Below are positions 1 through 64,000 of a stretch of DNA of 64,000 nt, piece after piece (the stretch's first letter is position 1; each line of letters opens with the position of its first letter). This stretch comes from a virus, in IMG/VR virus record IMGVR_UViG_3300005991_000001; one strand, written 5' to 3'. The notes beneath the pieces were generated by a model. It was not told the origin of the DNA. It saw only the letters and a program-made list of their open reading frames with translations, and did no database searches. The position numbers and the translations under genes are program-made.

Positions 1-434
1 TATCCTGCTTCTAATGGATTGTTTTTTGCTCTTGCCCATTCTTCTATGCCCTTACGAATACAATCCTTGTCTGCGCTTAAATGGACTAAATCAGAACGAA
101 AATAGCTTTGTGTTGATAGTGTAGTTGGAGCAGATGAAATTGATTTTGTCGTAGGTACAGGATAAATCGCAAGCACCGTCCAGACATCATTTGGAAAAAC
201 GGAAAGAGAAATCCGGGAGTTCTCGTCTGTTTGAAAAACTCCCGAATATGATATGTCTCTAAAAAATTCCTCACTTATTTTGTTTTCTCCAAAAGCAGCA
301 CCAGCCACAGCGGTAAGCCATTTAATTGAAAGGTTGATTGCAGGGATATAATCTAAATCATCCCTGTAATGGTCGCTTCCCTCTGCATCAAGTTTAGAGG
401 CTAATTGTTTTCGGAGTTCTAAAGCGGAAATCAT
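1..434 (-). CDS. hypothetical late-operon protein, N-terminal part only (ORF runs off the left edge)
   Basis: ATG at 432-434 (minus). My hand translation MISALELRKQLASKLDAEGSDHYRDD... stays open to base 1, so it is absent from the complete-ORF track. Next gene downstream of the capsid block. Confidence 0.5.
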   Translation of the reverse strand, partial: MISALELRKQLASKLDAEGSDHYRDDLDYIPAINLSIKWLTAVAGAAFGENKISEEFFRDISYSGVFQTDENSRISLSVFPNDVWTVLAIYPVPTTKSISSAPTTLSTQSYFRSDLVHLSADKDCIRKGIEEWARAKNNPLEAG

Positions 435-445
435 TTATTTGCTTT

Positions 446-1243
446 TTAAGATTCAGTAAGAATTGTTGGATTCCCTGTTATGGGATTTGAAACCATTTTT
501 GAAATTTCAGAGCTTGCAAAATCCCTAGCCGTCATGTTTGATTGAGCCATGTGGCTTACAAGGTTTGATCGGTTAATATCCATGCTCTTATCCATTTCGA
601 TATGCAAATCTTTACATTGTGATATAACCATTTGATCAGAGAATGTTTTAACGGTTGTTTGAGCATTAAACAAGTGCATTGACTTATTGTAATCAAGCGT
701 TCTAGCCGATTCCATATCCTCAAAAAACAATGTACCTAAGTCGCTATGGTTTTTAAGAAATTTAATTTCTGCTTTACTGTTCGTTGAAAAAGCAGATACA
801 CAAACCGTCTTACCGTTTTGTTGCCTACGAACAATTGGTTTAAACACAATAATTCCAAGAGGCGCAACGTGTTCAATGTTTTTACGAATATCCGCTGGAA
901 TAAATCTTTGGTAGGTGAATGAATAAAACAAAACAGGCGTATCTTGCCAATCTTCCACAGGATTGATTTCTTTTCCTTCAGACGATGATTTATGCCTCTC
1001 TTTGTTCTGCTCCCTTAATTCTTCGTTTTCTTCTTTAAGGGATGCAATTTTCTCGTTCATTTCAGCAGAAAAACTTAAAAACAATTCCTTTAATTCTTGA
1101 GATTCGGATTTACCTGGCTTCTGATTTGTTTCAATAATCGGTGCGTCACCTTCGGTTGGTGCGTTGCCATGAACAAGATTTTTATTTTCACCTTGTACTT
1201 GGTCTTGTTGTTTTCTTACTGGTGGTCTTTTTTTTATCGGCAT
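446..1243 (-). CDS. hypothetical virion-module protein
   Basis: 265-aa ORF 63 nt downstream of the putative capsid gene, same strand. K/E-rich helical N-terminal half. No motif recognised. Confidence 0.6.
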   Translation of the reverse strand: MPIKKRPPVRKQQDQVQGENKNLVHGNAPTEGDAPIIETNQKPGKSESQELKELFLSFSAEMNEKIASLKEENEELREQNKERHKSSSEGKEINPVEDWQDTPVLFYSFTYQRFIPADIRKNIEHVAPLGIIVFKPIVRRQQNGKTVCVSAFSTNSKAEIKFLKNHSDLGTLFFEDMESARTLDYNKSMHLFNAQTTVKTFSDQMVISQCKDLHIEMDKSMDINRSNLVSHMAQSNMTARDFASSEISKMVSNPITGNPTILTES

Positions 1244-1270
1244 TTTGATTTTATTTTAAAATTAATAATA

Positions 1271-1291
1271 AGGGGGCTTTTTACACCCCCT
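1271..1291 (-). terminator. hairpin after capsid gene (possible leaky intrinsic terminator)
   Basis: AGGGGG (1271-1276) pairs with CCCCCT (1286-1291), 15 nt 3' of the capsid stop. Followed on the minus strand by TTATTATTAATTTT. Confidence 0.4.
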
Positions 1292-1306
1292 GTATTTTTT
1301 TTGTGC

Positions 1307-2542
1307 TTATGCCATTTGGAGATAAGCGTTGGATAATGGGTTCTCGAATTTAAAACCGAAGTTTACATCGATCCACTCCGTAGTTGTTCGGACAGGAACG
1401 CCATCTTTCAATGAAAGAGTTGTACCCGTTCTATCTCCCCATGCTCTAAATGGCTTGATGTTTCCAATATCAAGGATGAAAAACGTTTTCAAATACATTG
1501 CTGGAAACGAAGCTGCGTGACGGAATCTGTTGTTTGGAACAAGGACGATTTTACTTGACCCAACATCAATAGCATTCAAATTCAACATCGCTGTTGTATC
1601 GTCTGGTTTGTATTGAGTAAGTTCCTCTTTGTATTTTCTCGACAACAAACGAATGTTTTCCGATGTTGCGAAACAGAAACGAGTACCACTAAATGATCCG
1701 TATTCGGAAGCAAAAACAACGCTTTCAAATGAATCTACCAAAGTGGACGGTGTTACACCATTCGCACTAGTAGCCCCTGCATCAAGCATAGCCTCAAAGA
1801 CACCACCTGTTGTTTTTGCAGGAATACCTTCTGCTGTTTTGATCTCGCCTTTTTTACCAAGCCAAAGTGTGTTAGCGATACTTGTTTGGATGTGTAGCAT
1901 CATTTTGCTATACTCCATCGCAAGGAAATTTTTAGTTGTACCTAACTGTTGGTGTTTACGCATAACCATTTCAGAATACACACGGGCAATACTCCCCATT
2001 TGTAAATACGCTGTTCTTTCAATAGTTTGCATTGAAAAATAAATACCAAAGCCTTCTTTTCCATCAGCTTGAATTGGTGCGATATTAGCAAAACTTGCAC
2101 CTGAAACCACGGCAGGAAGCGTGCCATTTACTTGTGGTGAAACAGTAATGGTTTGGCTTGTTGTGTTGAAATCAGTAATATTCCCAACCGCCCCGTTTGG
2201 ATATGCAATCAAAACATCTTTTGCCACGCCTTCCATTGAGGTAACAGAAAAGGTTTGAGTGTTCGGGTAAGATACCGTTGCAGACGTTCCGTTGGATGTG
2301 ATTTCCACACGTTGTTCGCCTGATTCTTTCCATGAAAGTTCATCACCAATACAAGTACCCCATTTCACCATACTCAATAATTTGAGGTCAGCGAACATTT
2401 TTGGTGCTGTATCAAGAATCATATTGTCTAACTCTCTTTCAAGAAGACCTGTTGAGCCGTGACCAAATTCGGCTGCGTACTGTGATCCAAGAGCATTAAA
2501 ATCTTGGTTTTTCACATTTTCTTTTTCATTGCTAATTGCCAT
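1307..2542 (-). CDS. putative major capsid protein
   Basis: 411-aa ORF directly after the portal and acidic scaffold genes, the usual portal-scaffold-coat order. Size fits HK97-fold coats. Followed by a hairpin. Assigned by synteny, not motif. Confidence 0.6.
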   Translation of the reverse strand: MAISNEKENVKNQDFNALGSQYAAEFGHGSTGLLERELDNMILDTAPKMFADLKLLSMVKWGTCIGDELSWKESGEQRVEITSNGTSATVSYPNTQTFSVTSMEGVAKDVLIAYPNGAVGNITDFNTTSQTITVSPQVNGTLPAVVSGASFANIAPIQADGKEGFGIYFSMQTIERTAYLQMGSIARVYSEMVMRKHQQLGTTKNFLAMEYSKMMLHIQTSIANTLWLGKKGEIKTAEGIPAKTTGGVFEAMLDAGATSANGVTPSTLVDSFESVVFASEYGSFSGTRFCFATSENIRLLSRKYKEELTQYKPDDTTAMLNLNAIDVGSSKIVLVPNNRFRHAASFPAMYLKTFFILDIGNIKPFRAWGDRTGTTLSLKDGVPVRTTTEWIDVNFGFKFENPLSNAYLQMA

Positions 2543-2562
2543 TTTGTTGTTATTTTAAATTA

Positions 2563-3633
2563 TTATGCAAACGGATTATCGGGTTTGTTTGTAGCCATTT
2601 GGATTCTTTGACCAAATTCATCTGTTTTCCCTTTTTCAGCTTGCTTTTGAGCGTTTGCCTTAATGGTTCTATCAGAATTATCAACGACTTCTCTTCGGGC
2701 TTTCCCTTCCCCTTTTTTTTCAGCTTGTTTTTTGATTTGCTCTAGCATTTTATCTCCGAACATAATAAATGCTGTTTTTTTAGCTGCGTCAATTTTGTAA
2801 GTTCCGTCAGGATTATAAAGTAAAGCGTCCACTTCTTTGTTTAATAAAACATTCTGAATTTTATCCACTTCAGAATTATTAAACAAGGGAAAATGTTGTC
2901 GTAAAGACTTCACGGAATCCAGACTTGATTGTTTAAGCTTTTTTTCGTTTTCACGAAGCTTAGATTCGTACTGAACACGCTGTGTCTCTATGCTTTGTTT
3001 ATCTCCTTCAAACAACTTTTTAGCTGATTTACTTAGTAATTCAATAGCTCTCTTAAATTCTTCAGGAGTAGAATCGCCATTATCAAGCTTTTCTTTTTCC
3101 TCTTGAAAATCCTCTGAAAGATAGTGCTGTACTAAAACGGTCTTGTCTTGTTTTTCAAAACTTACGTTAAAATCCAGTCTTTGTTGGTCTAATACTTTTG
3201 CATAATCCTCACCATTTACCCACGATTGAATCGCCATTGAAAGGTTTGGTGGCATAGAATTAAGATCAGCTATAATTGATTCATACTGCTCTTTAATTTT
3301 TGCCCCTTCCTGCGCTTGCTCTCTCCATGTTTCGGCTGAACTTAAAAAAGTAGGAATATCCTCAACTCCAAATTTCTTTTTTACAACCTCGTTTAATTCT
3401 GTTGGAATATCGAAGTCAAGTTTAATTTTTTCCTTTTTTACAGGCTTAACTGTTACACCAAAAAGGTCTTCAATTTCTTCTTCCTCATTGTCATCTTCTT
3501 CTTCATTATCCTCGATTTCTTCTTCCTCTTCTTCTTCGGTTTCCTTTTTTTCAAGTTCAACTACTGGTGCGCCAAAGATTTTATCCCTAACGTCTTCCGT
3601 TTCTGTGACGGTCTGTTTTACTTCATCTGCCAT
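2563..3633 (-). CDS. putative scaffolding protein
   Basis: 356 aa with a long acidic run (EEEEEEEIEDNEEEDDNEEEEIED) and a K/E-rich helical remainder. Lies between the portal and capsid genes. Confidence 0.6.
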   Translation of the reverse strand: MADEVKQTVTETEDVRDKIFGAPVVELEKKETEEEEEEEIEDNEEEDDNEEEEIEDLFGVTVKPVKKEKIKLDFDIPTELNEVVKKKFGVEDIPTFLSSAETWREQAQEGAKIKEQYESIIADLNSMPPNLSMAIQSWVNGEDYAKVLDQQRLDFNVSFEKQDKTVLVQHYLSEDFQEEKEKLDNGDSTPEEFKRAIELLSKSAKKLFEGDKQSIETQRVQYESKLRENEKKLKQSSLDSVKSLRQHFPLFNNSEVDKIQNVLLNKEVDALLYNPDGTYKIDAAKKTAFIMFGDKMLEQIKKQAEKKGEGKARREVVDNSDRTIKANAQKQAEKGKTDEFGQRIQMATNKPDNPFA

Positions 3634-3679
3634 ACTAAATAATTTTCTTCAAAGTTAAATCTTAATACAATGTGTTTTT

Positions 3680-5884
3680 TTAAGCTTTATTTCCTTGCTT
3701 TAATGTGATGTCACGACTTGTTTTTGAATCCTCAATAAATGCAGTTTTTTCCATATCCAACTCATGTGTAAGCAATTTATCATCAACTTGTGCTTGTCTT
3801 TGATTTGCAGATTCATCAATAATAGATTGTTGTTGTTGAGCCATTGCAACTTGTTGTTCCGGAACTCGTTGAGCGTTAATTTTGTCAAGCTCATATTGCG
3901 CTTGCAATTTCTCTCTTTGGTATTCACGCATGGCACGGGCAATCATGGTCGTGTTTGCTCTGTCAAATAAGTTTGAGAAGCGAACAGAATCAATTAATTG
4001 GGCTTGAAGCAAGGTAAACAACAATGCGTTCCCTGCTTGTACTCCTTGTTCACGGCTTTCAGATCGCTTAACAGCTATTCGGTAATCCATGAGTGCGTGA
4101 TCATCTGTTAGTCGGATTGAAACAGACCCTTTATCACCAACCATCATAGATAATTTTTGAGGATTATTGATGTATATTTCTTTTCCTACGCTTGCTATTT
4201 GCTGAAACACACCGTTTAATATTGATGTTAATGCTGCATAAAAAGGCTCTTGAACAATTGACCCACGCTGTATTTGGGCATCCAAAACACCAACCAATAC
4301 ATCTTGACCCCCTTGTGTTCCTGTCATTGCATCATTTACGCCTGTCACATCCTGAATCATTTTATCTATTTCCCCTAAAACCTGAAACATTTGATATGTG
4401 CCTTGACCAATATTTGTTCCATACGTACCAACGGCATTTTGAACAGAACCAACCCTTGATGTGTCAACTGTAATTGGTTTTGATCCGTTTATTTTACGCA
4501 TTGTTTCTGCCTCTCCGTCTGAATCACTAATGGCATCTTCTGAAATCACTGTTCCTGTTCCACGCATATTGATAATGTGGCTTTCCACAACGGACATAAT
4601 CCTGTTGTGAAATCGTTGCGGATCAATTACATCGTCAAGTGGAGTAAGCACATTACCTCTTTCGTAATCCCATGTACCGATCTTGTATGGGAAGTAGCAC
4701 TCGGAAGGTTTTCGGACGTATTTTTCTCCATAAGGAACAAGACCGTATTCTAAAACAATATCACCTGACTTGCTTCCGATTTCTTCCCCTGGAATAATTA
4801 CAGCGTACCGTGTAAATGAATGATAAACGGTTTCTTTTAATTTACCGTTCATTCGTTTTTTTTCATCCTCGGTTGGGGCTTCAATTAAATCCTTGTCGGT
4901 ATATCCAAGACCGTCATTAATGTAGCAGAAGTACGGATAACCATACTCGTCTTTTACCCATCCAGCTTCTTTTTTCTCAATATCTTTCCAATACACATTA
5001 TATACAGGAACTTTACCTGCTGTGTTTACATAAACGTTATTTATGAATCGGTGAATATTTAGGCTTCCATTTAGATTTCCATAGTTCTTAATAGATTCCA
5101 TGTGTAATTTTTCGATGTTTTGGTATTTCTCAAAAATACTTGGGGCATCATAATAACCCCAATCAAATTGATATTCAGCATCACGTAAATCACGCTTCAT
5201 GGCTGACATATCCCACCCAAAAAAGAAAGGAAGAACCACTCCACCTGTGTAATCTCGGTTTAACTCACCTCCTTTGTAAATTCCCATTCCATACAAAGCA
5301 AGGCTTCGAGTGAGTTCTTCTTTTATTTCAGATGTTAGTTTTATTTCGGTGGATATGTACTCCATTAAATTATTAATATCCTCAACGTAGTCTTCAACAA
5401 AAGTGTTTTCAAAAATTACCTCGGTTTCTTCTTCTGTATCACCAATAGGTAAATTATCTTTTATAATACCCTCAAAAAACGGAAACTGCTTACTTACTTG
5501 CTCAAAGCCTTTAATGCGTTTGAGTTCCATTTCTCGTTTGTTTATTACGAACGGTGAAATACATTGTGCCTCGGCATCATACGATAACCTTATAGCGTTA
5601 CCCATGAATTGCCGAACCATCGGTTTAATAATATTTTTAACCCATTTTGTTCTGTGCCTTGAATCCCCTGATTCATCAAGGAAAAAGTTTACGGTATCTT
5701 CTTCAAAAATCCATTGACCATCACCTCCTTCGTAAAAAGAATAGTTTATCAGGCATTTTTGAATGTATCTCAAATAAGTAGGGTTATTCATTGATCCAAG
5801 GCAGTATGTAGCCATTTTAGCATGATAAGCCTCGTCTTTTACAGAATCAAGCCTATTTGGTCTTTGTCCTTGTTTATTCCACAT
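3680..5884 (-). CDS. putative portal protein
   Basis: 734-aa ORF immediately upstream of scaffold and capsid. Its start overlaps the stop of the upstream gene at 5884. Size and position fit a portal, with no motif-level proof. Confidence 0.6.
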   Translation of the reverse strand: MWNKQGQRPNRLDSVKDEAYHAKMATYCLGSMNNPTYLRYIQKCLINYSFYEGGDGQWIFEEDTVNFFLDESGDSRHRTKWVKNIIKPMVRQFMGNAIRLSYDAEAQCISPFVINKREMELKRIKGFEQVSKQFPFFEGIIKDNLPIGDTEEETEVIFENTFVEDYVEDINNLMEYISTEIKLTSEIKEELTRSLALYGMGIYKGGELNRDYTGGVVLPFFFGWDMSAMKRDLRDAEYQFDWGYYDAPSIFEKYQNIEKLHMESIKNYGNLNGSLNIHRFINNVYVNTAGKVPVYNVYWKDIEKKEAGWVKDEYGYPYFCYINDGLGYTDKDLIEAPTEDEKKRMNGKLKETVYHSFTRYAVIIPGEEIGSKSGDIVLEYGLVPYGEKYVRKPSECYFPYKIGTWDYERGNVLTPLDDVIDPQRFHNRIMSVVESHIINMRGTGTVISEDAISDSDGEAETMRKINGSKPITVDTSRVGSVQNAVGTYGTNIGQGTYQMFQVLGEIDKMIQDVTGVNDAMTGTQGGQDVLVGVLDAQIQRGSIVQEPFYAALTSILNGVFQQIASVGKEIYINNPQKLSMMVGDKGSVSIRLTDDHALMDYRIAVKRSESREQGVQAGNALLFTLLQAQLIDSVRFSNLFDRANTTMIARAMREYQREKLQAQYELDKINAQRVPEQQVAMAQQQQSIIDESANQRQAQVDDKLLTHELDMEKTAFIEDSKTSRDITLKQGNKA

Positions 5885-6450
5885 TAGAAATTAGTTACTC
5901 CGTCATTAATATTTACCAATACTCGTTTTTTTGATGAACGCTCATAGGTTTTTATTCCACTTGAAGCCTCCACTCGTTTAACCATTGCGGGTAAATCTTT
6001 TTCGATTGATTTAACGATGTCGGCATATTGCTTTATCTCGCCCATTTCCATGTCTTTTAATTCTGTTTCGCTTTTCATGGAAATAATAAACTTTAATCTG
6101 TCAATCGCCCACCTTTGAATTAAAGAAGATTCAAGCCGAAGTGACGGGTTGTATTTCTCCATGCTAATTATTGCTTTTTCAATTCGAGTAGGTAAATTAC
6201 CTTCATACATTTCTTGTAATTCAGGTTTTTGAAAATACTTTGGGTAAACAGTTTTAATTGCTTTTTCTATTTTATCATGGTCTTTGAATAATGGTGATGT
6301 TCTGTTTCCAATTAACCAAACCAAACGAACTTCGCTTGGGTTTAAATCTTGGAAGTCTGGATCGTCAGCAAGTTCAGGGTATTCTATCCGTAAATCTTTT
6401 GATGTTTCGTGCCCAAACAACACTACTTCTATTTCTTGTTTTTCTGCCAT
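5884..6450 (-). CDS. hypothetical protein coupled to portal gene
   Basis: 188-aa ORF whose stop overlaps the portal start. Function unknown; a head-accessory or small-terminase role is possible. Confidence 0.6.
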   Translation of the reverse strand: MAEKQEIEVVLFGHETSKDLRIEYPELADDPDFQDLNPSEVRLVWLIGNRTSPLFKDHDKIEKAIKTVYPKYFQKPELQEMYEGNLPTRIEKAIISMEKYNPSLRLESSLIQRWAIDRLKFIISMKSETELKDMEMGEIKQYADIVKSIEKDLPAMVKRVEASSGIKTYERSSKKRVLVNINDGVTNF

Positions 6451-6457
6451 GAAAGAT

Positions 6458-6487
6458 AAATAAAAGGGGAGATTAAATTACCCCCCC
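6458..6487 (-). terminator. weak intrinsic terminator after 6505-7314 gene
   Basis: Minus strand reads GGGG-taatttaatct-CCCC followed by TTTTATTT, 18 nt 3' of the stop. Confidence 0.35.
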
Positions 6488-6504
6488 TAGTTTACTCTGA
6501 TTTT

Positions 6505-7314
6505 TTAGTCTGTTGGGAATCCAAGGAAGTCGGCTACCGTAGCGTATGACCCATCAAGGATTGAATCCAATTTTGTTTCAAATGCACCAAAACCACCTGC
6601 GGTTTCTTCGATAAAAACCACCGATTTGTGTTCACGCATTGTTTGACCATTAAACAATGCCGTTGGAGCAAATGTTCGGTAACGCAAAACATAGGTTGTG
6701 TACTCACCTGCTACCGCAACCGATGAACCGCTTGCGTAGTCAGCCACGATTGTTGGTGTTCCTGATGGAGCAATATAAGGTGTTCCAACGGAAATAGTTG
6801 CACCTGTTGGCACATCCAAAACTGTATCACCTGAATTTACATCCGTCATGGTGATAGTAAGATTATTACCATTTGTTCCTGCTGTTACGCCCGTTCTGTC
6901 AGAAGTGTCGTTATCGATTGCTGTTTTAAACAAATCCCGAATATTAGCTGCTGTCGGAACTGTGTTTGTTGACCAAACCGTAAACGTTCTGATTTTTACA
7001 ACCGCATCACTTTCACGACCACCTTCTAAATCATCCTGACGATTCGGAAATCCGATTGACATAGTGTATGCTGAATTTGCAAGCAAGGTACACGCTGAAA
7101 AATCAATCGTTTTAATTGACAATGTTCCTGCTGCATAGGCGGTTTTTGACCATCCTAATCCGTCAACAACTTTCATTTTGAACGCTTCCGTTGTGTCTGC
7201 GTTTAAAATTGATAATTCGCCTGACGCTAAAACTGCATCACCTGCGACAACTGCATTGTTGATAACGACAACATTGTAGTCTTTTTTTGGAATTTTAAAT
7301 CTTGTAAATGCCAT
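6505..7314 (-). CDS. probable abundant virion protein (decoration or accessory coat-like, function unproven)
   Basis: 269 aa, T/S/G/A/V-rich. Monocistronic look: own TAnnTTTG box (7387-7394), 73-nt leader, own terminator. Confidence 0.55.
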   Translation of the reverse strand: MAFTRFKIPKKDYNVVVINNAVVAGDAVLASGELSILNADTTEAFKMKVVDGLGWSKTAYAAGTLSIKTIDFSACTLLANSAYTMSIGFPNRQDDLEGGRESDAVVKIRTFTVWSTNTVPTAANIRDLFKTAIDNDTSDRTGVTAGTNGNNLTITMTDVNSGDTVLDVPTGATISVGTPYIAPSGTPTIVADYASGSSVAVAGEYTTYVLRYRTFAPTALFNGQTMREHKSVVFIEETAGGFGAFETKLDSILDGSYATVADFLGFPTD

Positions 7315-7367
7315 TTTTTACTTTTTTTACACCTACCATTACTGGTACGTATGGGTTAATATTATTA

Positions 7368-7382
7368 ACTACACCGTGTAGT
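7368..7382. promoter_or_regulatory. 7-1-7 palindromic operator candidate
   Basis: ACTACAC-c-GTGTAGT lies between the divergent -7 boxes at 7387-7394 (minus) and 7453-7460 (plus), over the predicted leftward transcription start. Confidence 0.4.
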
Positions 7383-7386
7383 GTGA

Positions 7387-7394
7387 CAAAGTTA
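7387..7394 (-). promoter_or_regulatory. candidate Bacteroidota-type -7 box (TAnnTTTG)
   Basis: Minus strand TAACTTTG, upstream of the 6505-7314 gene. Confidence 0.4.
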
Positions 7395-7452
7395 TATTTA
7401 ATTTCAATTGTTTTTTTTTCACTTAATTTGCTATTTGTTAGAAAGAAATATT

Positions 7453-7460
7453 TACATTTG
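7453..7460 (+). promoter_or_regulatory. candidate -7 box (TAnnTTTG)
   Basis: TACATTTG. The ATG of the HTH gene begins 5 nt after the final G, consistent with a leaderless or near-leaderless mRNA. Confidence 0.45.
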
Positions 7461-7464
7461 CATT

Positions 7465-7710
7465 ATGTTCAAAGATAAAGTCAAAAAGCTACGAACCGAT
7501 TTAGGTATAACGCAAAAGAAAGCAGCAGAGGAAATAGGAATTAGCCAATGCTATTATTGTGAGATAGAAAACGGAAAACATCAAAACCTTGCGATGCTTG
7601 AAAGAATAGCCAACCACTACAACATTCCGTTTGCTGTATTTTTCCTGTCGGACAATCAATTTAATACTTTTTTAAATGACAATAAAATAACTATTGTCAG
7701 AAATGTATGA
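7465..7710 (+). CDS. XRE-family helix-turn-helix regulator
   Basis: MFKDKVKKLRTDLGITQKKAAEEIGISQCYYCEIENGK is a classic XRE/Cro-type HTH. Start moved from the track's 7408 to the ATG at 7465, downstream of the -7 box. Confidence 0.75.
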   Translation: MFKDKVKKLRTDLGITQKKAAEEIGISQCYYCEIENGKHQNLAMLERIANHYNIPFAVFFLSDNQFNTFLNDNKITIVRNV

Positions 7711-8069
7711 TAAAGTGTCTTATTGAAAATAACATACCTCACTTTGTTTCAAAATCATTTGTTCTAACTTGCAATGGTTTAATTTCAGACTACCATACCA
7801 CGGAATACCACGTTTATATCAGTAAGGAAATAAAAGAGATTCCTTTAAAAAAAACTTGGTACAAAGATGTGGATTTCCCAACGGTTAAATATCGAAAAAT
7901 AAAAGAGGATGCTTTGGATTTCTTTAAAAGAAATACTGAATTATATAAACTAGAATCCAGTAATAAGCACGGAAAGATTTACAGTTTCAAGATTAGAAAC
8001 GAGGACGTAGAATCAATTCAGAAAGAAACCTTTATCTCTTATGTCTCGAAACTAACATTCTTTAAATAA
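7707..8069 (+). CDS. hypothetical protein, partner of the HTH gene
   Basis: 120-aa ORF with an ATGA overlap onto the HTH stop. No motif recognised. Confidence 0.55.
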   Translation: MIKCLIENNIPHFVSKSFVLTCNGLISDYHTTEYHVYISKEIKEIPLKKTWYKDVDFPTVKYRKIKEDALDFFKRNTELYKLESSNKHGKIYSFKIRNEDVESIQKETFISYVSKLTFFK

Positions 8070-8095
8070 AAAAGCCCGATCAAAAAGAACGGGCT
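8064..8095 (-). terminator. intrinsic terminator of the 8119-8835 gene
   Basis: AGCCCG (8073-8078) pairs with CGGGCT (8090-8095). The minus strand continues with TTTTTTATTT. Sits between convergent genes. Confidence 0.6.
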
Positions 8096-8118
8096 AAATT
8101 TATTGGGTAGAGTTTGTT

Positions 8119-8835
8119 TTATGCTAATTGAAATAACTGGAAAGAAACATCACAAGCAAAACCACCTGTTGCCGTAGCCGCTGCGCTATTAACCAATGTA
8201 ATTGTAATCGTATTTAACGAGTAAACAATCGTTTTGATTCTCGGAATAGACCCGTTGGCAGCGGTATTGGTTTGCATCACAATCATTCCAACCGTATCGT
8301 CTGTTACAAGAGTATTGGTAATTACAATGTTTTGTGTTGCTCCTGCTGCAATATCAGGAATAGTAGTAAAAGAAGCCATACCAACCATTGTAGCTAATAC
8401 AACTGTCGTTGTTCCTGAATTTGTAATCGTTCCTGTATATCGAACCCCTTTTGCGCTTGGTGAATTTAAATGACCTACAATGTCAATCCCTGCATTCGTA
8501 ACTAACTCACCAACACTTCCTGTTTTTTCTCCCGTGGCATCGAATAAAGCTGTTAAAACACCCTCAACCGCAACACCTAATTGGGTATCTGAAACACCAT
8601 AAAAACCATTGTTTTCATCCGCCCCGAACCTAATAGGTAAAGCACTAACCAACCCATCAGGAACAGATAACGATCCTGTAAGTTCAAGATTAGTGGTTTC
8701 AACCGTTCCATCGGATAACGCATTGACCTCACTAATTAATGCCGTTACGTCTTTCACCAAATTATCCTCGTTTTCCTTGTTGGTAATTTTGATTCTATTG
8801 GTGTTTACTTTTGATTTTTGTAAGATCTGTGCCAT
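8119..8835 (-). CDS. fibre-like structural protein (putative)
   Basis: 238 aa. The N-terminal segment DENNGFYGVSDTQLGVAVEG resembles fibre N-terminal motifs, and the C-terminus is T/V/A/N-rich beta-type. Own -7 box and terminator. Confidence 0.5.
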   Translation of the reverse strand: MAQILQKSKVNTNRIKITNKENEDNLVKDVTALISEVNALSDGTVETTNLELTGSLSVPDGLVSALPIRFGADENNGFYGVSDTQLGVAVEGVLTALFDATGEKTGSVGELVTNAGIDIVGHLNSPSAKGVRYTGTITNSGTTTVVLATMVGMASFTTIPDIAAGATQNIVITNTLVTDDTVGMIVMQTNTAANGSIPRIKTIVYSLNTITITLVNSAAATATGGFACDVSFQLFQLA

Positions 8836-8860
8836 AATATAAAAATATTTTTAATTTCGT

Positions 8861-8868
8861 CAAAGGTA
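8861..8868 (-). promoter_or_regulatory. candidate -7 box (TAnnTTTG)
   Basis: Minus strand TACCTTTG, 26 nt upstream of the ATG at 8835. Confidence 0.4.
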
Positions 8869-8890
8869 TATTAAAATAACTTTGCTTTTT

Positions 8891-11032
8891 TTAACCTTTT
8901 ATTATTCGAAGAATTTTTCCATGACTATCCACTTCACATAGTTTCATTCGCCACCCTGTTTGAGCGTTCTGCATATATCTACGACTTGCTTTTTTTGTTT
9001 CAGTTTCCTTTTTTACATTTATAGGCTCTTTTCTCATGTGGCTAATCCTGTTTATATAAGAAATTAAAATGGAGAATATCGCATCATCATAATCAAACCT
9101 AAGGTCGGCAGCCTGATACCTCGTTTGCCTATGGGTTTGAGAGTTTTTTAAATCTTTCTCAATAAATGTTTTAAGTTGTTCCCATAACCACGGAACATCA
9201 ATTGCTTTTCCATGCGCTTCGAGTAGTTCTTGCAGTTTAGAAATAAAGTGTCCTGCTGTTTTTACGTTATTTGAAATTCCCCACCAGTCTAATCCTGAAT
9301 TTGGTGTGTGCAGATATTCGGGCAGTTCAGCGTTTGCCGTAAACTTTTTCTTAAATCCGTGTTGCTCTTGAAATTCAAAATACCCTGTTCCTGTATTTTT
9401 TTCGATCAATTCTTTTACACCGCCCTTATTTTCTTGGTCATAATAAAGGTTTTGGAGTAGGCATTGTTCAAAGCATTTTTTATAATTTCTTTCACGGTAA
9501 AAAACTGTACTCGCAACTGTTTCTAGGTAGGCATCCCAAATACTAGACGACATTTTTGAATGCCCTGTTTCAGAACTAATGGGGTCAGTTCCTTGGTAAT
9601 ACCTATACCTCCAAACCTCGCCATACGGAGGGTGATGAATAACTAAGGCTGTTGTGTTTATATCTTCAAATCCTGACGTTGGAATAAATCTTGATCCAAT
9701 TACCCTAAACTCAAAATACAAATCAGGGGTCGGTTGTGATTTATCATATATCGGCTCAAAGTACCCATATTCAACCGCAGGAGTTCGGTTATAAATATCA
9801 TCTAACCTTTGTTGACAATAATGAACAGGGACAAGGGTTCGAGATTTACGTATAAACATATCGTCAATAGTCATTGGATATGCTTGGTGAAACTGAACTT
9901 TTGCCTCGTCTTCTTTCTTAGTGCCAGAAGCAGCTAAGTACGCTCGTCTTTCATTTTCGATGTGTTCACGGGTATTCCCTGGCTTTGCATAGGCGTTAAA
10001 AAATAGAGGTATAATACCGTATTGATAGTTTCCTTCTTTCCAGTTTTTTAAACATGACTTAAACTCGGATTCAAAAACAGAACCACCCTTATCCATTTCA
10101 CCGCCTGTTCCCCATCCAATAAATTGCTGTTGCATTATCATTTTACCTTTTTCAGGATCAAACTTAAATAAAGCAGGACGACCCTCACGCATCATATCGC
10201 CAAAGATTTCAAATAACCCAATTTCATCCACAAGAACAGCAGAAGGAGACCCACCATTAATTGCGCTTATACTTGGAGCATCAACCTGAAAACGAGAACT
10301 ACCACCATCTTCACGCCCTTTTCTGTCTCCTTTTTTATCAAAGGACATGGTGTCTTTTGTCCAGTTTTCTACGGCTTGCGCTAAATATTCTGGCACCTTG
10401 GTGTACGCCCATTTTACTTTATCACGAAATATCTCAACTCCCTTATCTACGGAGTGGGTTATAAATTTTATGAAGTAGGATTTAAGGAAATTAACTTTTT
10501 TCATTCCTGCTAAACACATTACCGTAGTAAACCCAATCTGTCGGGCTTTGCCAATCATCATAGAGTGTCCGCAGTCAAACAGAAATAAAAGTAACTTTTG
10601 CGCCTCCCATGCGTTGTATTTTAGTTTACCGCCAGCAGCCTTATCTTCTTTTATCCATCCATATTTATTACAAAAATAAAGTGAATTGTCTTTGCATCTT
10701 TGGATTTCTTCTTCAAGAAAATTTCGTTGTTCTTCTTCGGTATCAAAGTCGGTTATCTCAATATTTTCATCAATCCAATATTGCGCTTGTGCTTTGTATA
10801 ACTCAAATGGTATGTAGGATTTTCTGTTTTGCCAACCTGAATTTATTGAATCAATAAGGGAAACAAACTCTTTAGGGTAATCAAATTGTTCGTATTGCGG
10901 AAACCACTCACAAGTTAAAATCTCCCTGCCATCAATAGGTAGTGGTTTTTCAGGTTCAGATTTTTGTTGAAATAAAGAACTGTAATCCTTTGGTTTTTCA
11001 GATTGGAACTTGTCAAAAAAACTATTTGCCAT
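8891..11032 (-). CDS. terL: terminase large subunit
   Basis: 713 aa. Walker A-like MMIGKARQIGFTT, Walker B-like AVLVDEIGLF, and a C-terminal nuclease-size domain. An HNH gene lies close upstream. Confidence 0.85.
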   Translation of the reverse strand: MANSFFDKFQSEKPKDYSSLFQQKSEPEKPLPIDGREILTCEWFPQYEQFDYPKEFVSLIDSINSGWQNRKSYIPFELYKAQAQYWIDENIEITDFDTEEEQRNFLEEEIQRCKDNSLYFCNKYGWIKEDKAAGGKLKYNAWEAQKLLLFLFDCGHSMMIGKARQIGFTTVMCLAGMKKVNFLKSYFIKFITHSVDKGVEIFRDKVKWAYTKVPEYLAQAVENWTKDTMSFDKKGDRKGREDGGSSRFQVDAPSISAINGGSPSAVLVDEIGLFEIFGDMMREGRPALFKFDPEKGKMIMQQQFIGWGTGGEMDKGGSVFESEFKSCLKNWKEGNYQYGIIPLFFNAYAKPGNTREHIENERRAYLAASGTKKEDEAKVQFHQAYPMTIDDMFIRKSRTLVPVHYCQQRLDDIYNRTPAVEYGYFEPIYDKSQPTPDLYFEFRVIGSRFIPTSGFEDINTTALVIHHPPYGEVWRYRYYQGTDPISSETGHSKMSSSIWDAYLETVASTVFYRERNYKKCFEQCLLQNLYYDQENKGGVKELIEKNTGTGYFEFQEQHGFKKKFTANAELPEYLHTPNSGLDWWGISNNVKTAGHFISKLQELLEAHGKAIDVPWLWEQLKTFIEKDLKNSQTHRQTRYQAADLRFDYDDAIFSILISYINRISHMRKEPINVKKETETKKASRRYMQNAQTGWRMKLCEVDSHGKILRIIKG

Positions 11033-11084
11033 GCGTTGTTTTTGCTATCGGGCTACATTATTGCAATCCAATAGTCTTACATGG

Positions 11085-11092
11085 CAAATTTA
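11085..11092 (-). promoter_or_regulatory. candidate -7 box (TAnnTTTG)
   Basis: Minus strand TAAATTTG, 53 nt upstream of the terminase ATG. Confidence 0.35.
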
Positions 11093-11102
11093 AGTTTTTA
11101 TT

Positions 11103-11669
11103 TTAAGTTGTTTTTTGGTCTAAAATATAGTTGTCTTTAACCTTCATGTTCTCACGCTTCCATTTTTCGTACTTCTGTACGGAAGTAAATATTGCCCCTG
11201 GTTTTCCCTTGAAAGCAATAGCAGGATTTAGCATATAGTTTCGAGTGTTTTTTTCTTTCTGCTCCTGAATAATATCCATTTCAAGCATTTCCTTTATTGA
11301 AATTGCTGTTTGGCTATTTGACACTTTTGAATAAAGGGCAATATCTCTTATCGAAAGCCTATTACAAGTGTTTGTGCTATCCATTTTCCTGATAAAAAAA
11401 GAGAATATTTTATGGTGCGATAATGTCATTTTTTTGATTACAGGCATAGCCCCCATAAATGTAATAAAATACTTCATTTTTGGTTTATTGAACACCGCAT
11501 TTTTTATGTCGTTGATCCTTGAATTATAAGCCTCTGCGACCTTTATAAAATCACCGTATTGATCTTTTACATATAAATCTTTGGAGGATTTACGTAAGTC
11601 TTTTATCCTGTGAGATTCTATTTCAAGGATATTATAGACGGCGTATTCAGATGAAATTAGTTCGCTCAT
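11103..11669 (-). CDS. winged-helix-like DNA-binding protein (possible small terminase)
   Basis: 188 aa. LSIRDIALYSKVSNSQTAISIKEMLEMDIIQEQ looks like a wHTH. Located immediately upstream of terL. The small-terminase role is inferred from position only. Confidence 0.45.
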   Translation of the reverse strand: MSELISSEYAVYNILEIESHRIKDLRKSSKDLYVKDQYGDFIKVAEAYNSRINDIKNAVFNKPKMKYFITFMGAMPVIKKMTLSHHKIFSFFIRKMDSTNTCNRLSIRDIALYSKVSNSQTAISIKEMLEMDIIQEQKEKNTRNYMLNPAIAFKGKPGAIFTSVQKYEKWKRENMKVKDNYILDQKTT

Positions 11670-11992
11670 AGTTTTTTAACATTAAAATTACTAATTACTG
11701 TAGAAACGTTCATCTTCACTTTTTTAAGATGTCCGATTCTTTTTTTATGCTCCATGTGTTCAAATCGAATTGATGCATCCAAAAATTGCTCGAACTCAAC
11801 TACATTCATATCGCCCTTTAATTGATTACAATCTGGACACGAAGGAACTTTATTATCATTACTCAATTTACCCCCTTTGCTTTTAGGAAATAAGTGGTCG
11901 GTTGTTCTATCGAATACTGTAACAGCTTTTTTGCAGTACATACATACTGATAGATCGATTCCGAGTTTTGATATGTTAGGACTTTGGGTCAT
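11666..11992 (-). CDS. HNH endonuclease
   Basis: CMYCKK...DHLFPKSKGGKLSNDNKVPSCPDCNQLKG is an HNH/Zn-finger signature. Overlaps neighbouring genes in the packaging operon. Confidence 0.85.
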   Translation of the reverse strand: MTQSPNISKLGIDLSVCMYCKKAVTVFDRTTDHLFPKSKGGKLSNDNKVPSCPDCNQLKGDMNVVEFEQFLDASIRFEHMEHKKRIGHLKKVKMNVSTVISNFNVKKL

Positions 11993-12557
11993 TTAACACT
12001 TCGTTTTTTATTTTTATTAAGTGTGTTCGCCCTCTTCTAACGATGATTATATCGTCTCTTGAAATCTTATGTTCAACCCGAAGCCTTTGTTCTATTCGGT
12101 TAAGTAAATCTCGGTCTGCCAAACCCTCTCGGCTATGTAATTGGTGGTCTTGTATTGTAATATCTTTTCCTGAAAACAACACTTGAATAGCATTATCGAC
12201 TATCCTTGTTGTGTTTCCAACCGCTTTTCCTCTAATTATTTTATCTCTCATTCCAAACAATGAAGATTCAGGGTCTTCAAATGGAGAATCAGTATGAATC
12301 GGCGTAACGCTTCCTTTCGGGTATTCAGGTATCGGGCGAATAGGGTTTTTAATATCCATCCCTTTTACGGATTCCAAGTGAGCAAAAACCCCATCCGGTT
12401 CACTTGTTTTTGGAATCATTTTAATCATTTTGTCGATGTAATACGGTACTCGCTGAATAAAAATAGAACTCGCACAGTTTTCGCAAATCAGAATCGGTTC
12501 AAGGTTGATGTTAAATATATTCAGGGTTTTGGTGCTACAAATTTTACAATTTTTCAT
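11976..12557 (-). CDS. zinc-ribbon protein, function unknown
   Basis: 193 aa. N-terminal CKICS...CENC pair. First large gene of the leftward operon. Confidence 0.6.
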   Translation of the reverse strand: MKNCKICSTKTLNIFNINLEPILICENCASSIFIQRVPYYIDKMIKMIPKTSEPDGVFAHLESVKGMDIKNPIRPIPEYPKGSVTPIHTDSPFEDPESSLFGMRDKIIRGKAVGNTTRIVDNAIQVLFSGKDITIQDHQLHSREGLADRDLLNRIEQRLRVEHKISRDDIIIVRRGRTHLIKIKNEVLNDPKS

Positions 12558-12628
12558 TTTAATTATTGTTTATTTACCATAAATAATCGTCTTGCTTTCA
12601 AGAACTTTCACTTTGTGGTGATTGATTT

Positions 12629-12793
12629 TCATATCAAAACCAAGCCACGACAAAAACCTACAAAAACGAATACGTTGTTTTCACCACCAACTGTTCTTGC
12701 GAAATTCCATCCACCTATCACTGAATCAAACTCCACTTCGTCTGCCCAAATAGACTCCTCCATTCCGTCAATCTTAAATTCTCTTAAACTCAT
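12629..12793 (-). CDS. small hypothetical protein (54 aa)
   Basis: Hand translation MSLREFKIDGMEESIWADEVEFDSVIGGWNFARTVGGENNVFVFVGFCRGLVLI. ATG lies 33 nt downstream of a minus-strand TATATTTG box. Below the track size cut-off. Confidence 0.35.
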   Translation of the reverse strand: MSLREFKIDGMEESIWADEVEFDSVIGGWNFARTVGGENNVFVFVGFCRGLVLI

Positions 12794-12825
12794 TTTATCT
12801 TGTTTTTATTGTTAATAATCCCCTA

Positions 12826-12833
12826 CAAATATA
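12826..12833 (-). promoter_or_regulatory. candidate -7 box for the leftward operon
   Basis: Minus strand TATATTTG at the left edge of the gene-free region. Confidence 0.45.
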
Positions 12834-13637
12834 CACATTATTTCTATATACGCAACACTAATACAAAATGTACCGATCGTACTTTTTACAAAACATTGAT
12901 AATCAACAAACTAATTTTTTCGCTCCTATATGGTTAGTATTGTCAAGTTGAGTGTGTACGTAAATAAGCTATACAACGAATGATATTTAGGTTAGATATA
13001 TAAATGTACCAATCGATGTGTAAAATGCCGTCAGATGTCGTTAAAATTCAAAATAAAGCTATTAAGTGATCGTGTGTCAAGATGTCAAAGTACCATATCT
13101 AAAATCATACCCCTGCCTCTCTCATAAAAAAAAGTGCCTCATGCTGATCTTATTTTATATGGTTTTATGTTTTTTGTAAACAGTGTTTGCTAGGGTACTA
13201 TACAGTACAATCATACCCCTCCCCTTTTGAAAAGGAAAAATGGTTCAATGGGAATTGTATTTAACATAATAACAGTTATAAGGCACAGGATTCTATTCAC
13301 GCATAGCTTTATCAAGACTATGCTATTCAAATCAAGTATGAAAAACCATGAATTGCTAGTTTATTTAGTGTTTTAATCTCGGAATGGACCAAGGGAAAAC
13401 GTACAAAGTGTGTCAATTAGAGTACTACCACATAAAAAATACCACTAAAAACCGTATCAGTTCAAAAAGTGTATTACCTTGATTATCATACCATTTACCA
13501 ACAATTTAACATTGCAATTACTTAAGAGAGTGTGAAAGTTAAAAAAAATAAGTGTTTGAAACGCTTGATTTTACTGGTGTTTTCAAATTAAATGTACTTT
13601 TTATTAATTAAATGGTTGTTAATTCAAATATTGTATG
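12834..13637. other. gene-free divergent control region with short repeats
   Basis: About 800 bp with no credible ORF. AATCATACCCCT x2 (13103, 13209). ATGTACC(G/A)ATCG x2 (12868, 13004). GTGTGTCAA x2 (13072, 13408), plus further TGTCAA copies. Confidence 0.5.
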
Positions 13638-13645
13638 TATATTTG
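13638..13645 (+). promoter_or_regulatory. candidate -7 box for the rightward early operon
   Basis: TATATTTG, 30 nt upstream of the ATG at 13675. Confidence 0.45.
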
Positions 13646-13674
13646 CAGAAGTATTAATTAAACACTTAGAAATA

Positions 13675-13857
13675 ATGAGATACTTTAATCTAAAAACAAA
13701 TCAAGGCATTGAAACAGTTGACTGCCTTAACCCTAAAGACTTCGCTACTTATAAAGAGTTTAGAACTGAATTAGCAAGGCTTAAAGGTGAGTACAGGTTA
13801 GCAGGGATGAATGTATATGTCTCGCAGAGAGCAACAAACGAGTATAATAGTAAATAA
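13675..13857 (+). CDS. hypothetical early protein
   Basis: Track ORF 13612-13857 trimmed to the first ATG downstream of the -7 box (MRYFNLKTNQG...). Confidence 0.55.
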   Translation: MRYFNLKTNQGIETVDCLNPKDFATYKEFRTELARLKGEYRLAGMNVYVSQRATNEYNSK

Positions 13858-14066
13858 TGGAAGCTACAAAAATACTGCAATCGCTTTGTTATTACGACAA
13901 AAGAAATCCCGATTGCACGATGGACGATGAAGGCATCGAAGACCACAAAACACAACTATTGAAAGCGTCTAAAAAATTAGGGTACAACAAAGATTGCTCA
14001 TGTGATAATTGTTTCTATGGCAGAACTGAATTGGCAGAGCATATAATTAGTATAGAAAGTAAATAA
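13857..14066 (+). CDS. hypothetical Cys-rich early protein
   Basis: 69 aa. Start overlaps the previous stop. CYYDKRNPDC...CSCDNC. Confidence 0.55.
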   Translation: MEATKILQSLCYYDKRNPDCTMDDEGIEDHKTQLLKASKKLGYNKDCSCDNCFYGRTELAEHIISIESK

Positions 14067-14085
14067 CCATTTAAAATAAACAATC

Positions 14086-14250
14086 ATGGAGGGGCAATTG
14101 AGTAACGAAGAATTTAAAATATTATATCCAAACGCTACATTGAAAAACAACGGGACGGCTATTACAAAATACGGTAGAAGAACCATTAATTATTGGGAGC
14201 AACACTCAGACGGATCATGGACAAACTATGGCTGTAAAACTTTAAACTAA
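14086..14250 (+). CDS. small hypothetical protein (54 aa)
   Basis: Hand translation MEGQLSNEEFKILYPNATLKNNGTAITKYGRRTINYWEQHSDGSWTNYGCKTLN fills a gap in the operon. Below the track cut-off. Confidence 0.4.
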   Translation: MEGQLSNEEFKILYPNATLKNNGTAITKYGRRTINYWEQHSDGSWTNYGCKTLN

Positions 14251-14274
14251 AAATTCAATTAAAACAAAAATACC

Positions 14275-14577
14275 ATGAAAACAACAGCAACACAATTAAA
14301 CAACCTAGTTAAAACAATTTGTGATTTAACAGGATTAAGCAACAACAAGGAGCAAGCAATTAGTAAAGGACAGGACAGATATTTGTACCTTGAATATGCG
14401 AGTGTTTACGGCGGTTATCGATTAGTAAATGTAAACGTAAATAGTGGCGGTCATTCAGGTGCATTTGGGGGTAGCGGTACAGAGGCAAGATTAAAATCTT
14501 CTGAAATGTACACTAAATTGAGTGCCTTGATAGCTGGAATTGAGTACCAACAAGTGATTAATTTTAAAATTAAATAG
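14275..14577 (+). CDS. hypothetical protein preceding the RadC-like gene
   Basis: 100 aa, abuts the RadC-like gene. No named motif. Confidence 0.6.
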   Translation: MKTTATQLNNLVKTICDLTGLSNNKEQAISKGQDRYLYLEYASVYGGYRLVNVNVNSGGHSGAFGGSGTEARLKSSEMYTKLSALIAGIEYQQVINFKIK

Positions 14578-14578
14578 C

Positions 14579-15016
14579 ATGAACGCAAAACACTTAGAGC
14601 TTAGGGTAAATTCGATTAATTCGATTTTTGAACAAACCAAAATCACGTCAAGCCAAGTGGCTTACGACTACATTAGACAATTCTACTTTGATGATATATA
14701 TATTTTTGAAAGCTTTTTTCTCTTAATGCTGAATCAATCAAACAAAGTAATTGCCTATGCTAAGGTAAGTCAAGGCGGTGTCGTGGGTACGGTTGTAGAT
14801 GTTAGAATTATATTGAAGTATGCAATAGATAGTTTAGCGACAGGGATCATTTTAGCACACAATCACCCAAGTGGAAACAATCAACCCAGCGAGAGTGATG
14901 CATTAATAACTCGCAAAATTTCAGAAGCCGCAGAAATAATGGACATCAAGGTTCTTGACCATATTATAGTGTGTGACGAAGAGTACTATTCTTTGAAGGA
15001 TAACGGAAAATTTTAA
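14579..15016 (+). CDS. radC: RadC-like JAB/MPN-domain protein
   Basis: GIILAHNHPSGNNQPSESD matches the JAMM HxHx(7)Sx2D-type motif of RadC-family proteins. Confidence 0.85.
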   Translation: MNAKHLELRVNSINSIFEQTKITSSQVAYDYIRQFYFDDIYIFESFFLLMLNQSNKVIAYAKVSQGGVVGTVVDVRIILKYAIDSLATGIILAHNHPSGNNQPSESDALITRKISEAAEIMDIKVLDHIIVCDEEYYSLKDNGKF

Positions 15017-15035
15017 TAATTTAAAAAACAGTAAA

Positions 15036-15266
15036 ATGGCAAAACAAGAAACATTAAAAGTAACTACTTTTAAGAATTACAGAAGTAATGCGGAAATTTT
15101 CGCAGAGGACAAAAACGGTGAATCACACTACTTTCACGTTGATTATGACTATCTAAGTGAAAGAGCGAGAAAATCAGGTGGAGACACATTAAAACGTGCC
15201 GCAATTAAAAGAATGAAAGAGCAATATTCTAAGTACAAATTTATTGTTCCATCTTCAATTTATTAA
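15036..15266 (+). CDS. hypothetical early protein
   Basis: 76-aa track ORF in the tightly packed plus-strand operon. Confidence 0.55.
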   Translation: MAKQETLKVTTFKNYRSNAEIFAEDKNGESHYFHVDYDYLSERARKSGGDTLKRAAIKRMKEQYSKYKFIVPSSIY

Positions 15267-15267
15267 A

Positions 15268-15369
15268 ATGGCAAAAGAACACGGAGGAAATCGAAAAAAC
15301 TCTGGCAGAAAACCTGTATCTGATAAAAAGGTGCAGGTTTGTTTTTACATCAAACAGTCAAAAATTTAA
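15268..15369 (+). CDS. small basic protein, GG-x-R-x2-SGRKP family copy 1
   Basis: Hand translation MAKEHGGNRKNSGRKPVSDKKVQVCFYIKQSKI. The N-terminal motif is shared with ORFs at 16903 and 17718. Confidence 0.4.
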   Translation: MAKEHGGNRKNSGRKPVSDKKVQVCFYIKQSKI

Positions 15370-15372
15370 GTT

Positions 15373-15594
15373 ATGAAGGCAATAAAACTATTAGAGATCG
15401 ATGCAACACAGGACGGAACACGTAGGTTTCAAACCCAATTATCATTGGGTAAAGATTCGGCGGATTTTGTTATGGGAAACGATAATATAATTAAAGTTTG
15501 GGGTAACGGAGATAAAGGGTTTAATTTTTACCCCTTCATAGGAGATTACCAAATAGTATCTGACCGAAAAGAAATGTTAAACCAAATATTGTAA
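15373..15594 (+). CDS. hypothetical early protein
   Basis: 73-aa track ORF, co-directional and tightly packed. Confidence 0.55.
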   Translation: MKAIKLLEIDATQDGTRRFQTQLSLGKDSADFVMGNDNIIKVWGNGDKGFNFYPFIGDYQIVSDRKEMLNQIL

Positions 15595-15596
15595 CC

Positions 15597-16010
15597 ATGG
15601 AAAAACAAGTAAAAATAAATAGATTATTCGCTGAATTTATTGGCTACGAAGTCATAAATTATCAACACAACGAATATAGACCGATTTACAACGGTAATAA
15701 ATTCGCAAAAACAGTAGGAGAATTAAAAAACCTTTGGGGAGGTCTTGATCCGACACCAATGTTTACAGGGAGGTTTGTCGAGAAAGCAATATATCCTTTT
15801 GATACCGACTTTAATTACTTGATTCCTGTAATCAAAAAAATAGAAGAGCAGGGATATGTAGTAGCTATTAAGGGAATAAGTTACCAAGTTTATAAAGTTT
15901 TAGACGAAAAAAACCCAATAGTAAGCTTAGTTTGCGGCGATCTGTCTAAAAAAACGGAAATGACTTGTAGTCTGTTAGTTTCCTTTATCGAACACTTTAA
16001 CCAAAATTAA
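15597..16010 (+). CDS. hypothetical early protein
   Basis: 137-aa track ORF, co-directional and tightly packed. Confidence 0.6.
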   Translation: MEKQVKINRLFAEFIGYEVINYQHNEYRPIYNGNKFAKTVGELKNLWGGLDPTPMFTGRFVEKAIYPFDTDFNYLIPVIKKIEEQGYVVAIKGISYQVYKVLDEKNPIVSLVCGDLSKKTEMTCSLLVSFIEHFNQN

Positions 16011-16015
16011 ACGCC

Positions 16016-16333
16016 ATGAGTTACAAGCCATCAAGGAGCAACGGAATTATGTTTCATAAATATTCGGACAAATCCGATAAGTACAGAAATTTAGCAATTA
16101 AAATGATAAACGATAACAGCTGGCTAAACTTCAAAAACCTATCTAAATTCAGTCGCTACATTTACCTGTATTGGCTGAATGAGAATAAAAAACACCATGC
16201 ATTAGTATCGAAGCAATTCAACTCTTTGAATCCATTTTATACAGCCGAACAATGTTGTATAACCAATCAGGTTTTTAGAGTATTCAATGCTCACAAAGAA
16301 AAATTATATAAACCATTACAAAAACTGATTTAG
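16016..16333 (+). CDS. hypothetical early protein
   Basis: 105-aa track ORF. Confidence 0.55.
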   Translation: MSYKPSRSNGIMFHKYSDKSDKYRNLAIKMINDNSWLNFKNLSKFSRYIYLYWLNENKKHHALVSKQFNSLNPFYTAEQCCITNQVFRVFNAHKEKLYKPLQKLI

Positions 16334-16334
16334 C

Positions 16335-16553
16335 ATGACCAAAGGAAAGAAACGAATCAACCCAAATTCACGGGGTATAATAGATTCACTCAAAAACAAA
16401 ATGAGATTCGCTCCAAATCCATTTGATGGTGGCGGACACCCTTTTAAAACAGCTATTTCAGAGCTACGAAAAGAGGGTGTTGAAATCAAACACAATAAAA
16501 ACAAACAACATTATTACAACCCCAAAACAGTACGTAAAGTTTGGGGCTATTAA
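16335..16553 (+). CDS. hypothetical basic protein
   Basis: 72-aa track ORF, K/R-rich. Confidence 0.5.
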   Translation: MTKGKKRINPNSRGIIDSLKNKMRFAPNPFDGGGHPFKTAISELRKEGVEIKHNKNKQHYYNPKTVRKVWGY

Positions 16554-16572
16554 AAACTTAAAATTATTTATC

Positions 16573-16896
16573 ATGAAAACAATAAAACTAAAATTAACAG
16601 CGAACAAGTCATTATCAGTTGACTATTCAGTTATCAATACACAATCCGAAAGAAAACGCATTACACGTGAGATAATGGGGCAAAAATCGCATATTTCATT
16701 TAGATTACCTAAAACGAAAACGATTGTTGTAACTCAAACCGTAATGCAACGTAAAGCGCTTGAAAGAATTGAACGTAAAGCAGAGATGTCAGAACAAAGA
16801 TATTATCAAAGCTTACCAAAGATTCATCAACAAGCATATTACGCAACAAACATCGATGGAATGAAAACCATTGTATTCATAAATCAATTAAATTAA
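16573..16896 (+). CDS. hypothetical early protein
   Basis: Track ORF 16423-16896 trimmed to MKTIKLKLTANK..., which removes the overlap with the preceding gene. Confidence 0.5.
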   Translation: MKTIKLKLTANKSLSVDYSVINTQSERKRITREIMGQKSHISFRLPKTKTIVVTQTVMQRKALERIERKAEMSEQRYYQSLPKIHQQAYYATNIDGMKTIVFINQLN

Positions 16897-16902
16897 TAAG
16901 TC

Positions 16903-17073
16903 ATGGCAAAAAAATCAACAAACAACGAACGGAATGCAGGGCGCAAACCAAAACCTTACCCAGTTAAGATTCTTAAAATATCTGTTCCAGAAGAAAAATA
17001 TGCAGAATTTAAAAAGGTATTGCAAAACAAAGTTAAGAAGTTCGACAGCGAGTTTGTAATCAACACTTTATAA
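16903..17073 (+). CDS. small basic protein, GRKP family copy 2
   Basis: Hand translation MAKKSTNNERNAGRKPKPYPVKILKISVPEEKYAEFKKVLQNKVKKFDSEFVINTL (56 aa). Confidence 0.45.
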   Translation: MAKKSTNNERNAGRKPKPYPVKILKISVPEEKYAEFKKVLQNKVKKFDSEFVINTL

Positions 17074-17134
17074 AAAACTTTCATTTTTATTGAAAATAAT
17101 CTTGATTTTTCATTGTCGAATCAAATATACGAAC

Positions 17135-17142
17135 TATATTTG
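17135..17142 (+). promoter_or_regulatory. candidate -7 box (TAnnTTTG)
   Basis: TATATTTG, 23 nt upstream of the ATG at 17165. Confidence 0.4.
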
Positions 17143-17164
17143 CGTATAACAAAAACGAAAAGAT

Positions 17165-17674
17165 ATGAAAACATTTAAAGAGTTACTCATAGAACTAAAC
17201 GCTTGCAACGGTGCAAAGGTTTGGGCAGAAGAAAAAACGATCGAACAAATTGTCGAGTCATGCGAAAGAGGTGATTGGATGCTTTGGATTGGACGGAGAA
17301 TAAATTTGGATTTACGTCCGTTCACTCTGGCAAAAGGTTTGTGCGCTGAAAAAGCAAAACACCTAATGAAAGACCAAAGAAGTATTAAAGCCGTTGAGGC
17401 TGCAATTGCATTTGGTCGTGGAGAAATTGAAAAATCAGAATTAGATGCTGCTGCTGCTGCTGCTGCTGATGCTGCTTATGCTGCTTATGCTGCTTACGCT
17501 GCTTATGCTGCTTACGCTGCTGCTTATGCTGCTTACGCTTATGATGCTGATGTTGCTTACGCTTATGATGCTGATGTTGCCCGAAATAAAATTCTCAAAG
17601 AGTGTGCAGATATTTGCCGTGAACATATCGGGCAATTGCTAATAGATGCTGTTAATCTAAAACTAAAACAATAA
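17165..17674 (+). CDS. alpha-helical protein with Ala/Tyr tandem-repeat core
   Basis: 169 aa. N-terminal ...LNACNGAKVWAEEKTIEQIVESCERGDWMLWIG..., then AAAAAADAAYAAYAAYAAYAAAYAAYAYDADVAYAYDADVA. From memory it resembles a widespread family with a C-x-ERGDW N-terminus and an Ala-rich repeat core; I cannot name the family. Confidence 0.7.
   Translation: MKTFKELLIELNACNGAKVWAEEKTIEQIVESCERGDWMLWIGRRINLDLRPFTLAKGLCAEKAKHLMKDQRSIKAVEAAIAFGRGEIEKSELDAAAAAAADAAYAAYAAYAAYAAYAAAYAAYAYDADVAYAYDADVARNKILKECADICREHIGQLLIDAVNLKLKQ
17447..17578 (+). repeat. in-frame tandem repeats (GCT run, GCTGCTTAY units, exact 24-nt x2)
   Basis: (GCT)7 from 17447, then repeated GCTGCTTAT/C. GCTTACGCTTATGATGCTGATGTT occurs exactly twice (17531-17554 and 17555-17578). 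Confidence 0.9.
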
Positions 17675-17717
17675 CTTACGATGCGGGGAAATCGGAAATT
17701 AATTAAAAAACAATAAT

Positions 17718-17888
17718 ATGCCAAACAAAAAATCAAAACACGGAGGCGATCGGATAGGTTCTGGTCGCAAACTTAAATACGAGAAAGGAGTTAAAACAAG
17801 ATCGATGCAAAGAATCGTACCTGATGACAAATACAATGAAATTTCAAATGAAGTAGATAAAACGATAGACCGCATTTGTGGTAAATAA
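17718..17888 (+). CDS. small basic protein, GRKP family copy 3
   Basis: Hand translation MPNKKSKHGGDRIGSGRKLKYEKGVKTRSMQRIVPDDKYNEISNEVDKTIDRICGK (56 aa). The minus-strand track ORF over it looks spurious. Confidence 0.45.
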   Translation: MPNKKSKHGGDRIGSGRKLKYEKGVKTRSMQRIVPDDKYNEISNEVDKTIDRICGK

Positions 17889-17907
17889 ACACTAAAAACA
17901 AAATGAA

Positions 17908-18180
17908 ATGACCACAATTCAGTACTTGAAACACCCGTTATATGGGAAATTAAAGCTTATCTCTAAGTTTTATACCAACGGAAATAGCGTTGCAAGAGTG
18001 GTTAAGCGCATAGTTGCAGCATCAGGAAATAGAAAATTAGATAAATCGGACACATTAAAATACAAGTATTTTGATTGTTGCTATACGGATGGTCATAAAA
18101 GGCGTGTTGTTGATGAAGACCACGCAGACTTTAAAGATATTATTAGTGAATCAAAAATAACGTTCACTAAAAGATTATGA
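17908..18180 (+). CDS. hypothetical early protein
   Basis: 90-aa track ORF. Confidence 0.55.
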   Translation: MTTIQYLKHPLYGKLKLISKFYTNGNSVARVVKRIVAASGNRKLDKSDTLKYKYFDCCYTDGHKRRVVDEDHADFKDIISESKITFTKRL

Positions 18181-18196
18181 AGCGTTGTAAAATAAT

Positions 18197-18288
18197 GTGT
18201 GCTTGTTAACCGTGGAGGTTGAAGCTTCTCTAACGCGCAGTAAGTTTTTGGGTTCGACTCCCATTTTAAAAAACGGCACACTTTTTTA
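18197..18288 (+). ncRNA. structured intergenic element with a T-loop-like hairpin and U-tract (candidate ncRNA)
   Basis: GTGTGCT (18197-18203) pairs with GGCACAC (18275-18281), followed by TTTTTT. Inside are hairpin TTAACC/GGTTGA (18206-18222) and GGG-TTCGACT-CCC (18250-18262). Does not fold as a tRNA. Confidence 0.3.
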
Positions 18289-18318
18289 TTTAACTCAATA
18301 AATTTAAAAATAAAACAA

Positions 18319-18513
18319 ATGGGATTTTTAACAAATTTAATATCAGCAACAGTAAAAACAGCACTTACCCCTATTGCTGTTGTAGCAGATGTGCTAGATG
18401 TAGCTGTTGGCGATGAGCCTAAAAACACAAAGAAACTTCTTGAAAGTGCCTCTAAAGATGCAAAAAGAGTTGGTGACACAATGATGGGGGAAAACAACGA
18501 TGGATTGTTTTGA
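18319..18513 (+). CDS. hypothetical small protein
   Basis: 64-aa track ORF. The overlapping minus-strand 134-aa ORF is judged spurious. Confidence 0.45.
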   Translation: MGFLTNLISATVKTALTPIAVVADVLDVAVGDEPKNTKKLLESASKDAKRVGDTMMGENNDGLF

Positions 18514-18557
18514 TTTCATTTAACATAAAATACTTATTTTTACAATAAAAAAACATT

Positions 18558-19025
18558 ATGAAAAAATCAGAAAAAGTAATACAAATAGCATTCAAAGAAG
18601 TTGGATATACTGAAAATCCAGCAAACTCAAATATAACCAAATACGGTGAATGGTTTGGATTTAATGGCGTTGCTTGGTGTGCGATGTTTGTGTCTTGGTG
18701 TTATGCACAAGCAGGGTGTAAATTACCGAATATCGGCTATTCAAAAGGAATGGCTGGGTGTCAAACTGCCGTGAAGTATTTCAAGGAAAACAATCAGATC
18801 GTTGAAATCCCCCAGGTTGGAGATATTATATTCTTTGACTGGAATGGTGACGGTCGTTATGATCATACCGAAATTTTCAACGGATTCACGTCCGCCAAAA
18901 AAACGCATATGTACACTATTGGAGGTAATACATCATTAACTAATCAGTCGAATGGTGGATCTGTAATGAACCGAAAAAGACCAGTTAAATGTTGCATTTT
19001 TGTTCATCCAAAAGTGCTTGATTAA
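18558..19025 (+). CDS. CHAP-domain peptidoglycan hydrolase (endolysin-like)
   Basis: NGVAWCAMFVSWCY (catalytic Cys context) and GDIIFFDWNGDGRYDHTEIF (His) match the CHAP Cys-His signature. Confidence 0.8.
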   Translation: MKKSEKVIQIAFKEVGYTENPANSNITKYGEWFGFNGVAWCAMFVSWCYAQAGCKLPNIGYSKGMAGCQTAVKYFKENNQIVEIPQVGDIIFFDWNGDGRYDHTEIFNGFTSAKKTHMYTIGGNTSLTNQSNGGSVMNRKRPVKCCIFVHPKVLD

Positions 19026-19071
19026 TAGTGAAATCAATTGTTTCAATACTATTTTATGCAAGAAAAATAAA

Positions 19072-19329
19072 TTAAAGTCGAGTTTCTTTAGACTTTTTTC
19101 TATTTAAGTTGATAATGTAGTGAACACAAATTAAAAAAGTAAGCCATGATGCAAAATTCCAAGTGCTACCTACTAATTTATCAATCCATATTTCTATTGG
19201 ATTTGTCGCTTTGTAATGCCATCCTTCAATAATTAAGAAAATTATAGTTTCTAAAATCCAAACTAATGTTCCGCTAATCCAAAATGATTTTGCAACTTTC
19301 CATAATGTTTTTAATTCTTTGTTTTTCAT
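19072..19329 (-). CDS. small membrane protein (holin-like candidate)
   Basis: 85 aa with two or three hydrophobic helices and a charged C-terminus (NRKKSKETRL). Convergent with the CHAP gene. Confidence 0.45.
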   Translation of the reverse strand: MKNKELKTLWKVAKSFWISGTLVWILETIIFLIIEGWHYKATNPIEIWIDKLVGSTWNFASWLTFLICVHYIINLNRKKSKETRL

Positions 19330-19359
19330 AATAAATCGATTAATTGTTGCCTACGTTTT

Positions 19360-19599
19360 TTAAGTATTATTTTTTTCTTCCAAATCAGTGATTATTTTAT
19401 CAATCAATATTTTCTCTTTCTTGAAATATTCGACAAGTTGAACCCGTTTTTTTGGTGTCAACTTATGCTTTTCTTTAAGAATCAATATTATATGGCACTT
19501 ACTTATTCCAATATCTTTTGAAGCACCAATTTTATTTATCGATCTTGAAAGATACCATTCACGTAGGTTTTCTAATAAAATCTTTTTAGCTATTGACAT
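19360..19599 (-). CDS. putative HTH DNA-binding protein
   Basis: 79 aa. INKIGASKDIGISKCHIILILKEKHK resembles an HTH. Confidence 0.5.
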   Translation of the reverse strand: MSIAKKILLENLREWYLSRSINKIGASKDIGISKCHIILILKEKHKLTPKKRVQLVEYFKKEKILIDKIITDLEEKNNT

Positions 19600-19665
19600 T
19601 TTGTTTAGTTTATTTAATAATTATTTTTGAACTGTTCGGGATTTCCGAATAGTTGCATTGGTATA

Positions 19666-19681
19666 GTTAATTGTTGAGTTA
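19666..19681 (-). promoter_or_regulatory. conserved intergenic motif, copy 1 (partial)
   Basis: Minus strand TAACTCAACAATTAAC, 66 nt upstream of the ATG at 19599. Confidence 0.45.
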
Positions 19682-19691
19682 TGTGTAAGTG

Positions 19692-19886
19692 CTACAACAC
19701 TACTACTAATTCAATTTTAGTATCTATTGGACAATCCTTATGCCTTTTGTCATTTGGCAACTGTTCCCAATTATCTAACTTAATATCTTTTCCAAGTTGT
19801 AATGCCAAGTTGCAACCATCCCTTCCATATTCGTTATCATTATTTGAAAACGGACAATCGGCACAATTTTTTATTTCTAAAATCAT
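19692..19886 (-). CDS. hypothetical Cys-rich protein
   Basis: 64 aa (CADCPF...GCN...KDCP). Preferred over the overlapping plus-strand ORF because it is co-directional with the operon. Confidence 0.45.
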   Translation of the reverse strand: MILEIKNCADCPFSNNDNEYGRDGCNLALQLGKDIKLDNWEQLPNDKRHKDCPIDTKIELVVVL

Positions 19887-20016
19887 TTTATTTGAATTTA
19901 AACATTTGTAATTCTATTGAATTTTTGTGATCGGCTCTAAAAAATTGATAGCACCAACACAATATTTATCGTAATACTCTTCTATTTCTTCGGTTAAATA
20001 TGACATAATTTTCATT

Positions 20017-20343
20017 TTATCTTTTGGTTAATAATTTAAAATTTATTTTATTTATTTCTTCTAAAATCAAAGCTTCAAAATTCTTTGAACAACCTAGTTT
20101 AAACAAGTCTATTCCGTCTGCACTTGTTATCTTATCAACTTGATGGTGATATTGAGCATCATCTTCGGGATCGGTCGCTATATCAAATATTTCAGTTGTG
20201 TATGGTAATTTAATTTCAATACATCCATCTTCATGCGTTAAAAGCAAAATAATACTTTCATCATCATGCGAAATTTCAATAGAATCAAAATTAATTTGAT
20301 GAACTTTCCCAGTTAATGCCGTGTATGCTTCGTTTAGATTCAT
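20017..20343 (-). CDS. hypothetical protein
   Basis: 108-aa track ORF. Start overlaps the upstream stop. Confidence 0.6.
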   Translation of the reverse strand: MNLNEAYTALTGKVHQINFDSIEISHDDESIILLLTHEDGCIEIKLPYTTEIFDIATDPEDDAQYHHQVDKITSADGIDLFKLGCSKNFEALILEEINKINFKLLTKR

Positions 20344-20594
20344 TGTTTAGCACTAAATTTATTATACTTTTTAATCAAAGAATCGTGCGCCAATCGCATT
20401 TCTTCAATTGATTTGCCTTTTAATTGTATTATTTCATCATAAAATTCAGATGCTTTTTTACTTGACTTGAAAAACAAAGGCATTTTTCGCATATTTTTTT
20501 TTCCTTTTCCAAATCTAAGAATTGGCATATAGTACTCTTTTTCAAAGTTTCCCGAAAATATAACGGTTTGCATTTTTACTGATGTTAGTTTCAT
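20340..20594 (-). CDS. hypothetical protein
   Basis: 84-aa track ORF in the minus-strand operon. Confidence 0.55.
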   Translation of the reverse strand: MKLTSVKMQTVIFSGNFEKEYYMPILRFGKGKKNMRKMPLFFKSSKKASEFYDEIIQLKGKSIEEMRLAHDSLIKKYNKFSAKQ

Positions 20595-20598
20595 AATT

Positions 20599-20820
20599 TC
20601 AATCGTTTTTAGTTCTAATACTCACCGCTTTCTCTCCTTGCGTTGCTTCAGTTGTTTTTTGGTAGCCACTAGGTTTTGGATCGGTTTCTTTATCTTTATC
20701 TTTATTAATATTGAGATTGATAAGCCCAACAGTTGCCAATAATATGAGCCAAACAATAACAAACGGAGGTAAATCATCCCATCGATTCATTGTTCTTTTT
20801 GAGTAATTTTCTTTTTTCAT
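20599..20820 (-). CDS. small membrane-anchored protein
   Basis: 73 aa with one hydrophobic helix (PPFVIVWLILLATVGLINL). Confidence 0.55.
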   Translation of the reverse strand: MKKENYSKRTMNRWDDLPPFVIVWLILLATVGLINLNINKDKDKETDPKPSGYQKTTEATQGEKAVSIRTKND

Positions 20821-20823
20821 AGT

Positions 20824-20875
20824 TTCGTATTTTGGATATTAGAAATTAACAGGAACATCGTCAATTGTTGAGTTA
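20824..20875 (-). promoter_or_regulatory. conserved bipartite intergenic module, copy 2
   Basis: Minus strand TAACTCAACAATTGACGATGT - 14 nt - AATATCCAAAATACGAA, ending 3 nt before the ATG at 20820. Confidence 0.5.
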
Positions 20876-20889
20876 TAGGCAAATAAAAA

Positions 20890-21024
20890 TTATTCGCCAC
20901 TCAATCCAAGTTCTTCTGCCTTATAACCTTTTTCTTCTAACCATTCTTTAAAGTCATACCACAAACCTTTTTCATTGGTGTAGTCCTCAATAATTTGTGC
21001 AATTTCTTGTGCTGTTAATTTCAT
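20890..21024 (-). CDS. small acidic hypothetical protein
   Basis: Track ORF 20890-21126 trimmed to MKLTAQEIAQIIEDY... (44 aa). The longer N-terminus runs through a structured GC-rich element. Confidence 0.4.
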   Translation of the reverse strand: MKLTAQEIAQIIEDYTNEKGLWYDFKEWLEEKGYKAEELGLSGE

Positions 21025-21052
21025 TTTAATAATTTTTATCAGCCTATAACAT

Positions 21053-21162
21053 ACGCTATACAAAAGTGGGGCTGTGTGCCAAATTTGTACAGTTGTGCAT
21101 CTAATTTGCTTTTGTGCGGTAAGCAAGGGTTGTGCATCTTTATCCCCACCTTCGTATAGCGT
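21053..21162. other. GC-enriched structured intergenic element
   Basis: ACGCTATAC (21053-21061) pairs with GTATAGCGT (21154-21162). GTGGGG (21066-21071) pairs with CCCCAC (21144-21149). Direct repeat GTTGTGCATCT at 21092 and 21129. Confidence 0.45.
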
Positions 21163-21192
21163 CAGCCGTTAGGTGCAATGCCAGCAGACCGC

Positions 21193-21885
21193 TTACCATA
21201 AACGAGCCTGACTGACAAATTCCTCATATCTTTTATTTTGTTTGTTAAAGTATTCCTCGTCAATTTCACAACCGACAAAGTGTAATTTTGCTTTATTGGC
21301 ACTTATTCGACTGCTTCCACTTCCTAAATGTGTATCAAGTATTTTTGAGTTTTCATCAGTAAACTTTGAATAAATCCAGTCGTATAATTCAATTGGCTTT
21401 TGCGTTGGGTGTATTTTAGAACCAGCACTTGTTTTGCCTTGTAAATTGCCATAGTATCTATAATCAAAGCACATAGCAGGTTTTTTAAATGAAGTCCAAG
21501 CCATTTCACCATCTGCAAAGTTTGGCACAGGGTTTTGCTTATACCAAAATAAAAAACATTGTGTAGGTGGTAAATCAAAGTAATTGCCACCCCAAATAAT
21601 TTGGTTTTGTGATACTCTAAAAAGTTCTGTAAAGTATTCAATTAATGGCACTGTGTTATCCCATTGCTTTTTTTCATTTTTAGTGTAGCGTTCTTTTACT
21701 TTTTGACCCATTCCACCCCTTTCATAATCACTAAAACCAATTCCATCCCCATAAGGTGGGTCTACCACAGCCAAATCAAAATATTTGTCAGGGTAATGTT
21801 TCATCAATTCGATGTTATCCATTAAATAAACCTCCGACACCAAAGGCACTGCACCTAACAAGGTATTGCCATTAAGCGACACCAT
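21193..21885 (-). CDS. DNA methyltransferase, N6-adenine/N4-cytosine type (N6_N4_Mtase family)
   Basis: VVDPPYG (motif IV, DPPY), HPTQKPIELYDWIY and DTHLGSGSS (AdoMet motif I), in the beta-class order. Confidence 0.85.
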   Translation of the reverse strand: MVSLNGNTLLGAVPLVSEVYLMDNIELMKHYPDKYFDLAVVDPPYGDGIGFSDYERGGMGQKVKERYTKNEKKQWDNTVPLIEYFTELFRVSQNQIIWGGNYFDLPPTQCFLFWYKQNPVPNFADGEMAWTSFKKPAMCFDYRYYGNLQGKTSAGSKIHPTQKPIELYDWIYSKFTDENSKILDTHLGSGSSRISANKAKLHFVGCEIDEEYFNKQNKRYEEFVSQARLW

Positions 21886-22114
21886 CGTATTGAAATTTTA
21901 TCATTTCATCATTGAAGCAGTATTGCCCCTTAATTATCTCTACATCTTCATACCTATAGGAATAATTCATTTCCTCTCTTTTAGTGCCTTTCATTTCTTG
22001 ATTTAGCTTAATCGCATTCAATCTAACTGTTACTCTTTTGTGGTGTAGAGATAATATACTTCCTCTTCCATCTGGAGTGAGAACTTCAACTCCTAAAATT
22101 TCTGGCTTATTCAT
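21872..22114 (-). CDS. hypothetical protein
   Basis: 80-aa track ORF overlapping the methyltransferase start. Confidence 0.5.
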   Translation of the reverse strand: MNKPEILGVEVLTPDGRGSILSLHHKRVTVRLNAIKLNQEMKGTKREEMNYSYRYEDVEIIKGQYCFNDEMIKFQYDGVA

Positions 22115-22200
22115 TTTGTTATTTATTTTAAATTGTTAATTAATCATTTTGAAAGAAGGGCAGCCGATAACACACGTTTTGCAAACCCATAATTTTTTCT

Positions 22201-22575
22201 CTAATCTATAAAGTAAATATACCCAATCAACCACGCTATTCCAACAATAATAGCTGATCCAGCCAAAATAAAAACCGCTTGGATTTTCTCTTTCAGCTTT
22301 TTAATTTTATGAATTTCTTCTACCTCGGTCATGATCTCTTTTTCTGAAAACATCAAAGGAAATTTGTTGCGATTTCTTGATAGTGGAATGATTTTAGGTA
22401 TTCCAGATTGTTCATAACAGATCACCCCGTCATGAGTTTTCAGTACATACATATCTGCATTACTAAAATAGTGATCTGTTCCAATGATCTTAAATAATCG
22501 ACCTAAATCGCCTTTAAATTTTAGGTGTATTTTTCCGTTTTTCAGATCGGAATTTTTTTGTAGTTTTCTTTTCAT
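22201..22575 (-). CDS. hypothetical protein with C-terminal transmembrane helix
   Basis: 124 aa, ending in AVFILAGSAIIVGIAWLIGYIYF. Confidence 0.6.
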   Translation of the reverse strand: MKRKLQKNSDLKNGKIHLKFKGDLGRLFKIIGTDHYFSNADMYVLKTHDGVICYEQSGIPKIIPLSRNRNKFPLMFSEKEIMTEVEEIHKIKKLKEKIQAVFILAGSAIIVGIAWLIGYIYFID

Positions 22576-22577
22576 TT

Positions 22578-22629
22578 TTCGTGTTTTAGGTATTAAAATA
22601 TTACGTAAACTTCGTCAATTATTGAGTTA
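22578..22629 (-). promoter_or_regulatory. conserved bipartite intergenic module, copy 3 (variant spacing)
   Basis: Minus strand TAACTCAATAATTGACGAAGT - 6 nt - AATATT - 9 nt - AAAACACGAA, ending 2 nt before the ATG at 22575. Confidence 0.5.
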
Positions 22630-22656
22630 TAAAACATTAAAACGATTTTATAACAT

Positions 22657-22768
22657 CAAATATAAGAAATGTGGCAGTTGGAATCGAACCAACCTTTTGA
22701 CCTCACACTGTGTCTGGCAGCACTGTACCAGAGAGGGAATCGAACCCATGCCACATTTCTTATATTTG
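22657..22768 (-). ncRNA. tRNA-like RNA with two T-arms and a 20-bp closing helix
   Basis: Perfect inverted repeat CAAATATAAGAAATGTGGCA (22657-22676) / TGCCACATTTCTTATATTTG (22749-22768). The minus strand carries GGG-TTCGATT-CCC and GTTGG-TTCGATT-CCAAC, the latter abutting an acceptor-like 7 bp. Confidence 0.45.
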
Positions 22769-22784
22769 CGTTTATAACCAATAG

Positions 22785-23066
22785 CTACGATTTAAAAATT
22801 TCTTCTAAGCATTTATTTTTAATCCTAAACTCATACCCGTTTTTACAAGGACAAAGTTTATTCCTTTTAACTTTTATTTCCTTAATAAATGTATCCACGT
22901 AACATTTTTTCATATTGCTTTTTGTATAAAAATCACGTTTATAAATATTGTAAGTTCCATATTCTTCACACCAAGTTTTTTCAATAGGAATAAACTTTGA
23001 TTCTATTAGTGTAAAAACTATTTGTGGATTCTCTAATTTATGTCTTAAAAATATTTCGTTTGTCAT
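22785..23066 (-). CDS. hypothetical protein, first gene of the leftward 23.1-19.1 kb block
   Basis: 93-aa track ORF. A minus-strand -7 box lies 34 nt upstream. Confidence 0.6.
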   Translation of the reverse strand: MTNEIFLRHKLENPQIVFTLIESKFIPIEKTWCEEYGTYNIYKRDFYTKSNMKKCYVDTFIKEIKVKRNKLCPCKNGYEFRIKNKCLEEIFKS

Positions 23067-23099
23067 TTTTATTTAGTTTTCTAATTAAATTCGTTTCCA

Positions 23100-23107
23100 C
23101 AAAAATA
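23100..23107 (-). promoter_or_regulatory. candidate -7 box (leftward)
   Basis: Minus strand TATTTTTG, part of a roughly 35-nt promoter segment duplicated in inverted orientation at 23341-23375. Confidence 0.45.
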
Positions 23108-23113
23108 AACATA

Positions 23114-23134
23114 ATAATTCAATTACGCATTATT
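23114..23134. repeat. left arm of 21-nt inverted repeat (operator candidate)
   Basis: ATAATTCAATTACGCATTATT. The reverse complement matches 23341-23361 at 20 of 21 positions. Confidence 0.6.
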
Positions 23135-23192
23135 ATTATCTAATTTATATTAATTCTAAATAACATAATTTGTGTTTATTAAATATATTACA

Positions 23193-23200
23193 CTATATTT
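23193..23200 (+). promoter_or_regulatory. candidate -7 box driving a short transcript
   Basis: TATATTTG, with TTTG at 23168-23171 as a possible -33 element. Confidence 0.4.
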
Positions 23201-23206
23201 GTCCTT

Positions 23207-23278
23207 TGTGTTTTCATTAGGTTAAATTAAATTTGTTTTAGGTGAAAGAGTGATTGTTTAGATGATCACTCTTTTTTT
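23207..23278 (+). ncRNA. small RNA candidate 1 (about 70 nt)
   Basis: No ORF between the -7 box and a strong intrinsic terminator: AGAGTGAT (23246-23253) / ATCACTCT (23264-23271) followed by TTTTTT. Confidence 0.35.
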
Positions 23279-23340
23279 GTGCTTAATAATTTCCTTGCTG
23301 TTATTTAGAACGATTCTAAATATTGATTATTTTTCATTAA

Positions 23341-23361
23341 AATAATGCGTAATTGGATTAT
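23341..23361. repeat. right arm of 21-nt inverted repeat (operator candidate)
   Basis: AATAATGCGTAATTGGATTAT, immediately upstream of the rightward -7 box. Confidence 0.6.
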
Positions 23362-23367
23362 TATATA

Positions 23368-23375
23368 TATTTTTG
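23368..23375 (+). promoter_or_regulatory. candidate -7 box (rightward 23.4-44.5 kb block)
   Basis: TATTTTTG, 29 nt upstream of the ATG at 23404. Confidence 0.45.
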
Positions 23376-23403
23376 CTCAAACAAATTAATTTAAAACGAA
23401 AAC

Positions 23404-23703
23404 ATGAAAAAAGTACCAAACAAATTAAGGGTAATCCATTATCCACAAATCCCATGCGAAGGCTTTTTTATCGATGTAAAAGACGAAGAAGAAGCAGCTA
23501 AGATTAGAAATGTTCTAGCTGATCAACATTTATTTCTTTTTGAAAATAATTTTATTCCTGATTATTCAAACATCATTCATATATTAATGTGGGATGAAAA
23601 TTCAGACGGTGATGGAAATCCTGATTGGGTTGACTATTACAACGAAGAAGAAGATATGGAGTTTGACGAATTTGAAGAAACATATTTAAAATCAAAAGAT
23701 TAA
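23404..23703 (+). CDS. highly acidic small protein (first gene of the operon)
   Basis: 99 aa. By my count about a quarter of residues are D/E, concentrated in the C-terminal half (DENSDGDGNPDWVDYYNEEEDMEFDEFEE). Confidence 0.6.
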   Translation: MKKVPNKLRVIHYPQIPCEGFFIDVKDEEEAAKIRNVLADQHLFLFENNFIPDYSNIIHILMWDENSDGDGNPDWVDYYNEEEDMEFDEFEETYLKSKD

Positions 23704-23749
23704 CCAACCAAGGGATGCGACTTGGTAACGCATATTAATAATTTAAATA

Positions 23750-24916
23750 ATGGAAAAGAATGAAATAGTAAAAATTACACCTGAATTACAAGAAGTAGTA
23801 AAAACAAGTGGATTGCCTGATTTAACGAAAGCTGAAAAAATAGCATCAAATTATGCACCGTTTTTTAATCAGGTTTCGGAACAATCAGCCATTTTAAAAA
23901 CCTTAAAAAAAGGCGTAAAGGAAGACGTTGAGGGAGCAAGACGGGTAAGGATTGACCTCGGAAAAATCGCATCGGCAACGGAAGCACAGAAGAAAATAGA
24001 CAAAGAAATTGTGCTTATCGAAACCCGTTTTATCGACTCTTTAAATAACACAGTTGTAAATGCTGCCCGATTAACGCAAGCCGAAGCAAAAGAGATTGAA
24101 GACCATTTTGAAAACATTGAAAAACAGCGTATTCAGCAGCTTCAAATTGACCGTGTAAGTATGCTTACTCCGTTTTATGAAGATGCGCACATGATGAATT
24201 TATCAAGCATGGATGAAGAAGTTTTTCAGGCTTATTTTGATAAGAAAAAGCAGGACTTTGAATTTATTGAAGAAGCTAAAAAACAGGCTGAATTAAAGCG
24301 GATTAAGGACGAAAAGCAAGCCGAGATTGAACGCATTGCTAAAGAAAAATCGATTGCCTTACATAATGAACGCAAAGAAAAAATATTGCCTATATGGAAT
24401 TTTGTTCCTGTCGATAAAAGGGATATGGATTTCTCGGAATTTTCAGAAGAAGCATGGAACAGCCTCTTTGAATTTTCAGCAAAAGAGAAAGAGATTTACA
24501 ACAACGAACAGTTAAAGATAGCGGAGGAAAATAAACGCCTGAAAAAAGAAGCAGAAGAACAGGAAGCAAAAGCCGAGACAGAACGAAAAAAACAGGCTGA
24601 AATTAACCGTAAAAAACAAGAGGAGGCAGATAAATTAATTGCTGCTGAAAAAGCTAAATCGGAAGCATTGGAGGATGAATTAAAAGCCAAAAAAGACGAA
24701 GAAGAACGCCTGAAAAAAGAATGGCAGGATAAACAAGAAGCCGAAGAAAAGCATCGCAAACAAGCCGAAAAAGCACCCGTAAAGGATAAAATGAAACTTT
24801 GGGTTGATTCATTTGTTTTGCCTGAAATTTCCGTACAAAATGAAATCACCACCGAGATAAAGGCTCGTCACGATGGGTTCGTAAAATGGGCTAAAGAACT
24901 AATTGAAAAACTTTAA
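23750..24916 (+). CDS. K/E-rich coiled-coil protein of the recombination module
   Basis: 388 aa with long charged helical stretches (…KKEAEEQEAKAETERKKQAEINRKKQEEADK…). Lies upstream of the exonuclease gene. Confidence 0.6.
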   Translation: MEKNEIVKITPELQEVVKTSGLPDLTKAEKIASNYAPFFNQVSEQSAILKTLKKGVKEDVEGARRVRIDLGKIASATEAQKKIDKEIVLIETRFIDSLNNTVVNAARLTQAEAKEIEDHFENIEKQRIQQLQIDRVSMLTPFYEDAHMMNLSSMDEEVFQAYFDKKKQDFEFIEEAKKQAELKRIKDEKQAEIERIAKEKSIALHNERKEKILPIWNFVPVDKRDMDFSEFSEEAWNSLFEFSAKEKEIYNNEQLKIAEENKRLKKEAEEQEAKAETERKKQAEINRKKQEEADKLIAAEKAKSEALEDELKAKKDEEERLKKEWQDKQEAEEKHRKQAEKAPVKDKMKLWVDSFVLPEISVQNEITTEIKARHDGFVKWAKELIEKL

Positions 24917-24919
24917 GTT

Positions 24920-25462
24920 ATGGCAGAAATAGAAAAAACACCTTGGAGAAAAAACAACGACAAGCGGTATATTTCAGGCGAGGACTTGAAAACAGGAGTT
25001 GAAATGAAAAAAGGATTGAAGCCTGAAATGATAGTTACATTAACATCTTTCAATGATGCTCCTGCTTTCGATTCAAAAATTCAAAAGGAAGTTGATAAAA
25101 CAGCTATTTGGATGAAAGAATATCCGAACGGAAAAATGCTTTATAAGCCTGCGCTACTAAATGTTGAGCGGGGAGAATTTTTATCAAAAGAGATAGGCAA
25201 CGGATCGTTATTTATTGATGATTTTAGTCACGAAATACCCTTTGTGATGTACGCAAAAGTAGATAAAAGGCACGGTCATGTTGTTGCGTTTAAAAAGTAT
25301 TACCCACCATCAGCGGTTTCAGATACGAATGGATTATTTGTTTTATCAACTTCAAAAACACTTGTTGAACTTGCGGAAAATTGGAATAAATTAACGCCAC
25401 AGGAAAAGAATTTGCCCACCGTATTAGCATCAAAAGAAAAACTTAAAAACGAACTGAAATAA
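24920..25462 (+). CDS. hypothetical protein (candidate annealing-protein partner of the exonuclease)
   Basis: 180 aa. Its stop overlaps the start of the YqaJ-like exonuclease. No known SSAP motif seen, so the role is inferred from position only. Confidence 0.55.
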   Translation: MAEIEKTPWRKNNDKRYISGEDLKTGVEMKKGLKPEMIVTLTSFNDAPAFDSKIQKEVDKTAIWMKEYPNGKMLYKPALLNVERGEFLSKEIGNGSLFIDDFSHEIPFVMYAKVDKRHGHVVAFKKYYPPSAVSDTNGLFVLSTSKTLVELAENWNKLTPQEKNLPTVLASKEKLKNELK

Positions 25463-26169
25463 TGAAAAAATATACAGAATTTGAGCAAGGTAGCTTTGAA
25501 TGGCTGCAAATGAAATGGGCTAAAATTGGCGGTACATTAGGCGGTGGATTGTTTGTGAATTCAGATACATTAATGATTGATATTCTTTCACAGAGATTAG
25601 AGGAGTTTCAGCCTGATTACGGTTACGAAAATGCCGCTATGATCAGGGGTTCAGAATTAGAACCTGAAGGTGTTGGATTCCTGAACCTATACACAGGGCT
25701 TAAATTTGAAAGCGTTGGTTGGCTTCAATGTGAATTAAATGAACTACTTGGAATTAGCCCAGACGGAATTACAGCAACAGACAAAGAAGCTTGCGAAATT
25801 AAATGTCCCGAAAGAAAAGAACACACAGAGACAATTTTAGCTGATGAAATTCCGAAAAAACACATCAAACAATGTGTGCATTATTTTATTGTTAATCCAA
25901 AACTAGAGCGGTTATTTTTCTGCTCATTTCGTCCTGAATCGGTTAAAAACTTCGTAAAAAAATTAACTTTAGATAGTGATGTAGATTTAGGGTGGACAAA
26001 AAAAATCAAAGTAACTAGACCTAATGCAAAGGGTGTTGATTATGATTATACTGAAATAGTTCCTGACATTAAAACAGTTCGTGAATGGGTAAAAATCGCA
26101 CGAAATGAAGCAGATATTTTACTCGCTGAAATTCAGGTTGCAGAAAATAAATTAAGGCAAAATTTTTAG
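25462..26169 (+). CDS. YqaJ/lambda-Exo-like PD-(D/E)XK recombination exonuclease
   Basis: LGISPDGITATDKEACEIKCPERKEH matches the SPDG...E-x-K-c-P signature of YqaJ-type viral recombinases. Confidence 0.8.
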   Translation: MKKYTEFEQGSFEWLQMKWAKIGGTLGGGLFVNSDTLMIDILSQRLEEFQPDYGYENAAMIRGSELEPEGVGFLNLYTGLKFESVGWLQCELNELLGISPDGITATDKEACEIKCPERKEHTETILADEIPKKHIKQCVHYFIVNPKLERLFFCSFRPESVKNFVKKLTLDSDVDLGWTKKIKVTRPNAKGVDYDYTEIVPDIKTVREWVKIARNEADILLAEIQVAENKLRQNF

Positions 26170-26172
26170 GAC

Positions 26173-26319
26173 ATGAAAACCACACACAAACCACTCAATT
26201 CCGTAGAGTTACGGAAAATATTGGAAAGTAAAAGACGGATGAATATGCCAAACATTGGTATTTATCACTTTGAAAAAGGACAAAATAAGTCCATGAAAAA
26301 CAGATTTAGACGTTTATAG
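26173..26319 (+). CDS. small basic hypothetical protein (48 aa)
   Basis: Hand translation MKTTHKPLNSVELRKILESKRRMNMPNIGIYHFEKGQNKSMKNRFRRL. Below the track cut-off. Confidence 0.3.
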   Translation: MKTTHKPLNSVELRKILESKRRMNMPNIGIYHFEKGQNKSMKNRFRRL

Positions 26320-26341
26320 TGGAATTACAAAGCGTGAATAT

Positions 26342-26479
26342 ATGGCTACTCAAATAATGGCTGGTTTATCAGCAAATAGATGGAGTATGGAGCTTGGTAA
26401 CTATACTATTGAAATGCTTTCTGAAATGGCGGTTAATCAAGCGGATTCTTTGCTAGAAGCACTATCTAAGCCTTATTAA
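26342..26479 (+). CDS. small hypothetical protein (45 aa)
   Basis: Hand translation MATQIMAGLSANRWSMELGNYTIEMLSEMAVNQADSLLEALSKPY. The same frame is open a few codons upstream (..ITKREY). Confidence 0.35.
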   Translation: MATQIMAGLSANRWSMELGNYTIEMLSEMAVNQADSLLEALSKPY

Positions 26480-26560
26480 TTTTACTATGAAACAACTAAC
26501 AATTTTCATCATTGCGTTGCCTTACTGGTGCGCTTTGATGGTAACTTTAAATTATTGATT

Positions 26561-26806
26561 ATGAGAAAATTTTTAACAATATTATTTGATAAATATAAAA
26601 AAACAAATAATTGGAAAGAGGTTAATAAAACACATGAAAACCTATTTATCATAGGCGCAGAATCAATCCTCTTAAGGAATGGTTTATTATTGGAAAAGTA
26701 CTTTGAATCTAAAAATGAACATGAACATAACTTACTAAACGAAGATCAGCAAAAACAGTTAATACGGGATTTCAGCGGTTGGTGTGTATCAAATCCTGAA
26801 CTTTAA
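26561..26806 (+). CDS. hypothetical protein
   Basis: Track ORF trimmed to the ATG at 26561. The identical 21-nt upstream segment AACTTTAAATTATTGATTATG also precedes the next gene. Confidence 0.55.
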   Translation: MRKFLTILFDKYKKTNNWKEVNKTHENLFIIGAESILLRNGLLLEKYFESKNEHEHNLLNEDQQKQLIRDFSGWCVSNPEL

Positions 26807-26816
26807 ATTATTGATT

Positions 26817-27176
26817 ATGGAAAACATTGATGTAAAAGACGCTAAAATCACTATTAAAGTGAAAGCAAAAACAGGCTATTCATGTAATATGTCTGCTGAA
26901 ATTTCAGCCCGACAATGGGGTGATATAAACAAGGTTATCAATAGCCAACTTAGTTCGTTTGTGATGAAAGACAAAGACGGAAACCCTATTTTAATGGGTC
27001 AAAAATTTCAGTTTACTTACATATCAAAAGATAAGGATGAAAAATTGATTGTTATGGTGGGTCAATTCCGACTCGATACAGCAGAATTAAGGTATGAAAT
27101 AGAAATTGGTGATAATTTACCATACTCATGTCTTTGGTATGATTCCGCAAGAATGAGTGAATTTAAACTATTATAA
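26817..27176 (+). CDS. hypothetical protein
   Basis: Track ORF trimmed to the ATG at 26817 (MENIDVKDAKI...), preceded by the same 21-nt segment. Confidence 0.55.
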   Translation: MENIDVKDAKITIKVKAKTGYSCNMSAEISARQWGDINKVINSQLSSFVMKDKDGNPILMGQKFQFTYISKDKDEKLIVMVGQFRLDTAELRYEIEIGDNLPYSCLWYDSARMSEFKLL

Positions 27177-27178
27177 TC

Positions 27179-27472
27179 ATGGAAAAACTTACAACCCGAA
27201 CAGGCGAATATTTCTTCAACCAAATGACAGAGATTGAACGTGACGAATTTTGTCATGAATTTGACAGCCAAATGTATTTCGTCCATCGAGCAGGATTAAC
27301 ATTCGAGCAATGGATGAATAAGGAATTTAAAACTTTTGAGCATTTTTTAGAATATTCTTTTGATTTCACTAAGTCAAGGCAAGCCAAATTTTCAGGGCAA
27401 AAGGGGAGGGCTTATTGGTTTTGGATTAGCATTCAATACAACGTATCACAGCCAACAGGATTTGGCGGTTAA
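27179..27472 (+). CDS. hypothetical protein
   Basis: 97-aa track ORF, tightly packed. Confidence 0.55.
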   Translation: MEKLTTRTGEYFFNQMTEIERDEFCHEFDSQMYFVHRAGLTFEQWMNKEFKTFEHFLEYSFDFTKSRQAKFSGQKGRAYWFWISIQYNVSQPTGFGG

Positions 27473-27484
27473 AAACTAGAGATT

Positions 27485-27907
27485 ATGGAAAAGGAATTTA
27501 AACACGAAACAAAAATAGGTCAAAAAGTATTTTTGATTAGCATAGGGCTTTATTCGGACGGCAATCAAAAAGCGTGTACGATTTATAAAGAAGGAGTTCA
27601 TATTGAAGAACTTAAAATTGTATTCCAAACAGAATACAAGATAGCTTTAAATGACAAATGGATTACTTGCCTTGATAGACAGGAAAAAGACAAACGAAAG
27701 GATTCTATTTACTCGTTTATCGGATATTCGTCAATTTTCATCAAAACAAAAGAAACGTATGCTCCTAATGGAATTTTTGCAAGAATTTATGTTTTAGGCG
27801 GTGTAGATAAGGAAATTAAAAAGCTGAAAGCTGAAATGGTTGCGCTGGTCGAAAAAGAATATGGATTCTTAGCGAATGGATTTAAAGATAAAATATGGGC
27901 GTTATAA
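27485..27907 (+). CDS. hypothetical protein
   Basis: 140-aa track ORF. Confidence 0.6.
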   Translation: MEKEFKHETKIGQKVFLISIGLYSDGNQKACTIYKEGVHIEELKIVFQTEYKIALNDKWITCLDRQEKDKRKDSIYSFIGYSSIFIKTKETYAPNGIFARIYVLGGVDKEIKKLKAEMVALVEKEYGFLANGFKDKIWAL

Positions 27908-27925
27908 ACATTAAAACAAAAAACT

Positions 27926-28204
27926 ATGTACCACCAAATGACATCACAAAAACCAATACCAACTCGCAAAAACACAATTTACCGAACAAAGAAAGAAACC
28001 GTTTTTGAACCCGAAAGCCTAGCTAATTGCAAAATAGTATCGTATTTGGCTAATAAAGGCACAGGAAGCAATAAAAACGTTTCATTCGACCTATTCGATA
28101 ATGTAACTAAAATAAAGGAAGTGAATGGTTTTATTCATGCCGTTGGGATAAATTACTTAACAAATGTATCAACCGTATTAATTTTGAAAGTATGCAAAAG
28201 ATAA
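27926..28204 (+). CDS. hypothetical protein
   Basis: 92-aa track ORF. Confidence 0.5.
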   Translation: MYHQMTSQKPIPTRKNTIYRTKKETVFEPESLANCKIVSYLANKGTGSNKNVSFDLFDNVTKIKEVNGFIHAVGINYLTNVSTVLILKVCKR

Positions 28205-28443
28205 AAGTAGGGGAAAATCAGCCAGTTGATTGCAATAAGTGTGAATCAAAGCAAGGTTATCAGTATTCAGATTTCATGTCGTTGCATTACACGGTATTTC
28301 ATAATAAAAACGGTGCGTACGAAGGTGGTCAATATTCGGAGGGGGCCAAAATCCTTAACAAAGCAATAACTCCATACTGTTGTAACTGCGGTAAAAGACT
28401 AGGATTCAAATTAAACCGAGAACATTCAGAAATCCTTGAATAA
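28192..28443 (+). CDS. zinc-ribbon-like small protein
   Basis: 83 aa with CNKC ... CCNCGK Cys pairs. Confidence 0.55.
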   Translation: MQKIKVGENQPVDCNKCESKQGYQYSDFMSLHYTVFHNKNGAYEGGQYSEGAKILNKAITPYCCNCGKRLGFKLNREHSEILE

Positions 28444-28494
28444 AAAAAGAAATCCAAAAATAGTCGATTTGATTTTACTTAAATATTAAAAACC

Positions 28495-28746
28495 ATGCAA
28501 AAAGAAAACCACAAAAAAGTAGGACAAAGATCAACTTTCGCACAAGAAGTTGAATTTAAAATCAAAGCTAAAGAGAATCTAATCCAAGAGGCGTGCGATT
28601 TACGTAATTCAACGGGAAGTGATCATATTGATTTCTCTGAGATTAATTCTAAGATTAATAACATGAGAATGGATATAGATACTTTGAGAGATAAACTAAA
28701 AACAAAGCCCCATGTTTATGGGAATGAATTTAGATTAAACAATTAA
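28495..28746 (+). CDS. hypothetical protein
   Basis: 83-aa track ORF. Confidence 0.55.
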   Translation: MQKENHKKVGQRSTFAQEVEFKIKAKENLIQEACDLRNSTGSDHIDFSEINSKINNMRMDIDTLRDKLKTKPHVYGNEFRLNN

Positions 28747-28793
28747 ATAATCCAAATATGGCATATTTTAGCAATAAATTAAAATCGAATTAA

Positions 28794-29006
28794 TTGAGAA
28801 AAGTAAGAATAATTGAAAGAACAATGCCTGATGGTAGAATAGAATTTACAATACAACAACGACACTTTCTGTTTTTTTGGTGGTGGGTCGATGCTTGGAT
28901 GAATAATGATGTTTCAACAACAGATAGTTTTTCAACATTAGAAGAAGCACAAAAAAACTTATGCTATTTTGATGGAACGAAATGTCGTGAAGAAGTGGTT
29001 ATGTAG
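28794..29006 (+). CDS. hypothetical Trp-rich small protein
   Basis: 70 aa from a TTG start (ATG alternative at 28824). FLFFWWWVDAW segment. Confidence 0.5.
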   Translation: MRKVRIIERTMPDGRIEFTIQQRHFLFFWWWVDAWMNNDVSTTDSFSTLEEAQKNLCYFDGTKCREEVVM

Positions 29007-29021
29007 CACTTGCCACTAACG

Positions 29022-29049
29022 GTTTCGGGCTTGGCGAAGAAGCCGAAAC
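29022..29049 (+). other. stable intercistronic hairpin (no U-tract)
   Basis: GTTTCGG(g)CTT / AAGCCGAAAC with loop GGCGAAG, 16 nt after the preceding stop. Confidence 0.5.
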
Positions 29050-29091
29050 GAAAAGTTAAATCGAAGAACAAAACTTAAAAATTAGAACAAT

Positions 29092-29388
29092 ATGTCAAAC
29101 GAAGAACAAAACGGCTTTTTTGCCAAACCCGTGTTACCTGCTGTGCTTATTTGCGATTGCAGTAGCCGTGAACACCAAATTATCATTGAACACGACAATG
29201 AAGATAACTTAACCTACTGCCATATTCATTTGGTAAAACACGGCTTTTGGAGAAGATTGAAAGCTGGTTTAAAATACATATTTGGTTATAAATGCAGATA
29301 CGGACAATGGGATGAATTTATATTGAAACCTGAACACGCTAACCAGCTTCGTGAATTGTCGGAGTTGTTGTTAAAGCATAGCAGGTAA
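29092..29388 (+). CDS. hypothetical protein sharing its first 8 codons with the C5-methyltransferase gene
   Basis: 98 aa. The first 24 nt, ATGTCAAACGAAGAACAAAACGGC, are identical to 30083-30106. Confidence 0.6.
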   Translation: MSNEEQNGFFAKPVLPAVLICDCSSREHQIIIEHDNEDNLTYCHIHLVKHGFWRRLKAGLKYIFGYKCRYGQWDEFILKPEHANQLRELSELLLKHSR

Positions 29389-29505
29389 CGTTTTGCAGAT
29401 TTGTGAAGTTAAAAATGGCTACTTCACACTTCATTTTAAGCACTAAACCAAATGCCATTTTTAATTTAACAAATGTGCTGTTAGCAGCAGTTAATTTTAG
29501 AAACA

Positions 29506-29793
29506 ATGAGTTATTTTAACAACGAAAAACAAGACAATTTTAAAGCCGATTTTGGTTTTACCGCACCACACAGAACTACAGCAAAGTGCAAAAATCCAGT
29601 TTTCGCAGACCATTATTTGCACAGAATAGCATTAATGAAGGATGAACATTTTGGGAGCAAAGGTGATAGAGATGAAAACGGGTTAGCAGGATGGGTTTCA
29701 AAACATATTTGCACAGGGTGCGGTAAAAAATATAAGGTAGATAAAATTGGCGGATGGTTTCACCCTGATGCCGTTAGTGAGCAGTCGGCTTAA
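29506..29793 (+). CDS. hypothetical protein
   Basis: 95 aa with CxxC near the C-terminus. Bracketed by a 10-bp inverted repeat, GTTAGCAGCA (29480) / TGCTGCTAAC (29795). Confidence 0.6.
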   Translation: MSYFNNEKQDNFKADFGFTAPHRTTAKCKNPVFADHYLHRIALMKDEHFGSKGDRDENGLAGWVSKHICTGCGKKYKVDKIGGWFHPDAVSEQSA

Positions 29794-29800
29794 TTGCTGC

Positions 29801-29852
29801 TAACTCAACAATTGACGAAGTCCGAGTTAAAAAACAATATTTAAAACACGAA
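29801..29852 (+). promoter_or_regulatory. conserved bipartite intergenic module, copy 4
   Basis: TAACTCAACAATTGACGAAGT - 14 nt - AATATTTAAAACACGAA, ending 2 nt before the ATG at 29855. Confidence 0.5.
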
Positions 29853-29854
29853 AG

Positions 29855-30031
29855 ATGAAATATTTAGTAAGTTATACAGAAACGGGTGAGCAAAAGTGCT
29901 TTTATACAAATTGGTTTGACAAAGATAACCATTTCAATGCCGAATTAAATATGGTTGTATTTAATTTACTTAGTCATAAATATACATCGAATGGAATTGA
30001 TTGGATGGATATTGATGAAGATCATTTATAG
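29855..30031 (+). CDS. small hypothetical protein (58 aa)
   Basis: Hand translation MKYLVSYTETGEQKCFYTNWFDKDNHFNAELNMVVFNLLSHKYTSNGIDWMDIDEDHL. Below the track cut-off. Confidence 0.45.
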   Translation: MKYLVSYTETGEQKCFYTNWFDKDNHFNAELNMVVFNLLSHKYTSNGIDWMDIDEDHL

Positions 30032-30082
30032 GGTGATAAAATCTCCAAATACGGCATATATTAACAATTTAAAATGTATCAA

Positions 30083-30832
30083 ATGTCAAACGAAGAACAA
30101 AACGGCAATATAATGCGAAACGAAAACGTGAATGAACCACAAAATAAGCAATCTTGCCAAACAAGTGTTACAGGAAGTTCGGTTTATAAAATACTGAACT
30201 TATACGCTTGTTTGGGGGGTAATCGTTATAAATGGGATGAAGTGGCGAATATTGAAGTAACAGCCGTTGAGATTGATGCAGAAATTGCCGAAAAATATCA
30301 AGAGAGGTTTCCAAACGATAAAGTAATAATTGCAGATGCTCACCAATATTTACTTAACCATTACAAAGAATTTGATTTTATATGGAGTTCACCTCCTTGT
30401 CCGAGCCACAGTAAAGTAAGATTTACACAAAAAAACAAAGGATTTTATATTCCAGTTTACCCCGAAATGAGTTTATATCAAGAGATAATATTTTTAGAAA
30501 CTCATTTCGATGGAAAATATTGCGTTGAAAATGTTATTCCGTATTATAGACCACTTATTCCGGGAAAGAAAAGGGGTAGGCATTTATACTGGACTAATTT
30601 CAATTTACCAAGTAATATTGGAGAAAGAGATTTCACAGGGATAATGTGTGGTCAAAGTAATGATGAACACAAGAAACTTGAAGCGTTTCACAATTTAAAA
30701 ATAAATGCAAATTTAGGGGGGTATCGTGACGTATTAAGAAACCTAGTTGATTATGAAGTAGGAAAAACAATATTAGAAACTGTATTAGGAATAGTAAATA
30801 AATCAAATACACGACAAGCAACACTTTTTTAA
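30083..30832 (+). CDS. compact DNA (cytosine-5) methyltransferase-like protein
   Basis: ILNLYACLGG (motif I-like), SSPPCPSHS (motif IV Pro-Cys), CVENV (motif VI), KKRGRH (motif VIII-like). At about 250 aa it is short for the family. Alternative start at 30074. Confidence 0.65.
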   Translation: MSNEEQNGNIMRNENVNEPQNKQSCQTSVTGSSVYKILNLYACLGGNRYKWDEVANIEVTAVEIDAEIAEKYQERFPNDKVIIADAHQYLLNHYKEFDFIWSSPPCPSHSKVRFTQKNKGFYIPVYPEMSLYQEIIFLETHFDGKYCVENVIPYYRPLIPGKKRGRHLYWTNFNLPSNIGERDFTGIMCGQSNDEHKKLEAFHNLKINANLGGYRDVLRNLVDYEVGKTILETVLGIVNKSNTRQATLF

Positions 30833-30908
30833 ACACACATTACCAACAAAAAAAATTGATAGTAGATTGCTACTAGGGAATTATTAGACAACTATTAAAA
30901 CGTATCAA

Positions 30909-31283
30909 ATGGAAAAATATAGACCAAGCAACGGAACAGAGGGTATGATTTTTATCGACTCAAACTGCCGTAATTGTATTCATGGAAAATATGAGCATAC
31001 AGGCAATACAAAGGATAAACCTTGCGATATTCTAACAAGGTCGTTTTGTTTTGATTTGAAAGATAATGAATACCCTGCTGAATGGCAATATAATAGCGAA
31101 AACCAGCCTACTTGCACATCGTTTATTAAGTGGGATTGGGATCAGGATGATGATGGAAACTGGAATGATCCCGAACCAATAGAACCCGAAGACCCAAATC
31201 AATTATGCTTTCCATTTATTTTGGAAGAAATTGAAGAAAACATTATTAACCAAAAACAAGAAGTAAATTATGAAAGTAGATGA
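30909..31283 (+). CDS. hypothetical Cys-containing protein with acidic C-terminal half
   Basis: 124 aa. YRPSNGTEGMIFIDSNCRNC N-terminus and a DWDQDDDGNWNDPEPIEPEDP segment. Confidence 0.6.
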   Translation: MEKYRPSNGTEGMIFIDSNCRNCIHGKYEHTGNTKDKPCDILTRSFCFDLKDNEYPAEWQYNSENQPTCTSFIKWDWDQDDDGNWNDPEPIEPEDPNQLCFPFILEEIEENIINQKQEVNYESR

Positions 31284-31809
31284 AAAATACCAATCATTAT
31301 TTGATCACATGAGCGAAAATCATGGATTAATTTTAACGATTACAGAAATGGACAAAATTATTTTCGAGGTACTAAAAATGATGCCAGAAAGTAGCGAAAA
31401 AAAATATTATGCTGGGCACGAAATAGGCTATAAATTAAATGGGATAGTTTACGTTAAAAAGGATAAAGAACAAAAGCCTCATATTGTTGTTTCTATTGAT
31501 TTAAAGCCATTTGGACGGACTAGATATTTTGTTAAAAACGGAGCGGTAACACGTAATTTTCAAGAGCATGAACTAAGTAATAGTATGAGTAAGGAACACT
31601 TCCAATCCATATTAAATAATCGTAAAAACATTGATAATACGGAAATACCTAAACCAGAAACAAACATTTGTGACTGCGGAAAACCTGCCGTTGAAAGCTT
31701 TGATCCTTGTTGCTCTATGAGTTGTTGGGAGGAAATGTTTGAAAACCTAGAACCGAGAGAAATCCCCGAAGAAAAACGCCCGAAAATAATTCCATTAAAA
31801 TCGGATTAA
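31270..31809 (+). CDS. hypothetical protein
   Basis: 179-aa track ORF with a C-terminal Cys cluster (CDCGKPAVESFDPCCSMSC). Confidence 0.6.
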   Translation: MKVDEKYQSLFDHMSENHGLILTITEMDKIIFEVLKMMPESSEKKYYAGHEIGYKLNGIVYVKKDKEQKPHIVVSIDLKPFGRTRYFVKNGAVTRNFQEHELSNSMSKEHFQSILNNRKNIDNTEIPKPETNICDCGKPAVESFDPCCSMSCWEEMFENLEPREIPEEKRPKIIPLKSD

Positions 31810-31823
31810 TTAAAAATAAACAT

Positions 31824-31831
31824 TATATTTG
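31824..31831 (+). promoter_or_regulatory. candidate -7 box upstream of the HNH leader
   Basis: TATATTTG, 120 nt upstream of the HNH ATG. Confidence 0.4.
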
Positions 31832-31837
31832 TATCTG

Positions 31838-31951
31838 TAAATTACAACCACATGACAGCAAAATTTTTATTAGCATCCGTAAATTGGAAAGCCTCGTGGT
31901 TGTGGCTACTGATTTCGGGTGCTAATACCCATTAAATTACAACCACATAAA
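31838..31951 (+). promoter_or_regulatory. leader with duplicated 16-nt box and complementary anti-box
   Basis: TAAATTACAACCACAT at 31838-31853 and 31933-31948. GTGGTTGT (31896-31903) can pair with ACAACCAC of either box. The second box ends 3 nt before the ATG. Confidence 0.4.
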
Positions 31952-32299
31952 ATGAGTAATGATATATCGCCAATCAAAAAAATAAACATCTTCAATAAGT
32001 ACAACAGTAAGTGTGCTTATTGCGGGACAAGCATTTGTTTAAAAACTTTTCATATAGACCACATAAAACCAAAATCTAAAGGTGGAACTTATAAATACGA
32101 CAATTTAAACCCGTCCTGTGGCGGGTGTAATTTATCAAAATCAAACAGGCTATTAGATGAATGGAGAATTTTCTTGGTTCATGATGCTTCCAAAATTTTT
32201 TTATTAAAAAGCAAGTCGGTATCTGTTTTGAAAAGAATGAAGCATATTAAATTTAAGGCAAAGGACGTTGTTTTTTATTTTGAAAAATTAAATCACTAA
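31952..32299 (+). CDS. HNH endonuclease
   Basis: CAYCGTSICLKTFHIDHIKPKSKGGTYKYDNLNPSCGGCNLSKSN. Track ORF trimmed to the ATG at 31952. Confidence 0.85.
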   Translation: MSNDISPIKKINIFNKYNSKCAYCGTSICLKTFHIDHIKPKSKGGTYKYDNLNPSCGGCNLSKSNRLLDEWRIFLVHDASKIFLLKSKSVSVLKRMKHIKFKAKDVVFYFEKLNH

Positions 32300-32301
32300 T
32301 C

Positions 32302-33012
32302 ATGGCTTACGAAAAAAAATCAATAATAGTTTATGCCGATTGGATGGGTACATTTGAAGAGCTTTCAGATGAAGAAGCAGGGAAATTGATAAAACATTTT
32401 TTTCGATACGTAAACGATTTAGACCCCGAAGCCCCCGACAAATTAACTAAAATTGCGTTCGAGCCTTTCAAAAACTCATTAAAAAGAGATTTAAAAAAAT
32501 GGGAATTAATTCGTGAGAAACGTAGTGATGCAGGGAAAGCAAGTGCAGAAGCACGTAAAAATAAAGACCAACAAAACTCAACAAATTCAACACGTGTTGA
32601 TTTTGTTCAACACAACTCAACAAAATCAACTGTAAGTGATAGTGTAAGTGATAGTGTAAGTGATAGTGTATTAGGTAAACCTAATGATATAATTATTCCC
32701 GAAACAAGTTTCGATATTAATAAGAATCCAAAAATTGACACTGACAAACTCCTAAAATTATTTAACGACATATTCAAAAAAAATTCCCGTGTTGTTCCTG
32801 AAAAAGTTAAAACAGCGTATAAGTCATTAATCAATCAAGGGTACAACAAAGAAGATGTGGTAAAAGCTATGCACGGTGCGAAAGCCGATAAATATCACAT
32901 TGAGAATAATTATAAATATTGCACCATTGAATATTTCAGCAGATCTAAAACTATTGAAATTCACGGACAAACAACCACAGCGACAGACAACAAATACAAC
33001 CCAAGATCATGA
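32302..33012 (+). CDS. replication initiation/helicase-loading protein (phage replisome-organizer type C-terminal domain)
   Basis: 236 aa, immediately upstream of and overlapping dnaB. The C-terminus (…INQGYNKEDVVKAMHGAKADKYHIENNYKYCTIEYFSR…) resembles the conserved phage DnaD-like C-terminal domain. Recalled pattern, not searched. Confidence 0.55.
   Translation: MAYEKKSIIVYADWMGTFEELSDEEAGKLIKHFFRYVNDLDPEAPDKLTKIAFEPFKNSLKRDLKKWELIREKRSDAGKASAEARKNKDQQNSTNSTRVDFVQHNSTKSTVSDSVSDSVSDSVLGKPNDIIIPETSFDINKNPKIDTDKLLKLFNDIFKKNSRVVPEKVKTAYKSLINQGYNKEDVVKAMHGAKADKYHIENNYKYCTIEYFSRSKTIEIHGQTTTATDNKYNPRS
32575..32670 (+). repeat. iteron-like repeat cluster inside the replication gene (candidate origin)
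   Basis: AACTCAACAAA(T/A)TCAAC at 32575 and 32614. 12-bp palindrome CAACACGTGTTG (32588-32599). TTCAACAC x2. GTAAGTGATAGT x3 (32632-32667). Confidence 0.5.
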
Positions 33013-34409
33013 CACATGAAGATATTACGCCCGAAAGAGTTGTGTTAGCTAACTTACTCCAAAGTGATATACATACAACTAGAAAAATAATTAAACTGAT
33101 AAAAAAACAATGGTTTACTCCCGGAATTAATCGAACCGTTTTTGAAATATGTAGCGAATTATGTGACAGCAATATTGCACCTGACTTGGTGACTGTTTTT
33201 AATCACTTCAAAAAAACAAATCGAGTATTCCCGAAAAAAACATCTGTTTCAGATATTTCTAAAATGACAAATAATGTTGTGCCGTCATTCTTTTCGTTTG
33301 ATACATCTGTTTATGGAACGCTCTCACAATTTCAGGAGGAATACAACAAGAAGTTGATGTTAAGAATGGTCAATGGCATCAATATTGAATTAACAAAAGA
33401 CATTGATCAAAGTTATGAGATCGCAAAAAAAGCGCAAAAAGTACTTGATGAAGTAATGACGGATTTAGAATTTAGCGAGGAAAAATCTAATATTGATATA
33501 ATTTTTGGAGTAGTTGAAGATCACAACAACGCAAAGAATGGAACTATTTCAGGCATTGATTTAGGCTACAGCTCTTTGCGTGAAAAAGTATTAATAGAGC
33601 CGACCGACCTTGCGATAATTGGAGCACGTCCAAGCATGGGAAAAACAGCGTTTGCAATTTCTTTGATAGTGAATTTGGTTTTTAGACAGGCTTTGAATGT
33701 TGTGTTTTTTGCAATCGAAATGAACGAAAAGCAAATGGTACGTAGATTATTGTCCGCTTTGACTGGTATTAATTCCAATAAAATGAAATACGGTAATTGC
33801 TCCGATGATGAAATGAAACTAATTTACAATTGCCAAGAACGCACAGAATGGAAAAACATTAAATTTATTTGCGGAGCACGATCACACCAAGACATTAGGA
33901 AAAAAATAATTGAGCAAAACGAAATTGATCCTGTTAATGTTTTTTTTGTTGACTACTTGCAAAAGGTAAAGGCATTAGGGGAAATGAAGCAAAGCCGATA
34001 TGAAGTTGTTACAGAGGTAGCAAACGCCCTAAAAGAAATCAACATGGATATAAAAGTTCCATGTATTGCCTTAGCGCAAGTTTCTAGGGATTCAGCAAAA
34101 GCAAAAGCACAACCAACATTGGCTGATATTCGTAATTCTGGGGATGTTGAGCAAGATGCGGACTTCATTGGATTTCTGCACAGGGACAGTTATTACGGGA
34201 TCACAACTAACGAAGCGGGAGAGTCAACAGAAAATATAGGGGAGTTTATAATAGCAAAAAACAGAGACGGAGCACTTGATACCGTACATATGGAAATACA
34301 TTCAGAAACACAGCAATGGATGGATAAACATAGGTTTCAAGTAAATGAAATTCCTAATTTTAATCATATAAAAAACACCGATTTTGAAAGCGATAAAGAG
34401 CCATTTTGA
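33009..34409 (+). CDS. dnaB: DnaB-family replicative helicase
   Basis: 466 aa. Walker A GARPSMGKTAF, Walker B FFVDYLQ, then ALAQVSRD and IIAKNRDG, typical of DnaB C-terminal domains. Confidence 0.9.
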   Translation: MTHEDITPERVVLANLLQSDIHTTRKIIKLIKKQWFTPGINRTVFEICSELCDSNIAPDLVTVFNHFKKTNRVFPKKTSVSDISKMTNNVVPSFFSFDTSVYGTLSQFQEEYNKKLMLRMVNGINIELTKDIDQSYEIAKKAQKVLDEVMTDLEFSEEKSNIDIIFGVVEDHNNAKNGTISGIDLGYSSLREKVLIEPTDLAIIGARPSMGKTAFAISLIVNLVFRQALNVVFFAIEMNEKQMVRRLLSALTGINSNKMKYGNCSDDEMKLIYNCQERTEWKNIKFICGARSHQDIRKKIIEQNEIDPVNVFFVDYLQKVKALGEMKQSRYEVVTEVANALKEINMDIKVPCIALAQVSRDSAKAKAQPTLADIRNSGDVEQDADFIGFLHRDSYYGITTNEAGESTENIGEFIIAKNRDGALDTVHMEIHSETQQWMDKHRFQVNEIPNFNHIKNTDFESDKEPF

Positions 34410-34698
34410 AACCCTCCAGAACCTACAATTCAGGTTCGGATTACTGCCAATTGTAGCGAGTTGTAAGATACTTTTGAGATTTGAACAGTACGAATTAATC
34501 CACTCGATTAATGAGTTTTTAAAAGAAAGCAATTTTGATTTTGATCACATCGAAGCGCAGGAAGATGTTGAAATGGCAATCGTATCGATTAAAATTCATT
34601 TCATGGTTAATCATGGATTAACTGGAGATATTTACGAAAAGAATTTGCCTTTTTACGTTATGGATGTTTTGGGCGAACTTAAACAATTTTATAAATAA
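34384..34698 (+). CDS. hypothetical protein
   Basis: 104-aa track ORF overlapping the dnaB 3' end by 26 nt. Start uncertain. Confidence 0.45.
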   Translation: MKAIKSHFETLQNLQFRFGLLPIVASCKILLRFEQYELIHSINEFLKESNFDFDHIEAQEDVEMAIVSIKIHFMVNHGLTGDIYEKNLPFYVMDVLGELKQFYK

Positions 34699-34731
34699 AC
34701 CAAAAAATAATTAACCAAATAAAATAGAATT

Positions 34732-35217
34732 ATGAAAGCAATAACAATAAAACAACCATGGGCATCACTAATAATTGAAGGCATCAAGGACATCGAGAAC
34801 AGAACGTGGGCTACAAAGTATAGAGGTCATATTTTGATTCATTCAAGTGCGAAAAGTGACACAAAAATGGAGCGATTAACATCTTCTCAATGGAAAACAA
34901 TAAGATTAAATGGATTGCATGAAAATCGGTTGAATGAGTTAAATTCAGCAATTATTGGTAGTGTTGAGATAGTGGATTGCGTGGTTAATCACAATAGCAT
35001 TTGGGCGGAACAAACCGAGGGATGCTGCATAATGAATGGAAATTGCGTTGGATGTCATGTTGATTCTGTTTTTTGTTTAGCAAGAACAGGCAGAAAAAAC
35101 GGTTCCATAACGGAAAAATTTACATACAATTGGATTTTAGCCAATCCAGTTAAATTTGAGAATCCTATTTTGAATGTAAAAGGCAAATTATCCCTTTGGA
35201 ATTATGAGGAATTATGA
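34732..35217 (+). CDS. ASCH-domain protein
   Basis: MKAITIKQPWASLIIEGIKDIENRTW is the characteristic ASCH/PUA-like N-terminal motif. Confidence 0.75.
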   Translation: MKAITIKQPWASLIIEGIKDIENRTWATKYRGHILIHSSAKSDTKMERLTSSQWKTIRLNGLHENRLNELNSAIIGSVEIVDCVVNHNSIWAEQTEGCCIMNGNCVGCHVDSVFCLARTGRKNGSITEKFTYNWILANPVKFENPILNVKGKLSLWNYEEL

Positions 35218-35335
35218 TTTGTATCAAGATTCAAAATGGATTATAAAGGTCTAATGTATTTAGGCGATGGTGAGATATTCCAGATTGAGCAAGGAAATGA
35301 CATGAAAAACTTTTGGTAAATTAAAAATAAGAATT

Positions 35336-35617
35336 ATGAGCAACTATAAATTTGTAAAAAACATCAACTATAACCCCGAATCGACAGGAATAATTGATTT
35401 AATAAGCCCAGTAACGATCGTTTGTTTTTGTGATGAAGAACAATCAAAATTTATTTTGGAAGCATTAAACAAGCCTAATTTGCAGGATGTTTTAGCCGAA
35501 ATACTAAGCCACAAAATAGAAGGCAACACAACGTGGATTCAAACTGAATTGGTACAAGTCGCAAAAATCAAAGAGGTATTTGCTAAATATGGGGTAAGTG
35601 AAGAAACTAAATTTTAG
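35336..35617 (+). CDS. hypothetical protein
   Basis: 93-aa track ORF. Confidence 0.55.
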   Translation: MSNYKFVKNINYNPESTGIIDLISPVTIVCFCDEEQSKFILEALNKPNLQDVLAEILSHKIEGNTTWIQTELVQVAKIKEVFAKYGVSEETKF

Positions 35618-35622
35618 AAATT

Positions 35623-36609
35623 ATGAAAATATTAGTACCATGGTCTGGAGGGAAAGACAGTCAAGCAACTTTAATTTGGGTTGTTGAGAAATACGGATCA
35701 AAAAACGTTACCGCTGTTTTTTGTGACACAAAATGGGAACACGAAAAAACGTATGGACATGTTCAATTAATCCCAAAAATGCTAGGGGTTGAATTAATTA
35801 TAGTTTCTTCAAAAAAATATGATGGGTTCTTAGATTTAGCCAAGAAGAAAGGTAGATTCCCAAGTAGTCAAGTGGGGTTCTGCACCGAAGAATTAAAGAT
35901 AAAACCAATGATCGATTATGTATTATCTTTGAATGAACACGTTTTGATTTTCCAAGGAATCCGAGCAGACGAGAGCGCAAAACGCAGCAAAATGTTTGAG
36001 AATTGTACATTTTTCAAATATTACTTTGAGCCATACAAAACAAATTCAATGATAGTTGAGAAATATTCTTCAAAATTAAATTTGTCGCTAGTTCAGAGAA
36101 AAAATCTTGAAAAAGCAAAAGCAAGATTAGCGATAGGAAAAGAAGACCCTAAACTACATACATATCGAAAAAAAGAAGTTTTTACTTTTTGTGAAAAGTT
36201 TTCAGATGACATCCAAAGACCCTTTTTTAAATCGACAGCAGAAGAAGTAATATCTTATTCATTGAGTAGAGATTATCCGATAAATCCACTTTATTTCAAA
36301 GGATCTGGTCGTGTCGGTTGTTATCCGTGCAAAAACGTAACTCTACCTGAATTGAAACGAATTTTCGTAAACACACCCGAAACGAAAAAAAAACTGATTG
36401 ACGCAGAAAACGAAACGGGTCGAACCTTTTTTTCTCCCGACAAAGTGCCTGTTCGGTATCGAAGCACAATTGACCCCAAGTCAGGCAAACGGATAACTAA
36501 AATACAGGACGTGATAAAGTATTTAGATGAATCGAACGCAACAGCAGATATGTTTGAAAACGAAAAACAGTTCTCAAAATGCCAATCCGTTTATAATATT
36601 TGCGAATAA
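35623..36609 (+). CDS. PAPS-reductase-family PP-loop enzyme
   Basis: WSGGKDS PP-loop (SGGxDS), GFCTEELKIKP and GIRADESAKR segments typical of the PAPS_reduct fold, and a C-terminal GCYPC motif. Confidence 0.8.
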   Translation: MKILVPWSGGKDSQATLIWVVEKYGSKNVTAVFCDTKWEHEKTYGHVQLIPKMLGVELIIVSSKKYDGFLDLAKKKGRFPSSQVGFCTEELKIKPMIDYVLSLNEHVLIFQGIRADESAKRSKMFENCTFFKYYFEPYKTNSMIVEKYSSKLNLSLVQRKNLEKAKARLAIGKEDPKLHTYRKKEVFTFCEKFSDDIQRPFFKSTAEEVISYSLSRDYPINPLYFKGSGRVGCYPCKNVTLPELKRIFVNTPETKKKLIDAENETGRTFFSPDKVPVRYRSTIDPKSGKRITKIQDVIKYLDESNATADMFENEKQFSKCQSVYNICE

Positions 36610-36717
36610 GCCGTTTTAAGCGCATTAAAAAGAACAAACCAAACAACCCTAAATAAAACCTATTTGAGTTTAGGAAACGTACGGAAAATGCAAACAGAGT
36701 AATTTAAAACTAATACA

Positions 36718-37290
36718 ATGGATTCAGGTTTTATTATAAAATCTTTAAAAAATAGATTTTCACACAACAAATTAAATATTAGCAATGCGTTTATTTATTT
36801 GGAGGAATCTGATTTTCTAACGATTACTCGTGAGAATTTAACTCATGAAATTGAAGTAAAAATATCACGATCTGATTTTAAGGCTGATTTTATTAAGCGA
36901 AAACACAAGTTTTTTAAAGAGATAATAAAAGGGAACAGTTTAGTTACTTTTCGTGGAAGCGAGGACAACGCCACGTGTGATATTTCACACATCATTAATC
37001 CAAACACAAGAAGCCGATTTAGAGCTCATTATCAAACACCAAAAGAGTGGTATTGCAGTATTTCAATTCAGAAAGTCAATAAAACAAGCTTTCCGAATAA
37101 GTTTAGTTTTGCTGTTCCTGAAGGATTAATAAAATCAACCGAAATACCTGAAAATTATGGTCTATATTATGTCTTGGATTCGGGGGAAATTAAAGAGATA
37201 AAACGTGCCAAATTTATACATAAAGAAAAATTTGTAAAATGGGAGGATGTGGCGATGAAGTTTTATTATAAGCAAATTAATTTAAAATAA
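36718..37290 (+). CDS. PD-(D/E)XK nuclease-fold protein (MmcB-like)
   Basis: LEESDFLTITRENLTHEIEVKISRSDF gives a D...E-x-K core arrangement. Confidence 0.6.
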   Translation: MDSGFIIKSLKNRFSHNKLNISNAFIYLEESDFLTITRENLTHEIEVKISRSDFKADFIKRKHKFFKEIIKGNSLVTFRGSEDNATCDISHIINPNTRSRFRAHYQTPKEWYCSISIQKVNKTSFPNKFSFAVPEGLIKSTEIPENYGLYYVLDSGEIKEIKRAKFIHKEKFVKWEDVAMKFYYKQINLK

Positions 37291-37292
37291 GT

Positions 37293-37619
37293 ATGAGTAA
37301 GAAAATAATAAAGAATCTAAACGAGCTCAAAAAGGAGTATGACCAAAGTTGCAACGATTTTGTTTCTAGATTCGCCATAAAACAAGGGTTAGAATTTGAT
37401 GGATGGGTAGGTGATGAAGTAGGTGAAACTGCCTTATTTAACGAGGTGTTTTATTTCAATATGTCCGATGTAATACTTGACTTAATGAATTATTGTGAAA
37501 ACGGATTAATTGTGAAATGGAGCGAAGAAAGCACCGAATTTAATATGTTTAAGGACATTCCTAAGTATATTAATTACAGATCATATATAAGAGGGTTGCG
37601 CTATGATAATTTAAATTGA
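37293..37619 (+). CDS. hypothetical protein
   Basis: 108-aa track ORF abutting the nuclease gene. Confidence 0.55.
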   Translation: MSKKIIKNLNELKKEYDQSCNDFVSRFAIKQGLEFDGWVGDEVGETALFNEVFYFNMSDVILDLMNYCENGLIVKWSEESTEFNMFKDIPKYINYRSYIRGLRYDNLN

Positions 37620-37673
37620 TTTCCAACACTTTAAAAAATAAGTTCAAATAAATTAGGTTCTTTAAAAAGAACT

Positions 37674-38000
37674 TTGTATATTTGTCGAAACAAATTTAAT
37701 TTAAAAACAAATATTGATATTAATACAAATGATGAATTGAAAGATGAAACCGCTAATGGCACAAAACAAGAATTAGCACCAGTACGGGTTCTTAACCTAT
37801 ATGCTGGAATAGGAGGTTCTAAAACTTGGGGTAAAAACAAAAATTTCGATTTAACTAAATATAAAATCAAACACAGAAAAGACCAAATATTGAACAACTG
37901 TGTAAACCCCGATTTAGGGCTATATGTATTTGAACAGTTTTTAGGTCAAAACAGAAAGGTAGTAACTAATCAAAATTCTCTTTTCGGAGATCAATGGTAG
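37674..38000 (+). pseudogene. internally deleted C5-methyltransferase remnant
   Basis: VLNLYAGIGGSKTW (motif I) is joined almost directly to ...HRKDQILNNCVNPDLGLYVFEQFLGQ...NQNSLF, which aligns with both ends of the 30083-30832 protein. Motifs IV to VIII are absent. No ATG in frame downstream of the -7 box. Confidence 0.55.
37677..37684 (+). promoter_or_regulatory. candidate -7 box
   Basis: TATATTTG. It lies inside the track ORF 37674-38000, which argues against that ORF's annotated start. Confidence 0.35.
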
Positions 38001-38101
38001 TATTGCCTATAACGGATTGCAGTTTGAGTTGCTTGTGGGAGGGGAATTGCGCTAAGGTGATGTTATATTTAGGTTTTTTAAAATTAAATTTTATTTGAGC
38101 G

Positions 38102-38476
38102 ATGGACAAAGAAAGCATATTTAAATTACAAAAGATTGATTGCAATTGCAACGACTGTGTGTTTATGGAACGCAATGCCGAAACGTTTAAGCAATCATTG
38201 GAACTGCATCATAAATGGCAACTGGATTACTTTAATACAAGAAAAAACAAACTGATTGAAAAAGCAAAATGGTATAAGGACAAATTTTATGATTTGGAGA
38301 TGTGGGATAATTTATTGACCGAAGCCGAAAATATGAAGTTTATGTTTAACAAAAGTGAGGCATCAATAAATTTCGGAGAGTGCAAAAAATTTGAGAAATC
38401 AGTTTCTTTTTTACCGAACACTTGCCAATTAGAAACACAGGATTGCTTTACGCACAGGCGGGAGGGAAAAATTTAA
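38102..38476 (+). CDS. hypothetical Cys-containing protein
   Basis: 124-aa track ORF (CNCNDC ... C ... C). Confidence 0.55.
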   Translation: MDKESIFKLQKIDCNCNDCVFMERNAETFKQSLELHHKWQLDYFNTRKNKLIEKAKWYKDKFYDLEMWDNLLTEAENMKFMFNKSEASINFGECKKFEKSVSFLPNTCQLETQDCFTHRREGKI

Positions 38477-38542
38477 TTTAAAAAAACTTGAATATAACGG
38501 TCGGGGCTTGCTGTCAGTTTTGCAACCTTAAAATAAAGCACA

Positions 38543-38812
38543 ATGGAAAATAGAATTACTGAACTTGAACAAAAAGTAAAATGGCTAACGGAGGCGGTTG
38601 CAAAATTGCAGCAAGCCCATGTTAGCAGCAGTGCCCATGAAGATAGTTTTTATGATGATGAAGCGGAAGATGATAGGGACTTATATGATGAAGATTATTA
38701 TGAGGAACAAAGAGAAAGAGAGATTGAAGAAAAACTATCTGACTGCCATTGTGGAGCGTATCAATTAAGTAAAAAAGGAGAACTGATATTAGTAGCGGAC
38801 TGCTGTTGTTAG
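38543..38812 (+). CDS. acidic small protein with C-terminal Cys cluster
   Basis: 89 aa. DDEAEDDRDLYDEDYYEEQREREIEE, then CHCG...CCC. Confidence 0.55.
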   Translation: MENRITELEQKVKWLTEAVAKLQQAHVSSSAHEDSFYDDEAEDDRDLYDEDYYEEQREREIEEKLSDCHCGAYQLSKKGELILVADCCC

Positions 38813-38823
38813 GGCATTGCTGC

Positions 38824-38875
38824 TAACTCGCAAATTAGCGAAGTCCATGAGAATTTCCAATATTTAAAACACGAA
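38824..38875 (+). promoter_or_regulatory. conserved bipartite intergenic module, copy 5
   Basis: TAACTCGCAAATTAGCGAAGT - 14 nt - AATATTTAAAACACGAA, 12 nt before the ATG at 38888. Confidence 0.5.
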
Positions 38876-38887
38876 GAATAAAAAAAT

Positions 38888-39271
38888 ATGACAACTAAAA
38901 AAATAACCGTCCAACAATATGCTTTATTGCGTGGTATAACGCAACGAGCGATCACAAAGGCGATAAACAACAATCACAAACTGCCACTTGTTGTAAAAGC
39001 TGAAAAATTTAGCCGTGTATGGTCTTTGACGGTCGAAGCTAATTTACACACGACTTATATTGAAAGTTTGTGCAGAAAAATTTTAGATGAAATTGGATCT
39101 GAAACTCTGATAGGTGTTTCTATTCAAAATTATATGAATAAAAGGGATTTTATTGGTGTGATTATAGCTCTAGGAGATCAGCTAGAGCCGATAAAAAAAT
39201 ACATTAGCAAAGAAACTCATAGCCAGTTGAAGTTGGTTTATGAGGCTGTTTTAGAAATAAATGAGGATTGA
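38888..39271 (+). CDS. putative HTH DNA-binding protein
   Basis: 127 aa. The N-terminus ITVQQYALLRGITQRAITKAINN resembles an HTH. Confidence 0.55.
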   Translation: MTTKKITVQQYALLRGITQRAITKAINNNHKLPLVVKAEKFSRVWSLTVEANLHTTYIESLCRKILDEIGSETLIGVSIQNYMNKRDFIGVIIALGDQLEPIKKYISKETHSQLKLVYEAVLEINED

Positions 39272-39411
39272 TTTCAAAAAAGCATACATAAATGGAGATG
39301 AACGCATTTTTGGAAGCCGTAATATATACGGGATTTGGAATAATTTAATGTACAAATTTAATGTATCAAAAATAAATAGTAAAAACCCATTGCCAAACCA
39401 AAAATAATGAT

Positions 39412-39419
39412 TATGTTTG
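39412..39419 (+). promoter_or_regulatory. candidate -7 box
   Basis: TATGTTTG in the 285-bp gap upstream of the 39557 gene. Confidence 0.35.
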
Positions 39420-39425
39420 TAATAT

Positions 39426-39512
39426 AAATCTGCGTGAACAGATAAAGGCGTTGCTGCTTTGGTGGCACTGATTAGCCCTTACAGATTTTCACGGATTTGT
39501 AGGGGCTTTTTT
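39426..39512 (+). ncRNA. small RNA candidate 2, or terminator-containing leader of the 39557 gene
   Basis: 13-bp stem AGCCCTTACAGAT (39474-39486) / ATTTGTAGGGGCT (39495-39507, two G-U pairs) followed by TTTTTT. About 55 nt of non-coding sequence lies between the -7 box and the stem. Confidence 0.4.
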
Positions 39513-39556
39513 AATTTATAGAGAAATGAAAACAAATAACTAAAATTATAGAAACT

Positions 39557-40315
39557 ATGGAAAGTAAAGAATTAGTAAATTTTAGAATTGGAAACTACAT
39601 TTTAGATACAAATAAAAATAAAGTAATTAAAATGGATTTTGGAACATTGGAAGCTATACATTACAGTAGAAATCAAATGTATTCTCCAATTAAAGTAACA
39701 GTTGAGCATTTAATTAATTTTGGATTTGTTAAAAGAGCAGATTTTGAGTCTTATACAAATATGTGGGAACTAAAAGGATTTATGATAAGTCTTGAATATT
39801 ATATTAATATTCATGTAGATTTGGCAGATGAAATAAAGCATGATTATCATTTAATTAGATGCTATGAAGAATTATTTGTACATGAATTGCAAAATATTTA
39901 CTTTACATTAGTTGGAAAAGAACTTGAGTTAAAACAAGAGTTTCACCCTGCAACTCTTGATATTTTAGAAAAATACGGTAAAGAAATTGAAAAATATGCG
40001 AATGATTATTTTACTTTTCAAATTGTTGAAACCTTAATCGAAGGAGAACACAAAGATGCCTCATTGTATATTATAGCACGTGAAATAGAATATGAATATA
40101 ATATAATTAATGTCTCTGTAATTGATATTACAACACTTAAAATCACCTTATTTTCATTAACGGATCGCCCCCCTTATATTGAAAAAATAAGTATTCTTCA
40201 TGGACTTTCATCATTGGACGCTAAAATTGGTGAAATGCTGAGTTCTTCAATCGCAAACCAATCATTAAAATTATTGGCTAATAAAATAAATCTTAAGAGA
40301 AAAACGAAACGATAA
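39557..40315 (+). CDS. hypothetical protein
   Basis: 252-aa track ORF. Confidence 0.6.
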   Translation: MESKELVNFRIGNYILDTNKNKVIKMDFGTLEAIHYSRNQMYSPIKVTVEHLINFGFVKRADFESYTNMWELKGFMISLEYYINIHVDLADEIKHDYHLIRCYEELFVHELQNIYFTLVGKELELKQEFHPATLDILEKYGKEIEKYANDYFTFQIVETLIEGEHKDASLYIIAREIEYEYNIINVSVIDITTLKITLFSLTDRPPYIEKISILHGLSSLDAKIGEMLSSSIANQSLKLLANKINLKRKTKR

Positions 40316-40396
40316 ATTTTAAACTCTTAGGATCTTTATTCAGGAAAAACGCCCATTTTTTCTGCAAAATGAAAACCAAAAAGAAGTATGTGTCAG

Positions 40397-40438
40397 GAAA
40401 GACTTGAAAAAATGCAGAAAGAAAGACTTGAAAAAATG
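40397..40438 (+). repeat. 18-nt direct repeat in a 5' leader
   Basis: GAAAGACTTGAAAAAATG at 40397-40414 and 40421-40438. Each copy ends in ATG, and a 13-codon upstream ORF from 40412 stops at 40449-40451, overlapping the main ATG at 40446. Confidence 0.8.
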
Positions 40439-40445
40439 AAAACAA

Positions 40446-40796
40446 ATGACTAAAGAACAATTTATATCCAACATAGAAGATATTAAAACCCGTAGAAAAT
40501 TACTTGAAAGCAAGTATATTAAAGACAAGAAGTCAGAGGGTTATAAATCACAAAGCAAGGCTTTGACTGATAAGAAAAATGATATTCGCAACACTTATAT
40601 TGAATCAAATAAGCCGTGTAATATTGGTGATGAAGTTACTTTTAAAGCAAGTTCTGGACGGAAAATTACAGGCTTTGTTTTGGGTTTCGGTATCTTGCAA
40701 GATAAAGGTGTTTATATTACTTCATACAAGAGTGGTAGTAATTCAAAATACATTTCAATTCCTCATGGTGAGGTGACCTTTCATATATATTATTAG
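40446..40796 (+). CDS. hypothetical protein
   Basis: 116-aa track ORF. The alternative-frame ORF 40579-40776 is judged spurious. Confidence 0.55.
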   Translation: MTKEQFISNIEDIKTRRKLLESKYIKDKKSEGYKSQSKALTDKKNDIRNTYIESNKPCNIGDEVTFKASSGRKITGFVLGFGILQDKGVYITSYKSGSNSKYISIPHGEVTFHIYY

Positions 40797-40800
40797 TATA

Positions 40801-40974
40801 ATGAGAAAAGATGAAAAAAATATAGAATCTGATGGAACAGATTCGGTAGTAGTTATGACGGATATGTTACACCGTTCATTCAACGCACTTGGATGTGATC
40901 CTATGTGTCATTGCTGCAAAAATATGATAGTAGTTAACGATAAATCCAAAATAATTCGTATCTTTGAATCGTAA
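40801..40974 (+). CDS. small Cys-containing hypothetical protein (57 aa)
   Basis: Hand translation MRKDEKNIESDGTDSVVVMTDMLHRSFNALGCDPMCHCCKNMIVVNDKSKIIRIFES. Below the track cut-off. Confidence 0.4.
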   Translation: MRKDEKNIESDGTDSVVVMTDMLHRSFNALGCDPMCHCCKNMIVVNDKSKIIRIFES

Positions 40975-41082
40975 AAATATACGCCCTGTTTTGGTTCACA
41001 GGCTTTTGCTGATCAAACCATTGTTAACGCAAAAAGATGAGGTATGTTTTTAAAACCCCACACCAAACGAGGTGTGGGAAAT

Positions 41083-41179
41083 AGCGAGGTGGCTCAGTTG
41101 GTTAGAGATTGACACGCATTCGGGTTAAGATTCGGATTAAGAGGTGTATAGGTCGGTGGTTCGAGTCCACCCCTCGCTA
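41083..41179 (+). tRNA. tRNA-like gene with aberrant 46-nt anticodon region (degenerate or non-canonical tRNA)
   Basis: 7-bp acceptor AGCGAGG/CCTCGCT, D-arm GCTC-AGTTGGTTA-GAGA, variable-loop-like AGGTC, T-arm GGTGG-TTCGAGT-CCACC. The centre holds the tandem 12-mers ATTCGGGTTAAG and ATTCGGATTAAG, and no 5-bp/7-nt anticodon arm can be drawn. Confidence 0.4.
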
Positions 41180-41196
41180 CAATCATAGAGAAGAAG

Positions 41197-41230
41197 AACC
41201 CCATTCAGAAATGCTTGGGGTTTGTTTTTA
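41197..41230 (+). terminator. intrinsic terminator after the tRNA-like gene
   Basis: AACCCCA (41197-41203) / TGGGGTT (41216-41222) continuing into TTTGTTTTT. Confidence 0.65.
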
Positions 41231-41245
41231 TATCAAAAATATAGT

Positions 41246-41253
41246 TATATTTG
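41246..41253 (+). promoter_or_regulatory. candidate -7 box
   Basis: TATATTTG, 35 nt upstream of the ATG at 41288. Confidence 0.45.
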
Positions 41254-41287
41254 AGTTCAAATTATTATTAACAAAAAATTATTTATT

Positions 41288-41524
41288 ATGTCACAAACTT
41301 TAGGACAGATTAGGGTAAAAGCAGAATTTAATCCTGCAAAAAATGATTTAGTTGACCAATTAAAAAACAAATCAGCCGAATTGATCGATTTAATTGAAAC
41401 AATGCGAGGCGCAGGAAGTCAAGAGGAAAAGGTAAGCGGTGAAAAGCATCGATTAATTGCTATTTCTCAAACTGAAATTGAAACGGCTTGTATGTATGCT
41501 GTAAAAGCTTGTTTCACTAATTAA
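41288..41524 (+). CDS. small alpha-helical phage protein
   Basis: 78 aa. The C-terminal ...RLIAISQTEIETACMYAVKACF resembles, from memory, a widespread small phage family ending in T-x-x-E-x-A-x-M-W/Y-A-x-K-A. Family name not recalled. Confidence 0.6.
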   Translation: MSQTLGQIRVKAEFNPAKNDLVDQLKNKSAELIDLIETMRGAGSQEEKVSGEKHRLIAISQTEIETACMYAVKACFTN

Positions 41525-41545
41525 AATAATTAGTATATTTACACC

Positions 41546-41902
41546 ATGAAACAATTGTTAATCGCTTTATTGTGCATGGTATCATTTACCATTTGCAACG
41601 CAGGGCTTGCGAATATCCCTACGGCAGAAAACAAGGTTTTTGTAGATCAAATCGATGCGCCCGAAATGGTTATTGATATGGTTGCAGAAAGCCAATTTGC
41701 AGACAATGAGAAGTTGATAACTCTGAATTATCAGGCAACTAATATTGTTGATACAACCGAATTAAGTTTAATTGAATCTCCTAATATTTTAGGATCGATT
41801 AAATTATATTCAAAAAACATTCTCAAAAAAACATCTAACCTTGGTAATTATCTAATAAAGCCTGGTTGGCGAAGTTCTAATAAAAACATTCAGATTAACT
41901 AA
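41546..41902 (+). CDS. secreted or lipoprotein-like protein
   Basis: 118 aa. N-terminal signal-like MKQLLIALLCMVSFTICNAG with Cys after the hydrophobic core. Confidence 0.6.
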   Translation: MKQLLIALLCMVSFTICNAGLANIPTAENKVFVDQIDAPEMVIDMVAESQFADNEKLITLNYQATNIVDTTELSLIESPNILGSIKLYSKNILKKTSNLGNYLIKPGWRSSNKNIQIN

Positions 41903-41921
41903 TAAAACCCTGAAATATTTT

Positions 41922-41957
41922 AAACCCCGATTTAGCCAACTTTATCGGGGTTTTTTT
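41922..41957 (+). terminator. strong intrinsic terminator
   Basis: AAACCCCGAT (41922-41931) / ATCGGGGTTT (41944-41953) running into TTTTTTT. Confidence 0.85.
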
Positions 41958-42006
41958 GTGGAATATAATTTATTCGCTATAATGTTTAGCATATAGAAAT
42001 TAATTG

Positions 42007-42014
42007 TATTTTTG
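42007..42014 (+). promoter_or_regulatory. candidate -7 box
   Basis: TATTTTTG, 23 nt upstream of the ATG at 42037. Confidence 0.45.
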
Positions 42015-42036
42015 CTTAAATTAATTAAATAGAATT

Positions 42037-42315
42037 ATGGCTATATACGAAGGCTTTATCGAAGAAATTTTTCAAGAAAAAGAAATTGGAAATAACGGTT
42101 TTAAAAAAAGAGATGTTGCAATTAGAGAGAACTCACCAAACTATCCGCAAGTACGGTTGTTTTCGCTTACAAAAGAAAAGTGCCTAATCTTAAACAACTA
42201 TGCTGTTGGCGATCAGGTAAGAGTAGAGTTCAATATGAATGGGTTTAAAAAAGAATCCTCTACAGGAAACAAATATTATAATTCAGACGATATTTGGAAG
42301 ATAGAAAAAATCTAA
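42037..42315 (+). CDS. DUF3127-like OB-fold protein
   Basis: 92 aa. The architecture (G-x-I..., ...YPQ..., ...VGD-x-V-x-V-x-F, C-terminal W-K-I-E) matches my recollection of DUF3127 proteins common in Bacteroidota and their phages. Confidence 0.55.
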   Translation: MAIYEGFIEEIFQEKEIGNNGFKKRDVAIRENSPNYPQVRLFSLTKEKCLILNNYAVGDQVRVEFNMNGFKKESSTGNKYYNSDDIWKIEKI

Positions 42316-42318
42316 CTA

Positions 42319-42849
42319 ATGCCAAAATGTAAAAACTGTAAGGAAATTTTTGTGGCTATTAAGTCAGAAAATTATTGTCTTAAATCTGTATGCTTATCAA
42401 TTTGGGTAGAGAAAGAAAAAGAAGCTGATTGGAAAAAGCGAAAAGCTAATATGAAAGAGGACTTAATGACAATTGATGATTATTTGAAACTGGCTCAAAA
42501 ATTGTTTAATGAAATTATCAGGATTAGAGATAAGAATAAAGGATGTATTTCGTGTAAAAATCCTCCAAAAAAATTCAACGCTGGACATTATCATAATTCA
42601 AAAAACCACCCAAATATAAGGTTTGATTTAGAGAATGTGCATGGTCAATGTGAATACTGCAACACGTCATTAAGTGGAAATCTCATTAACTATCGAAAAG
42701 GACTTGTTGAAAAAATAGGAGAACAGGCGGTTTTTGATCTTGACGAACGGGCTATTTTTAAGAGGGTTTTTACAAAGGAGGAATTGAAACAAATGATAAT
42801 TGATTTTAGAATACAAATTAAAGAATTGAAATTATGGCAAGAAAAATGA
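42319..42849 (+). CDS. ninG: NinG/Rap-like recombination protein
   Basis: N-terminal CKNCKE, then CISCKN...GHYHNSKNHPNIRFDLENVHGQCEYCN, the NinG family signature. Confidence 0.75.
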   Translation: MPKCKNCKEIFVAIKSENYCLKSVCLSIWVEKEKEADWKKRKANMKEDLMTIDDYLKLAQKLFNEIIRIRDKNKGCISCKNPPKKFNAGHYHNSKNHPNIRFDLENVHGQCEYCNTSLSGNLINYRKGLVEKIGEQAVFDLDERAIFKRVFTKEELKQMIIDFRIQIKELKLWQEK

Positions 42850-43064
42850 AACCATATTCAATGTTTTCTGATAGTGTTAGCGGTAAAAGAACCCGTTTGG
42901 TTCACATAGATCAATTCAGTCAGGATGGATTCGGTGTAGATCATTTTAATAATGCAAAAAGAATTCGTTCTTTACGGAAACAAATGAGAGTTTTACGGAA
43001 TAAAGAAAAATCTTCTGCAAGACAGAGAATGAAACAACAATTGAAATTTGAACTACACAAATAA
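42834..43064 (+). CDS. small basic hypothetical protein
   Basis: 76-aa track ORF, R/K-rich. Confidence 0.5.
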   Translation: MARKMKPYSMFSDSVSGKRTRLVHIDQFSQDGFGVDHFNNAKRIRSLRKQMRVLRNKEKSSARQRMKQQLKFELHK

Positions 43065-43455
43065 CATATTTATTAAGCAAAACCTAATGTGTAACAACGC
43101 AATAGGTGATCCTGAATTTATCGGAAACTTTACTCTTGACGATTGGAAATACAACATTCATCTTCATGTGAAAAAATCGAAAAGCGGTTTAAATTATTTA
43201 TCAGGGCATTTTATTTATGGGGCAAATAAGCATGGTGAAATAGTTTTGTTTGAAAATAAACTAAAGGAAAAAAAGACGGATTGTGATTTTTCTGGAAAAG
43301 GAAAAATTAAAGGAAAAGAATTTAAAGTAGTTGTTTGGCAACGCAAATTTGTTGAAAAAAAAGGCGCACCATTAAGCGGTAAGATCACTTTTATTGAGCA
43401 ACGAATAAAAAAAATAGAATCATTCATTGAAAAAATAAGTTCGCAATATGGTTAA
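43048..43455 (+). CDS. hypothetical protein
   Basis: 135-aa track ORF. Confidence 0.55.
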   Translation: MNYTNNIFIKQNLMCNNAIGDPEFIGNFTLDDWKYNIHLHVKKSKSGLNYLSGHFIYGANKHGEIVLFENKLKEKKTDCDFSGKGKIKGKEFKVVVWQRKFVEKKGAPLSGKITFIEQRIKKIESFIEKISSQYG

Positions 43456-43954
43456 TATATGTGTCTTCATGGGTAGAATATCCAAAGAACCAAGGGCTGT
43501 TATTATACCTCAAAAAGACGATAATGGGGTTGAGTTTAATATGGAATATGTTTATATTGATATTGAGTTGTCGGAGCATTATTATAACGAAATTCAACAG
43601 ACATCAAGAAAAGATATACACATAATAACAGTTCGATTCAACAACCCAAAACAGATAGGTATTGCCAAGAGGTTTCGAGTCGGACACCCTTTACACGTTA
43701 TCTCAAAAGTTCGCACTTATAATAAATGTGACGTAAATCAGATTTGGCAAAAAGAGCACGTATTTGATGTGGGCTTATATCGCTTTTTTGATGATTTCAG
43801 GCATTTATCAAAAACAGCGTCAACCTTTGATAGAACGACACGAGGAATGTTAATCGAGTGTATAGAGGATGCTTTAGGTAAAAAAGACTGGAGCATTGTT
43901 AAATCGTGCTTATCTATTCTTAAAAACATAACAGAAGACAATGGAGGATTTTGA
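43448..43954 (+). CDS. SSB-like OB-fold protein (putative)
   Basis: The N-terminus VNICVFMGRISKEPR resembles the SSB N-x-V-x-L-x-G-R-L-x-x-D-P motif. The rest diverges. Confidence 0.45.
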   Translation: MVNICVFMGRISKEPRAVIIPQKDDNGVEFNMEYVYIDIELSEHYYNEIQQTSRKDIHIITVRFNNPKQIGIAKRFRVGHPLHVISKVRTYNKCDVNQIWQKEHVFDVGLYRFFDDFRHLSKTASTFDRTTRGMLIECIEDALGKKDWSIVKSCLSILKNITEDNGGF

Positions 43955-44174
43955 AGCTGAATTTACACGCAAGGACATTGGTGAAATAATTGAATCTGTA
44001 AGAATCAAAATGAGGCTCAATATGGATGCTTTTTCTAGCCACCTAGGTATTACAATGGCTCAATTAACAATGGCTGAATCAGGGGGCAGAAACGCCTATG
44101 AGATTATTGAAAAAATGACATCAAACAATCATATAGCAAAGAATTTTAGTATTAAAATTTTACTTCAAAAGTAG
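43941..44174 (+). CDS. XRE-like HTH protein
   Basis: IRMKLNMDAFSSHLGITMAQLTMAESGGR-type HTH segment (77 aa). Confidence 0.6.
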   Translation: MEDFEAEFTRKDIGEIIESVRIKMRLNMDAFSSHLGITMAQLTMAESGGRNAYEIIEKMTSNNHIAKNFSIKILLQK

Positions 44175-44200
44175 ATGTATCTTTACAGTAAAAAAATAAC

Positions 44201-44527
44201 ATGGTACATATAGCAAACGGTTCTACTGTAAACGCAGGATGGACAAAACACATAGCGATTTCAAATGATGGTGTAAATTGGAATGCAATTCATAAAGAAA
44301 ACCTACTTGTTTCTCAAAGGCAAGTCAATACAAGTAAGGGAAGATATAATTCTACTGAATTTGTAAAAAACGGTCATTGGATAGTGACTATTAAGGACAA
44401 TGAGGAAAATATTATCCTAAGTTTCGATCCAAATACCGACATTGCAAATCAAGCGGGATGGACGGGTAATACGGCTGCAAAAGCACAAACAGCGGTTTTG
44501 GATATTACTGTTTGGTTAGGGTCTTAG
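44201..44527 (+). CDS. hypothetical protein, last gene of the plus block
   Basis: 108-aa track ORF, convergent with the minus-strand late genes. Confidence 0.55.
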   Translation: MVHIANGSTVNAGWTKHIAISNDGVNWNAIHKENLLVSQRQVNTSKGRYNSTEFVKNGHWIVTIKDNEENIILSFDPNTDIANQAGWTGNTAAKAQTAVLDITVWLGS

Positions 44528-44532
44528 TTTTT

Positions 44533-44817
44533 TTATTTGAAAAACATTCTTTTTTTATCAGCACGGTTTTTCGATTGACTTTGGGAAATCGTTTTTGTTT
44601 TGGAAGTGTGTGCCATATCTTTATGGTCGTGGTTTCCTGCCGTTCCATTCTTTCGGTTTATAACCCCTAAAATAGCCCTATATTTCCTGCGAGAAGGTGT
44701 GCTATGATACTTGGTGTCATATTCTTTTTTCTTCTCCCTTGCTTCAGTATTGTTTTGGTAATACTTTGCGGAATCCGACTTACCAAATTTTGTGCCTGCT
44801 AATTTATTTCGTGCCAT
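44533..44817 (-). CDS. small highly basic protein
   Basis: 94 aa, K/R-rich throughout. Confidence 0.55.
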   Translation of the reverse strand: MARNKLAGTKFGKSDSAKYYQNNTEAREKKKEYDTKYHSTPSRRKYRAILGVINRKNGTAGNHDHKDMAHTSKTKTISQSQSKNRADKKRMFFK

Positions 44818-44847
44818 TGTGTTTATTTTTAAAAGTCATAATAAATA

Positions 44848-45168
44848 TCAATCTTCTTTTCTTCTTTGAAACTTACTTTTAAAAAAATCGATAGCTAATG
44901 AAATTCCTTTTATGCCAAGATTTCCAGTAATAAAAGCAAAGAATCCATGAGCCTCAATAGTCATATCAAACTTACCTCCGAAGCTTACTATATAACAAAA
45001 GAATGGAGTTAGAAATGCGGCACACAAAGCCCCTGTTGTAGTTGCTGCGAATTTTTGATACCTAGACAAGTCCGAAGAATTTAATGCAACCGTCCACCCT
45101 CCTAGTGCTCCAATAATACAATACATTAATAAAGACTTTATGTACTCGTATGTTTCGTATTTTTCCAT
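44848..45168 (-). CDS. holin-like membrane protein
   Basis: 106 aa with about three hydrophobic helices and a charged tail (KSKFQRRKED). Confidence 0.5.
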   Translation of the reverse strand: MEKYETYEYIKSLLMYCIIGALGGWTVALNSSDLSRYQKFAATTTGALCAAFLTPFFCYIVSFGGKFDMTIEAHGFFAFITGNLGIKGISLAIDFFKSKFQRRKED

Positions 45169-45473
45169 GTTTTGTAGAGTTTTAAGGCAGTATAACCAAA
45201 CACAAATATAAATTCGTTTATTGAAACCCTTGTGGGGTCAAAAAATAATTCATCCGCCATATTATTTATTGAGAAAAGAAGAAATATTTCTGTTATAACT
45301 ACTGATATTTTGTTGTCAGAGTGTTTGTTTTGCTTGAAAATAAGCCATGCACACCCTAATATAATTGATGCTTGACCTACGTAGTAGATGTTTACTCCTA
45401 ATAATTGCCAGGCGTTATAAGAAACAACCCAAACAAAAAACGAGGCTAAAAATATTTTAAAATCAAATCCCAT
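45138..45473 (-). CDS. multi-pass membrane protein
   Basis: 111 aa with three to four hydrophobic helices. Overlaps the holin-like gene. Confidence 0.5.
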   Translation of the reverse strand: MGFDFKIFLASFFVWVVSYNAWQLLGVNIYYVGQASIILGCAWLIFKQNKHSDNKISVVITEIFLLFSINNMADELFFDPTRVSINEFIFVFGYTALKLYKTWKNTKHTST

Positions 45474-45485
45474 AACAACGAAAAA

Positions 45486-45806
45486 TTAACGACCTCGATC
45501 ATTCGGTCTCCCTCCTACTCCATCTTCAAGTAATGCGATCAATGTAGCCTTAGCTGTTGAACTCATGGCTGTCGTTGCTTCAATCGCATTAAATAAAGGA
45601 TTTGTATTGTCTAACACAAATTCGATTGATTCAATTTCAAGTGAATTTACAAAATCGGTTAATTCTGTATCCGTCAATTCATTGTTAAGCGATTCAAACG
45701 CTCCAACAAGTAAATTAGTTCTGCCAACACTTATTGATGTCAACTCCATTTCTTCAGACGTTTTATCCCGAAGATTGGCTTTTAGTTCTTTGATTCGATT
45801 ATTCAT
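45486..45806 (-). CDS. hypothetical late protein
   Basis: 106-aa track ORF. Confidence 0.55.
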   Translation of the reverse strand: MNNRIKELKANLRDKTSEEMELTSISVGRTNLLVGAFESLNNELTDTELTDFVNSLEIESIEFVLDNTNPLFNAIEATTAMSSTAKATLIALLEDGVGGRPNDRGR

Positions 45807-46060
45807 TATTTCTTAACTTTTTGTGCATGAAACACAACCTTACTAATTAAAGCGATTGTTAATGAGTGCAATAGCATTTCGATCTCAATATCATTGCTAA
45901 ACGTTGTTCTGTTCACAACCTCAATTAATGATGCTCCGATTGCTGAAAAAATAATACTCTTTCTATCGTTTTTTGGAGTTTCCGAGACTAGGCGACTCCA
46001 AAAGTTTTTTAATTGTTTCATAATACAAATATATGATTTAAAATTAATTAATTGTTTCAA
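45806..46060 (-). CDS. hypothetical late protein
   Basis: 84-aa track ORF. A second MKQL start at 46021 would remove the overlap with the upstream gene. Confidence 0.5.
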   Translation of the reverse strand: MKQLINFKSYICIMKQLKNFWSRLVSETPKNDRKSIIFSAIGASLIEVVNRTTFSNDIEIEMLLHSLTIALISKVVFHAQKVKK

Positions 46061-46379
46061 ATGTTTTTTCCATACCTACCCAATCGACATAATACAATGT
46101 ATTTTCATCTTGTAAGTCGGTGTATTCAGCTTTTCTAGCATACCACTTTATAGTTGAAACTGTTTTAGTTTCTTGATAATCGAAAATTTCTTCAACCGCT
46201 AGATTTGAGTAAATACCGTTTTCGTAATTTAAGTAATATTCAACTTTTTCCGCTTGATCGTTAATATTTGGTGGAATTCTTTTTGTAAATAATCCTAGTT
46301 TTCTAAAATTTACTCGGCTTGGATCGGCAGGGCTTCCAATACATAAAAAATATCCGTTGTTAATAATTGCTATTTCCAT
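46044..46379 (-). CDS. hypothetical late protein
   Basis: 111-aa track ORF. Confidence 0.55.
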   Translation of the reverse strand: MEIAIINNGYFLCIGSPADPSRVNFRKLGLFTKRIPPNINDQAEKVEYYLNYENGIYSNLAVEEIFDYQETKTVSTIKWYARKAEYTDLQDENTLYYVDWVGMEKTFETIN

Positions 46380-46840
46380 TATTTATTATATTTAATATGC
46401 AACGGAAAATATCTAACCGATCCATTGTTAGTTGTTTCAAAATACAAGACACAAACAATTTGATCTAAAGTTGCCCATGTACCACCGATTGTTACATCGA
46501 ATGTTTGATATGTGTTTAATGATGTTGGACTGACTGATGTGCTTGATATTAATGTTCCTGATATATTGTAGAATCTCATTTCGAGTGTTGTCACAGCAAT
46601 ACTTCTATACGTTCTAACTCTTACTCCTAATGTAGGAAACGATGCAAAGTCTAAAGGTATCGGAAAAAAATTACGTATATCTCCTGATTTCGTTCCCCCA
46701 CCTGATGAAGTTAAAACAAATTCGATGATTGGATCGGAAAAAAGAAGTGTTATCGATGTTCCTGCTATACCTCTACCATATATTTCTGAGAACGGAATAG
46801 TGCCGTCTTTCTGAAATAATATTGAATTATTCTTTGCCAT
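46379..46840 (-). CDS. hypothetical tail-module protein
   Basis: 153-aa track ORF, translationally coupled on both sides. Confidence 0.55.
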   Translation of the reverse strand: MAKNNSILFQKDGTIPFSEIYGRGIAGTSITLLFSDPIIEFVLTSSGGGTKSGDIRNFFPIPLDFASFPTLGVRVRTYRSIAVTTLEMRFYNISGTLISSTSVSPTSLNTYQTFDVTIGGTWATLDQIVCVLYFETTNNGSVRYFPLHIKYNK

Positions 46841-47730
46841 TATAATTCCGTTACTTGTACATTAGATGTTGATGCTGATGTGATAGCTGTTACAATTCCT
46901 GTATAATTTGCAACCGTATATCCTTGACCTGACGGAATTATAATAGTGTAATCTGTTACGGACGCTGTTGATCCGTATTTCACATAAATAGGCTGGTTTC
47001 CTTCGTTAAAAATAATTAATGTAATCCGTGATGAATTAGAAGTTTTTAATGTGGTTGATGCGTTTGTTACCGAAACCCTTGATATAGATGCTGTCGACTG
47101 TTGTGGTTCATTACTTGTAACCGTCCATGTTCCTGATTGTGTTACCGCATGAGTTGGAACATAAGATAGTGATACAAGCTGTATGTCAGCAGGTTTTGTT
47201 CTTGTGCTTAAAAGAACATCAATATTATCCGTTTTAGCTTTAATTAAAGCTAATGTAGCCTCTGTACTTGCTCCTGATGGTAAAGGTAAAGATGATGCGC
47301 TTACAGGTTGTGTAGCTTGATAAAAAGTTCCTGTTACAGAAACTGGATTTGTAATCGTATCAACCGCTGTAACCTTTGCTAATGTATCAGCAGGTTTAAG
47401 AAGTGTGTTAATCGAAGCATTTACTGTTCCAAGCCCTGCGTAAATATTACTTAATGTTATGGATTGTGTTTGTTGCTCTAACAACGTACTAGCCCCTGTT
47501 GGAAGCGGTAAACTCGCAACTGATACTGGTTGAGTTTCCGATAAATCAGCCTTTAATTGTAATTCGATAAGTAAATTATTTAAAGCCGTTATTTGGGTGT
47601 CTTGCTTTACTTTTACCTCGTCAATTTTAGTGTTCGTTGTTTGGGCTTCGGTTATTTGAATATCTTGCTTAGCCTCGGTAGCTGTACCTGATGCTAAAAC
47701 ATTGTTTCCTATTTTTATAACATCCCCCAT
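46840..47730 (-). CDS. tail-fibre-like protein with internal repeat
   Basis: 296 aa. QPVSVASLPLPTGAST... and QPVSASSLPLPSGASTEATL... repeat units. T/S/V-rich C-terminus. Confidence 0.55.
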   Translation of the reverse strand: MGDVIKIGNNVLASGTATEAKQDIQITEAQTTNTKIDEVKVKQDTQITALNNLLIELQLKADLSETQPVSVASLPLPTGASTLLEQQTQSITLSNIYAGLGTVNASINTLLKPADTLAKVTAVDTITNPVSVTGTFYQATQPVSASSLPLPSGASTEATLALIKAKTDNIDVLLSTRTKPADIQLVSLSYVPTHAVTQSGTWTVTSNEPQQSTASISRVSVTNASTTLKTSNSSRITLIIFNEGNQPIYVKYGSTASVTDYTIIIPSGQGYTVANYTGIVTAITSASTSNVQVTEL

Positions 47731-48059
47731 TATAAAGAAACGTAAAAATAAATTGAACCTGAACTTGCTGATGCGGTAATTTTAAAGCGCATGAATCGGA
47801 ATCTGTACGGGATATAAAACTCTATCGAATCATCATAAGCGACATTAGTAGATTCCACGCTATAATCAAACCAATTGATTTTGTCGCTTGAACATTGTAA
47901 AGTATATGTTGGGCTTCCTGTAATACTTATTACGCCTGATGTAATAGTTATTCTATCGTTTAATGGGATTTCCTTTGTTTCAGAAAACCCATTAACAGCA
48001 ACACTTACTGGTTGAAATTTTATATTAGTGTAAACACTCATTTTAAACTGGAACTTCAA
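47730..48059 (-). CDS. hypothetical tail-module protein
   Basis: 109-aa track ORF, coupled to the fibre-like genes. Confidence 0.55.
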   Translation of the reverse strand: MKFQFKMSVYTNIKFQPVSVAVNGFSETKEIPLNDRITITSGVISITGSPTYTLQCSSDKINWFDYSVESTNVAYDDSIEFYIPYRFRFMRFKITASASSGSIYFYVSL

Positions 48060-48735
48060 TTAAAAGGCTCATGTTTGAAACAATGTTATTTGAAACAGAC
48101 CCCGTGTCGTCTTTAGTTGTTAAGCGAAGTGTATTGTCGTTTAATACCGAAAAAGTACAGTTATGTATTCCACTATAATTGTTTGAAAACTGAATAAAAA
48201 CCATTGTTGGATCAACGAATTTACCTGTAGCTGTATAATCAAAATTACCAACTGAAACATAACTCCATGCACCCGAAAGTTCATCAATAATACCGCCACC
48301 TGACTCTGTTGGGGCATTAGTAGATGTTTGATTTATATTAGATTTATACCTTTGAGTTACAGGCAAAATAACACCCTCTAATATGGCTACACGATTAGTT
48401 AAAGCGGCTAAAGCAGATTCTAATGTATCAATATCTTCTTGTGCTGAAATTAAACCTGATTTGGTGGCGGTACATAAAGCCAGTATCGCTGTTACAATTT
48501 GCTGATAACCATACGTTCCTGCACTCAATCCAATTGGGTTCGGCTCAATAAGTGTAAACACAAATTCAGAAATCCCACTAATTTGTTGATCAATGTAAGC
48601 CTCAATTAAAAGCATGACATCGTTTAAATCCGCACCTTCTGGAACAACAATATTATTAAATTCTCCGTTAAACCCAATATCAGAAGTATTTATCGCCTCT
48701 AAACAATCTTTGCATCCGCAATTTTTATCACACAT
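48043..48735 (-). CDS. tail-fibre-like protein
   Basis: 230 aa. N-terminal Cys cluster and a helical LESALAALTNRVAILEG segment. Confidence 0.5.
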   Translation of the reverse strand: MCDKNCGCKDCLEAINTSDIGFNGEFNNIVVPEGADLNDVMLLIEAYIDQQISGISEFVFTLIEPNPIGLSAGTYGYQQIVTAILALCTATKSGLISAQEDIDTLESALAALTNRVAILEGVILPVTQRYKSNINQTSTNAPTESGGGIIDELSGAWSYVSVGNFDYTATGKFVDPTMVFIQFSNNYSGIHNCTFSVLNDNTLRLTTKDDTGSVSNNIVSNMSLLIEVPV

Positions 48736-48748
48736 AATTTCTTAGTTT

Positions 48749-49312
48749 TTAATCTAGGTTTAATCTAATTACAGGAATACTATCTAAAGCAATTTGAACT
48801 GATGCGTTTGCGCCCTCATACCAAAACCAAAAGTTTTCAGATAAACTCCCTGGTGCCGTTCCTGATGCCCCTGAAACTTTACACAAAGTAAACAAAGCCA
48901 CTTCTGAATTTGTTAAATCATACCCTGTTACATATCCGCTTTTAGCAGCGAGTCCGTCAACTGTGGCGGTAGAAGGTATGTTTGGTATCAAAAAAGGAAT
49001 ATGCCTTGATGCCGTTCCTGAATTTGCATCAACCGTATTTTCAATGACTCCACGAAGATATAATAATTGCTTAGTCATATCAATAGCGTATTCAGCTGTT
49101 TTCCCTGCGGTAACCCCCCAATTTGTTGTTAATAATGGGGATAAATCCTCCCAAGTCAAAGATTCATCTACCCCAGGATCCCCCTGTTCGCCTTTAAGAG
49201 TTAAAAGCCATTCCGCCTCCGTTCCTTCATAAAAGTTATTCAAAGCCACTTGGTACGCTGAATATCCTTGTTTTCCCCTTAATCCTTTACACGTGTTACA
49301 CATATCTAACAA
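48749..49312 (-). CDS. tail-fibre-like protein with short collagen-like triplets
   Basis: KGLRGKQGYSAYQVALNNFYEGTEAEWLLTLKGEQGDPG matches the common fibre N-terminal pattern (G-x-y triplets, SAY..A...GF.GTE.EWL.SLKG). Confidence 0.6.
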   Translation of the reverse strand: MLDMCNTCKGLRGKQGYSAYQVALNNFYEGTEAEWLLTLKGEQGDPGVDESLTWEDLSPLLTTNWGVTAGKTAEYAIDMTKQLLYLRGVIENTVDANSGTASRHIPFLIPNIPSTATVDGLAAKSGYVTGYDLTNSEVALFTLCKVSGASGTAPGSLSENFWFWYEGANASVQIALDSIPVIRLNLD

Positions 49313-49929
49313 ATTTTTTCAATTAAACAATCTAAATCTTCCTGCATTAATTCTCTTTGATCAAACGATATTTCGTGATTTGAATACAACGATATTGTTC
49401 CTGTTGATTCTTCTGAATAAGTCACATCTGTAAATGAAACAATTGAAAGATCACTTGAATATCCAAGCCCTGTCAAAAATGAATATAATCCTGCATTAAT
49501 GTCGGGATATTTACTAACATAGCTAATCGTTTGAGTTTGGAAATAACCATCTTCAATTGAAACAACTAATTCATCACCAGTCACCGCAGTAAAATCAACA
49601 TCATCAACCACAAACAAATAGGCATATTGTGTTACTGGTCCAAAAGGTTCAATTATGATCACGGTGGTACGTAATACCACATCGTATTTTACATTAAAAT
49701 TAACGCATTTTGCTTTGTATCTGCCTAATACATCAATAATTAAAAACTGACGATATAGACAATTCCAAGAACTTTCGCTATTTCCTTTGATACCGAAAAT
49801 TTCCTCTATACCCATTTCAGATACTTTGGTAGCAAAATCCTTTTTCAGATTCCACAACAACCGATTACTAACAACCCCCTCCACAACAACAAATTGATTT
49901 AAGTAATTGGACTTGTTTTGCGACTTCAT
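49306..49929 (-). CDS. hypothetical tail-module protein
   Basis: 207-aa track ORF. The 62-nt overlap with the upstream gene would vanish with a start at 49815. Confidence 0.5.
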   Translation of the reverse strand: MKSQNKSNYLNQFVVVEGVVSNRLLWNLKKDFATKVSEMGIEEIFGIKGNSESSWNCLYRQFLIIDVLGRYKAKCVNFNVKYDVVLRTTVIIIEPFGPVTQYAYLFVVDDVDFTAVTGDELVVSIEDGYFQTQTISYVSKYPDINAGLYSFLTGLGYSSDLSIVSFTDVTYSEESTGTISLYSNHEISFDQRELMQEDLDCLIEKIC

Positions 49930-50587
49930 CCCAACGTTTTGATTCTTGCGAAATACAAAGGGCAGTCATTACTATTTGAAGTTTCATTCCTTTTTGAAAG
50001 GCTTTATTGTCACACATTGAAACGCATGGGTTTTTAGCGACTTCACAAAAAGCATCTTTTACAGCTTTCTCATAACAAGCGTCAATCGAAATGCAAGTAA
50101 TCACGCAATTTTGCTCTGTGGCGTACCGTGTTTTTAAAGTGTCTGCGCTTATTTCGTATAAATCCCAATAGATATTATCCGTATCATTTTCAGGATTTAT
50201 GTTTGTATGAGTTGTTTTGAGTTTGTAAAGCTTTTCATTGTAATAAACAATATGCTTCACAAGTGTATTGTAAAGGGTTGCATCGTTCCAAACAGGGAAA
50301 TTGTACAGCGTTACATTATAAACCCCGTCAGTATCGTTTTCTTGAAGCGTGTAGTTGAATTTATTCACTCCGTTTTCAGTCAATACCGTAATTTCTGCAT
50401 CGGGGTTCTCCGAAGAAAGCGAACCGTAAGTATATGTGTTGTCGGGTGTTGTGACAATTATCTTCCTGTAACCAAAGACATCATGGCTTAGTAAATCGTT
50501 TGGTATTACCGATTCATCTACAAATTGCAGTTTATTACAGTTACATTCATCTGCATTTACTGATAATATTGTTTTGTAATTAGCCAT
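49868..50587 (-). CDS. Cys-rich late protein
   Basis: Track ORF 49868-50803 trimmed to MANYKTILSVNADECNCNKLQ... (239 aa), since the upstream 72 codons cross a promoter and tRNA-like region. Ends in ICCCGGGC. Confidence 0.55.
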   Translation of the reverse strand: MANYKTILSVNADECNCNKLQFVDESVIPNDLLSHDVFGYRKIIVTTPDNTYTYGSLSSENPDAEITVLTENGVNKFNYTLQENDTDGVYNVTLYNFPVWNDATLYNTLVKHIVYYNEKLYKLKTTHTNINPENDTDNIYWDLYEISADTLKTRYATEQNCVITCISIDACYEKAVKDAFCEVAKNPCVSMCDNKAFQKGMKLQIVMTALCISQESKRWDEVAKQVQLLKSICCCGGGC

Positions 50588-50667
50588 ATTTTGTTCTTTT
50601 GACAAAGGTAAACTAAAAATAAATAGACTTTTTTTGATGTTTTGTTTGGTGATTAGAAATATTTGTG

Positions 50668-50675
50668 TACATTTG
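50668..50675 (+). promoter_or_regulatory. candidate -7 box
   Basis: TACATTTG, with TTTG at 50641-50644. Upstream of the tRNA-fragment-like element. Confidence 0.4.
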
Positions 50676-50747
50676 CAAAGTAATAAGAAGGCAATGATAT
50701 ATTTGGTTGTACCAAAAATTATTCGTATATTGGACTGAATAACAAGT

Positions 50748-50812
50748 CGAGAATCGTATAAAGGGAGAGTATATGCAATGCAGGGTTGGTGGTTCGATTC
50801 CACTACTCTCGA
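50748..50812 (+). other. tRNA-fragment-like minihelix (no anticodon arm)
   Basis: T-arm GGTGG-TTCGATT-CCACT followed by ACTCTCG. 5' partner is CGAGAAT (6 of 7 bp) with a TATA-AAGGGAGAG-TATA D-arm-like hairpin, or alternatively GAGAGTA/TACTCTC (7 bp). Only 13 nt sit where the anticodon arm should be. Confidence 0.35.
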
Positions 50813-51011
50813 TTAAATTAAACATTATGAAAAAAGAAGCAAAAGCAACGGTGTTTTTTGCTCATTTTGAATCTAGTAAAATGAAAGCGTATCGAATGGA
50901 AGACCGTCTTCTGAAATTTACGATTGGGTATTGGAGCAAAGAGGGCGATTAAGCAAGGAAGATGGTGTTGGGTATGTGGCAACAAACATCAATGTAATTC
51001 AAGATTAGGAT

Positions 51012-51599
51012 ATGAGCAAGTCAAAAATAAAGTGGTTAAGCAAAGGGAACAAATTTTACGGAACTATCCGTAATTATTTTGGGGGCAGTATGTTGGTTCA
51101 AATCCAACCGATGTGCGACACGTCAAGGGAAAAACAAAAGAAGATAGTCAATCTGATTGAAAAGTTTTACCAAGGAATTGATGATGAATTATCGGTAGAT
51201 GAACTCAAACAAATCATAGATGAAATACGAAATATTAAGATTCGTTCGGGCGACCCGACTACTGAAATAAGCATCATGCTGTCGGCTTATGAGTTTGATA
51301 AGGAGTATAAGAAAGAACCTGAAATATTAGAGAATGGAATTAGATCCCCACAAGCATTATCTTGCTTGATTAATGACGAAACCAATAATCACCCATACAA
51401 AGTGATGGTTGAGAATAACAGCACTAAAGAACAAAAAGAACTTAGGATATTTTGGAGTGGTACAGCAAGTTTTAGCCCTGATATTTTCCCTGATTCATCG
51501 GTTGTGTGCCGAAATGGACTGGGAGACATAAGAGCAATATATGAGGCAGAATACATAAAACTGTATATCGAATACCAAAAATTAGTTGCTCAAAAATAA
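51012..51599 (+). CDS. hypothetical protein
   Basis: 195-aa track ORF, a lone plus-strand gene between late blocks. Contains a perfect T-arm-like 17-mer GTTGGTTCAAATCCAAC at 51091-51107. Confidence 0.55.
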   Translation: MSKSKIKWLSKGNKFYGTIRNYFGGSMLVQIQPMCDTSREKQKKIVNLIEKFYQGIDDELSVDELKQIIDEIRNIKIRSGDPTTEISIMLSAYEFDKEYKKEPEILENGIRSPQALSCLINDETNNHPYKVMVENNSTKEQKELRIFWSGTASFSPDIFPDSSVVCRNGLGDIRAIYEAEYIKLYIEYQKLVAQK

Positions 51600-51637
51600 A
51601 TTTTATCAAAAAGTTGCTTTGAAATAAAAAATATTCG

Positions 51638-51645
51638 TATGTTTG
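51638..51645 (+). promoter_or_regulatory. candidate -7 box
   Basis: TATGTTTG, with TTTG at 51618-51621. Confidence 0.4.
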
Positions 51646-51649
51646 CTGT

Positions 51650-51742
51650 GTCTAAGCAACAACACAAAGAAGTTATTTTCCTTTCCATAGGAAGAAATTA
51701 AGACCCCTTATAGTCGTTGCTTAGACTTGGGGTCTTTTTTAT
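51650..51742 (+). ncRNA. small RNA candidate 3 (about 90 nt) with pseudoknot or alternative pairing
   Basis: GTCTAAGCAAC (51650-51660) is complementary to GTTGCTTAGAC (51716-51726). That segment lies in the loop of the terminator AAGACCCC (51700-51707) / GGGGTCTT (51729-51736), which is followed by TTTTTT. Confidence 0.4.
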
Positions 51743-52067
51743 TTTAGATTGTTACCGACCCGATAAAAGGCAAAATAGTATATAAGCGTGGTACGGAGAC
51801 GAAAAAAGTCTTGGGCAGGTGTATTAGTTCTATTGCTTGCAGACAACACAAATAAAATAATCAATCTTAAATGATAAGTAGTACTTTCTAAAACTTGTGT
51901 GCCTTATCAGCCAAAAGCGATGACCGACGTCTCAACGGGAAGTAAGTTTTTCATGGTGATTAATCAGGTTATACTTCTTTTAGGGGTAGGGGTATAACTT
52001 GATTTTCATCACCTTTGCTCAAATCCTCAATCTAACAAAAAGTAAGTTCGGCTACATAATTATCCTA

Positions 52068-52115
52068 ACAAAAAAAAGAAACAATCTGTCACAATTATTC
52101 ATTAAATATGTGACA
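52068..52115 (-). terminator. intrinsic terminator after the giant ORF
   Basis: TGTCACA (52087-52093) / TGTGACA (52109-52115). The minus strand continues GATTGTTTCTTTTTTTTG. Confidence 0.55.
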
Positions 52116-52125
52116 AAAAAAACAA

Positions 52126-55100
52126 TTAAAACCCACCAAAGTCAAAACTAAATGAATCGGAATTTCCATTTTTCCTACGGTCAGGTTTTAAAATATCACC
52201 TTTTTCATCCAATTCAAATTTTTCTCCGTTAAGTAATTTATCAACAATGTAATCAGGAATTTGTCGTCTTTCAACTCCGTTCGCATCTGCCTTAGTAAAT
52301 TCAAGCAACGTTCCAATTTCTTCGGGTGAATAATTCAATTTTCGCATGGAATAAACCATTTCAGAGGCTTTTTTTACGGATTCATTAATTGTATTGATCA
52401 CAGCTTCTTTTTCATTGTCAACTGAAAATTCACTATCTCCTTGACTAATGTATTTTTTAAGTTCATCATTTGATTTTTGAATCTGAAAAGAAACCGACCT
52501 CATTTTAGATTTAAATGATTTTGGAATATCAATAGTTTTAGTTTTCAAACCTAAAAACCATGAACTCATTTCGTTTTGTAATGTAAACTGCTCATACTCG
52601 CTTTTTTCATTGAAGAAGCCTTTTTTCATTTTTTCAGCCTGTCCGATGATGCTATTTCGGGTCATTTCGTTTAGGAAATATCCAGCACCTTTTAAAGCGT
52701 TTACCCCCATGTTTTCGCCTTTACCAATGGATTTTCCATACTCGCTTTCACCGTTGTAAATATCAATGAGAATATTTAACCCAATATCACCCGAACTATA
52801 CGGCTCTAAAATCGTTCCAAGTCCTGCTGAAAAACCATCTTCTTTGCTTGCTATGTATAATTTTTGCCATTGATTTTGAACGTCAATGTTTGATAAGTCG
52901 ATGTATTGGACGGTGCTTTTTCCATCGCCTCCAGTTACTAAAAGCGAATTGTATTTACGGTAATCCGAAGCAAGACTTCTTAATGCCTCATCTTCATCAT
53001 CGCCCCAATCTTTCATTGAACCGATTATTCCAAGCCCTATAAGAATCTTTGGTGCGTATTTAACAAGTGCTTGAGTGAATGTATTTACCATTGCAAACCC
53101 CGCTAGTTTTTTAGCGATTATCTCATTCATTTTACCAACTTCAACATCAAGCCCTGCCGATTTCATTTCTTTTTTATCTCGAATCAGTTCACCGATATTT
53201 TTTAAAATCTGAACATCATTCCGCATAGATGAAAAACCAAACATAACAAACGTTCCGATGAATGGGTTTTTTGAAATTTCACGGACTAATTCAGGTGTCA
53301 TTTCGTAGTTTGGCATTTGGTTTCTTACTGCACTACTTGCCATTTCTTTAATTTTCTGCTGAACCATTGTTTCGCTCATTCCTTGCTTACGAAATAAGTT
53401 TCCGTAGGTTTGGGCATACTTGTTTTTAAGTGACAAATAAGCTAATGCCTTTGGAATATTATCAGAGAACTGGTAGGATTTATTTTCAGAATCAGAGAAC
53501 TTTTTGTACCGCTGATTGATCGAGTTCATTACCCCGTCAACGAATGCTTTGTCTATTTCACCCTCTTTAGTATAAACCTTTGACATATCATTGATAAGAT
53601 TCGCATCAAGGGAAGTGTTTAAAATACGTTGTTGTACGAGTTCTTGTATCAATTTTCTGTTTGCTGTTTTATTGTTTGCGGTCATTTCAGCAAAAGACGT
53701 AACAAGTGTTGTAACGGCATTGTACATATACCCCGCTACCGCATCTGTTTTTGGTACAAATTTTCTACCAAATATCTTTTTACCTGTGAATCCCATATCG
53801 AAATCCTCGCGCAAAGCACCTGCTGTTTTTACGCCTTTTTTCGCATTGAAACTCGGAAATTCACCCATTTTTATCATTGCCTCAAAAGCACCTAAAACGT
53901 TTCTTGCATTTGAACTAGGGGATCGAACGGTAAGATTTTTCTTAGTTGCTGCTGATAAGAAAGTCAAGGCAGAAAGTAAAGCGTTGCCTTGTTTATTATT
54001 CAGCATTTCAATTCCGAATGGAAGTTTATCGGTTTCTCCTAATCCTTTGTGTGCTGAACTGAAAAATCTGCGTTGTCCGGCTGCAAACATAAAATTGTAA
54101 AATTCTGGAGTAGTCCATTTTTCACCTAAATTCAACGATTGACTTTTTGGAATCTTTATCGAATTTGTAGCGGTTTGCGTACCACTAAATAAGTGTGGCG
54201 CATCTTTGAGTATTGTTTTTTCAAGCTGTGTTTTGTATAAAATATCAGCCTGTTTCACAATGGTTTTTGCGAAGTTAATCATTGGGTCGGTTACTGCGCC
54301 CATGATCATATCGTATTCAGCATCCATTTCAGTCTTTTTCATAAAAGCACTCGCTTGTGTTTTCGTAAGACCGTTTTTAGTGTATAAATCCGTTGTTTTT
54401 TCTTCTTCAACCGAAGTCATTTCATCGAGAAACGCATTTATTTGTTCGGTAGTCATTACAGGAAGATTTACCCCTGCACTCTGCATTGAAATATTATTAC
54501 CGAATGCATGCGTACCCTCTGAATCACTAAATATTGTATCTACCCTCTCAATTACAGGGCTATCAAGACCGACATAAGTTAATTGGTCAATGTAGTTTTG
54601 CATTTCCTTTTTACCATCAAATTTGAGTGTTTGGGATTCTACACCTAACGGACTTAAAAATGATATTTCATATACGTTTTTACTTCCTTCCTTGCTTTTT
54701 TTGTATTTAACCGACCTTGCTACATTTACTTTTTTATTCACCCAATCGTAAGCCATTTCAACTTGCTGCGGGGTCAATGATTTCTTCCAATCATATCCAC
54801 CTACTGTTCGGGCTTTGTAGCTTTTATTAAGGTAAATATCCATGTTTGCCGTCATGGTAACTATCAAATCAGAATCCTTTGAAACAATACCCGAAGCCCT
54901 CAATAATCTTGAAAGACTTGTAACCATGTTTCGCATATTTTGAATGGGATTCTGCAAATACTCTTCTACGTTCGGATCGGCAAAAAACTCGGATCTAAAT
55001 TTAACATCTGTTAATGCTTTTTGTACGTTTTCAAGTGTTGCCTTACGTGTTTCTATTGAAGTATCACCAATCGCATTAAGATAATTATCCAAGCCTTTTT

Positions 55101-58100
55101 TGAGGTCTTTCAATATAAACTCACCTTTTTTATTCACCTTAGAAACTAATCCTTGTGTTTTTTGGACTTGCTCAACAATAGCTTTATTTGCCCCTCGGCT
55201 AAGTGGGATCAATTTATCTCTAAACCAAATCCTCAATTTATCGGCATTACCTAATTCGCTTAAAATACCCTGTTCAATTTTTAATTGTGGAGTTTTTGTT
55301 TTATCGTAAATCTGTGCAAATTGCTCTTTTGTCATATTACTGACTGATTTTCCATTAAGCAATTCACGAGCAATTTTATCAACGTATTGTTCAAGCGTAT
55401 CGGTGTTGGTATTTATTTTACCGCTTACCAATCCAAGTTTTTTAGCGATTGCTCTCCAAAAATCTTTTAACCAAGTACGCAATGGTTTGTCGTTTTTATC
55501 GTTTACTATTTTGTAGCCTCTATCGGAGATCATTTTAGCCAACGCTTCTTTTTGTACTGCGGTTTTATTACTGTGGATATCGGAATACCCCTTGTCGTTC
55601 ATCACTTCATCAATGTACGCTTTCCCTGCCTCGGAATTTTCAATTAATGATTTTCCTTTTTCGAGAATACTTGAATCCACTTGTTCGGCTAAATCCATCC
55701 AAATATGAGCATATTCCTCAATTGCTGTATTCTCATTTGCTTTGTCAGGATTAAGGTAAATCGTTCCTGTTTTACTATCAACAAAAGCTGCTATTTTTGG
55801 GTCTTTACCAAGTCGTTTTGCATTGGAAACGAATGCGCCTCTATCGGTTTGAACGTCAATATTTTTAAAGTTTTCTCCAAGTAATTCCTGAACTTTATTC
55901 ATAAACCTTGGTGCTTCACCTCGTCTTTGCGTTGACTGCGGATTCATATAAACATCAGAATCATCCTCCCAACCGTAAGGCTCTGAAACAACTTCTTCAA
56001 GGTCTATTTGTGGCTTTGTGGTTTTTACGGATTCACCTTTCGATTTAGCTTCTACCTCACGAAGTTTTACCTGTCCTGCGGTGGTATATCTTTGTTTAGC
56101 TGAATCCAAGTTGTATTTTTCAGCCAAGTATTCGTCCTCGGTAATTTCGCCTTTATCGAATAATTCTTTTAACTCGGTGGCTATTGGTTTTCCTGTTTGC
56201 TGATTTACCGTGAACTGCGTAATATCCTCGTCACCTTTAAATTCGGCAGGGATTTTTTCAATGAGTGATTTTACTTCGGTGAATTTAGTGTTTTGTTTAA
56301 TTGTTGTGTTTTTTGCATCAGTTGATTCAGTTATCAAGGAATCCTTAACAACTGATTTTTCTTCAACCGCATCAGCCCTTTCATACTGACCGATAAAGGC
56401 TTCTTCTGAAATTTGCTCTTGGTCAAAATAAGACTGTTTTTCTTCATCGGATAACGCATCGAAAAAGGTTTCTGCTTCATCAATAAATTCAGGCTGTAAT
56501 TCTCCAATTTCACCATATTTTTGAACATAGTAATCTTCCTCGCTCACTTGCTTAGAAACCGAATCTATCATTGACCTTGTGCCTAAATTTTGGCTTACAA
56601 CGGATTCAATTGCGTTTCGATAATCAGTACTATCAAATTGAGGTAAGGCATCTTTATTTTGATTCCATAATAAATCAGCAAGCCCCTCAATTGTTTGACC
56701 TGACTTATTGTTCATTAACCCAATTCGGGAATGAATTTCACCTTTAGTTGGTTTATCCTTTTTGTTCCCATAAATAGATTCAATTACAGACGAATTAATT
56801 TTACCCCCTCCGATGAAATACTGCATAGTTTTTTCTTCAGGAGTAAACACATCTTTCTGTACCGCTTCTTTGGCTGTGGGATTTTTTATTTGCTCAATTG
56901 CAATTCTTTTTCCCTTTGCTTCTTGATTTGAGCCGCTATCTCCAAGATCACTTGCTCCTTTGTTTTCTGTTTTTCCATTTTCAATTATTGTTTGTTTTTC
57001 ATCCAACTGTTCGGGTTTTCCGATAGGTTCAACTTTTTCGGTCTTACTTTTACCGCCGACTTCTGAACCTACTTTTGTGGCAGTTTTATTAATTTCTTCC
57101 TGAATGATTATTTTTTCAGACACATCTTTTGCAACTTCATCAGCTTCAATATTAGCATCCATAACATCGTCCATTACCTCTTGAACTACATTATCCACAA
57201 CGGCTTGTTTTTCTTTCGGTAAATCATCGTAAATATCCTGTGACGATTGTGGTGTAGCAAGTCCGAACGCACCACCCATAATGAACGATGAAACCACAAG
57301 TTGCATTACATTATCCATGTTTCCATATCTCTCACCTACTTCATCCCAAAATCCACGGGTACGTAATTCATCGTTATAGATTGAAGTGAGTTCCTGTAAG
57401 CTTTCTTCGGTAACTTCACCTGACCCACGAGCAACAATTTGCTGAAAAACAGAAACGGCTTTTGGTGTGCTTTCTCCAAAAATAGATTGAGTAAGTCCAA
57501 GTGCTTTTTTTGTAGTTCCATACAATTTGATAAGTGAGTTTGCCCCAAGTGTGCCAACAAAACCCTGTAAGAATTGAAGTTCATTATTCGGGTCATTAAA
57601 TACTTCTCCTGCGATTTCAAATTGTAAACCTTGCTCAATCGGTTGCTTAATGAATCTACCCGTTTTGGTAGAATTGAAAAGGTAATCGTCAAATGCTTTT
57701 GTAGTGGTTTCGATTCCTTTAATGATTTTCTGTGTGTCTTGTGCTTTGTCAATCAATCCAACAAGCCTAACACCTCCTTTGAGTAATCCCATTGGTGCGC
57801 CAAGTGCAGGTGCGGAAACAACAATTTGACCTACGATTGCTGCGGTTTGTCCTGTCATTTCTCCGAATCCCTCCAATGATGCCCATGAAGTTTCACCACG
57901 TTTTTTGAGGTCGTTTAACTTAGTTGCTGCCACTACATCTGCTTTATCAAAACCCTCACTTTCGATTGTTTGTTTGATAACTTTTGCAGCTTCCGTTTGG
58001 CTTAAATATCCCTCTGCTTCTGATGTACTTGGTTTTAGTCCTTTAGCTAGTCCATTAGTAAATGATTCCCAAAAACCACCGCTTTCCTTTGTAAATCCAA

Positions 58101-60567
58101 GGTCATTATTATAGTACAATGATTGAAGTGAATGGAGTGTTTTTACCCGTTTGAAATACTCTTTTTCTTCCTTTGAAAGCGACAATCCTAATGCTTCAAT
58201 ATCGAACGCATCACGCACACGCTGACCGTATTTATCAAGAATACTTTCATCAACTCCATTTGCTTTTCCAAATTCTTTAGTGTCTTTTTCAAGTTCAGTA
58301 TAAAACATATCAAACTGCTGTTTTGGAGTAAGATTTTTTGGAATACTTCGCCAAATAGCTTTTGTAGTTGGTGTGGAAAATTCAGAAACGGTTTTCGCTG
58401 TTTCTTGTGGTTCGGTAAGAAAGAAATTTCGTGAGTTTCCTTTTAATTTATCTCTTTCGGAAACCAAATAATCACGCTTGTTTTCTGCTTCTTTTATTTG
58501 TGGTGTAAGGTTGAAAACATCTAAAATACTTTCGCCTTTTGATATATCGTACTCCATATTATCAACACGTTCTTTCATCCTGTTAATAGTGGTGTTATAT
58601 CTACGAATCTTATCTTCAACCCCAATAACTTCGTCATTTACACTATTGTAAGTCGATTCTTCAAGTGCTTGTATTTGACCTTGAAAACCTGCTAATTTCG
58701 TGTTTACAAACTTCAATTCTTTTGGGTCAGTAATGTTTATTTCAACTTGTCCGTTTTCGCCAACCTTGATTTTACCCCTATCAATGTATTCCTTCATGAA
58801 ATTATACATCGAAAGTTGGATGTCAAACTTCTGTTTTACTTGCTCAAAATTATCTGTTGCATTAGATGAACTTCCCTTTGCAATTTTAGAGTTGATTGAT
58901 CTTGTTTTGTGTTCAACCATTAATTCATCTAAACTAATTCCTTTTCCATTGGCTTCGTTTATATTATTGTTGATCCGTTGGGATTTTTCAATAAATTTTT
59001 TGCTTTCATCAATTTTTTCAGTAATCCTTTTTTTATTTGTAATAGGGTCTTTAAGCAAGGATTTCACTTCGGATTGATAATCTCCAAGTTGACCCTGTTG
59101 ATCAGGGCTTAAAATTACCCCCTCGGATTTAAACCACTCCCCTAAATTCTTTTCAGTAAAATTTTTAGCTTCAGGAAGAAATGTAGAAACGTAATCAGTT
59201 TCATTGATTAATTTAGATAGTTCTTTTGTTGCTTGTTGTTTTTCATATTCAAGAGTTATTGGGTCTTTTCCTTTTTGAGAAACATGAAATCCAAGTGATT
59301 TTTCCATTGCTTCATCAAACTTTTGTTTGGGCGTTTCTTTTGTTGGTACAGGAAATTCAATTGTGTTTTTTCCAATTGAGTTTTGATAACCTAGAATCTT
59401 ATTTTGCTCCTTGTCAAAAGTGTCGTTTACTTGTTTTATTTGTTGGGGTGTTCGTGCTGAATTAAGTTGTAGTTGTCTAGCTTGATCTACTTCACCTAAC
59501 CTTTGTTCAAAGTAAAATTTATCAGTACCTGAATCAGGTAGTTCAATTTCAAGCCCTTTTTGTCTTGGGGTAGAAAATAAAGTTTGAGCCACATTACTGC
59601 GATCAATTACAGGTGTACCGTCTGAATAAAAGCTTTGCGCTTGTGCAAAACCTCGTGTTGGAACACCAAGCCCTGATTGAGTCAATATTTTTGCCGAAGT
59701 GGTTATATTTTTAGCCGTTTCATCTGTTGGTTTTTTGGTTTTTGTTCCCCATTGTCGGTCAAGGGCAGAAATTGAACCAATATTTGTTACTGGATAAAAT
59801 GATTCATCATTTCCTTTTTCTCGTTTTTCCCATAAATCATTTGTTCTACGGTACTCATATTTATTTTGCTTACCATTTTCATCTGTATAGGAATAACTGC
59901 CGTTAAATGGCTTTGCTTGTGTTTTGTGAAGTTTGTTTAGTGCATCAACCGATCCTTGATTTTCAACACTAAACCATTCACTATCTATTCCTTTTTTCTT
60001 TTTCTGCCAAACGCCATTTGTAATTCTGTATTCGTTTTCAGGCTTATCAGGATATGAATAAATCTTTTTTTCTATGCTTGGTAATTTTTGCTCAATTTTT
60101 TTAGGTTGAATTATAGGTTTTGTAGTGGTTGTGTTTATTGGATTTGATGCGCTCCCTATAACAGATTCAGCGGGCATAGAAAAGCTATCTTCAATCTCGG
60201 ACGGATTACCTAAAACCGAAGAAGCAGGAATCGAAAAATCATCTTCTTGATCATCTATCGGGTTTTCTATTGCTTGTTGTGGATCACTTTCTACGTTAAT
60301 GTCAGAAATTGACTGTATATCACCTGCGATACTATCAGGGTCAACCGTCTGCGGAATCGCTTGTGGAATTGGTGGTAATTCGGTTCTTGCTGCCTCTTGC
60401 TCCGTTGGAACAGTAGCAACAATAGGTGGTGTTTGAGTTGTGTCAATTGGTGCTTCCGAAGCAGGTGTTATGTTTATTGGTAGAGGTGCTTGTACCGTGG
60501 TATCTTGTTGTTGTAGTGTTTGCCCTTCTCCTGCTGTTTGGGTTTCCATAACCTGTAACTTTGCCAT
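52126..60567 (-). CDS. giant virion-associated protein (putative internal/ejection protein, gp16-position)
   Basis: Uninterrupted 2813-aa ORF. P/Q/T-rich N-terminus, two tandem repeats of about 50 aa (59749-60060), long helical middle, and several hydrophobic helices in the C-terminal third. Follows the 247-aa and 711-aa genes. Confidence 0.8.
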   Translation of the reverse strand: MAKLQVMETQTAGEGQTLQQQDTTVQAPLPINITPASEAPIDTTQTPPIVATVPTEQEAARTELPPIPQAIPQTVDPDSIAGDIQSISDINVESDPQQAIENPIDDQEDDFSIPASSVLGNPSEIEDSFSMPAESVIGSASNPINTTTTKPIIQPKKIEQKLPSIEKKIYSYPDKPENEYRITNGVWQKKKKGIDSEWFSVENQGSVDALNKLHKTQAKPFNGSYSYTDENGKQNKYEYRRTNDLWEKREKGNDESFYPVTNIGSISALDRQWGTKTKKPTDETAKNITTSAKILTQSGLGVPTRGFAQAQSFYSDGTPVIDRSNVAQTLFSTPRQKGLEIELPDSGTDKFYFEQRLGEVDQARQLQLNSARTPQQIKQVNDTFDKEQNKILGYQNSIGKNTIEFPVPTKETPKQKFDEAMEKSLGFHVSQKGKDPITLEYEKQQATKELSKLINETDYVSTFLPEAKNFTEKNLGEWFKSEGVILSPDQQGQLGDYQSEVKSLLKDPITNKKRITEKIDESKKFIEKSQRINNNINEANGKGISLDELMVEHKTRSINSKIAKGSSSNATDNFEQVKQKFDIQLSMYNFMKEYIDRGKIKVGENGQVEINITDPKELKFVNTKLAGFQGQIQALEESTYNSVNDEVIGVEDKIRRYNTTINRMKERVDNMEYDISKGESILDVFNLTPQIKEAENKRDYLVSERDKLKGNSRNFFLTEPQETAKTVSEFSTPTTKAIWRSIPKNLTPKQQFDMFYTELEKDTKEFGKANGVDESILDKYGQRVRDAFDIEALGLSLSKEEKEYFKRVKTLHSLQSLYYNNDLGFTKESGGFWESFTNGLAKGLKPSTSEAEGYLSQTEAAKVIKQTIESEGFDKADVVAATKLNDLKKRGETSWASLEGFGEMTGQTAAIVGQIVVSAPALGAPMGLLKGGVRLVGLIDKAQDTQKIIKGIETTTKAFDDYLFNSTKTGRFIKQPIEQGLQFEIAGEVFNDPNNELQFLQGFVGTLGANSLIKLYGTTKKALGLTQSIFGESTPKAVSVFQQIVARGSGEVTEESLQELTSIYNDELRTRGFWDEVGERYGNMDNVMQLVVSSFIMGGAFGLATPQSSQDIYDDLPKEKQAVVDNVVQEVMDDVMDANIEADEVAKDVSEKIIIQEEINKTATKVGSEVGGKSKTEKVEPIGKPEQLDEKQTIIENGKTENKGASDLGDSGSNQEAKGKRIAIEQIKNPTAKEAVQKDVFTPEEKTMQYFIGGGKINSSVIESIYGNKKDKPTKGEIHSRIGLMNNKSGQTIEGLADLLWNQNKDALPQFDSTDYRNAIESVVSQNLGTRSMIDSVSKQVSEEDYYVQKYGEIGELQPEFIDEAETFFDALSDEEKQSYFDQEQISEEAFIGQYERADAVEEKSVVKDSLITESTDAKNTTIKQNTKFTEVKSLIEKIPAEFKGDEDITQFTVNQQTGKPIATELKELFDKGEITEDEYLAEKYNLDSAKQRYTTAGQVKLREVEAKSKGESVKTTKPQIDLEEVVSEPYGWEDDSDVYMNPQSTQRRGEAPRFMNKVQELLGENFKNIDVQTDRGAFVSNAKRLGKDPKIAAFVDSKTGTIYLNPDKANENTAIEEYAHIWMDLAEQVDSSILEKGKSLIENSEAGKAYIDEVMNDKGYSDIHSNKTAVQKEALAKMISDRGYKIVNDKNDKPLRTWLKDFWRAIAKKLGLVSGKINTNTDTLEQYVDKIARELLNGKSVSNMTKEQFAQIYDKTKTPQLKIEQGILSELGNADKLRIWFRDKLIPLSRGANKAIVEQVQKTQGLVSKVNKKGEFILKDLKKGLDNYLNAIGDTSIETRKATLENVQKALTDVKFRSEFFADPNVEEYLQNPIQNMRNMVTSLSRLLRASGIVSKDSDLIVTMTANMDIYLNKSYKARTVGGYDWKKSLTPQQVEMAYDWVNKKVNVARSVKYKKSKEGSKNVYEISFLSPLGVESQTLKFDGKKEMQNYIDQLTYVGLDSPVIERVDTIFSDSEGTHAFGNNISMQSAGVNLPVMTTEQINAFLDEMTSVEEEKTTDLYTKNGLTKTQASAFMKKTEMDAEYDMIMGAVTDPMINFAKTIVKQADILYKTQLEKTILKDAPHLFSGTQTATNSIKIPKSQSLNLGEKWTTPEFYNFMFAAGQRRFFSSAHKGLGETDKLPFGIEMLNNKQGNALLSALTFLSAATKKNLTVRSPSSNARNVLGAFEAMIKMGEFPSFNAKKGVKTAGALREDFDMGFTGKKIFGRKFVPKTDAVAGYMYNAVTTLVTSFAEMTANNKTANRKLIQELVQQRILNTSLDANLINDMSKVYTKEGEIDKAFVDGVMNSINQRYKKFSDSENKSYQFSDNIPKALAYLSLKNKYAQTYGNLFRKQGMSETMVQQKIKEMASSAVRNQMPNYEMTPELVREISKNPFIGTFVMFGFSSMRNDVQILKNIGELIRDKKEMKSAGLDVEVGKMNEIIAKKLAGFAMVNTFTQALVKYAPKILIGLGIIGSMKDWGDDEDEALRSLASDYRKYNSLLVTGGDGKSTVQYIDLSNIDVQNQWQKLYIASKEDGFSAGLGTILEPYSSGDIGLNILIDIYNGESEYGKSIGKGENMGVNALKGAGYFLNEMTRNSIIGQAEKMKKGFFNEKSEYEQFTLQNEMSSWFLGLKTKTIDIPKSFKSKMRSVSFQIQKSNDELKKYISQGDSEFSVDNEKEAVINTINESVKKASEMVYSMRKLNYSPEEIGTLLEFTKADANGVERRQIPDYIVDKLLNGEKFELDEKGDILKPDRRKNGNSDSFSFDFGGF

Positions 60568-60593
60568 GCTTGTAAATTTTTAGTGTAAAGATA

Positions 60594-60601
60594 CAAAACT
60601 A
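60594..60601 (-). promoter_or_regulatory. candidate -7 box for the giant ORF
   Basis: Minus strand TAGTTTTG, 27 nt upstream of the ATG at 60567. Confidence 0.4.
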
Positions 60602-60621
60602 TTAAGTTTAGAAATTAAAAG

Positions 60622-60656
60622 AAAAATCCGACCTCATGCAAGATCGGACTTTTTTA
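60622..60656. terminator. hairpin with T-runs on both strands between the 711-aa and giant genes
   Basis: TCCGA (60627-60631) / TCGGA (60644-60648), flanked by AAAAA and TTTTTT. Short stem. Confidence 0.35.
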
Positions 60657-60740
60657 CCTAACAATTTTTATTAATTTAAAAAAATTAAATCATAAAAACA
60701 AATACATTGCAAACATACAAATTAATTTCTAATTACCAAA

Positions 60741-62876
60741 CTATTCAGGAACTTTATTTAATTGATTTGTTTTTGATTCTTCACCAACACCAAGTATTGA
60801 TTGACCTACTTCGCTTGAATTATCGGTGATTAAATGAACTTTGAATGAGGATTTTCTTTGTTTTGTTGCATCTGTTCCTTTTTCTTTAACCCCTTGGTCA
60901 AAGAACACGCTTCCCGAAGTTCCAACCATGTTATGAACCGAACTATTACCATTAAGATTAGCCCTGTCTATTGGTGTATATACGTTTTTATCTGTGTCAA
61001 GTTTGGCATCATAACCATATCTATCCTCCATGTAAATAGAAATGTTTTGATTGTTCAAAATTTGTGTAGCATCGTCACGGTCTTGCTTAGTAAAGCTTGT
61101 ACCATCTTCTTTTTTTAATTCATTGTAGTGTTCCGATAAATAGTTAAGCGGTACAGATTTTTTAGTTCCATTTTTACCAACAACATAAACGAATGCGGTT
61201 CTTGAATCACCGCCCATTATTCTTGTTTGATCGGACGGCTTGCCTGTGACTTTATTTAAGTCGTATGTTTCAAATCCAAGTACAGGTTTCCCGTTTCTAT
61301 CTGTGCGAGGTGTAAGTCCTCGTTTTGAATATTCTTCTCGAATAATTTTAGTTTTTTGTTCGGTTGTTGCGCTTGTACCTATTGACTTGATGCGTTCAAC
61401 TGCGCTACTCGATGCTTCTGTTGATGCTTCGTTTACTGTATTATAGAACTGTTTTGAATCCCTTTCATCTTTGAATTTCTCCCATCCAAATTTAGCACGT
61501 TCCAAATCATCATTAGCAACCGTATCTTGTTTTACCTCTACTTTTGATCCAATTTTTGAAACTAATAATTCAGCAAATTGCGCTTTCATTTCATCGTTTT
61601 CTTTGTCAGAATATCCACGGTAAAAATTATTATTTTCCCATTCGTTATCAACTAACTTCTTCAAATCTTCGGTATCAAAATAAGTAGCCATTACAGACAT
61701 ATATTTATCATACCCTGATCCCTTGCTATATTTAAAGGCTTTATTAGCGTTGGTTATATAGTTTGAGTCGGTGGTCATTTTATTTGGGTTAAGCGGACGA
61801 ATGGTTAACCCTGTTTCTTTTATTTGATCTGCTAATTCATCACTTCTTTTAGTAATGTTATCGTAAGACTTCATTTTTTCAGCAATCTGTGGAAATTTAC
61901 CGCCCTCTTTTAAAAAGTCCTCCAAATTCAATTTTCCTGTTTGCCACTCACTTAGCAATGTGATTGATTCAGATGGAAGTTTTCTACCGTCCATGAGGTC
62001 TTTTTGAAGTTTTTGAGCAATCGTATCAACGTATGTAATTTCCTTTGCTTGGTTTTGTAGTTTTGTTACGGATTTAAAGTATTCACGGCTCAATTCAGAT
62101 TTGCCGTTAGCTAATTCGGAATAGTCGTAATTTGCAGCTTTTAAATAGTAATCACCAACACCCATAACCATATCACTTAATTGTGCTTGGTATTGTGGTG
62201 CTGTATCAATATTTAATTGTGATACTTTTTGAGCAATTGCAGCTTTTTCTTTAGCTGCTGCTTGAACAGCTCTTTTACGTGCATCACGTAATCCAAAAGG
62301 AAGTTGACCGCCTTTAGCAACAAAAATATCTACATTACCTATCTTTTTACCTGAATAACCACCTACTCGAATATTATCGTTTCCAAGTGAGGGAAAGTAT
62401 TGCTGAACACCTAGAGCTTCGATTGCTGGTTCTGATGCGCTTCTTTTTTCATCCAACTGTTGTTGCGTAAAGGCATCAATAATTCTTTGTCGTTGTTCGG
62501 GTGGATATTGCATCATCGTGTTTTGCAATCCCATATCTAATTGGTCTGTGGTAAACTGTGGTTGCCCTTGGTTGGTGGGTGTGAGGTTTAAATTTGAAAA
62601 AGCACCTGCTTTAAGAATAGTTCTTTCTTGTTTGATTTGGTCTTTGGCTGTATTTGTGAGGTCGCCAAGCGTTTGTGCGCCTTGAATTACTTGTTGAACT
62701 TCATCAGGCGTTTTAGCTTGTCCTATCGTACTCTCAATAAGATGATGTTGCGGATTTACTAATCCATCATCTGTCTGTGTAAACTCGGTTACATCGGGAG
62801 TAAATTGATTTTGATTGAACGTTGTTGGCTTAGAAATAGCATCCAACAAACCTTTCATTTTGCTATTATTAGCCAT
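60741..62876 (-). CDS. large virion protein (putative internal/ejection protein, gp15-position)
   Basis: 711-aa ORF between the Gly-zipper protein and the giant ORF. No motif recognised. Confidence 0.7.
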   Translation of the reverse strand: MANNSKMKGLLDAISKPTTFNQNQFTPDVTEFTQTDDGLVNPQHHLIESTIGQAKTPDEVQQVIQGAQTLGDLTNTAKDQIKQERTILKAGAFSNLNLTPTNQGQPQFTTDQLDMGLQNTMMQYPPEQRQRIIDAFTQQQLDEKRSASEPAIEALGVQQYFPSLGNDNIRVGGYSGKKIGNVDIFVAKGGQLPFGLRDARKRAVQAAAKEKAAIAQKVSQLNIDTAPQYQAQLSDMVMGVGDYYLKAANYDYSELANGKSELSREYFKSVTKLQNQAKEITYVDTIAQKLQKDLMDGRKLPSESITLLSEWQTGKLNLEDFLKEGGKFPQIAEKMKSYDNITKRSDELADQIKETGLTIRPLNPNKMTTDSNYITNANKAFKYSKGSGYDKYMSVMATYFDTEDLKKLVDNEWENNNFYRGYSDKENDEMKAQFAELLVSKIGSKVEVKQDTVANDDLERAKFGWEKFKDERDSKQFYNTVNEASTEASSSAVERIKSIGTSATTEQKTKIIREEYSKRGLTPRTDRNGKPVLGFETYDLNKVTGKPSDQTRIMGGDSRTAFVYVVGKNGTKKSVPLNYLSEHYNELKKEDGTSFTKQDRDDATQILNNQNISIYMEDRYGYDAKLDTDKNVYTPIDRANLNGNSSVHNMVGTSGSVFFDQGVKEKGTDATKQRKSSFKVHLITDNSSEVGQSILGVGEESKTNQLNKVPE

Positions 62877-62885
62877 ACCTTTTCT

Positions 62886-63629
62886 TTAAAAACTATATGT
62901 GTTTGTTCCACCACTTCCTAAAAACGGATCGCCACTTGGTGTCATTACTTGTTTTAATCCTGTATCTGATGTACTTGATGTTGTGGTTGGGGCAGAAGGC
63001 GCTTTCATGGTTGCGCCTGATTTTCCCATTTCATCAAAAACTTTCATCAATCCAACACCTGTGTTTTGCTTGTCTTCGGTGGTTTGTTGTGCTGCCTCGG
63101 CTGATTTTTGACTAAACCTAAGTAGTGATACTTCAAGTCTGCGTTGTGCTATGTCGGTTGTTAATGCCGTTTCTTGTGATCCATACTGTAATGCACCCTG
63201 AATACCTTGTGCATTTAATCCTGAAACTCCTTGTTGGTACATTTGAGAAAGTTGATTCAATCCACGAACAGTTGCTCCGTATTTAAAGGCGTTCGTAATC
63301 CCACCTTTAAAACCTTGTCTTAATCCTGCTCGATCAAGATTGTCCGCTGTTCCTGTCATGTAAGCTCGTTTTCTTCGAGCAAAAAATCTTTGTAACGCTC
63401 TTTCTTCGGGGTCTTCTTGTTGAATCGCATCCATAGCTTTATTAGCTTGGTTTCGTTTTGCACCCGAATTAATACCCCCGATAATCGCACCCGCTGTCGC
63501 TCCAACCGCACCACCAACAACATTTCCAACGCCAGGAACAACCGAACCTAATACTGCGCCTATACTCGCCCCTTTTACTGCTCCTGCTCCTGCGCCTGAT
63601 GCCGCTGCCATTCCTACTCCGTCTGCCAT
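62886..63629 (-). CDS. Gly/Ala-rich membrane-interacting protein (putative internal virion protein, gp14-position)
   Basis: 247 aa. The N-terminal 60 residues are a glycine-zipper-like hydrophobic segment (GAGAGAVKGASIGAVLGSVVPGVGNVVGGAVGATAGAIIGG). Confidence 0.65.
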   Translation of the reverse strand: MADGVGMAAASGAGAGAVKGASIGAVLGSVVPGVGNVVGGAVGATAGAIIGGINSGAKRNQANKAMDAIQQEDPEERALQRFFARRKRAYMTGTADNLDRAGLRQGFKGGITNAFKYGATVRGLNQLSQMYQQGVSGLNAQGIQGALQYGSQETALTTDIAQRRLEVSLLRFSQKSAEAAQQTTEDKQNTGVGLMKVFDEMGKSGATMKAPSAPTTTSSTSDTGLKQVMTPSGDPFLGSGGTNTYSF

Positions 63630-63712
63630 GATTTTGTAATTTGATTCAAAGGTACTAATAAATATTAAAGTAATATTTTTGATCAGATTTGTTTAGTGCT
63701 TAGAAAACTTTT

Positions 63713-64000
63713 TTACTTCAAATTCTTATACTGAACCCCTGTACTGGAAACCAAAAAACCTTCATCCTCCGAACTTATTATGTTAAATAGAACTACCCTA
63801 CCCTGTTGTCTATTGAATGGAGAAAGTGCTTTTCTTGGTACATAACATTCATACCCGAAGTAGTCTTTAATGGCATATTCAAGAGCAACGCTATCAACAA
63901 TTGATGATGGAACGCTTGTTAAATATTGTTCGTATGAATCAAAAAACTCAATCTGTTCGGGCTTAGAATTACTGTTTACACGAATCCGAACAAACTCTTT
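63713..64000 (-). CDS. hypothetical late protein, C-terminal part only (ORF enters from the right edge)
   Basis: Hand translation of the minus strand from base 64000 (KEFVRIRVNSNSKPEQIEFFDSYEQYL...GVQYKNLK) is open until the TAA at 63713-63715. Absent from the complete-ORF track. Confidence 0.45.
   Translation of the reverse strand, partial: KEFVRIRVNSNSKPEQIEFFDSYEQYLTSVPSSIVDSVALEYAIKDYFGYECYVPRKALSPFNRQQGRVVLFNIISSEDEGFLVSSTGVQYKNLK

What the first reader, a model, noticed from the sequence alone, without database searches (positions are those of the whole stretch)
22657..22768. tRNA-like RNA with two T-arms, a non-7-nt central loop and a 20-bp perfect closing helix
The minus strand reads CAAATATAAGAAA-TGTGGCA-TG-GGG/TTCGATT/CCC-TCT-CTGGTA/cagtgc/TGCCAG-ACACAGTGTGAGGTCAAAAG-GTTGG/TTCGATT/CCAAC-TGCCACA-TTTCTTATATTTG. 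The 7 bp TGTGGCA/TGCCACA abut a perfect T-arm exactly as a tRNA acceptor stem does. Three things break the tRNA model. A second T-loop hairpin sits where the D-arm should be. The central hairpin can only have a 6- or 8-nt loop. The acceptor helix continues for 13 more perfect base pairs. Both arms of the repeat also carry outward-facing TATATTTG boxes. The element fills a 209-bp gap inside a minus-strand operon, and the two plus-strand track ORFs over it are implausible. A 20-bp perfect duplex is an RNase III-type substrate, so the element could be cut out of the polycistronic RNA. Possible roles: tRNA mimic or decoy, Y-RNA-like (YrlA-type) module, or a frameshift-type tRNA with an 8-nt loop.
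Basis: partly seen in the sequence, partly recalled or inferred. Interest (0 to 1): 0.7.

Follow-up and report, generated by a model that had tools for sequence, protein, structure and literature searches.

The report
Hairpin-closed double-T-arm tRNA-like phage element
Between two early genes of an uncultured phage lies a 112-base element in which a perfect 20-bp helix encloses two exact copies of the tRNA T-arm; it is real and tRNA-derived but not a working tRNA, it most likely marks or processes the end of a transcript, and no relative of it exists in any database searched.

Summary
Window 22657-22768 (minus strand) carries a perfect 20-bp inverted repeat around 72 nt. The interior contains two exact GGTTCGATTCC T-arm motifs. 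The second is a 5-bp T arm abutting a 7-bp acceptor-like helix with no spacer, as in tRNA.

It is not a tRNA. ARAGORN and Rfam (tRNA, tmRNA, Y-RNA families) find nothing. It has no D arm, no 7-nt anticodon loop and no CCA.

It is a singleton. No copy or tRNA source was found in IMG/VR, GTDB genomes, JGI metagenomes or GenBank phages, and the nearest relative phages lack it. Covariation therefore cannot be tested.

It lies exactly between a gene stop and a stem-loop plus repeated promoter-like box. A second 110-nt hairpin-closed element occupies the equivalent place before the next box.

Best reading (about 0.4): a tRNA-derived, cis-acting RNA module for 3'-end formation or processing at a transcription-unit boundary. 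Rivals are a released tRNA-mimic small RNA, a decayed tRNA or recombination relic, and a MITE-like element.

In IMG/VR, five independent phage contigs carry double-T-arm elements closed by 14-22-bp G·U-containing helices. Such architectures therefore recur in phages and match no Rfam family.

The parts
22749..22768 (-). 5' strand of the closing helix. 22768-22756 is the A-rich lower 13 nt (CAAATATAAGAAA). 22755-22749 is the acceptor-like TGTGGCA.
   Evidence: Perfect 20-bp complement of 22657-22676. Pair probabilities 0.89-1.0.
22735..22747 (-). T arm 1: GGG/TTCGATT/CCC. It has a 3-bp stem and lies 1 nt after the 5' strand, in the D-arm position.
   Evidence: Exact T-arm consensus GGTTCGATTCC. 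GGGTTCGATTCCCTC also occurs in other phage loci as the 3' part of 5-bp T arms (GAGGG/CCCTC).
22714..22731 (-). Central hairpin CTGGTA/CAGTGC/TGCCAG. The stem is 6 bp including one U.G pair, with a 6-nt loop, or an 8-nt loop if the A-U pair is open.
   Evidence: Pair probabilities >0.99. Present in both the MFE and the cloverleaf-like fold.
22694..22713 (-). 20-nt linker ACACAGTGTGAGGTCAAAAG. It can form a small CAC/AGT/GTG hairpin and contains an AGGTC variable-loop-like stretch.
   Evidence: Sequence. Energy evaluation.
22677..22693 (-). T arm 2: GTTGG/TTCGATT/CCAAC, a canonical 5-bp T arm.
   Evidence: It directly abuts the 3' strand with a 0-nt junction, as between the T arm and acceptor stem of tRNA.
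22657..22676 (-). 3' strand of the closing helix. 22676-22670 is TGCCACA (acceptor-like). 22669-22657 is the U-rich TTTCTTATATTTG, which includes a TATATTTG box.
22626..22654 (-). Small stem-loop GTTATAAAA/tcgttttaatg/TTTTATAAC, 2 nt after the element. Its 3' arm runs into the promoter-like box.
   Evidence: Sequence. The same GTTATA...TATAAC arrangement precedes box 2, where the repeat (20872-20894 / 21028-21050) flanks a 44-aa ORF.
22590..22631 (-). Repeated promoter-like box TATAACTCAATAATTGACGAAGTT. TTGACG is at 22618-22613, followed by a 17-nt spacer and TAATAC at 22595-22590. It lies upstream of the ATG at 22575.
   Evidence: Three copies of the 24-mer with at most 3 mismatches, against 0 expected. 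The core TAACTCAAYAA occurs exactly five times.
22785..23066 (-). Upstream gene (93 aa, no family). Its stop codon lies 16 nt before the element.
22201..22575 (-). Downstream gene (124 aa, C-terminal hydrophobic segment, no family).
   Evidence: No homolog among 5.8 billion proteins other than itself.
21053..21162 (-). Second hairpin-closed element in the equivalent position before promoter box 2. The stem is 19 bp including two G.U pairs that form only on the minus strand. The interior is 72 nt and contains AGATGCACAAC twice. It has no T arms.
   Evidence: Fold z-score -5.06. Like the finding, it is followed by ATGTTATA.

Best explanation
The element is a tRNA-derived structured RNA module, transcribed as part of the leftward (minus-strand) early RNA of an uncultured phage whose host is probably in Bacteroidota. 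It is not a decoding tRNA.

Position. It sits at the 3' boundary of the first leftward transcription unit (the 93-aa gene). Immediately downstream are a small stem-loop and a repeated promoter-like box that serves the next unit.

Proposed mechanism (inferred, not shown):
1. As the RNA emerges, the local hairpins (T arm 1, the central hairpin, T arm 2) fold first.
2. The 3' strand then closes the 20-bp helix. This helix stacks coaxially on T arm 2, giving about 25 bp of continuous duplex capped by a T loop.
3. That duplex serves as a double-strand-specific endonuclease (RNase III-type) site, as a barrier to 3'-to-5' exonucleases, or both. With its U-rich 3' arm it may also act as a weak or regulated terminator.
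4. The outcome is that the upstream message is separated from, and stabilised independently of, the downstream unit.

The acceptor-plus-T-arm minihelix is the part of tRNA that RNase P, RNase Z, CCA-adding enzyme, TruB and TrmA recognise. It may therefore give the host tRNA machinery an extra handle on the cut product.
For: Shown:
- The closing helix and T-arm motifs are far beyond chance.
- The tRNA-sense strand is the same strand as both flanking genes.
- The extension of the helix uses a G.U pair valid only on that strand.
- The order along the strand is stop codon, 16 nt, element, AT, stem-loop, promoter-like box, gene.
- A second 110-nt element has a 19-bp stem with two minus-strand-only G.U pairs and an identical 72-nt interior length. 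It sits in the same place before the next copy of the box and is followed by the same ATGTTATA.
- A third element (18197-18281, + strand) is a hairpin containing a T arm. It lies in a gap between two + strand genes, carries a U.G pair in its stem, and is followed by a T-run and the TAACTCAATAA box core.
- In independent IMG/VR phages, long helices closing double-T-arm elements carry 15 G.U pairs and no internal A.C pairs. Such helices are therefore RNA-level structures on the T-loop strand.

Inferred from established knowledge:
- Duplexes of about 20 bp in intercistronic spacers are RNase III sites in T7 early RNA.
- REP-type hairpins stabilise upstream mRNA.
- Acceptor/T-arm minihelices are substrates of the tRNA end-processing enzymes.
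Against: - No transcript data are available.
- There are no homologs, so there is no covariation. The helix is perfectly Watson-Crick and therefore strand-neutral in itself.
- The genome uses ordinary short GC-rich hairpin plus T-run terminators elsewhere, for example after 41179 and at 23244-23275. Termination or stabilisation alone does not explain a 72-nt interior with two exact T-arm motifs.
- The paired leader and trailer would hinder RNase P and RNase Z unless another nuclease cuts first.
- The closest relative phages do without the element.
- The energy model prefers a rod without T-arm hairpins.
Confidence: 0.4

Rival explanations
1. The element is a stand-alone, trans-acting tRNA-mimic small RNA. 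It is excised from the early transcript, for example by RNase III within the 20-bp helix. It then acts as a decoy or ligand for proteins that read the tRNA T arm or acceptor stem. Candidates are modification enzymes, CCA-adding enzyme, RNase P/Z, EF-Tu-like factors and tRNA-targeting defence toxins. It would not decode.
For: - Both T loops keep the exact universal consensus, and T arm 2 with its acceptor-like helix reproduces the 12-bp tRNA minihelix.
- IMG/VR phages carry analogous double-T-arm elements closed by 14-22-bp G.U-containing helices (L017, L031, L044, L067, L078), against none expected from shuffled flanks. Several lie inside tRNA gene arrays, where discrete RNAs are made.
- The same phage encodes other non-canonical tRNA-like RNAs: 41083-41179, which has its own terminator, and about 50743-50812.
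- Bacterial and phage Y RNAs set a precedent for a long terminal helix plus a tRNA-like module (PMC4201824).
Against: - No recognisable promoter lies directly upstream.
- No partner protein gene (TROVE/Rsr, RtcB, ligase, nucleotidyltransferase) was found in the window.
- The IMG/VR analogs are not homologs. They score only 20-28 bits with a model of this element, and they have a 10-31-nt GG-containing segment before T arm 1 that this element lacks.
- T arm 1 has only 3 bp.
- There is no conservation in relatives.
Confidence: 0.25
2. The element is a non-functional relic. It would be the decayed remains of one or two tRNA genes, or of tRNA 3' fragments of the kind left by recombination at T-loop att cores, which became bracketed by a recently formed inverted repeat. 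The RNA structure would be incidental.
For: - The window has no canonical tRNA but several degenerate tRNA-like pieces, as expected for a lineage losing tRNA genes.
- T arm 1 looks truncated inside its 5' stem strand. GGGTTCGATTCCCTC followed by TCTGGTA-C reads like the 3' end of a tRNA with a GAGGG/CCCTC T stem.
- The unit T arm + CTGCCA(G)ACA occurs twice in direct orientation, which suggests duplication.
- A perfect 20-bp repeat with no G.U pairs fits a recent origin.
- The element is absent from all relatives sampled.
Against: - Neither T arm with its 3' strand matches any tRNA in one genome per 185,579 species or in IMG/VR.
- No integrase was found in the window.
- Both 11-nt T-arm cores are still perfect, and T arm 2 with its acceptor-like helix keeps exact tRNA geometry. 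This is unexpected under free decay.
- A structurally parallel, non-tRNA element occupies the equivalent site one unit downstream. That points to selection for a structure at these sites.
Confidence: 0.2
3. The element is a miniature inverted-repeat (MITE-like) mobile element of 112-130 bp that inserted into the intergenic spacer, comparable to Correia or ERIC elements. It would only secondarily affect RNA processing.
For: - Size, terminal inverted repeats of 20-29 nt, intergenic location and lineage-specific presence.
- Rfam's only weak matches are to MITE-derived plant miRNA hairpin families. This reflects the long-hairpin shape alone.
Against: - There is a single copy in the 64-kb window.
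- The arm is not found in IMG/VR.
- Interior 20-21-mers are absent from GTDB genomes and IMG/VR, apart from one chance coding match.
- No target-site duplication flanks either the 20-nt or the 29-nt arms.
Confidence: 0.07
4. The element acts at the DNA level. It would be a protein-binding or recombination site, a cruciform, or a pair of outward Bacteroidota-type promoters (the TAnnTTTG boxes in both arms). The T-arm-like repeats would be protein-binding direct repeats.
For: - The perfect, strand-neutral palindrome.
- TATATTTG matches the TAnnTTTG -7 consensus of Bacteroidota promoters (from general knowledge) on both arms.
- Two 11-bp direct repeats lie 56 bp apart.
Against: - TAnnTTTG-type octamers are common by chance in 34% G+C DNA, and no TTTG -33 element is correctly spaced.
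- A separate, conserved promoter-like box already serves the downstream gene.
- The direct repeats are the universal tRNA T-arm sequence, which is hard to explain as an operator.
- The neighbouring parallel elements have strand-specific G.U pairs.
Confidence: 0.05
5. The element is a functional decoding tRNA of unusual shape, for example a frameshift suppressor with an 8-nt anticodon loop.
For: A 7-bp acceptor-like helix, a canonical T arm and a possible 8-nt loop. ARAGORN at 80% threshold proposes 'tRNA-Thr(ggt)'.
Against: - That call is one of 28 mostly spurious hits. It needs a mismatched D stem and anticodon stem and a 26-nt variable region.
- There is no call at default thresholds and no Rfam tRNA hit at E<=10.
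- There is no D loop with GG to form the elbow and no CCA, and the 5' leader and 3' trailer are fully paired.
Confidence: 0.02

Closest known systems
Canonical tRNA (Rfam RF00005)
   Same: A 7-bp terminal helix stacked with zero spacer on a 5-bp T arm with the GGTTCGATTCC consensus. A four-way-junction order of helices. Location in a phage genome on the sense strand.
   Different: A second T-arm copy (3-bp stem) replaces the D arm. The middle hairpin has a 6- or 8-nt loop. The 'variable' region is 20 nt. There is no CCA. The acceptor helix continues for 13 more pairs into the leader and trailer. ARAGORN and Rfam do not recognise it.
Bacterial/phage Y RNAs of the YrlA type (Chen et al. 2014, PMC4201824)
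   Same: A long helix formed by the 5' and 3' ends, plus a tRNA-like module containing a T arm. Some are phage-encoded. They are non-decoding tRNA mimics.
   Different: YrlA has the order V-T-acceptor-like stem-D, with the long stem in the anticodon-stem position. It also has a D arm, a GNCGAA(N0-1)G Ro-binding motif and an adjacent Ro60/Rsr gene. None of these is present here, and there is no Rfam match.
RNase III processing hairpins of phage T7 early/late RNA, and REP-type mRNA-stabilising hairpins (general knowledge)
   Same: About 20 bp of duplex RNA in the spacer between co-directional phage genes, at the end of a message.
   Different: Those are simple hairpins, often with an internal loop. 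None encloses tRNA-like arms. Cleavage here is untested.
tRNA-like processing signals inside longer transcripts: plant mitochondrial t-elements, MALAT1 mascRNA, gammaherpesvirus-68 TMERs, E. coli mRNAs cut by RNase P (general knowledge)
   Same: An acceptor-plus-T-arm mimic embedded in a longer transcript, which could recruit tRNA end-processing enzymes.
   Different: Those have free or weakly paired leaders and a single T arm. Most are eukaryotic or organellar. Here the leader and trailer are perfectly paired.
Uncharacterised double-T-arm elements with long closing helices in IMG/VR phage contigs (L017, L031, L044, L067, L078; also L041, L100, L025:368-465)
   Same: Two GGTTCGATTCC hairpins 35-55 nt apart. 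T arm 2 directly abuts the 3' strand of a 14-22-bp closing helix. T arm 1 often has a short (3-4 bp) stem. No Rfam family matched the seven loci scanned (L041, L078 and L003/L037/L060; L050; L124).
   Different: There is no sequence homology (20-28 bits). The others have a 10-31-nt GG-containing or D-arm-like segment before T arm 1. Their helices carry G.U pairs. They mostly sit among tRNA genes rather than between protein genes.
Correia/ERIC-type MITEs (general knowledge)
   Same: A 110-130-bp intergenic element bounded by inverted repeats, which folds into a long RNA hairpin when transcribed.
   Different: Single copy, no target-site duplication, tRNA-like interior.

Membership tests
tRNA | Recognised by standard detectors (ARAGORN, Rfam RF00005 covariance model) | tested here: not met
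   ARAGORN finds 0 genes at default settings. Rfam gives no tRNA hit at the gathering threshold or at E<=10 on 22400-23000. Only a forced, mismatched call appears at an 80% threshold, among 28 mostly spurious ones.
tRNA | 7-bp acceptor stem stacked directly on a 5-bp T arm with the GTTCRANYC loop | tested here: met
   TGTGGCA/TGCCACA plus GTTGG/TTCGATT/CCAAC with a 0-nt junction.
tRNA | D arm with a GG-containing loop able to form the elbow with the T loop | tested here: not met
   The D-arm position is occupied by GGG/TTCGATT/CCC.
tRNA | 5-bp anticodon stem with a 7-nt loop | tested here: not met
   Only 6- or 8-nt loops are possible for CTGGTA/CAGTGC/TGCCAG.
tRNA | Single-stranded 3' end (encoded or added CCA) and aminoacylation | not testable with these tools
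   No CCA is encoded. The trailer TTTCTTATATTTG is fully paired with the leader. The mature ends are unknown.
YrlA-type Y RNA | Match to an Rfam Y-RNA or tRNA-clan model | tested here: not met
   No hit in gathering or E-value mode.
YrlA-type Y RNA | Ro-binding strand motif GNCGAA(N0-1)G in the terminal helix (PMC4201824) | tested here: not met
   The motif is absent from CAAATATAAGAAATGTGGCA and its partner (definition).
YrlA-type Y RNA | Encoded next to a Ro60/Rsr (TROVE) gene | tested here: not met
   No TROVE domain in any ORF of >=120 aa or in the flanking small ORFs. About 9 kb of the source contig lies outside the window.
YrlA-type Y RNA | Arm order V-T-acceptor-like stem-D between the strands of the long helix | tested here: not met
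   The order here is T-hairpin-20 nt-T, with the zero-spacer junction at the 3' strand, which is the tRNA order.
RNase III processing site | About two turns (>=20 bp) of duplex RNA in a transcribed spacer | tested here: met
   20 perfect bp, 24 bp with a 1-nt bulge, and 25 bp if T arm 2 stacks on the helix. The sense strand is the same as that of the flanking genes.
RNase III processing site | Cleavage by RNase III in vivo or in vitro | not testable with these tools
   No transcript data are available.
Intrinsic terminator | GC-rich hairpin immediately followed by a U tract | tested here: inconclusive
   The consensus scan does not call it. The 7-bp upper helix is followed by UUUCUUAU (6 U in 8), but it closes a 72-nt multibranch domain, and the U tract pairs with the upstream A-rich strand.
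MITE | Multiple copies and a target-site duplication | tested here: not met
   One copy in the window. None in IMG/VR or GTDB by arm or interior words. The flanks show no direct repeat.
Phage attP / tRNA 3' fragment | Identity to the 3' end of a host tRNA gene, and an integrase nearby | tested here: not met
   There are 0 tRNA matches for GGTTCGATTCCAACTGCCACA or GGTTCGATTCCCTCTCTGGTA in one genome per 185,579 species. No integrase domain was found in the window. Only exact words were searched.

The most novel reading that the evidence does not exclude
The element is the most compact member of an undescribed class of phage-encoded 'double-T-arm, extended-acceptor' tRNA mimics. Members would be produced as discrete RNAs. 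They would not decode. They would engage the host's T-arm/acceptor-reading machinery, or tRNA-targeting defence systems, using two T arms on one long helix. The IMG/VR elements L017, L031, L044, L067, L078 and L041 would be further members.
Probability: 0.2. Interest if true: 0.75.

Novelty: new variant of a known kind. Interest (0 to 1): 0.5.

Why it matters
If the element works as proposed, a phage has recycled tRNA parts into a punctuation mark for its early messages. That would be a bacterial-virus counterpart of mitochondrial tRNA punctuation and of mascRNA-type processing.

More broadly, the IMG/VR survey shows that RNA elements with two T arms on a long G·U-bearing helix recur in unrelated phages. 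ARAGORN or Rfam call them only as marginal, over-long tRNAs (for example L067, 94 nt; L060, 113 nt), and none matches any other Rfam family.

These elements are easy to overlook because the detectors either miss them or file them as odd tRNAs. They could be a pool of tRNA-mimic RNAs relevant to phage-host conflicts over tRNA.

The specific element is short and sharply bounded, so deletion and end-mapping experiments would be straightforward once the phage or a surrogate host is in hand.

Tried and rejected
1. Ordinary tRNA. ARAGORN at default and relaxed thresholds, and Rfam in gathering and E-value mode, reject it.

2. Known RNA family. Rfam returned nothing beyond weak long-hairpin miRNA matches.

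3. Homologs for covariation. All of these searches were empty or unrelated:
   - megablast, blastn and tblastn against GenBank phages;
   - exact-word scans of IMG/VR;
   - a structured pattern scan of JGI metagenomes, which gave 8 unrelated hits;
   - the identical Logan contig only.

4. Synteny through flanking proteins.
   - IMG/VR holds no relatives of the 124-aa or 388-aa proteins.
   - The 124-aa protein has no homolog in the large protein database.
   - Relatives found through the 388-aa protein (L122-L125, L135-L139) are mosaic. They lack the element and almost lack T-arm hairpins.

5. Host tRNA or attP origin. Neither T arm with its 3' strand occurs in any tRNA of GTDB species representatives. 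The single hit is a chance match in coding DNA.

6. Coding explanation. The 41-codon minus-strand ORF and the two plus-strand ORFs have no family and were not called as genes.

7. Partner genes. No Rsr, RtcB, integrase or reverse transcriptase was found.

8. Single-sequence covariance model. It recovers only architectural analogs at 20-28 bits.

9. Literature searches for a described double-T-arm phage RNA found nothing pertinent.

10. I did not resolve what the recurrent 57-nt double-T-loop family in IMG/VR is.
Full report
**1. Is it there?**

Yes. On the minus strand, window 22768 to 22657 reads as follows:

CAAATATAAGAAA-TGTGGCA-T-GGG/TTCGATT/CCC-TCT-CTGGTA/CAGTGC/TGCCAG-ACACAGTGTGAGGTCAAAAG-GTTGG/TTCGATT/CCAAC-TGCCACA-TTTCTTATATTTG

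- **Inverted repeat.** The 20-nt arm occurs once on each strand and nowhere else. Shuffles give 0.02 expected matches even allowing three mismatches. The repeat extends to 29-nt arms at 90%. In the RNA fold this adds four more pairs after a one-base bulge, including a G.U pair that exists only on the minus strand.
- **T-arm motif.** The 11-mer GGTTCGATTCC, the bacterial T-arm consensus, occurs twice inside the 72-nt interior. The whole window has 6 hits with at most 1 mismatch, against 0.63 expected.
- **Folding.** The z-score is -6.65.
- **Gap.** The gap between the flanking minus-strand ORFs is 209 bp, as stated.

The linker after TGTGGCA is a single U, and T arm 1 has only a 3-bp stem.
- By nearest-neighbour energy the best fold is not the cloverleaf-like one. 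It is a rod in which the two T-arm sequences pair with each other through the palindromic UCGA. The rod scores -49.8 and the cloverleaf-like form -45.8 kcal/mol, and T-arm pair probabilities are about 0.02. The closing helix and the central hairpin are robust in both forms.
- A 41-codon TTG-start ORF on the minus strand spans the element. It has no family match and was not called as a gene on an identical public contig.

**2. What the genome is**

- The window is a phage. It encodes a portal, a large terminase, a DnaB-type helicase, DNA methyltransferases, a YqaJ-type exonuclease, NinG, an HNH endonuclease, a CHAP endolysin and a P22 gp17-like superinfection-exclusion protein.
- It has no DNA relative in GenBank phages, and its portal finds no protein-level match there.
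- Genes lack Shine-Dalgarno sequences, G+C is 29-39%, and a distant homolog lies in a Cytophagales MAG. I therefore infer a Bacteroidota host. This is an inference only.
- No integrase, reverse transcriptase, Ro60/Rsr, RtcB or RNA ligase was detected.

**3. It is not a tRNA, tmRNA or Y RNA**

- ARAGORN finds no tRNA in the window.
- Rfam gives nothing for this region at the gathering threshold. At E<=10 the only hits are weak long-hairpin miRNA matches and a 13-nt tmRNA fragment covering T arm 1.
- At an 80% threshold ARAGORN forces a 'tRNA-Thr(ggt)' with a mismatched D stem and anticodon stem and a 26-nt variable region. This is one of 28 mostly spurious calls.
- The YrlA definition in Chen et al. 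2014 is not met. That definition requires the arm order V-T-acceptor-like stem-D, a D arm, a GNCGAA(N0-1)G strand motif and a neighbouring Ro60 gene.
- What is tRNA-like is precise but partial. A 7-bp helix abuts a canonical 5-bp T arm with zero spacer, which is the 12-bp minihelix of tRNA. A second, short-stemmed T arm sits where the D arm belongs.

**4. No relatives, no tRNA source**

- The arm and the T-arm-plus-3'-strand words are absent from IMG/VR.
- In one genome for each of 185,579 species, neither GGTTCGATTCCAACTGCCACA nor GGTTCGATTCCCTCTCTGGTA occurs in a tRNA. The one hit is a chance match in coding DNA of a Fibrobacteres MAG.
- A structured pattern returned eight unrelated loci from JGI metagenomes.
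- The only other copy is a 100% identical Logan contig.
- The downstream 124-aa protein has no homolog in 5.8 billion proteins.
- Relatives reached through the 388-aa protein are mosaic. They include one with 84% amino-acid identity. All lack the element, and in about 110 kb they contain one convincing T-arm hairpin.
- Covariation therefore cannot be assessed, and the element is lineage-specific.

**5. Context inside the phage**

This is the most informative evidence. The order on the minus strand is:
1. the stop of the 93-aa gene (22785);
2. 16 nt;
3. the element;
4. AT;
5. a small stem-loop GTTATAAAA/11 nt/TTTTATAAC (22654-22626);
6. a box TATAACTCAATAATTGACGAAGTT, with TTGACG, a 17-nt spacer and TAATAC;
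7. the ATG of the 124-aa gene.

The 24-mer box occurs three times with at most three mismatches, against none expected, and its core TAACTCAAYAA occurs exactly five times.

One unit downstream, just after the methyltransferase gene and before the next box, lies a second hairpin-closed element at 21053-21162. It has a 19-bp stem with two G.U pairs valid only on the minus strand and an interior of exactly 72 nt with its own 11-nt direct repeat. Its fold z-score is -5.06, and it is followed by the same ATGTTATA.

A third element lies at 18197-18281 on the + strand, in a gap between + strand genes. Its helix has a U.G pair and encloses a T arm (TGGG/TTCGACT/CCCA). It is followed by a T-run and the box core.

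This phage therefore places sense-strand RNA structures at the ends of early transcription units, and two of them contain T arms. The genome also holds two further non-canonical tRNA-like sequences:
- 41083-41179 scores 38 bits against Rfam tRNA, has 40 nt in place of the anticodon arm and has its own terminator.
- About 50743-50812 has an acceptor stem, a D-like arm and a T arm but no anticodon arm.

T-arm-like hairpins number 7, against 1.9 expected.

**6. A wider class**

I scanned IMG/VR for two GGTTCGATTCC motifs 35-55 nt apart. The scan hit its 120-locus limit. The set is heterogeneous: some hits are a normal tRNA followed by a short tRNA-like piece, and about 30 belong to a recurrent family with a 35-nt spacer.

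Five independent contigs (L017, L031, L044, L067, L078) have closing helices of 14-22 bp that start immediately after T arm 2. L041 and L100 have imperfect ones. With shuffled 3' flanks, helices of >=12 bp occur 0.04 times per replicate and none reaches 14 bp.

Those five helices contain 15 G.U pairs and no internal A.C pairs. They are therefore RNA structures on the T-loop strand. Several lie within tRNA arrays. None matches an Rfam family other than marginal tRNA calls.

A covariance model of the window element scores these analogs at only 20-28 bits. Unlike the window element, they also have a 10-31-nt GG-containing or D-arm-like segment before T arm 1. They are architectural analogs, not demonstrable homologs.

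**7. Interpretation**

I commit to a cis-acting, tRNA-derived RNA module for 3'-end formation or processing at a transcription-unit boundary, with confidence about 0.4.

- **Shown:** the anatomy, the strand, the position relative to the stop codon and the promoter-like box, and the existence of parallel structures at equivalent sites.
- **Inferred:** co-transcriptional formation of the local hairpins; closure of a roughly 25-bp coaxial duplex; cleavage by an RNase III-type enzyme, protection from 3' exonucleases, or both; possible partial termination at the U-rich 3' arm; and possible recognition of the minihelix by tRNA-processing enzymes.

The main weakness is that a plain hairpin would do the same job, and the phage uses plain terminators elsewhere. 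The two perfect T arms therefore remain unexplained by this reading alone.

That keeps two rivals alive:
- a released, trans-acting tRNA mimic (0.25);
- a decaying tRNA or recombination relic (0.2).

The remaining readings are unlikely for the reasons given under the rivals: MITE-like (0.07), DNA-level (0.05) and decoding tRNA (0.02).

**8. Novelty and score**

The kinds are known: tRNA-like structures, intercistronic processing hairpins and tRNA relics in phages. The combination was not found in Rfam or in the literature searches. That combination is two exact T arms in tRNA order inside a perfect 20-bp leader-trailer helix at a unit boundary.

I rate it a new variant of a known kind, with interest 0.5. 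It is genuinely odd and cleanly testable, and it points to a recurrent class of phage RNAs. Against that, it is a singleton with no evolutionary or expression evidence for function.

Noticed in passing
window 41083-41179 (+): A tRNA-like gene that Rfam calls at 38.4 bits and ARAGORN misses. The acceptor stem, D arm and T arm are canonical, but 40 nt stand where the 17-nt anticodon arm should be. A hairpin precedes it, and a canonical hairpin plus T-run terminator follows it.
   Followed up: partly
window ~50743-50812 (+): A tRNA-like sequence: CGAGAAT-cg-TATA/aagggagag/TATA-13 nt-TGGTG G/TTCGATT/CCACTA-CTCTCG. It has acceptor-like, D-like and T arms but no anticodon arm. ARAGORN calls it 'tRNA-Ala', 67 nt, only at an 80% threshold.
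   Followed up: partly
window 18197-18281 (+): A hairpin (GTGTGCU.GUU / AAC.GGCACAC, with a U.G pair) encloses a T arm TGGG/TTCGACT/CCCA. It lies in a 138-nt gap between two + strand small genes and is followed by TTTTTTATTT and the TAACTCAATAA box core.
   Followed up: partly
window 21053-21162 (-): A 110-nt hairpin-closed element. Its 19-bp stem has two G.U pairs that form only on the minus strand. Its 72-nt interior contains AGATGCACAAC twice. The fold z-score is -5.1. It sits before promoter box 2, in the position equivalent to that of the finding.
   Followed up: partly
window 20854-20877 (-), 22608-22631 (-), 29799-29822 (+); core also at 18291 (+) and 19671 (-): A repeated promoter-like box TATAACTCAAYAATTGACGAWGTT (TTGACG, 17-nt spacer, TAATAY), followed by a conserved A-rich leader (AAAAYACGAAA) before the ATG. 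The 5' TATAAC is the right arm of a GTTATA...TATAAC stem-loop. The arrangement resembles the promoter/stem-loop cassettes described in T4-type phages (resemblance from memory).
   Followed up: partly
window 20872-20894 / 21028-21050: A 23-nt inverted repeat (91%) flanks a 44-aa ORF that was called as a gene on the identical Logan contig. A whole small gene therefore sits inside the stem-loop of a promoter cassette.
   Followed up: no
window 23079-23139 / 23336-23396, and nested 23143-23165 / 23299-23321: A large imperfect palindrome (61-nt arms, 80%) fills the divergent intergenic region between the leftward and rightward early operons. A strong bidirectional terminator-like hairpin lies at its centre (23244-23275). 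It could be an operator or origin region.
   Followed up: no
window 29395-29478 (+): Another intergenic hairpin with 25-nt arms (88%), a 34-nt loop and a fold z-score of -3.5, between two + strand genes.
   Followed up: no
window 51092-51108 (+): A T-arm-like hairpin GTTGG/TTCAAAT/CCAAC lies inside ORF 51012-51599. Its stem sequence is the same as that of T arm 2 of the finding.
   Followed up: no
window 52126-60567 (-): A 2813-aa ORF whose only Pfam match is a below-cutoff SHOCT hit. The portal (3680-5884) has no tblastn match in GenBank phages. This is a very divergent phage lineage.
   Followed up: no
IMG/VR loci L004-6, L009, L025, L047, L048, L050, L054, L058, L061, L062, L068, L070, L081, L082, L090, L097, L099, L103, L110, L117, L119, L120: A recurrent RNA family with two T arms exactly 35 nt apart. 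It has a conserved spacer (TCG..GAGG.CTGGTGAGAAG.GAG) and repeated CTGGTGAG motifs downstream. In several loci it follows a tRNA 3' end. The members scanned against Rfam (L004, L009, L050, L054, L061, L062) gave no match. Its identity is unresolved.
   Followed up: partly
L041:10290-10405 (-); L025:368-465 (+): L041 carries a double-T-arm element with a closing helix of about 17 bp and a central GCTGGTGCTGCC segment resembling the window's CTGGTACAGTGCTGCC. It sits behind a strong promoter, just upstream of a GOLLD RNA and a tRNA array. L025 carries a 20-bp closing helix with a single T arm abutting the 3' strand.
   Followed up: partly
L124:2330-2770 (+): A 440-nt non-coding stretch in a distant relative phage contains one T-arm hairpin (ACGAG/TTCGAAT/CTCGT). 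No Rfam match at E<=1.
   Followed up: partly
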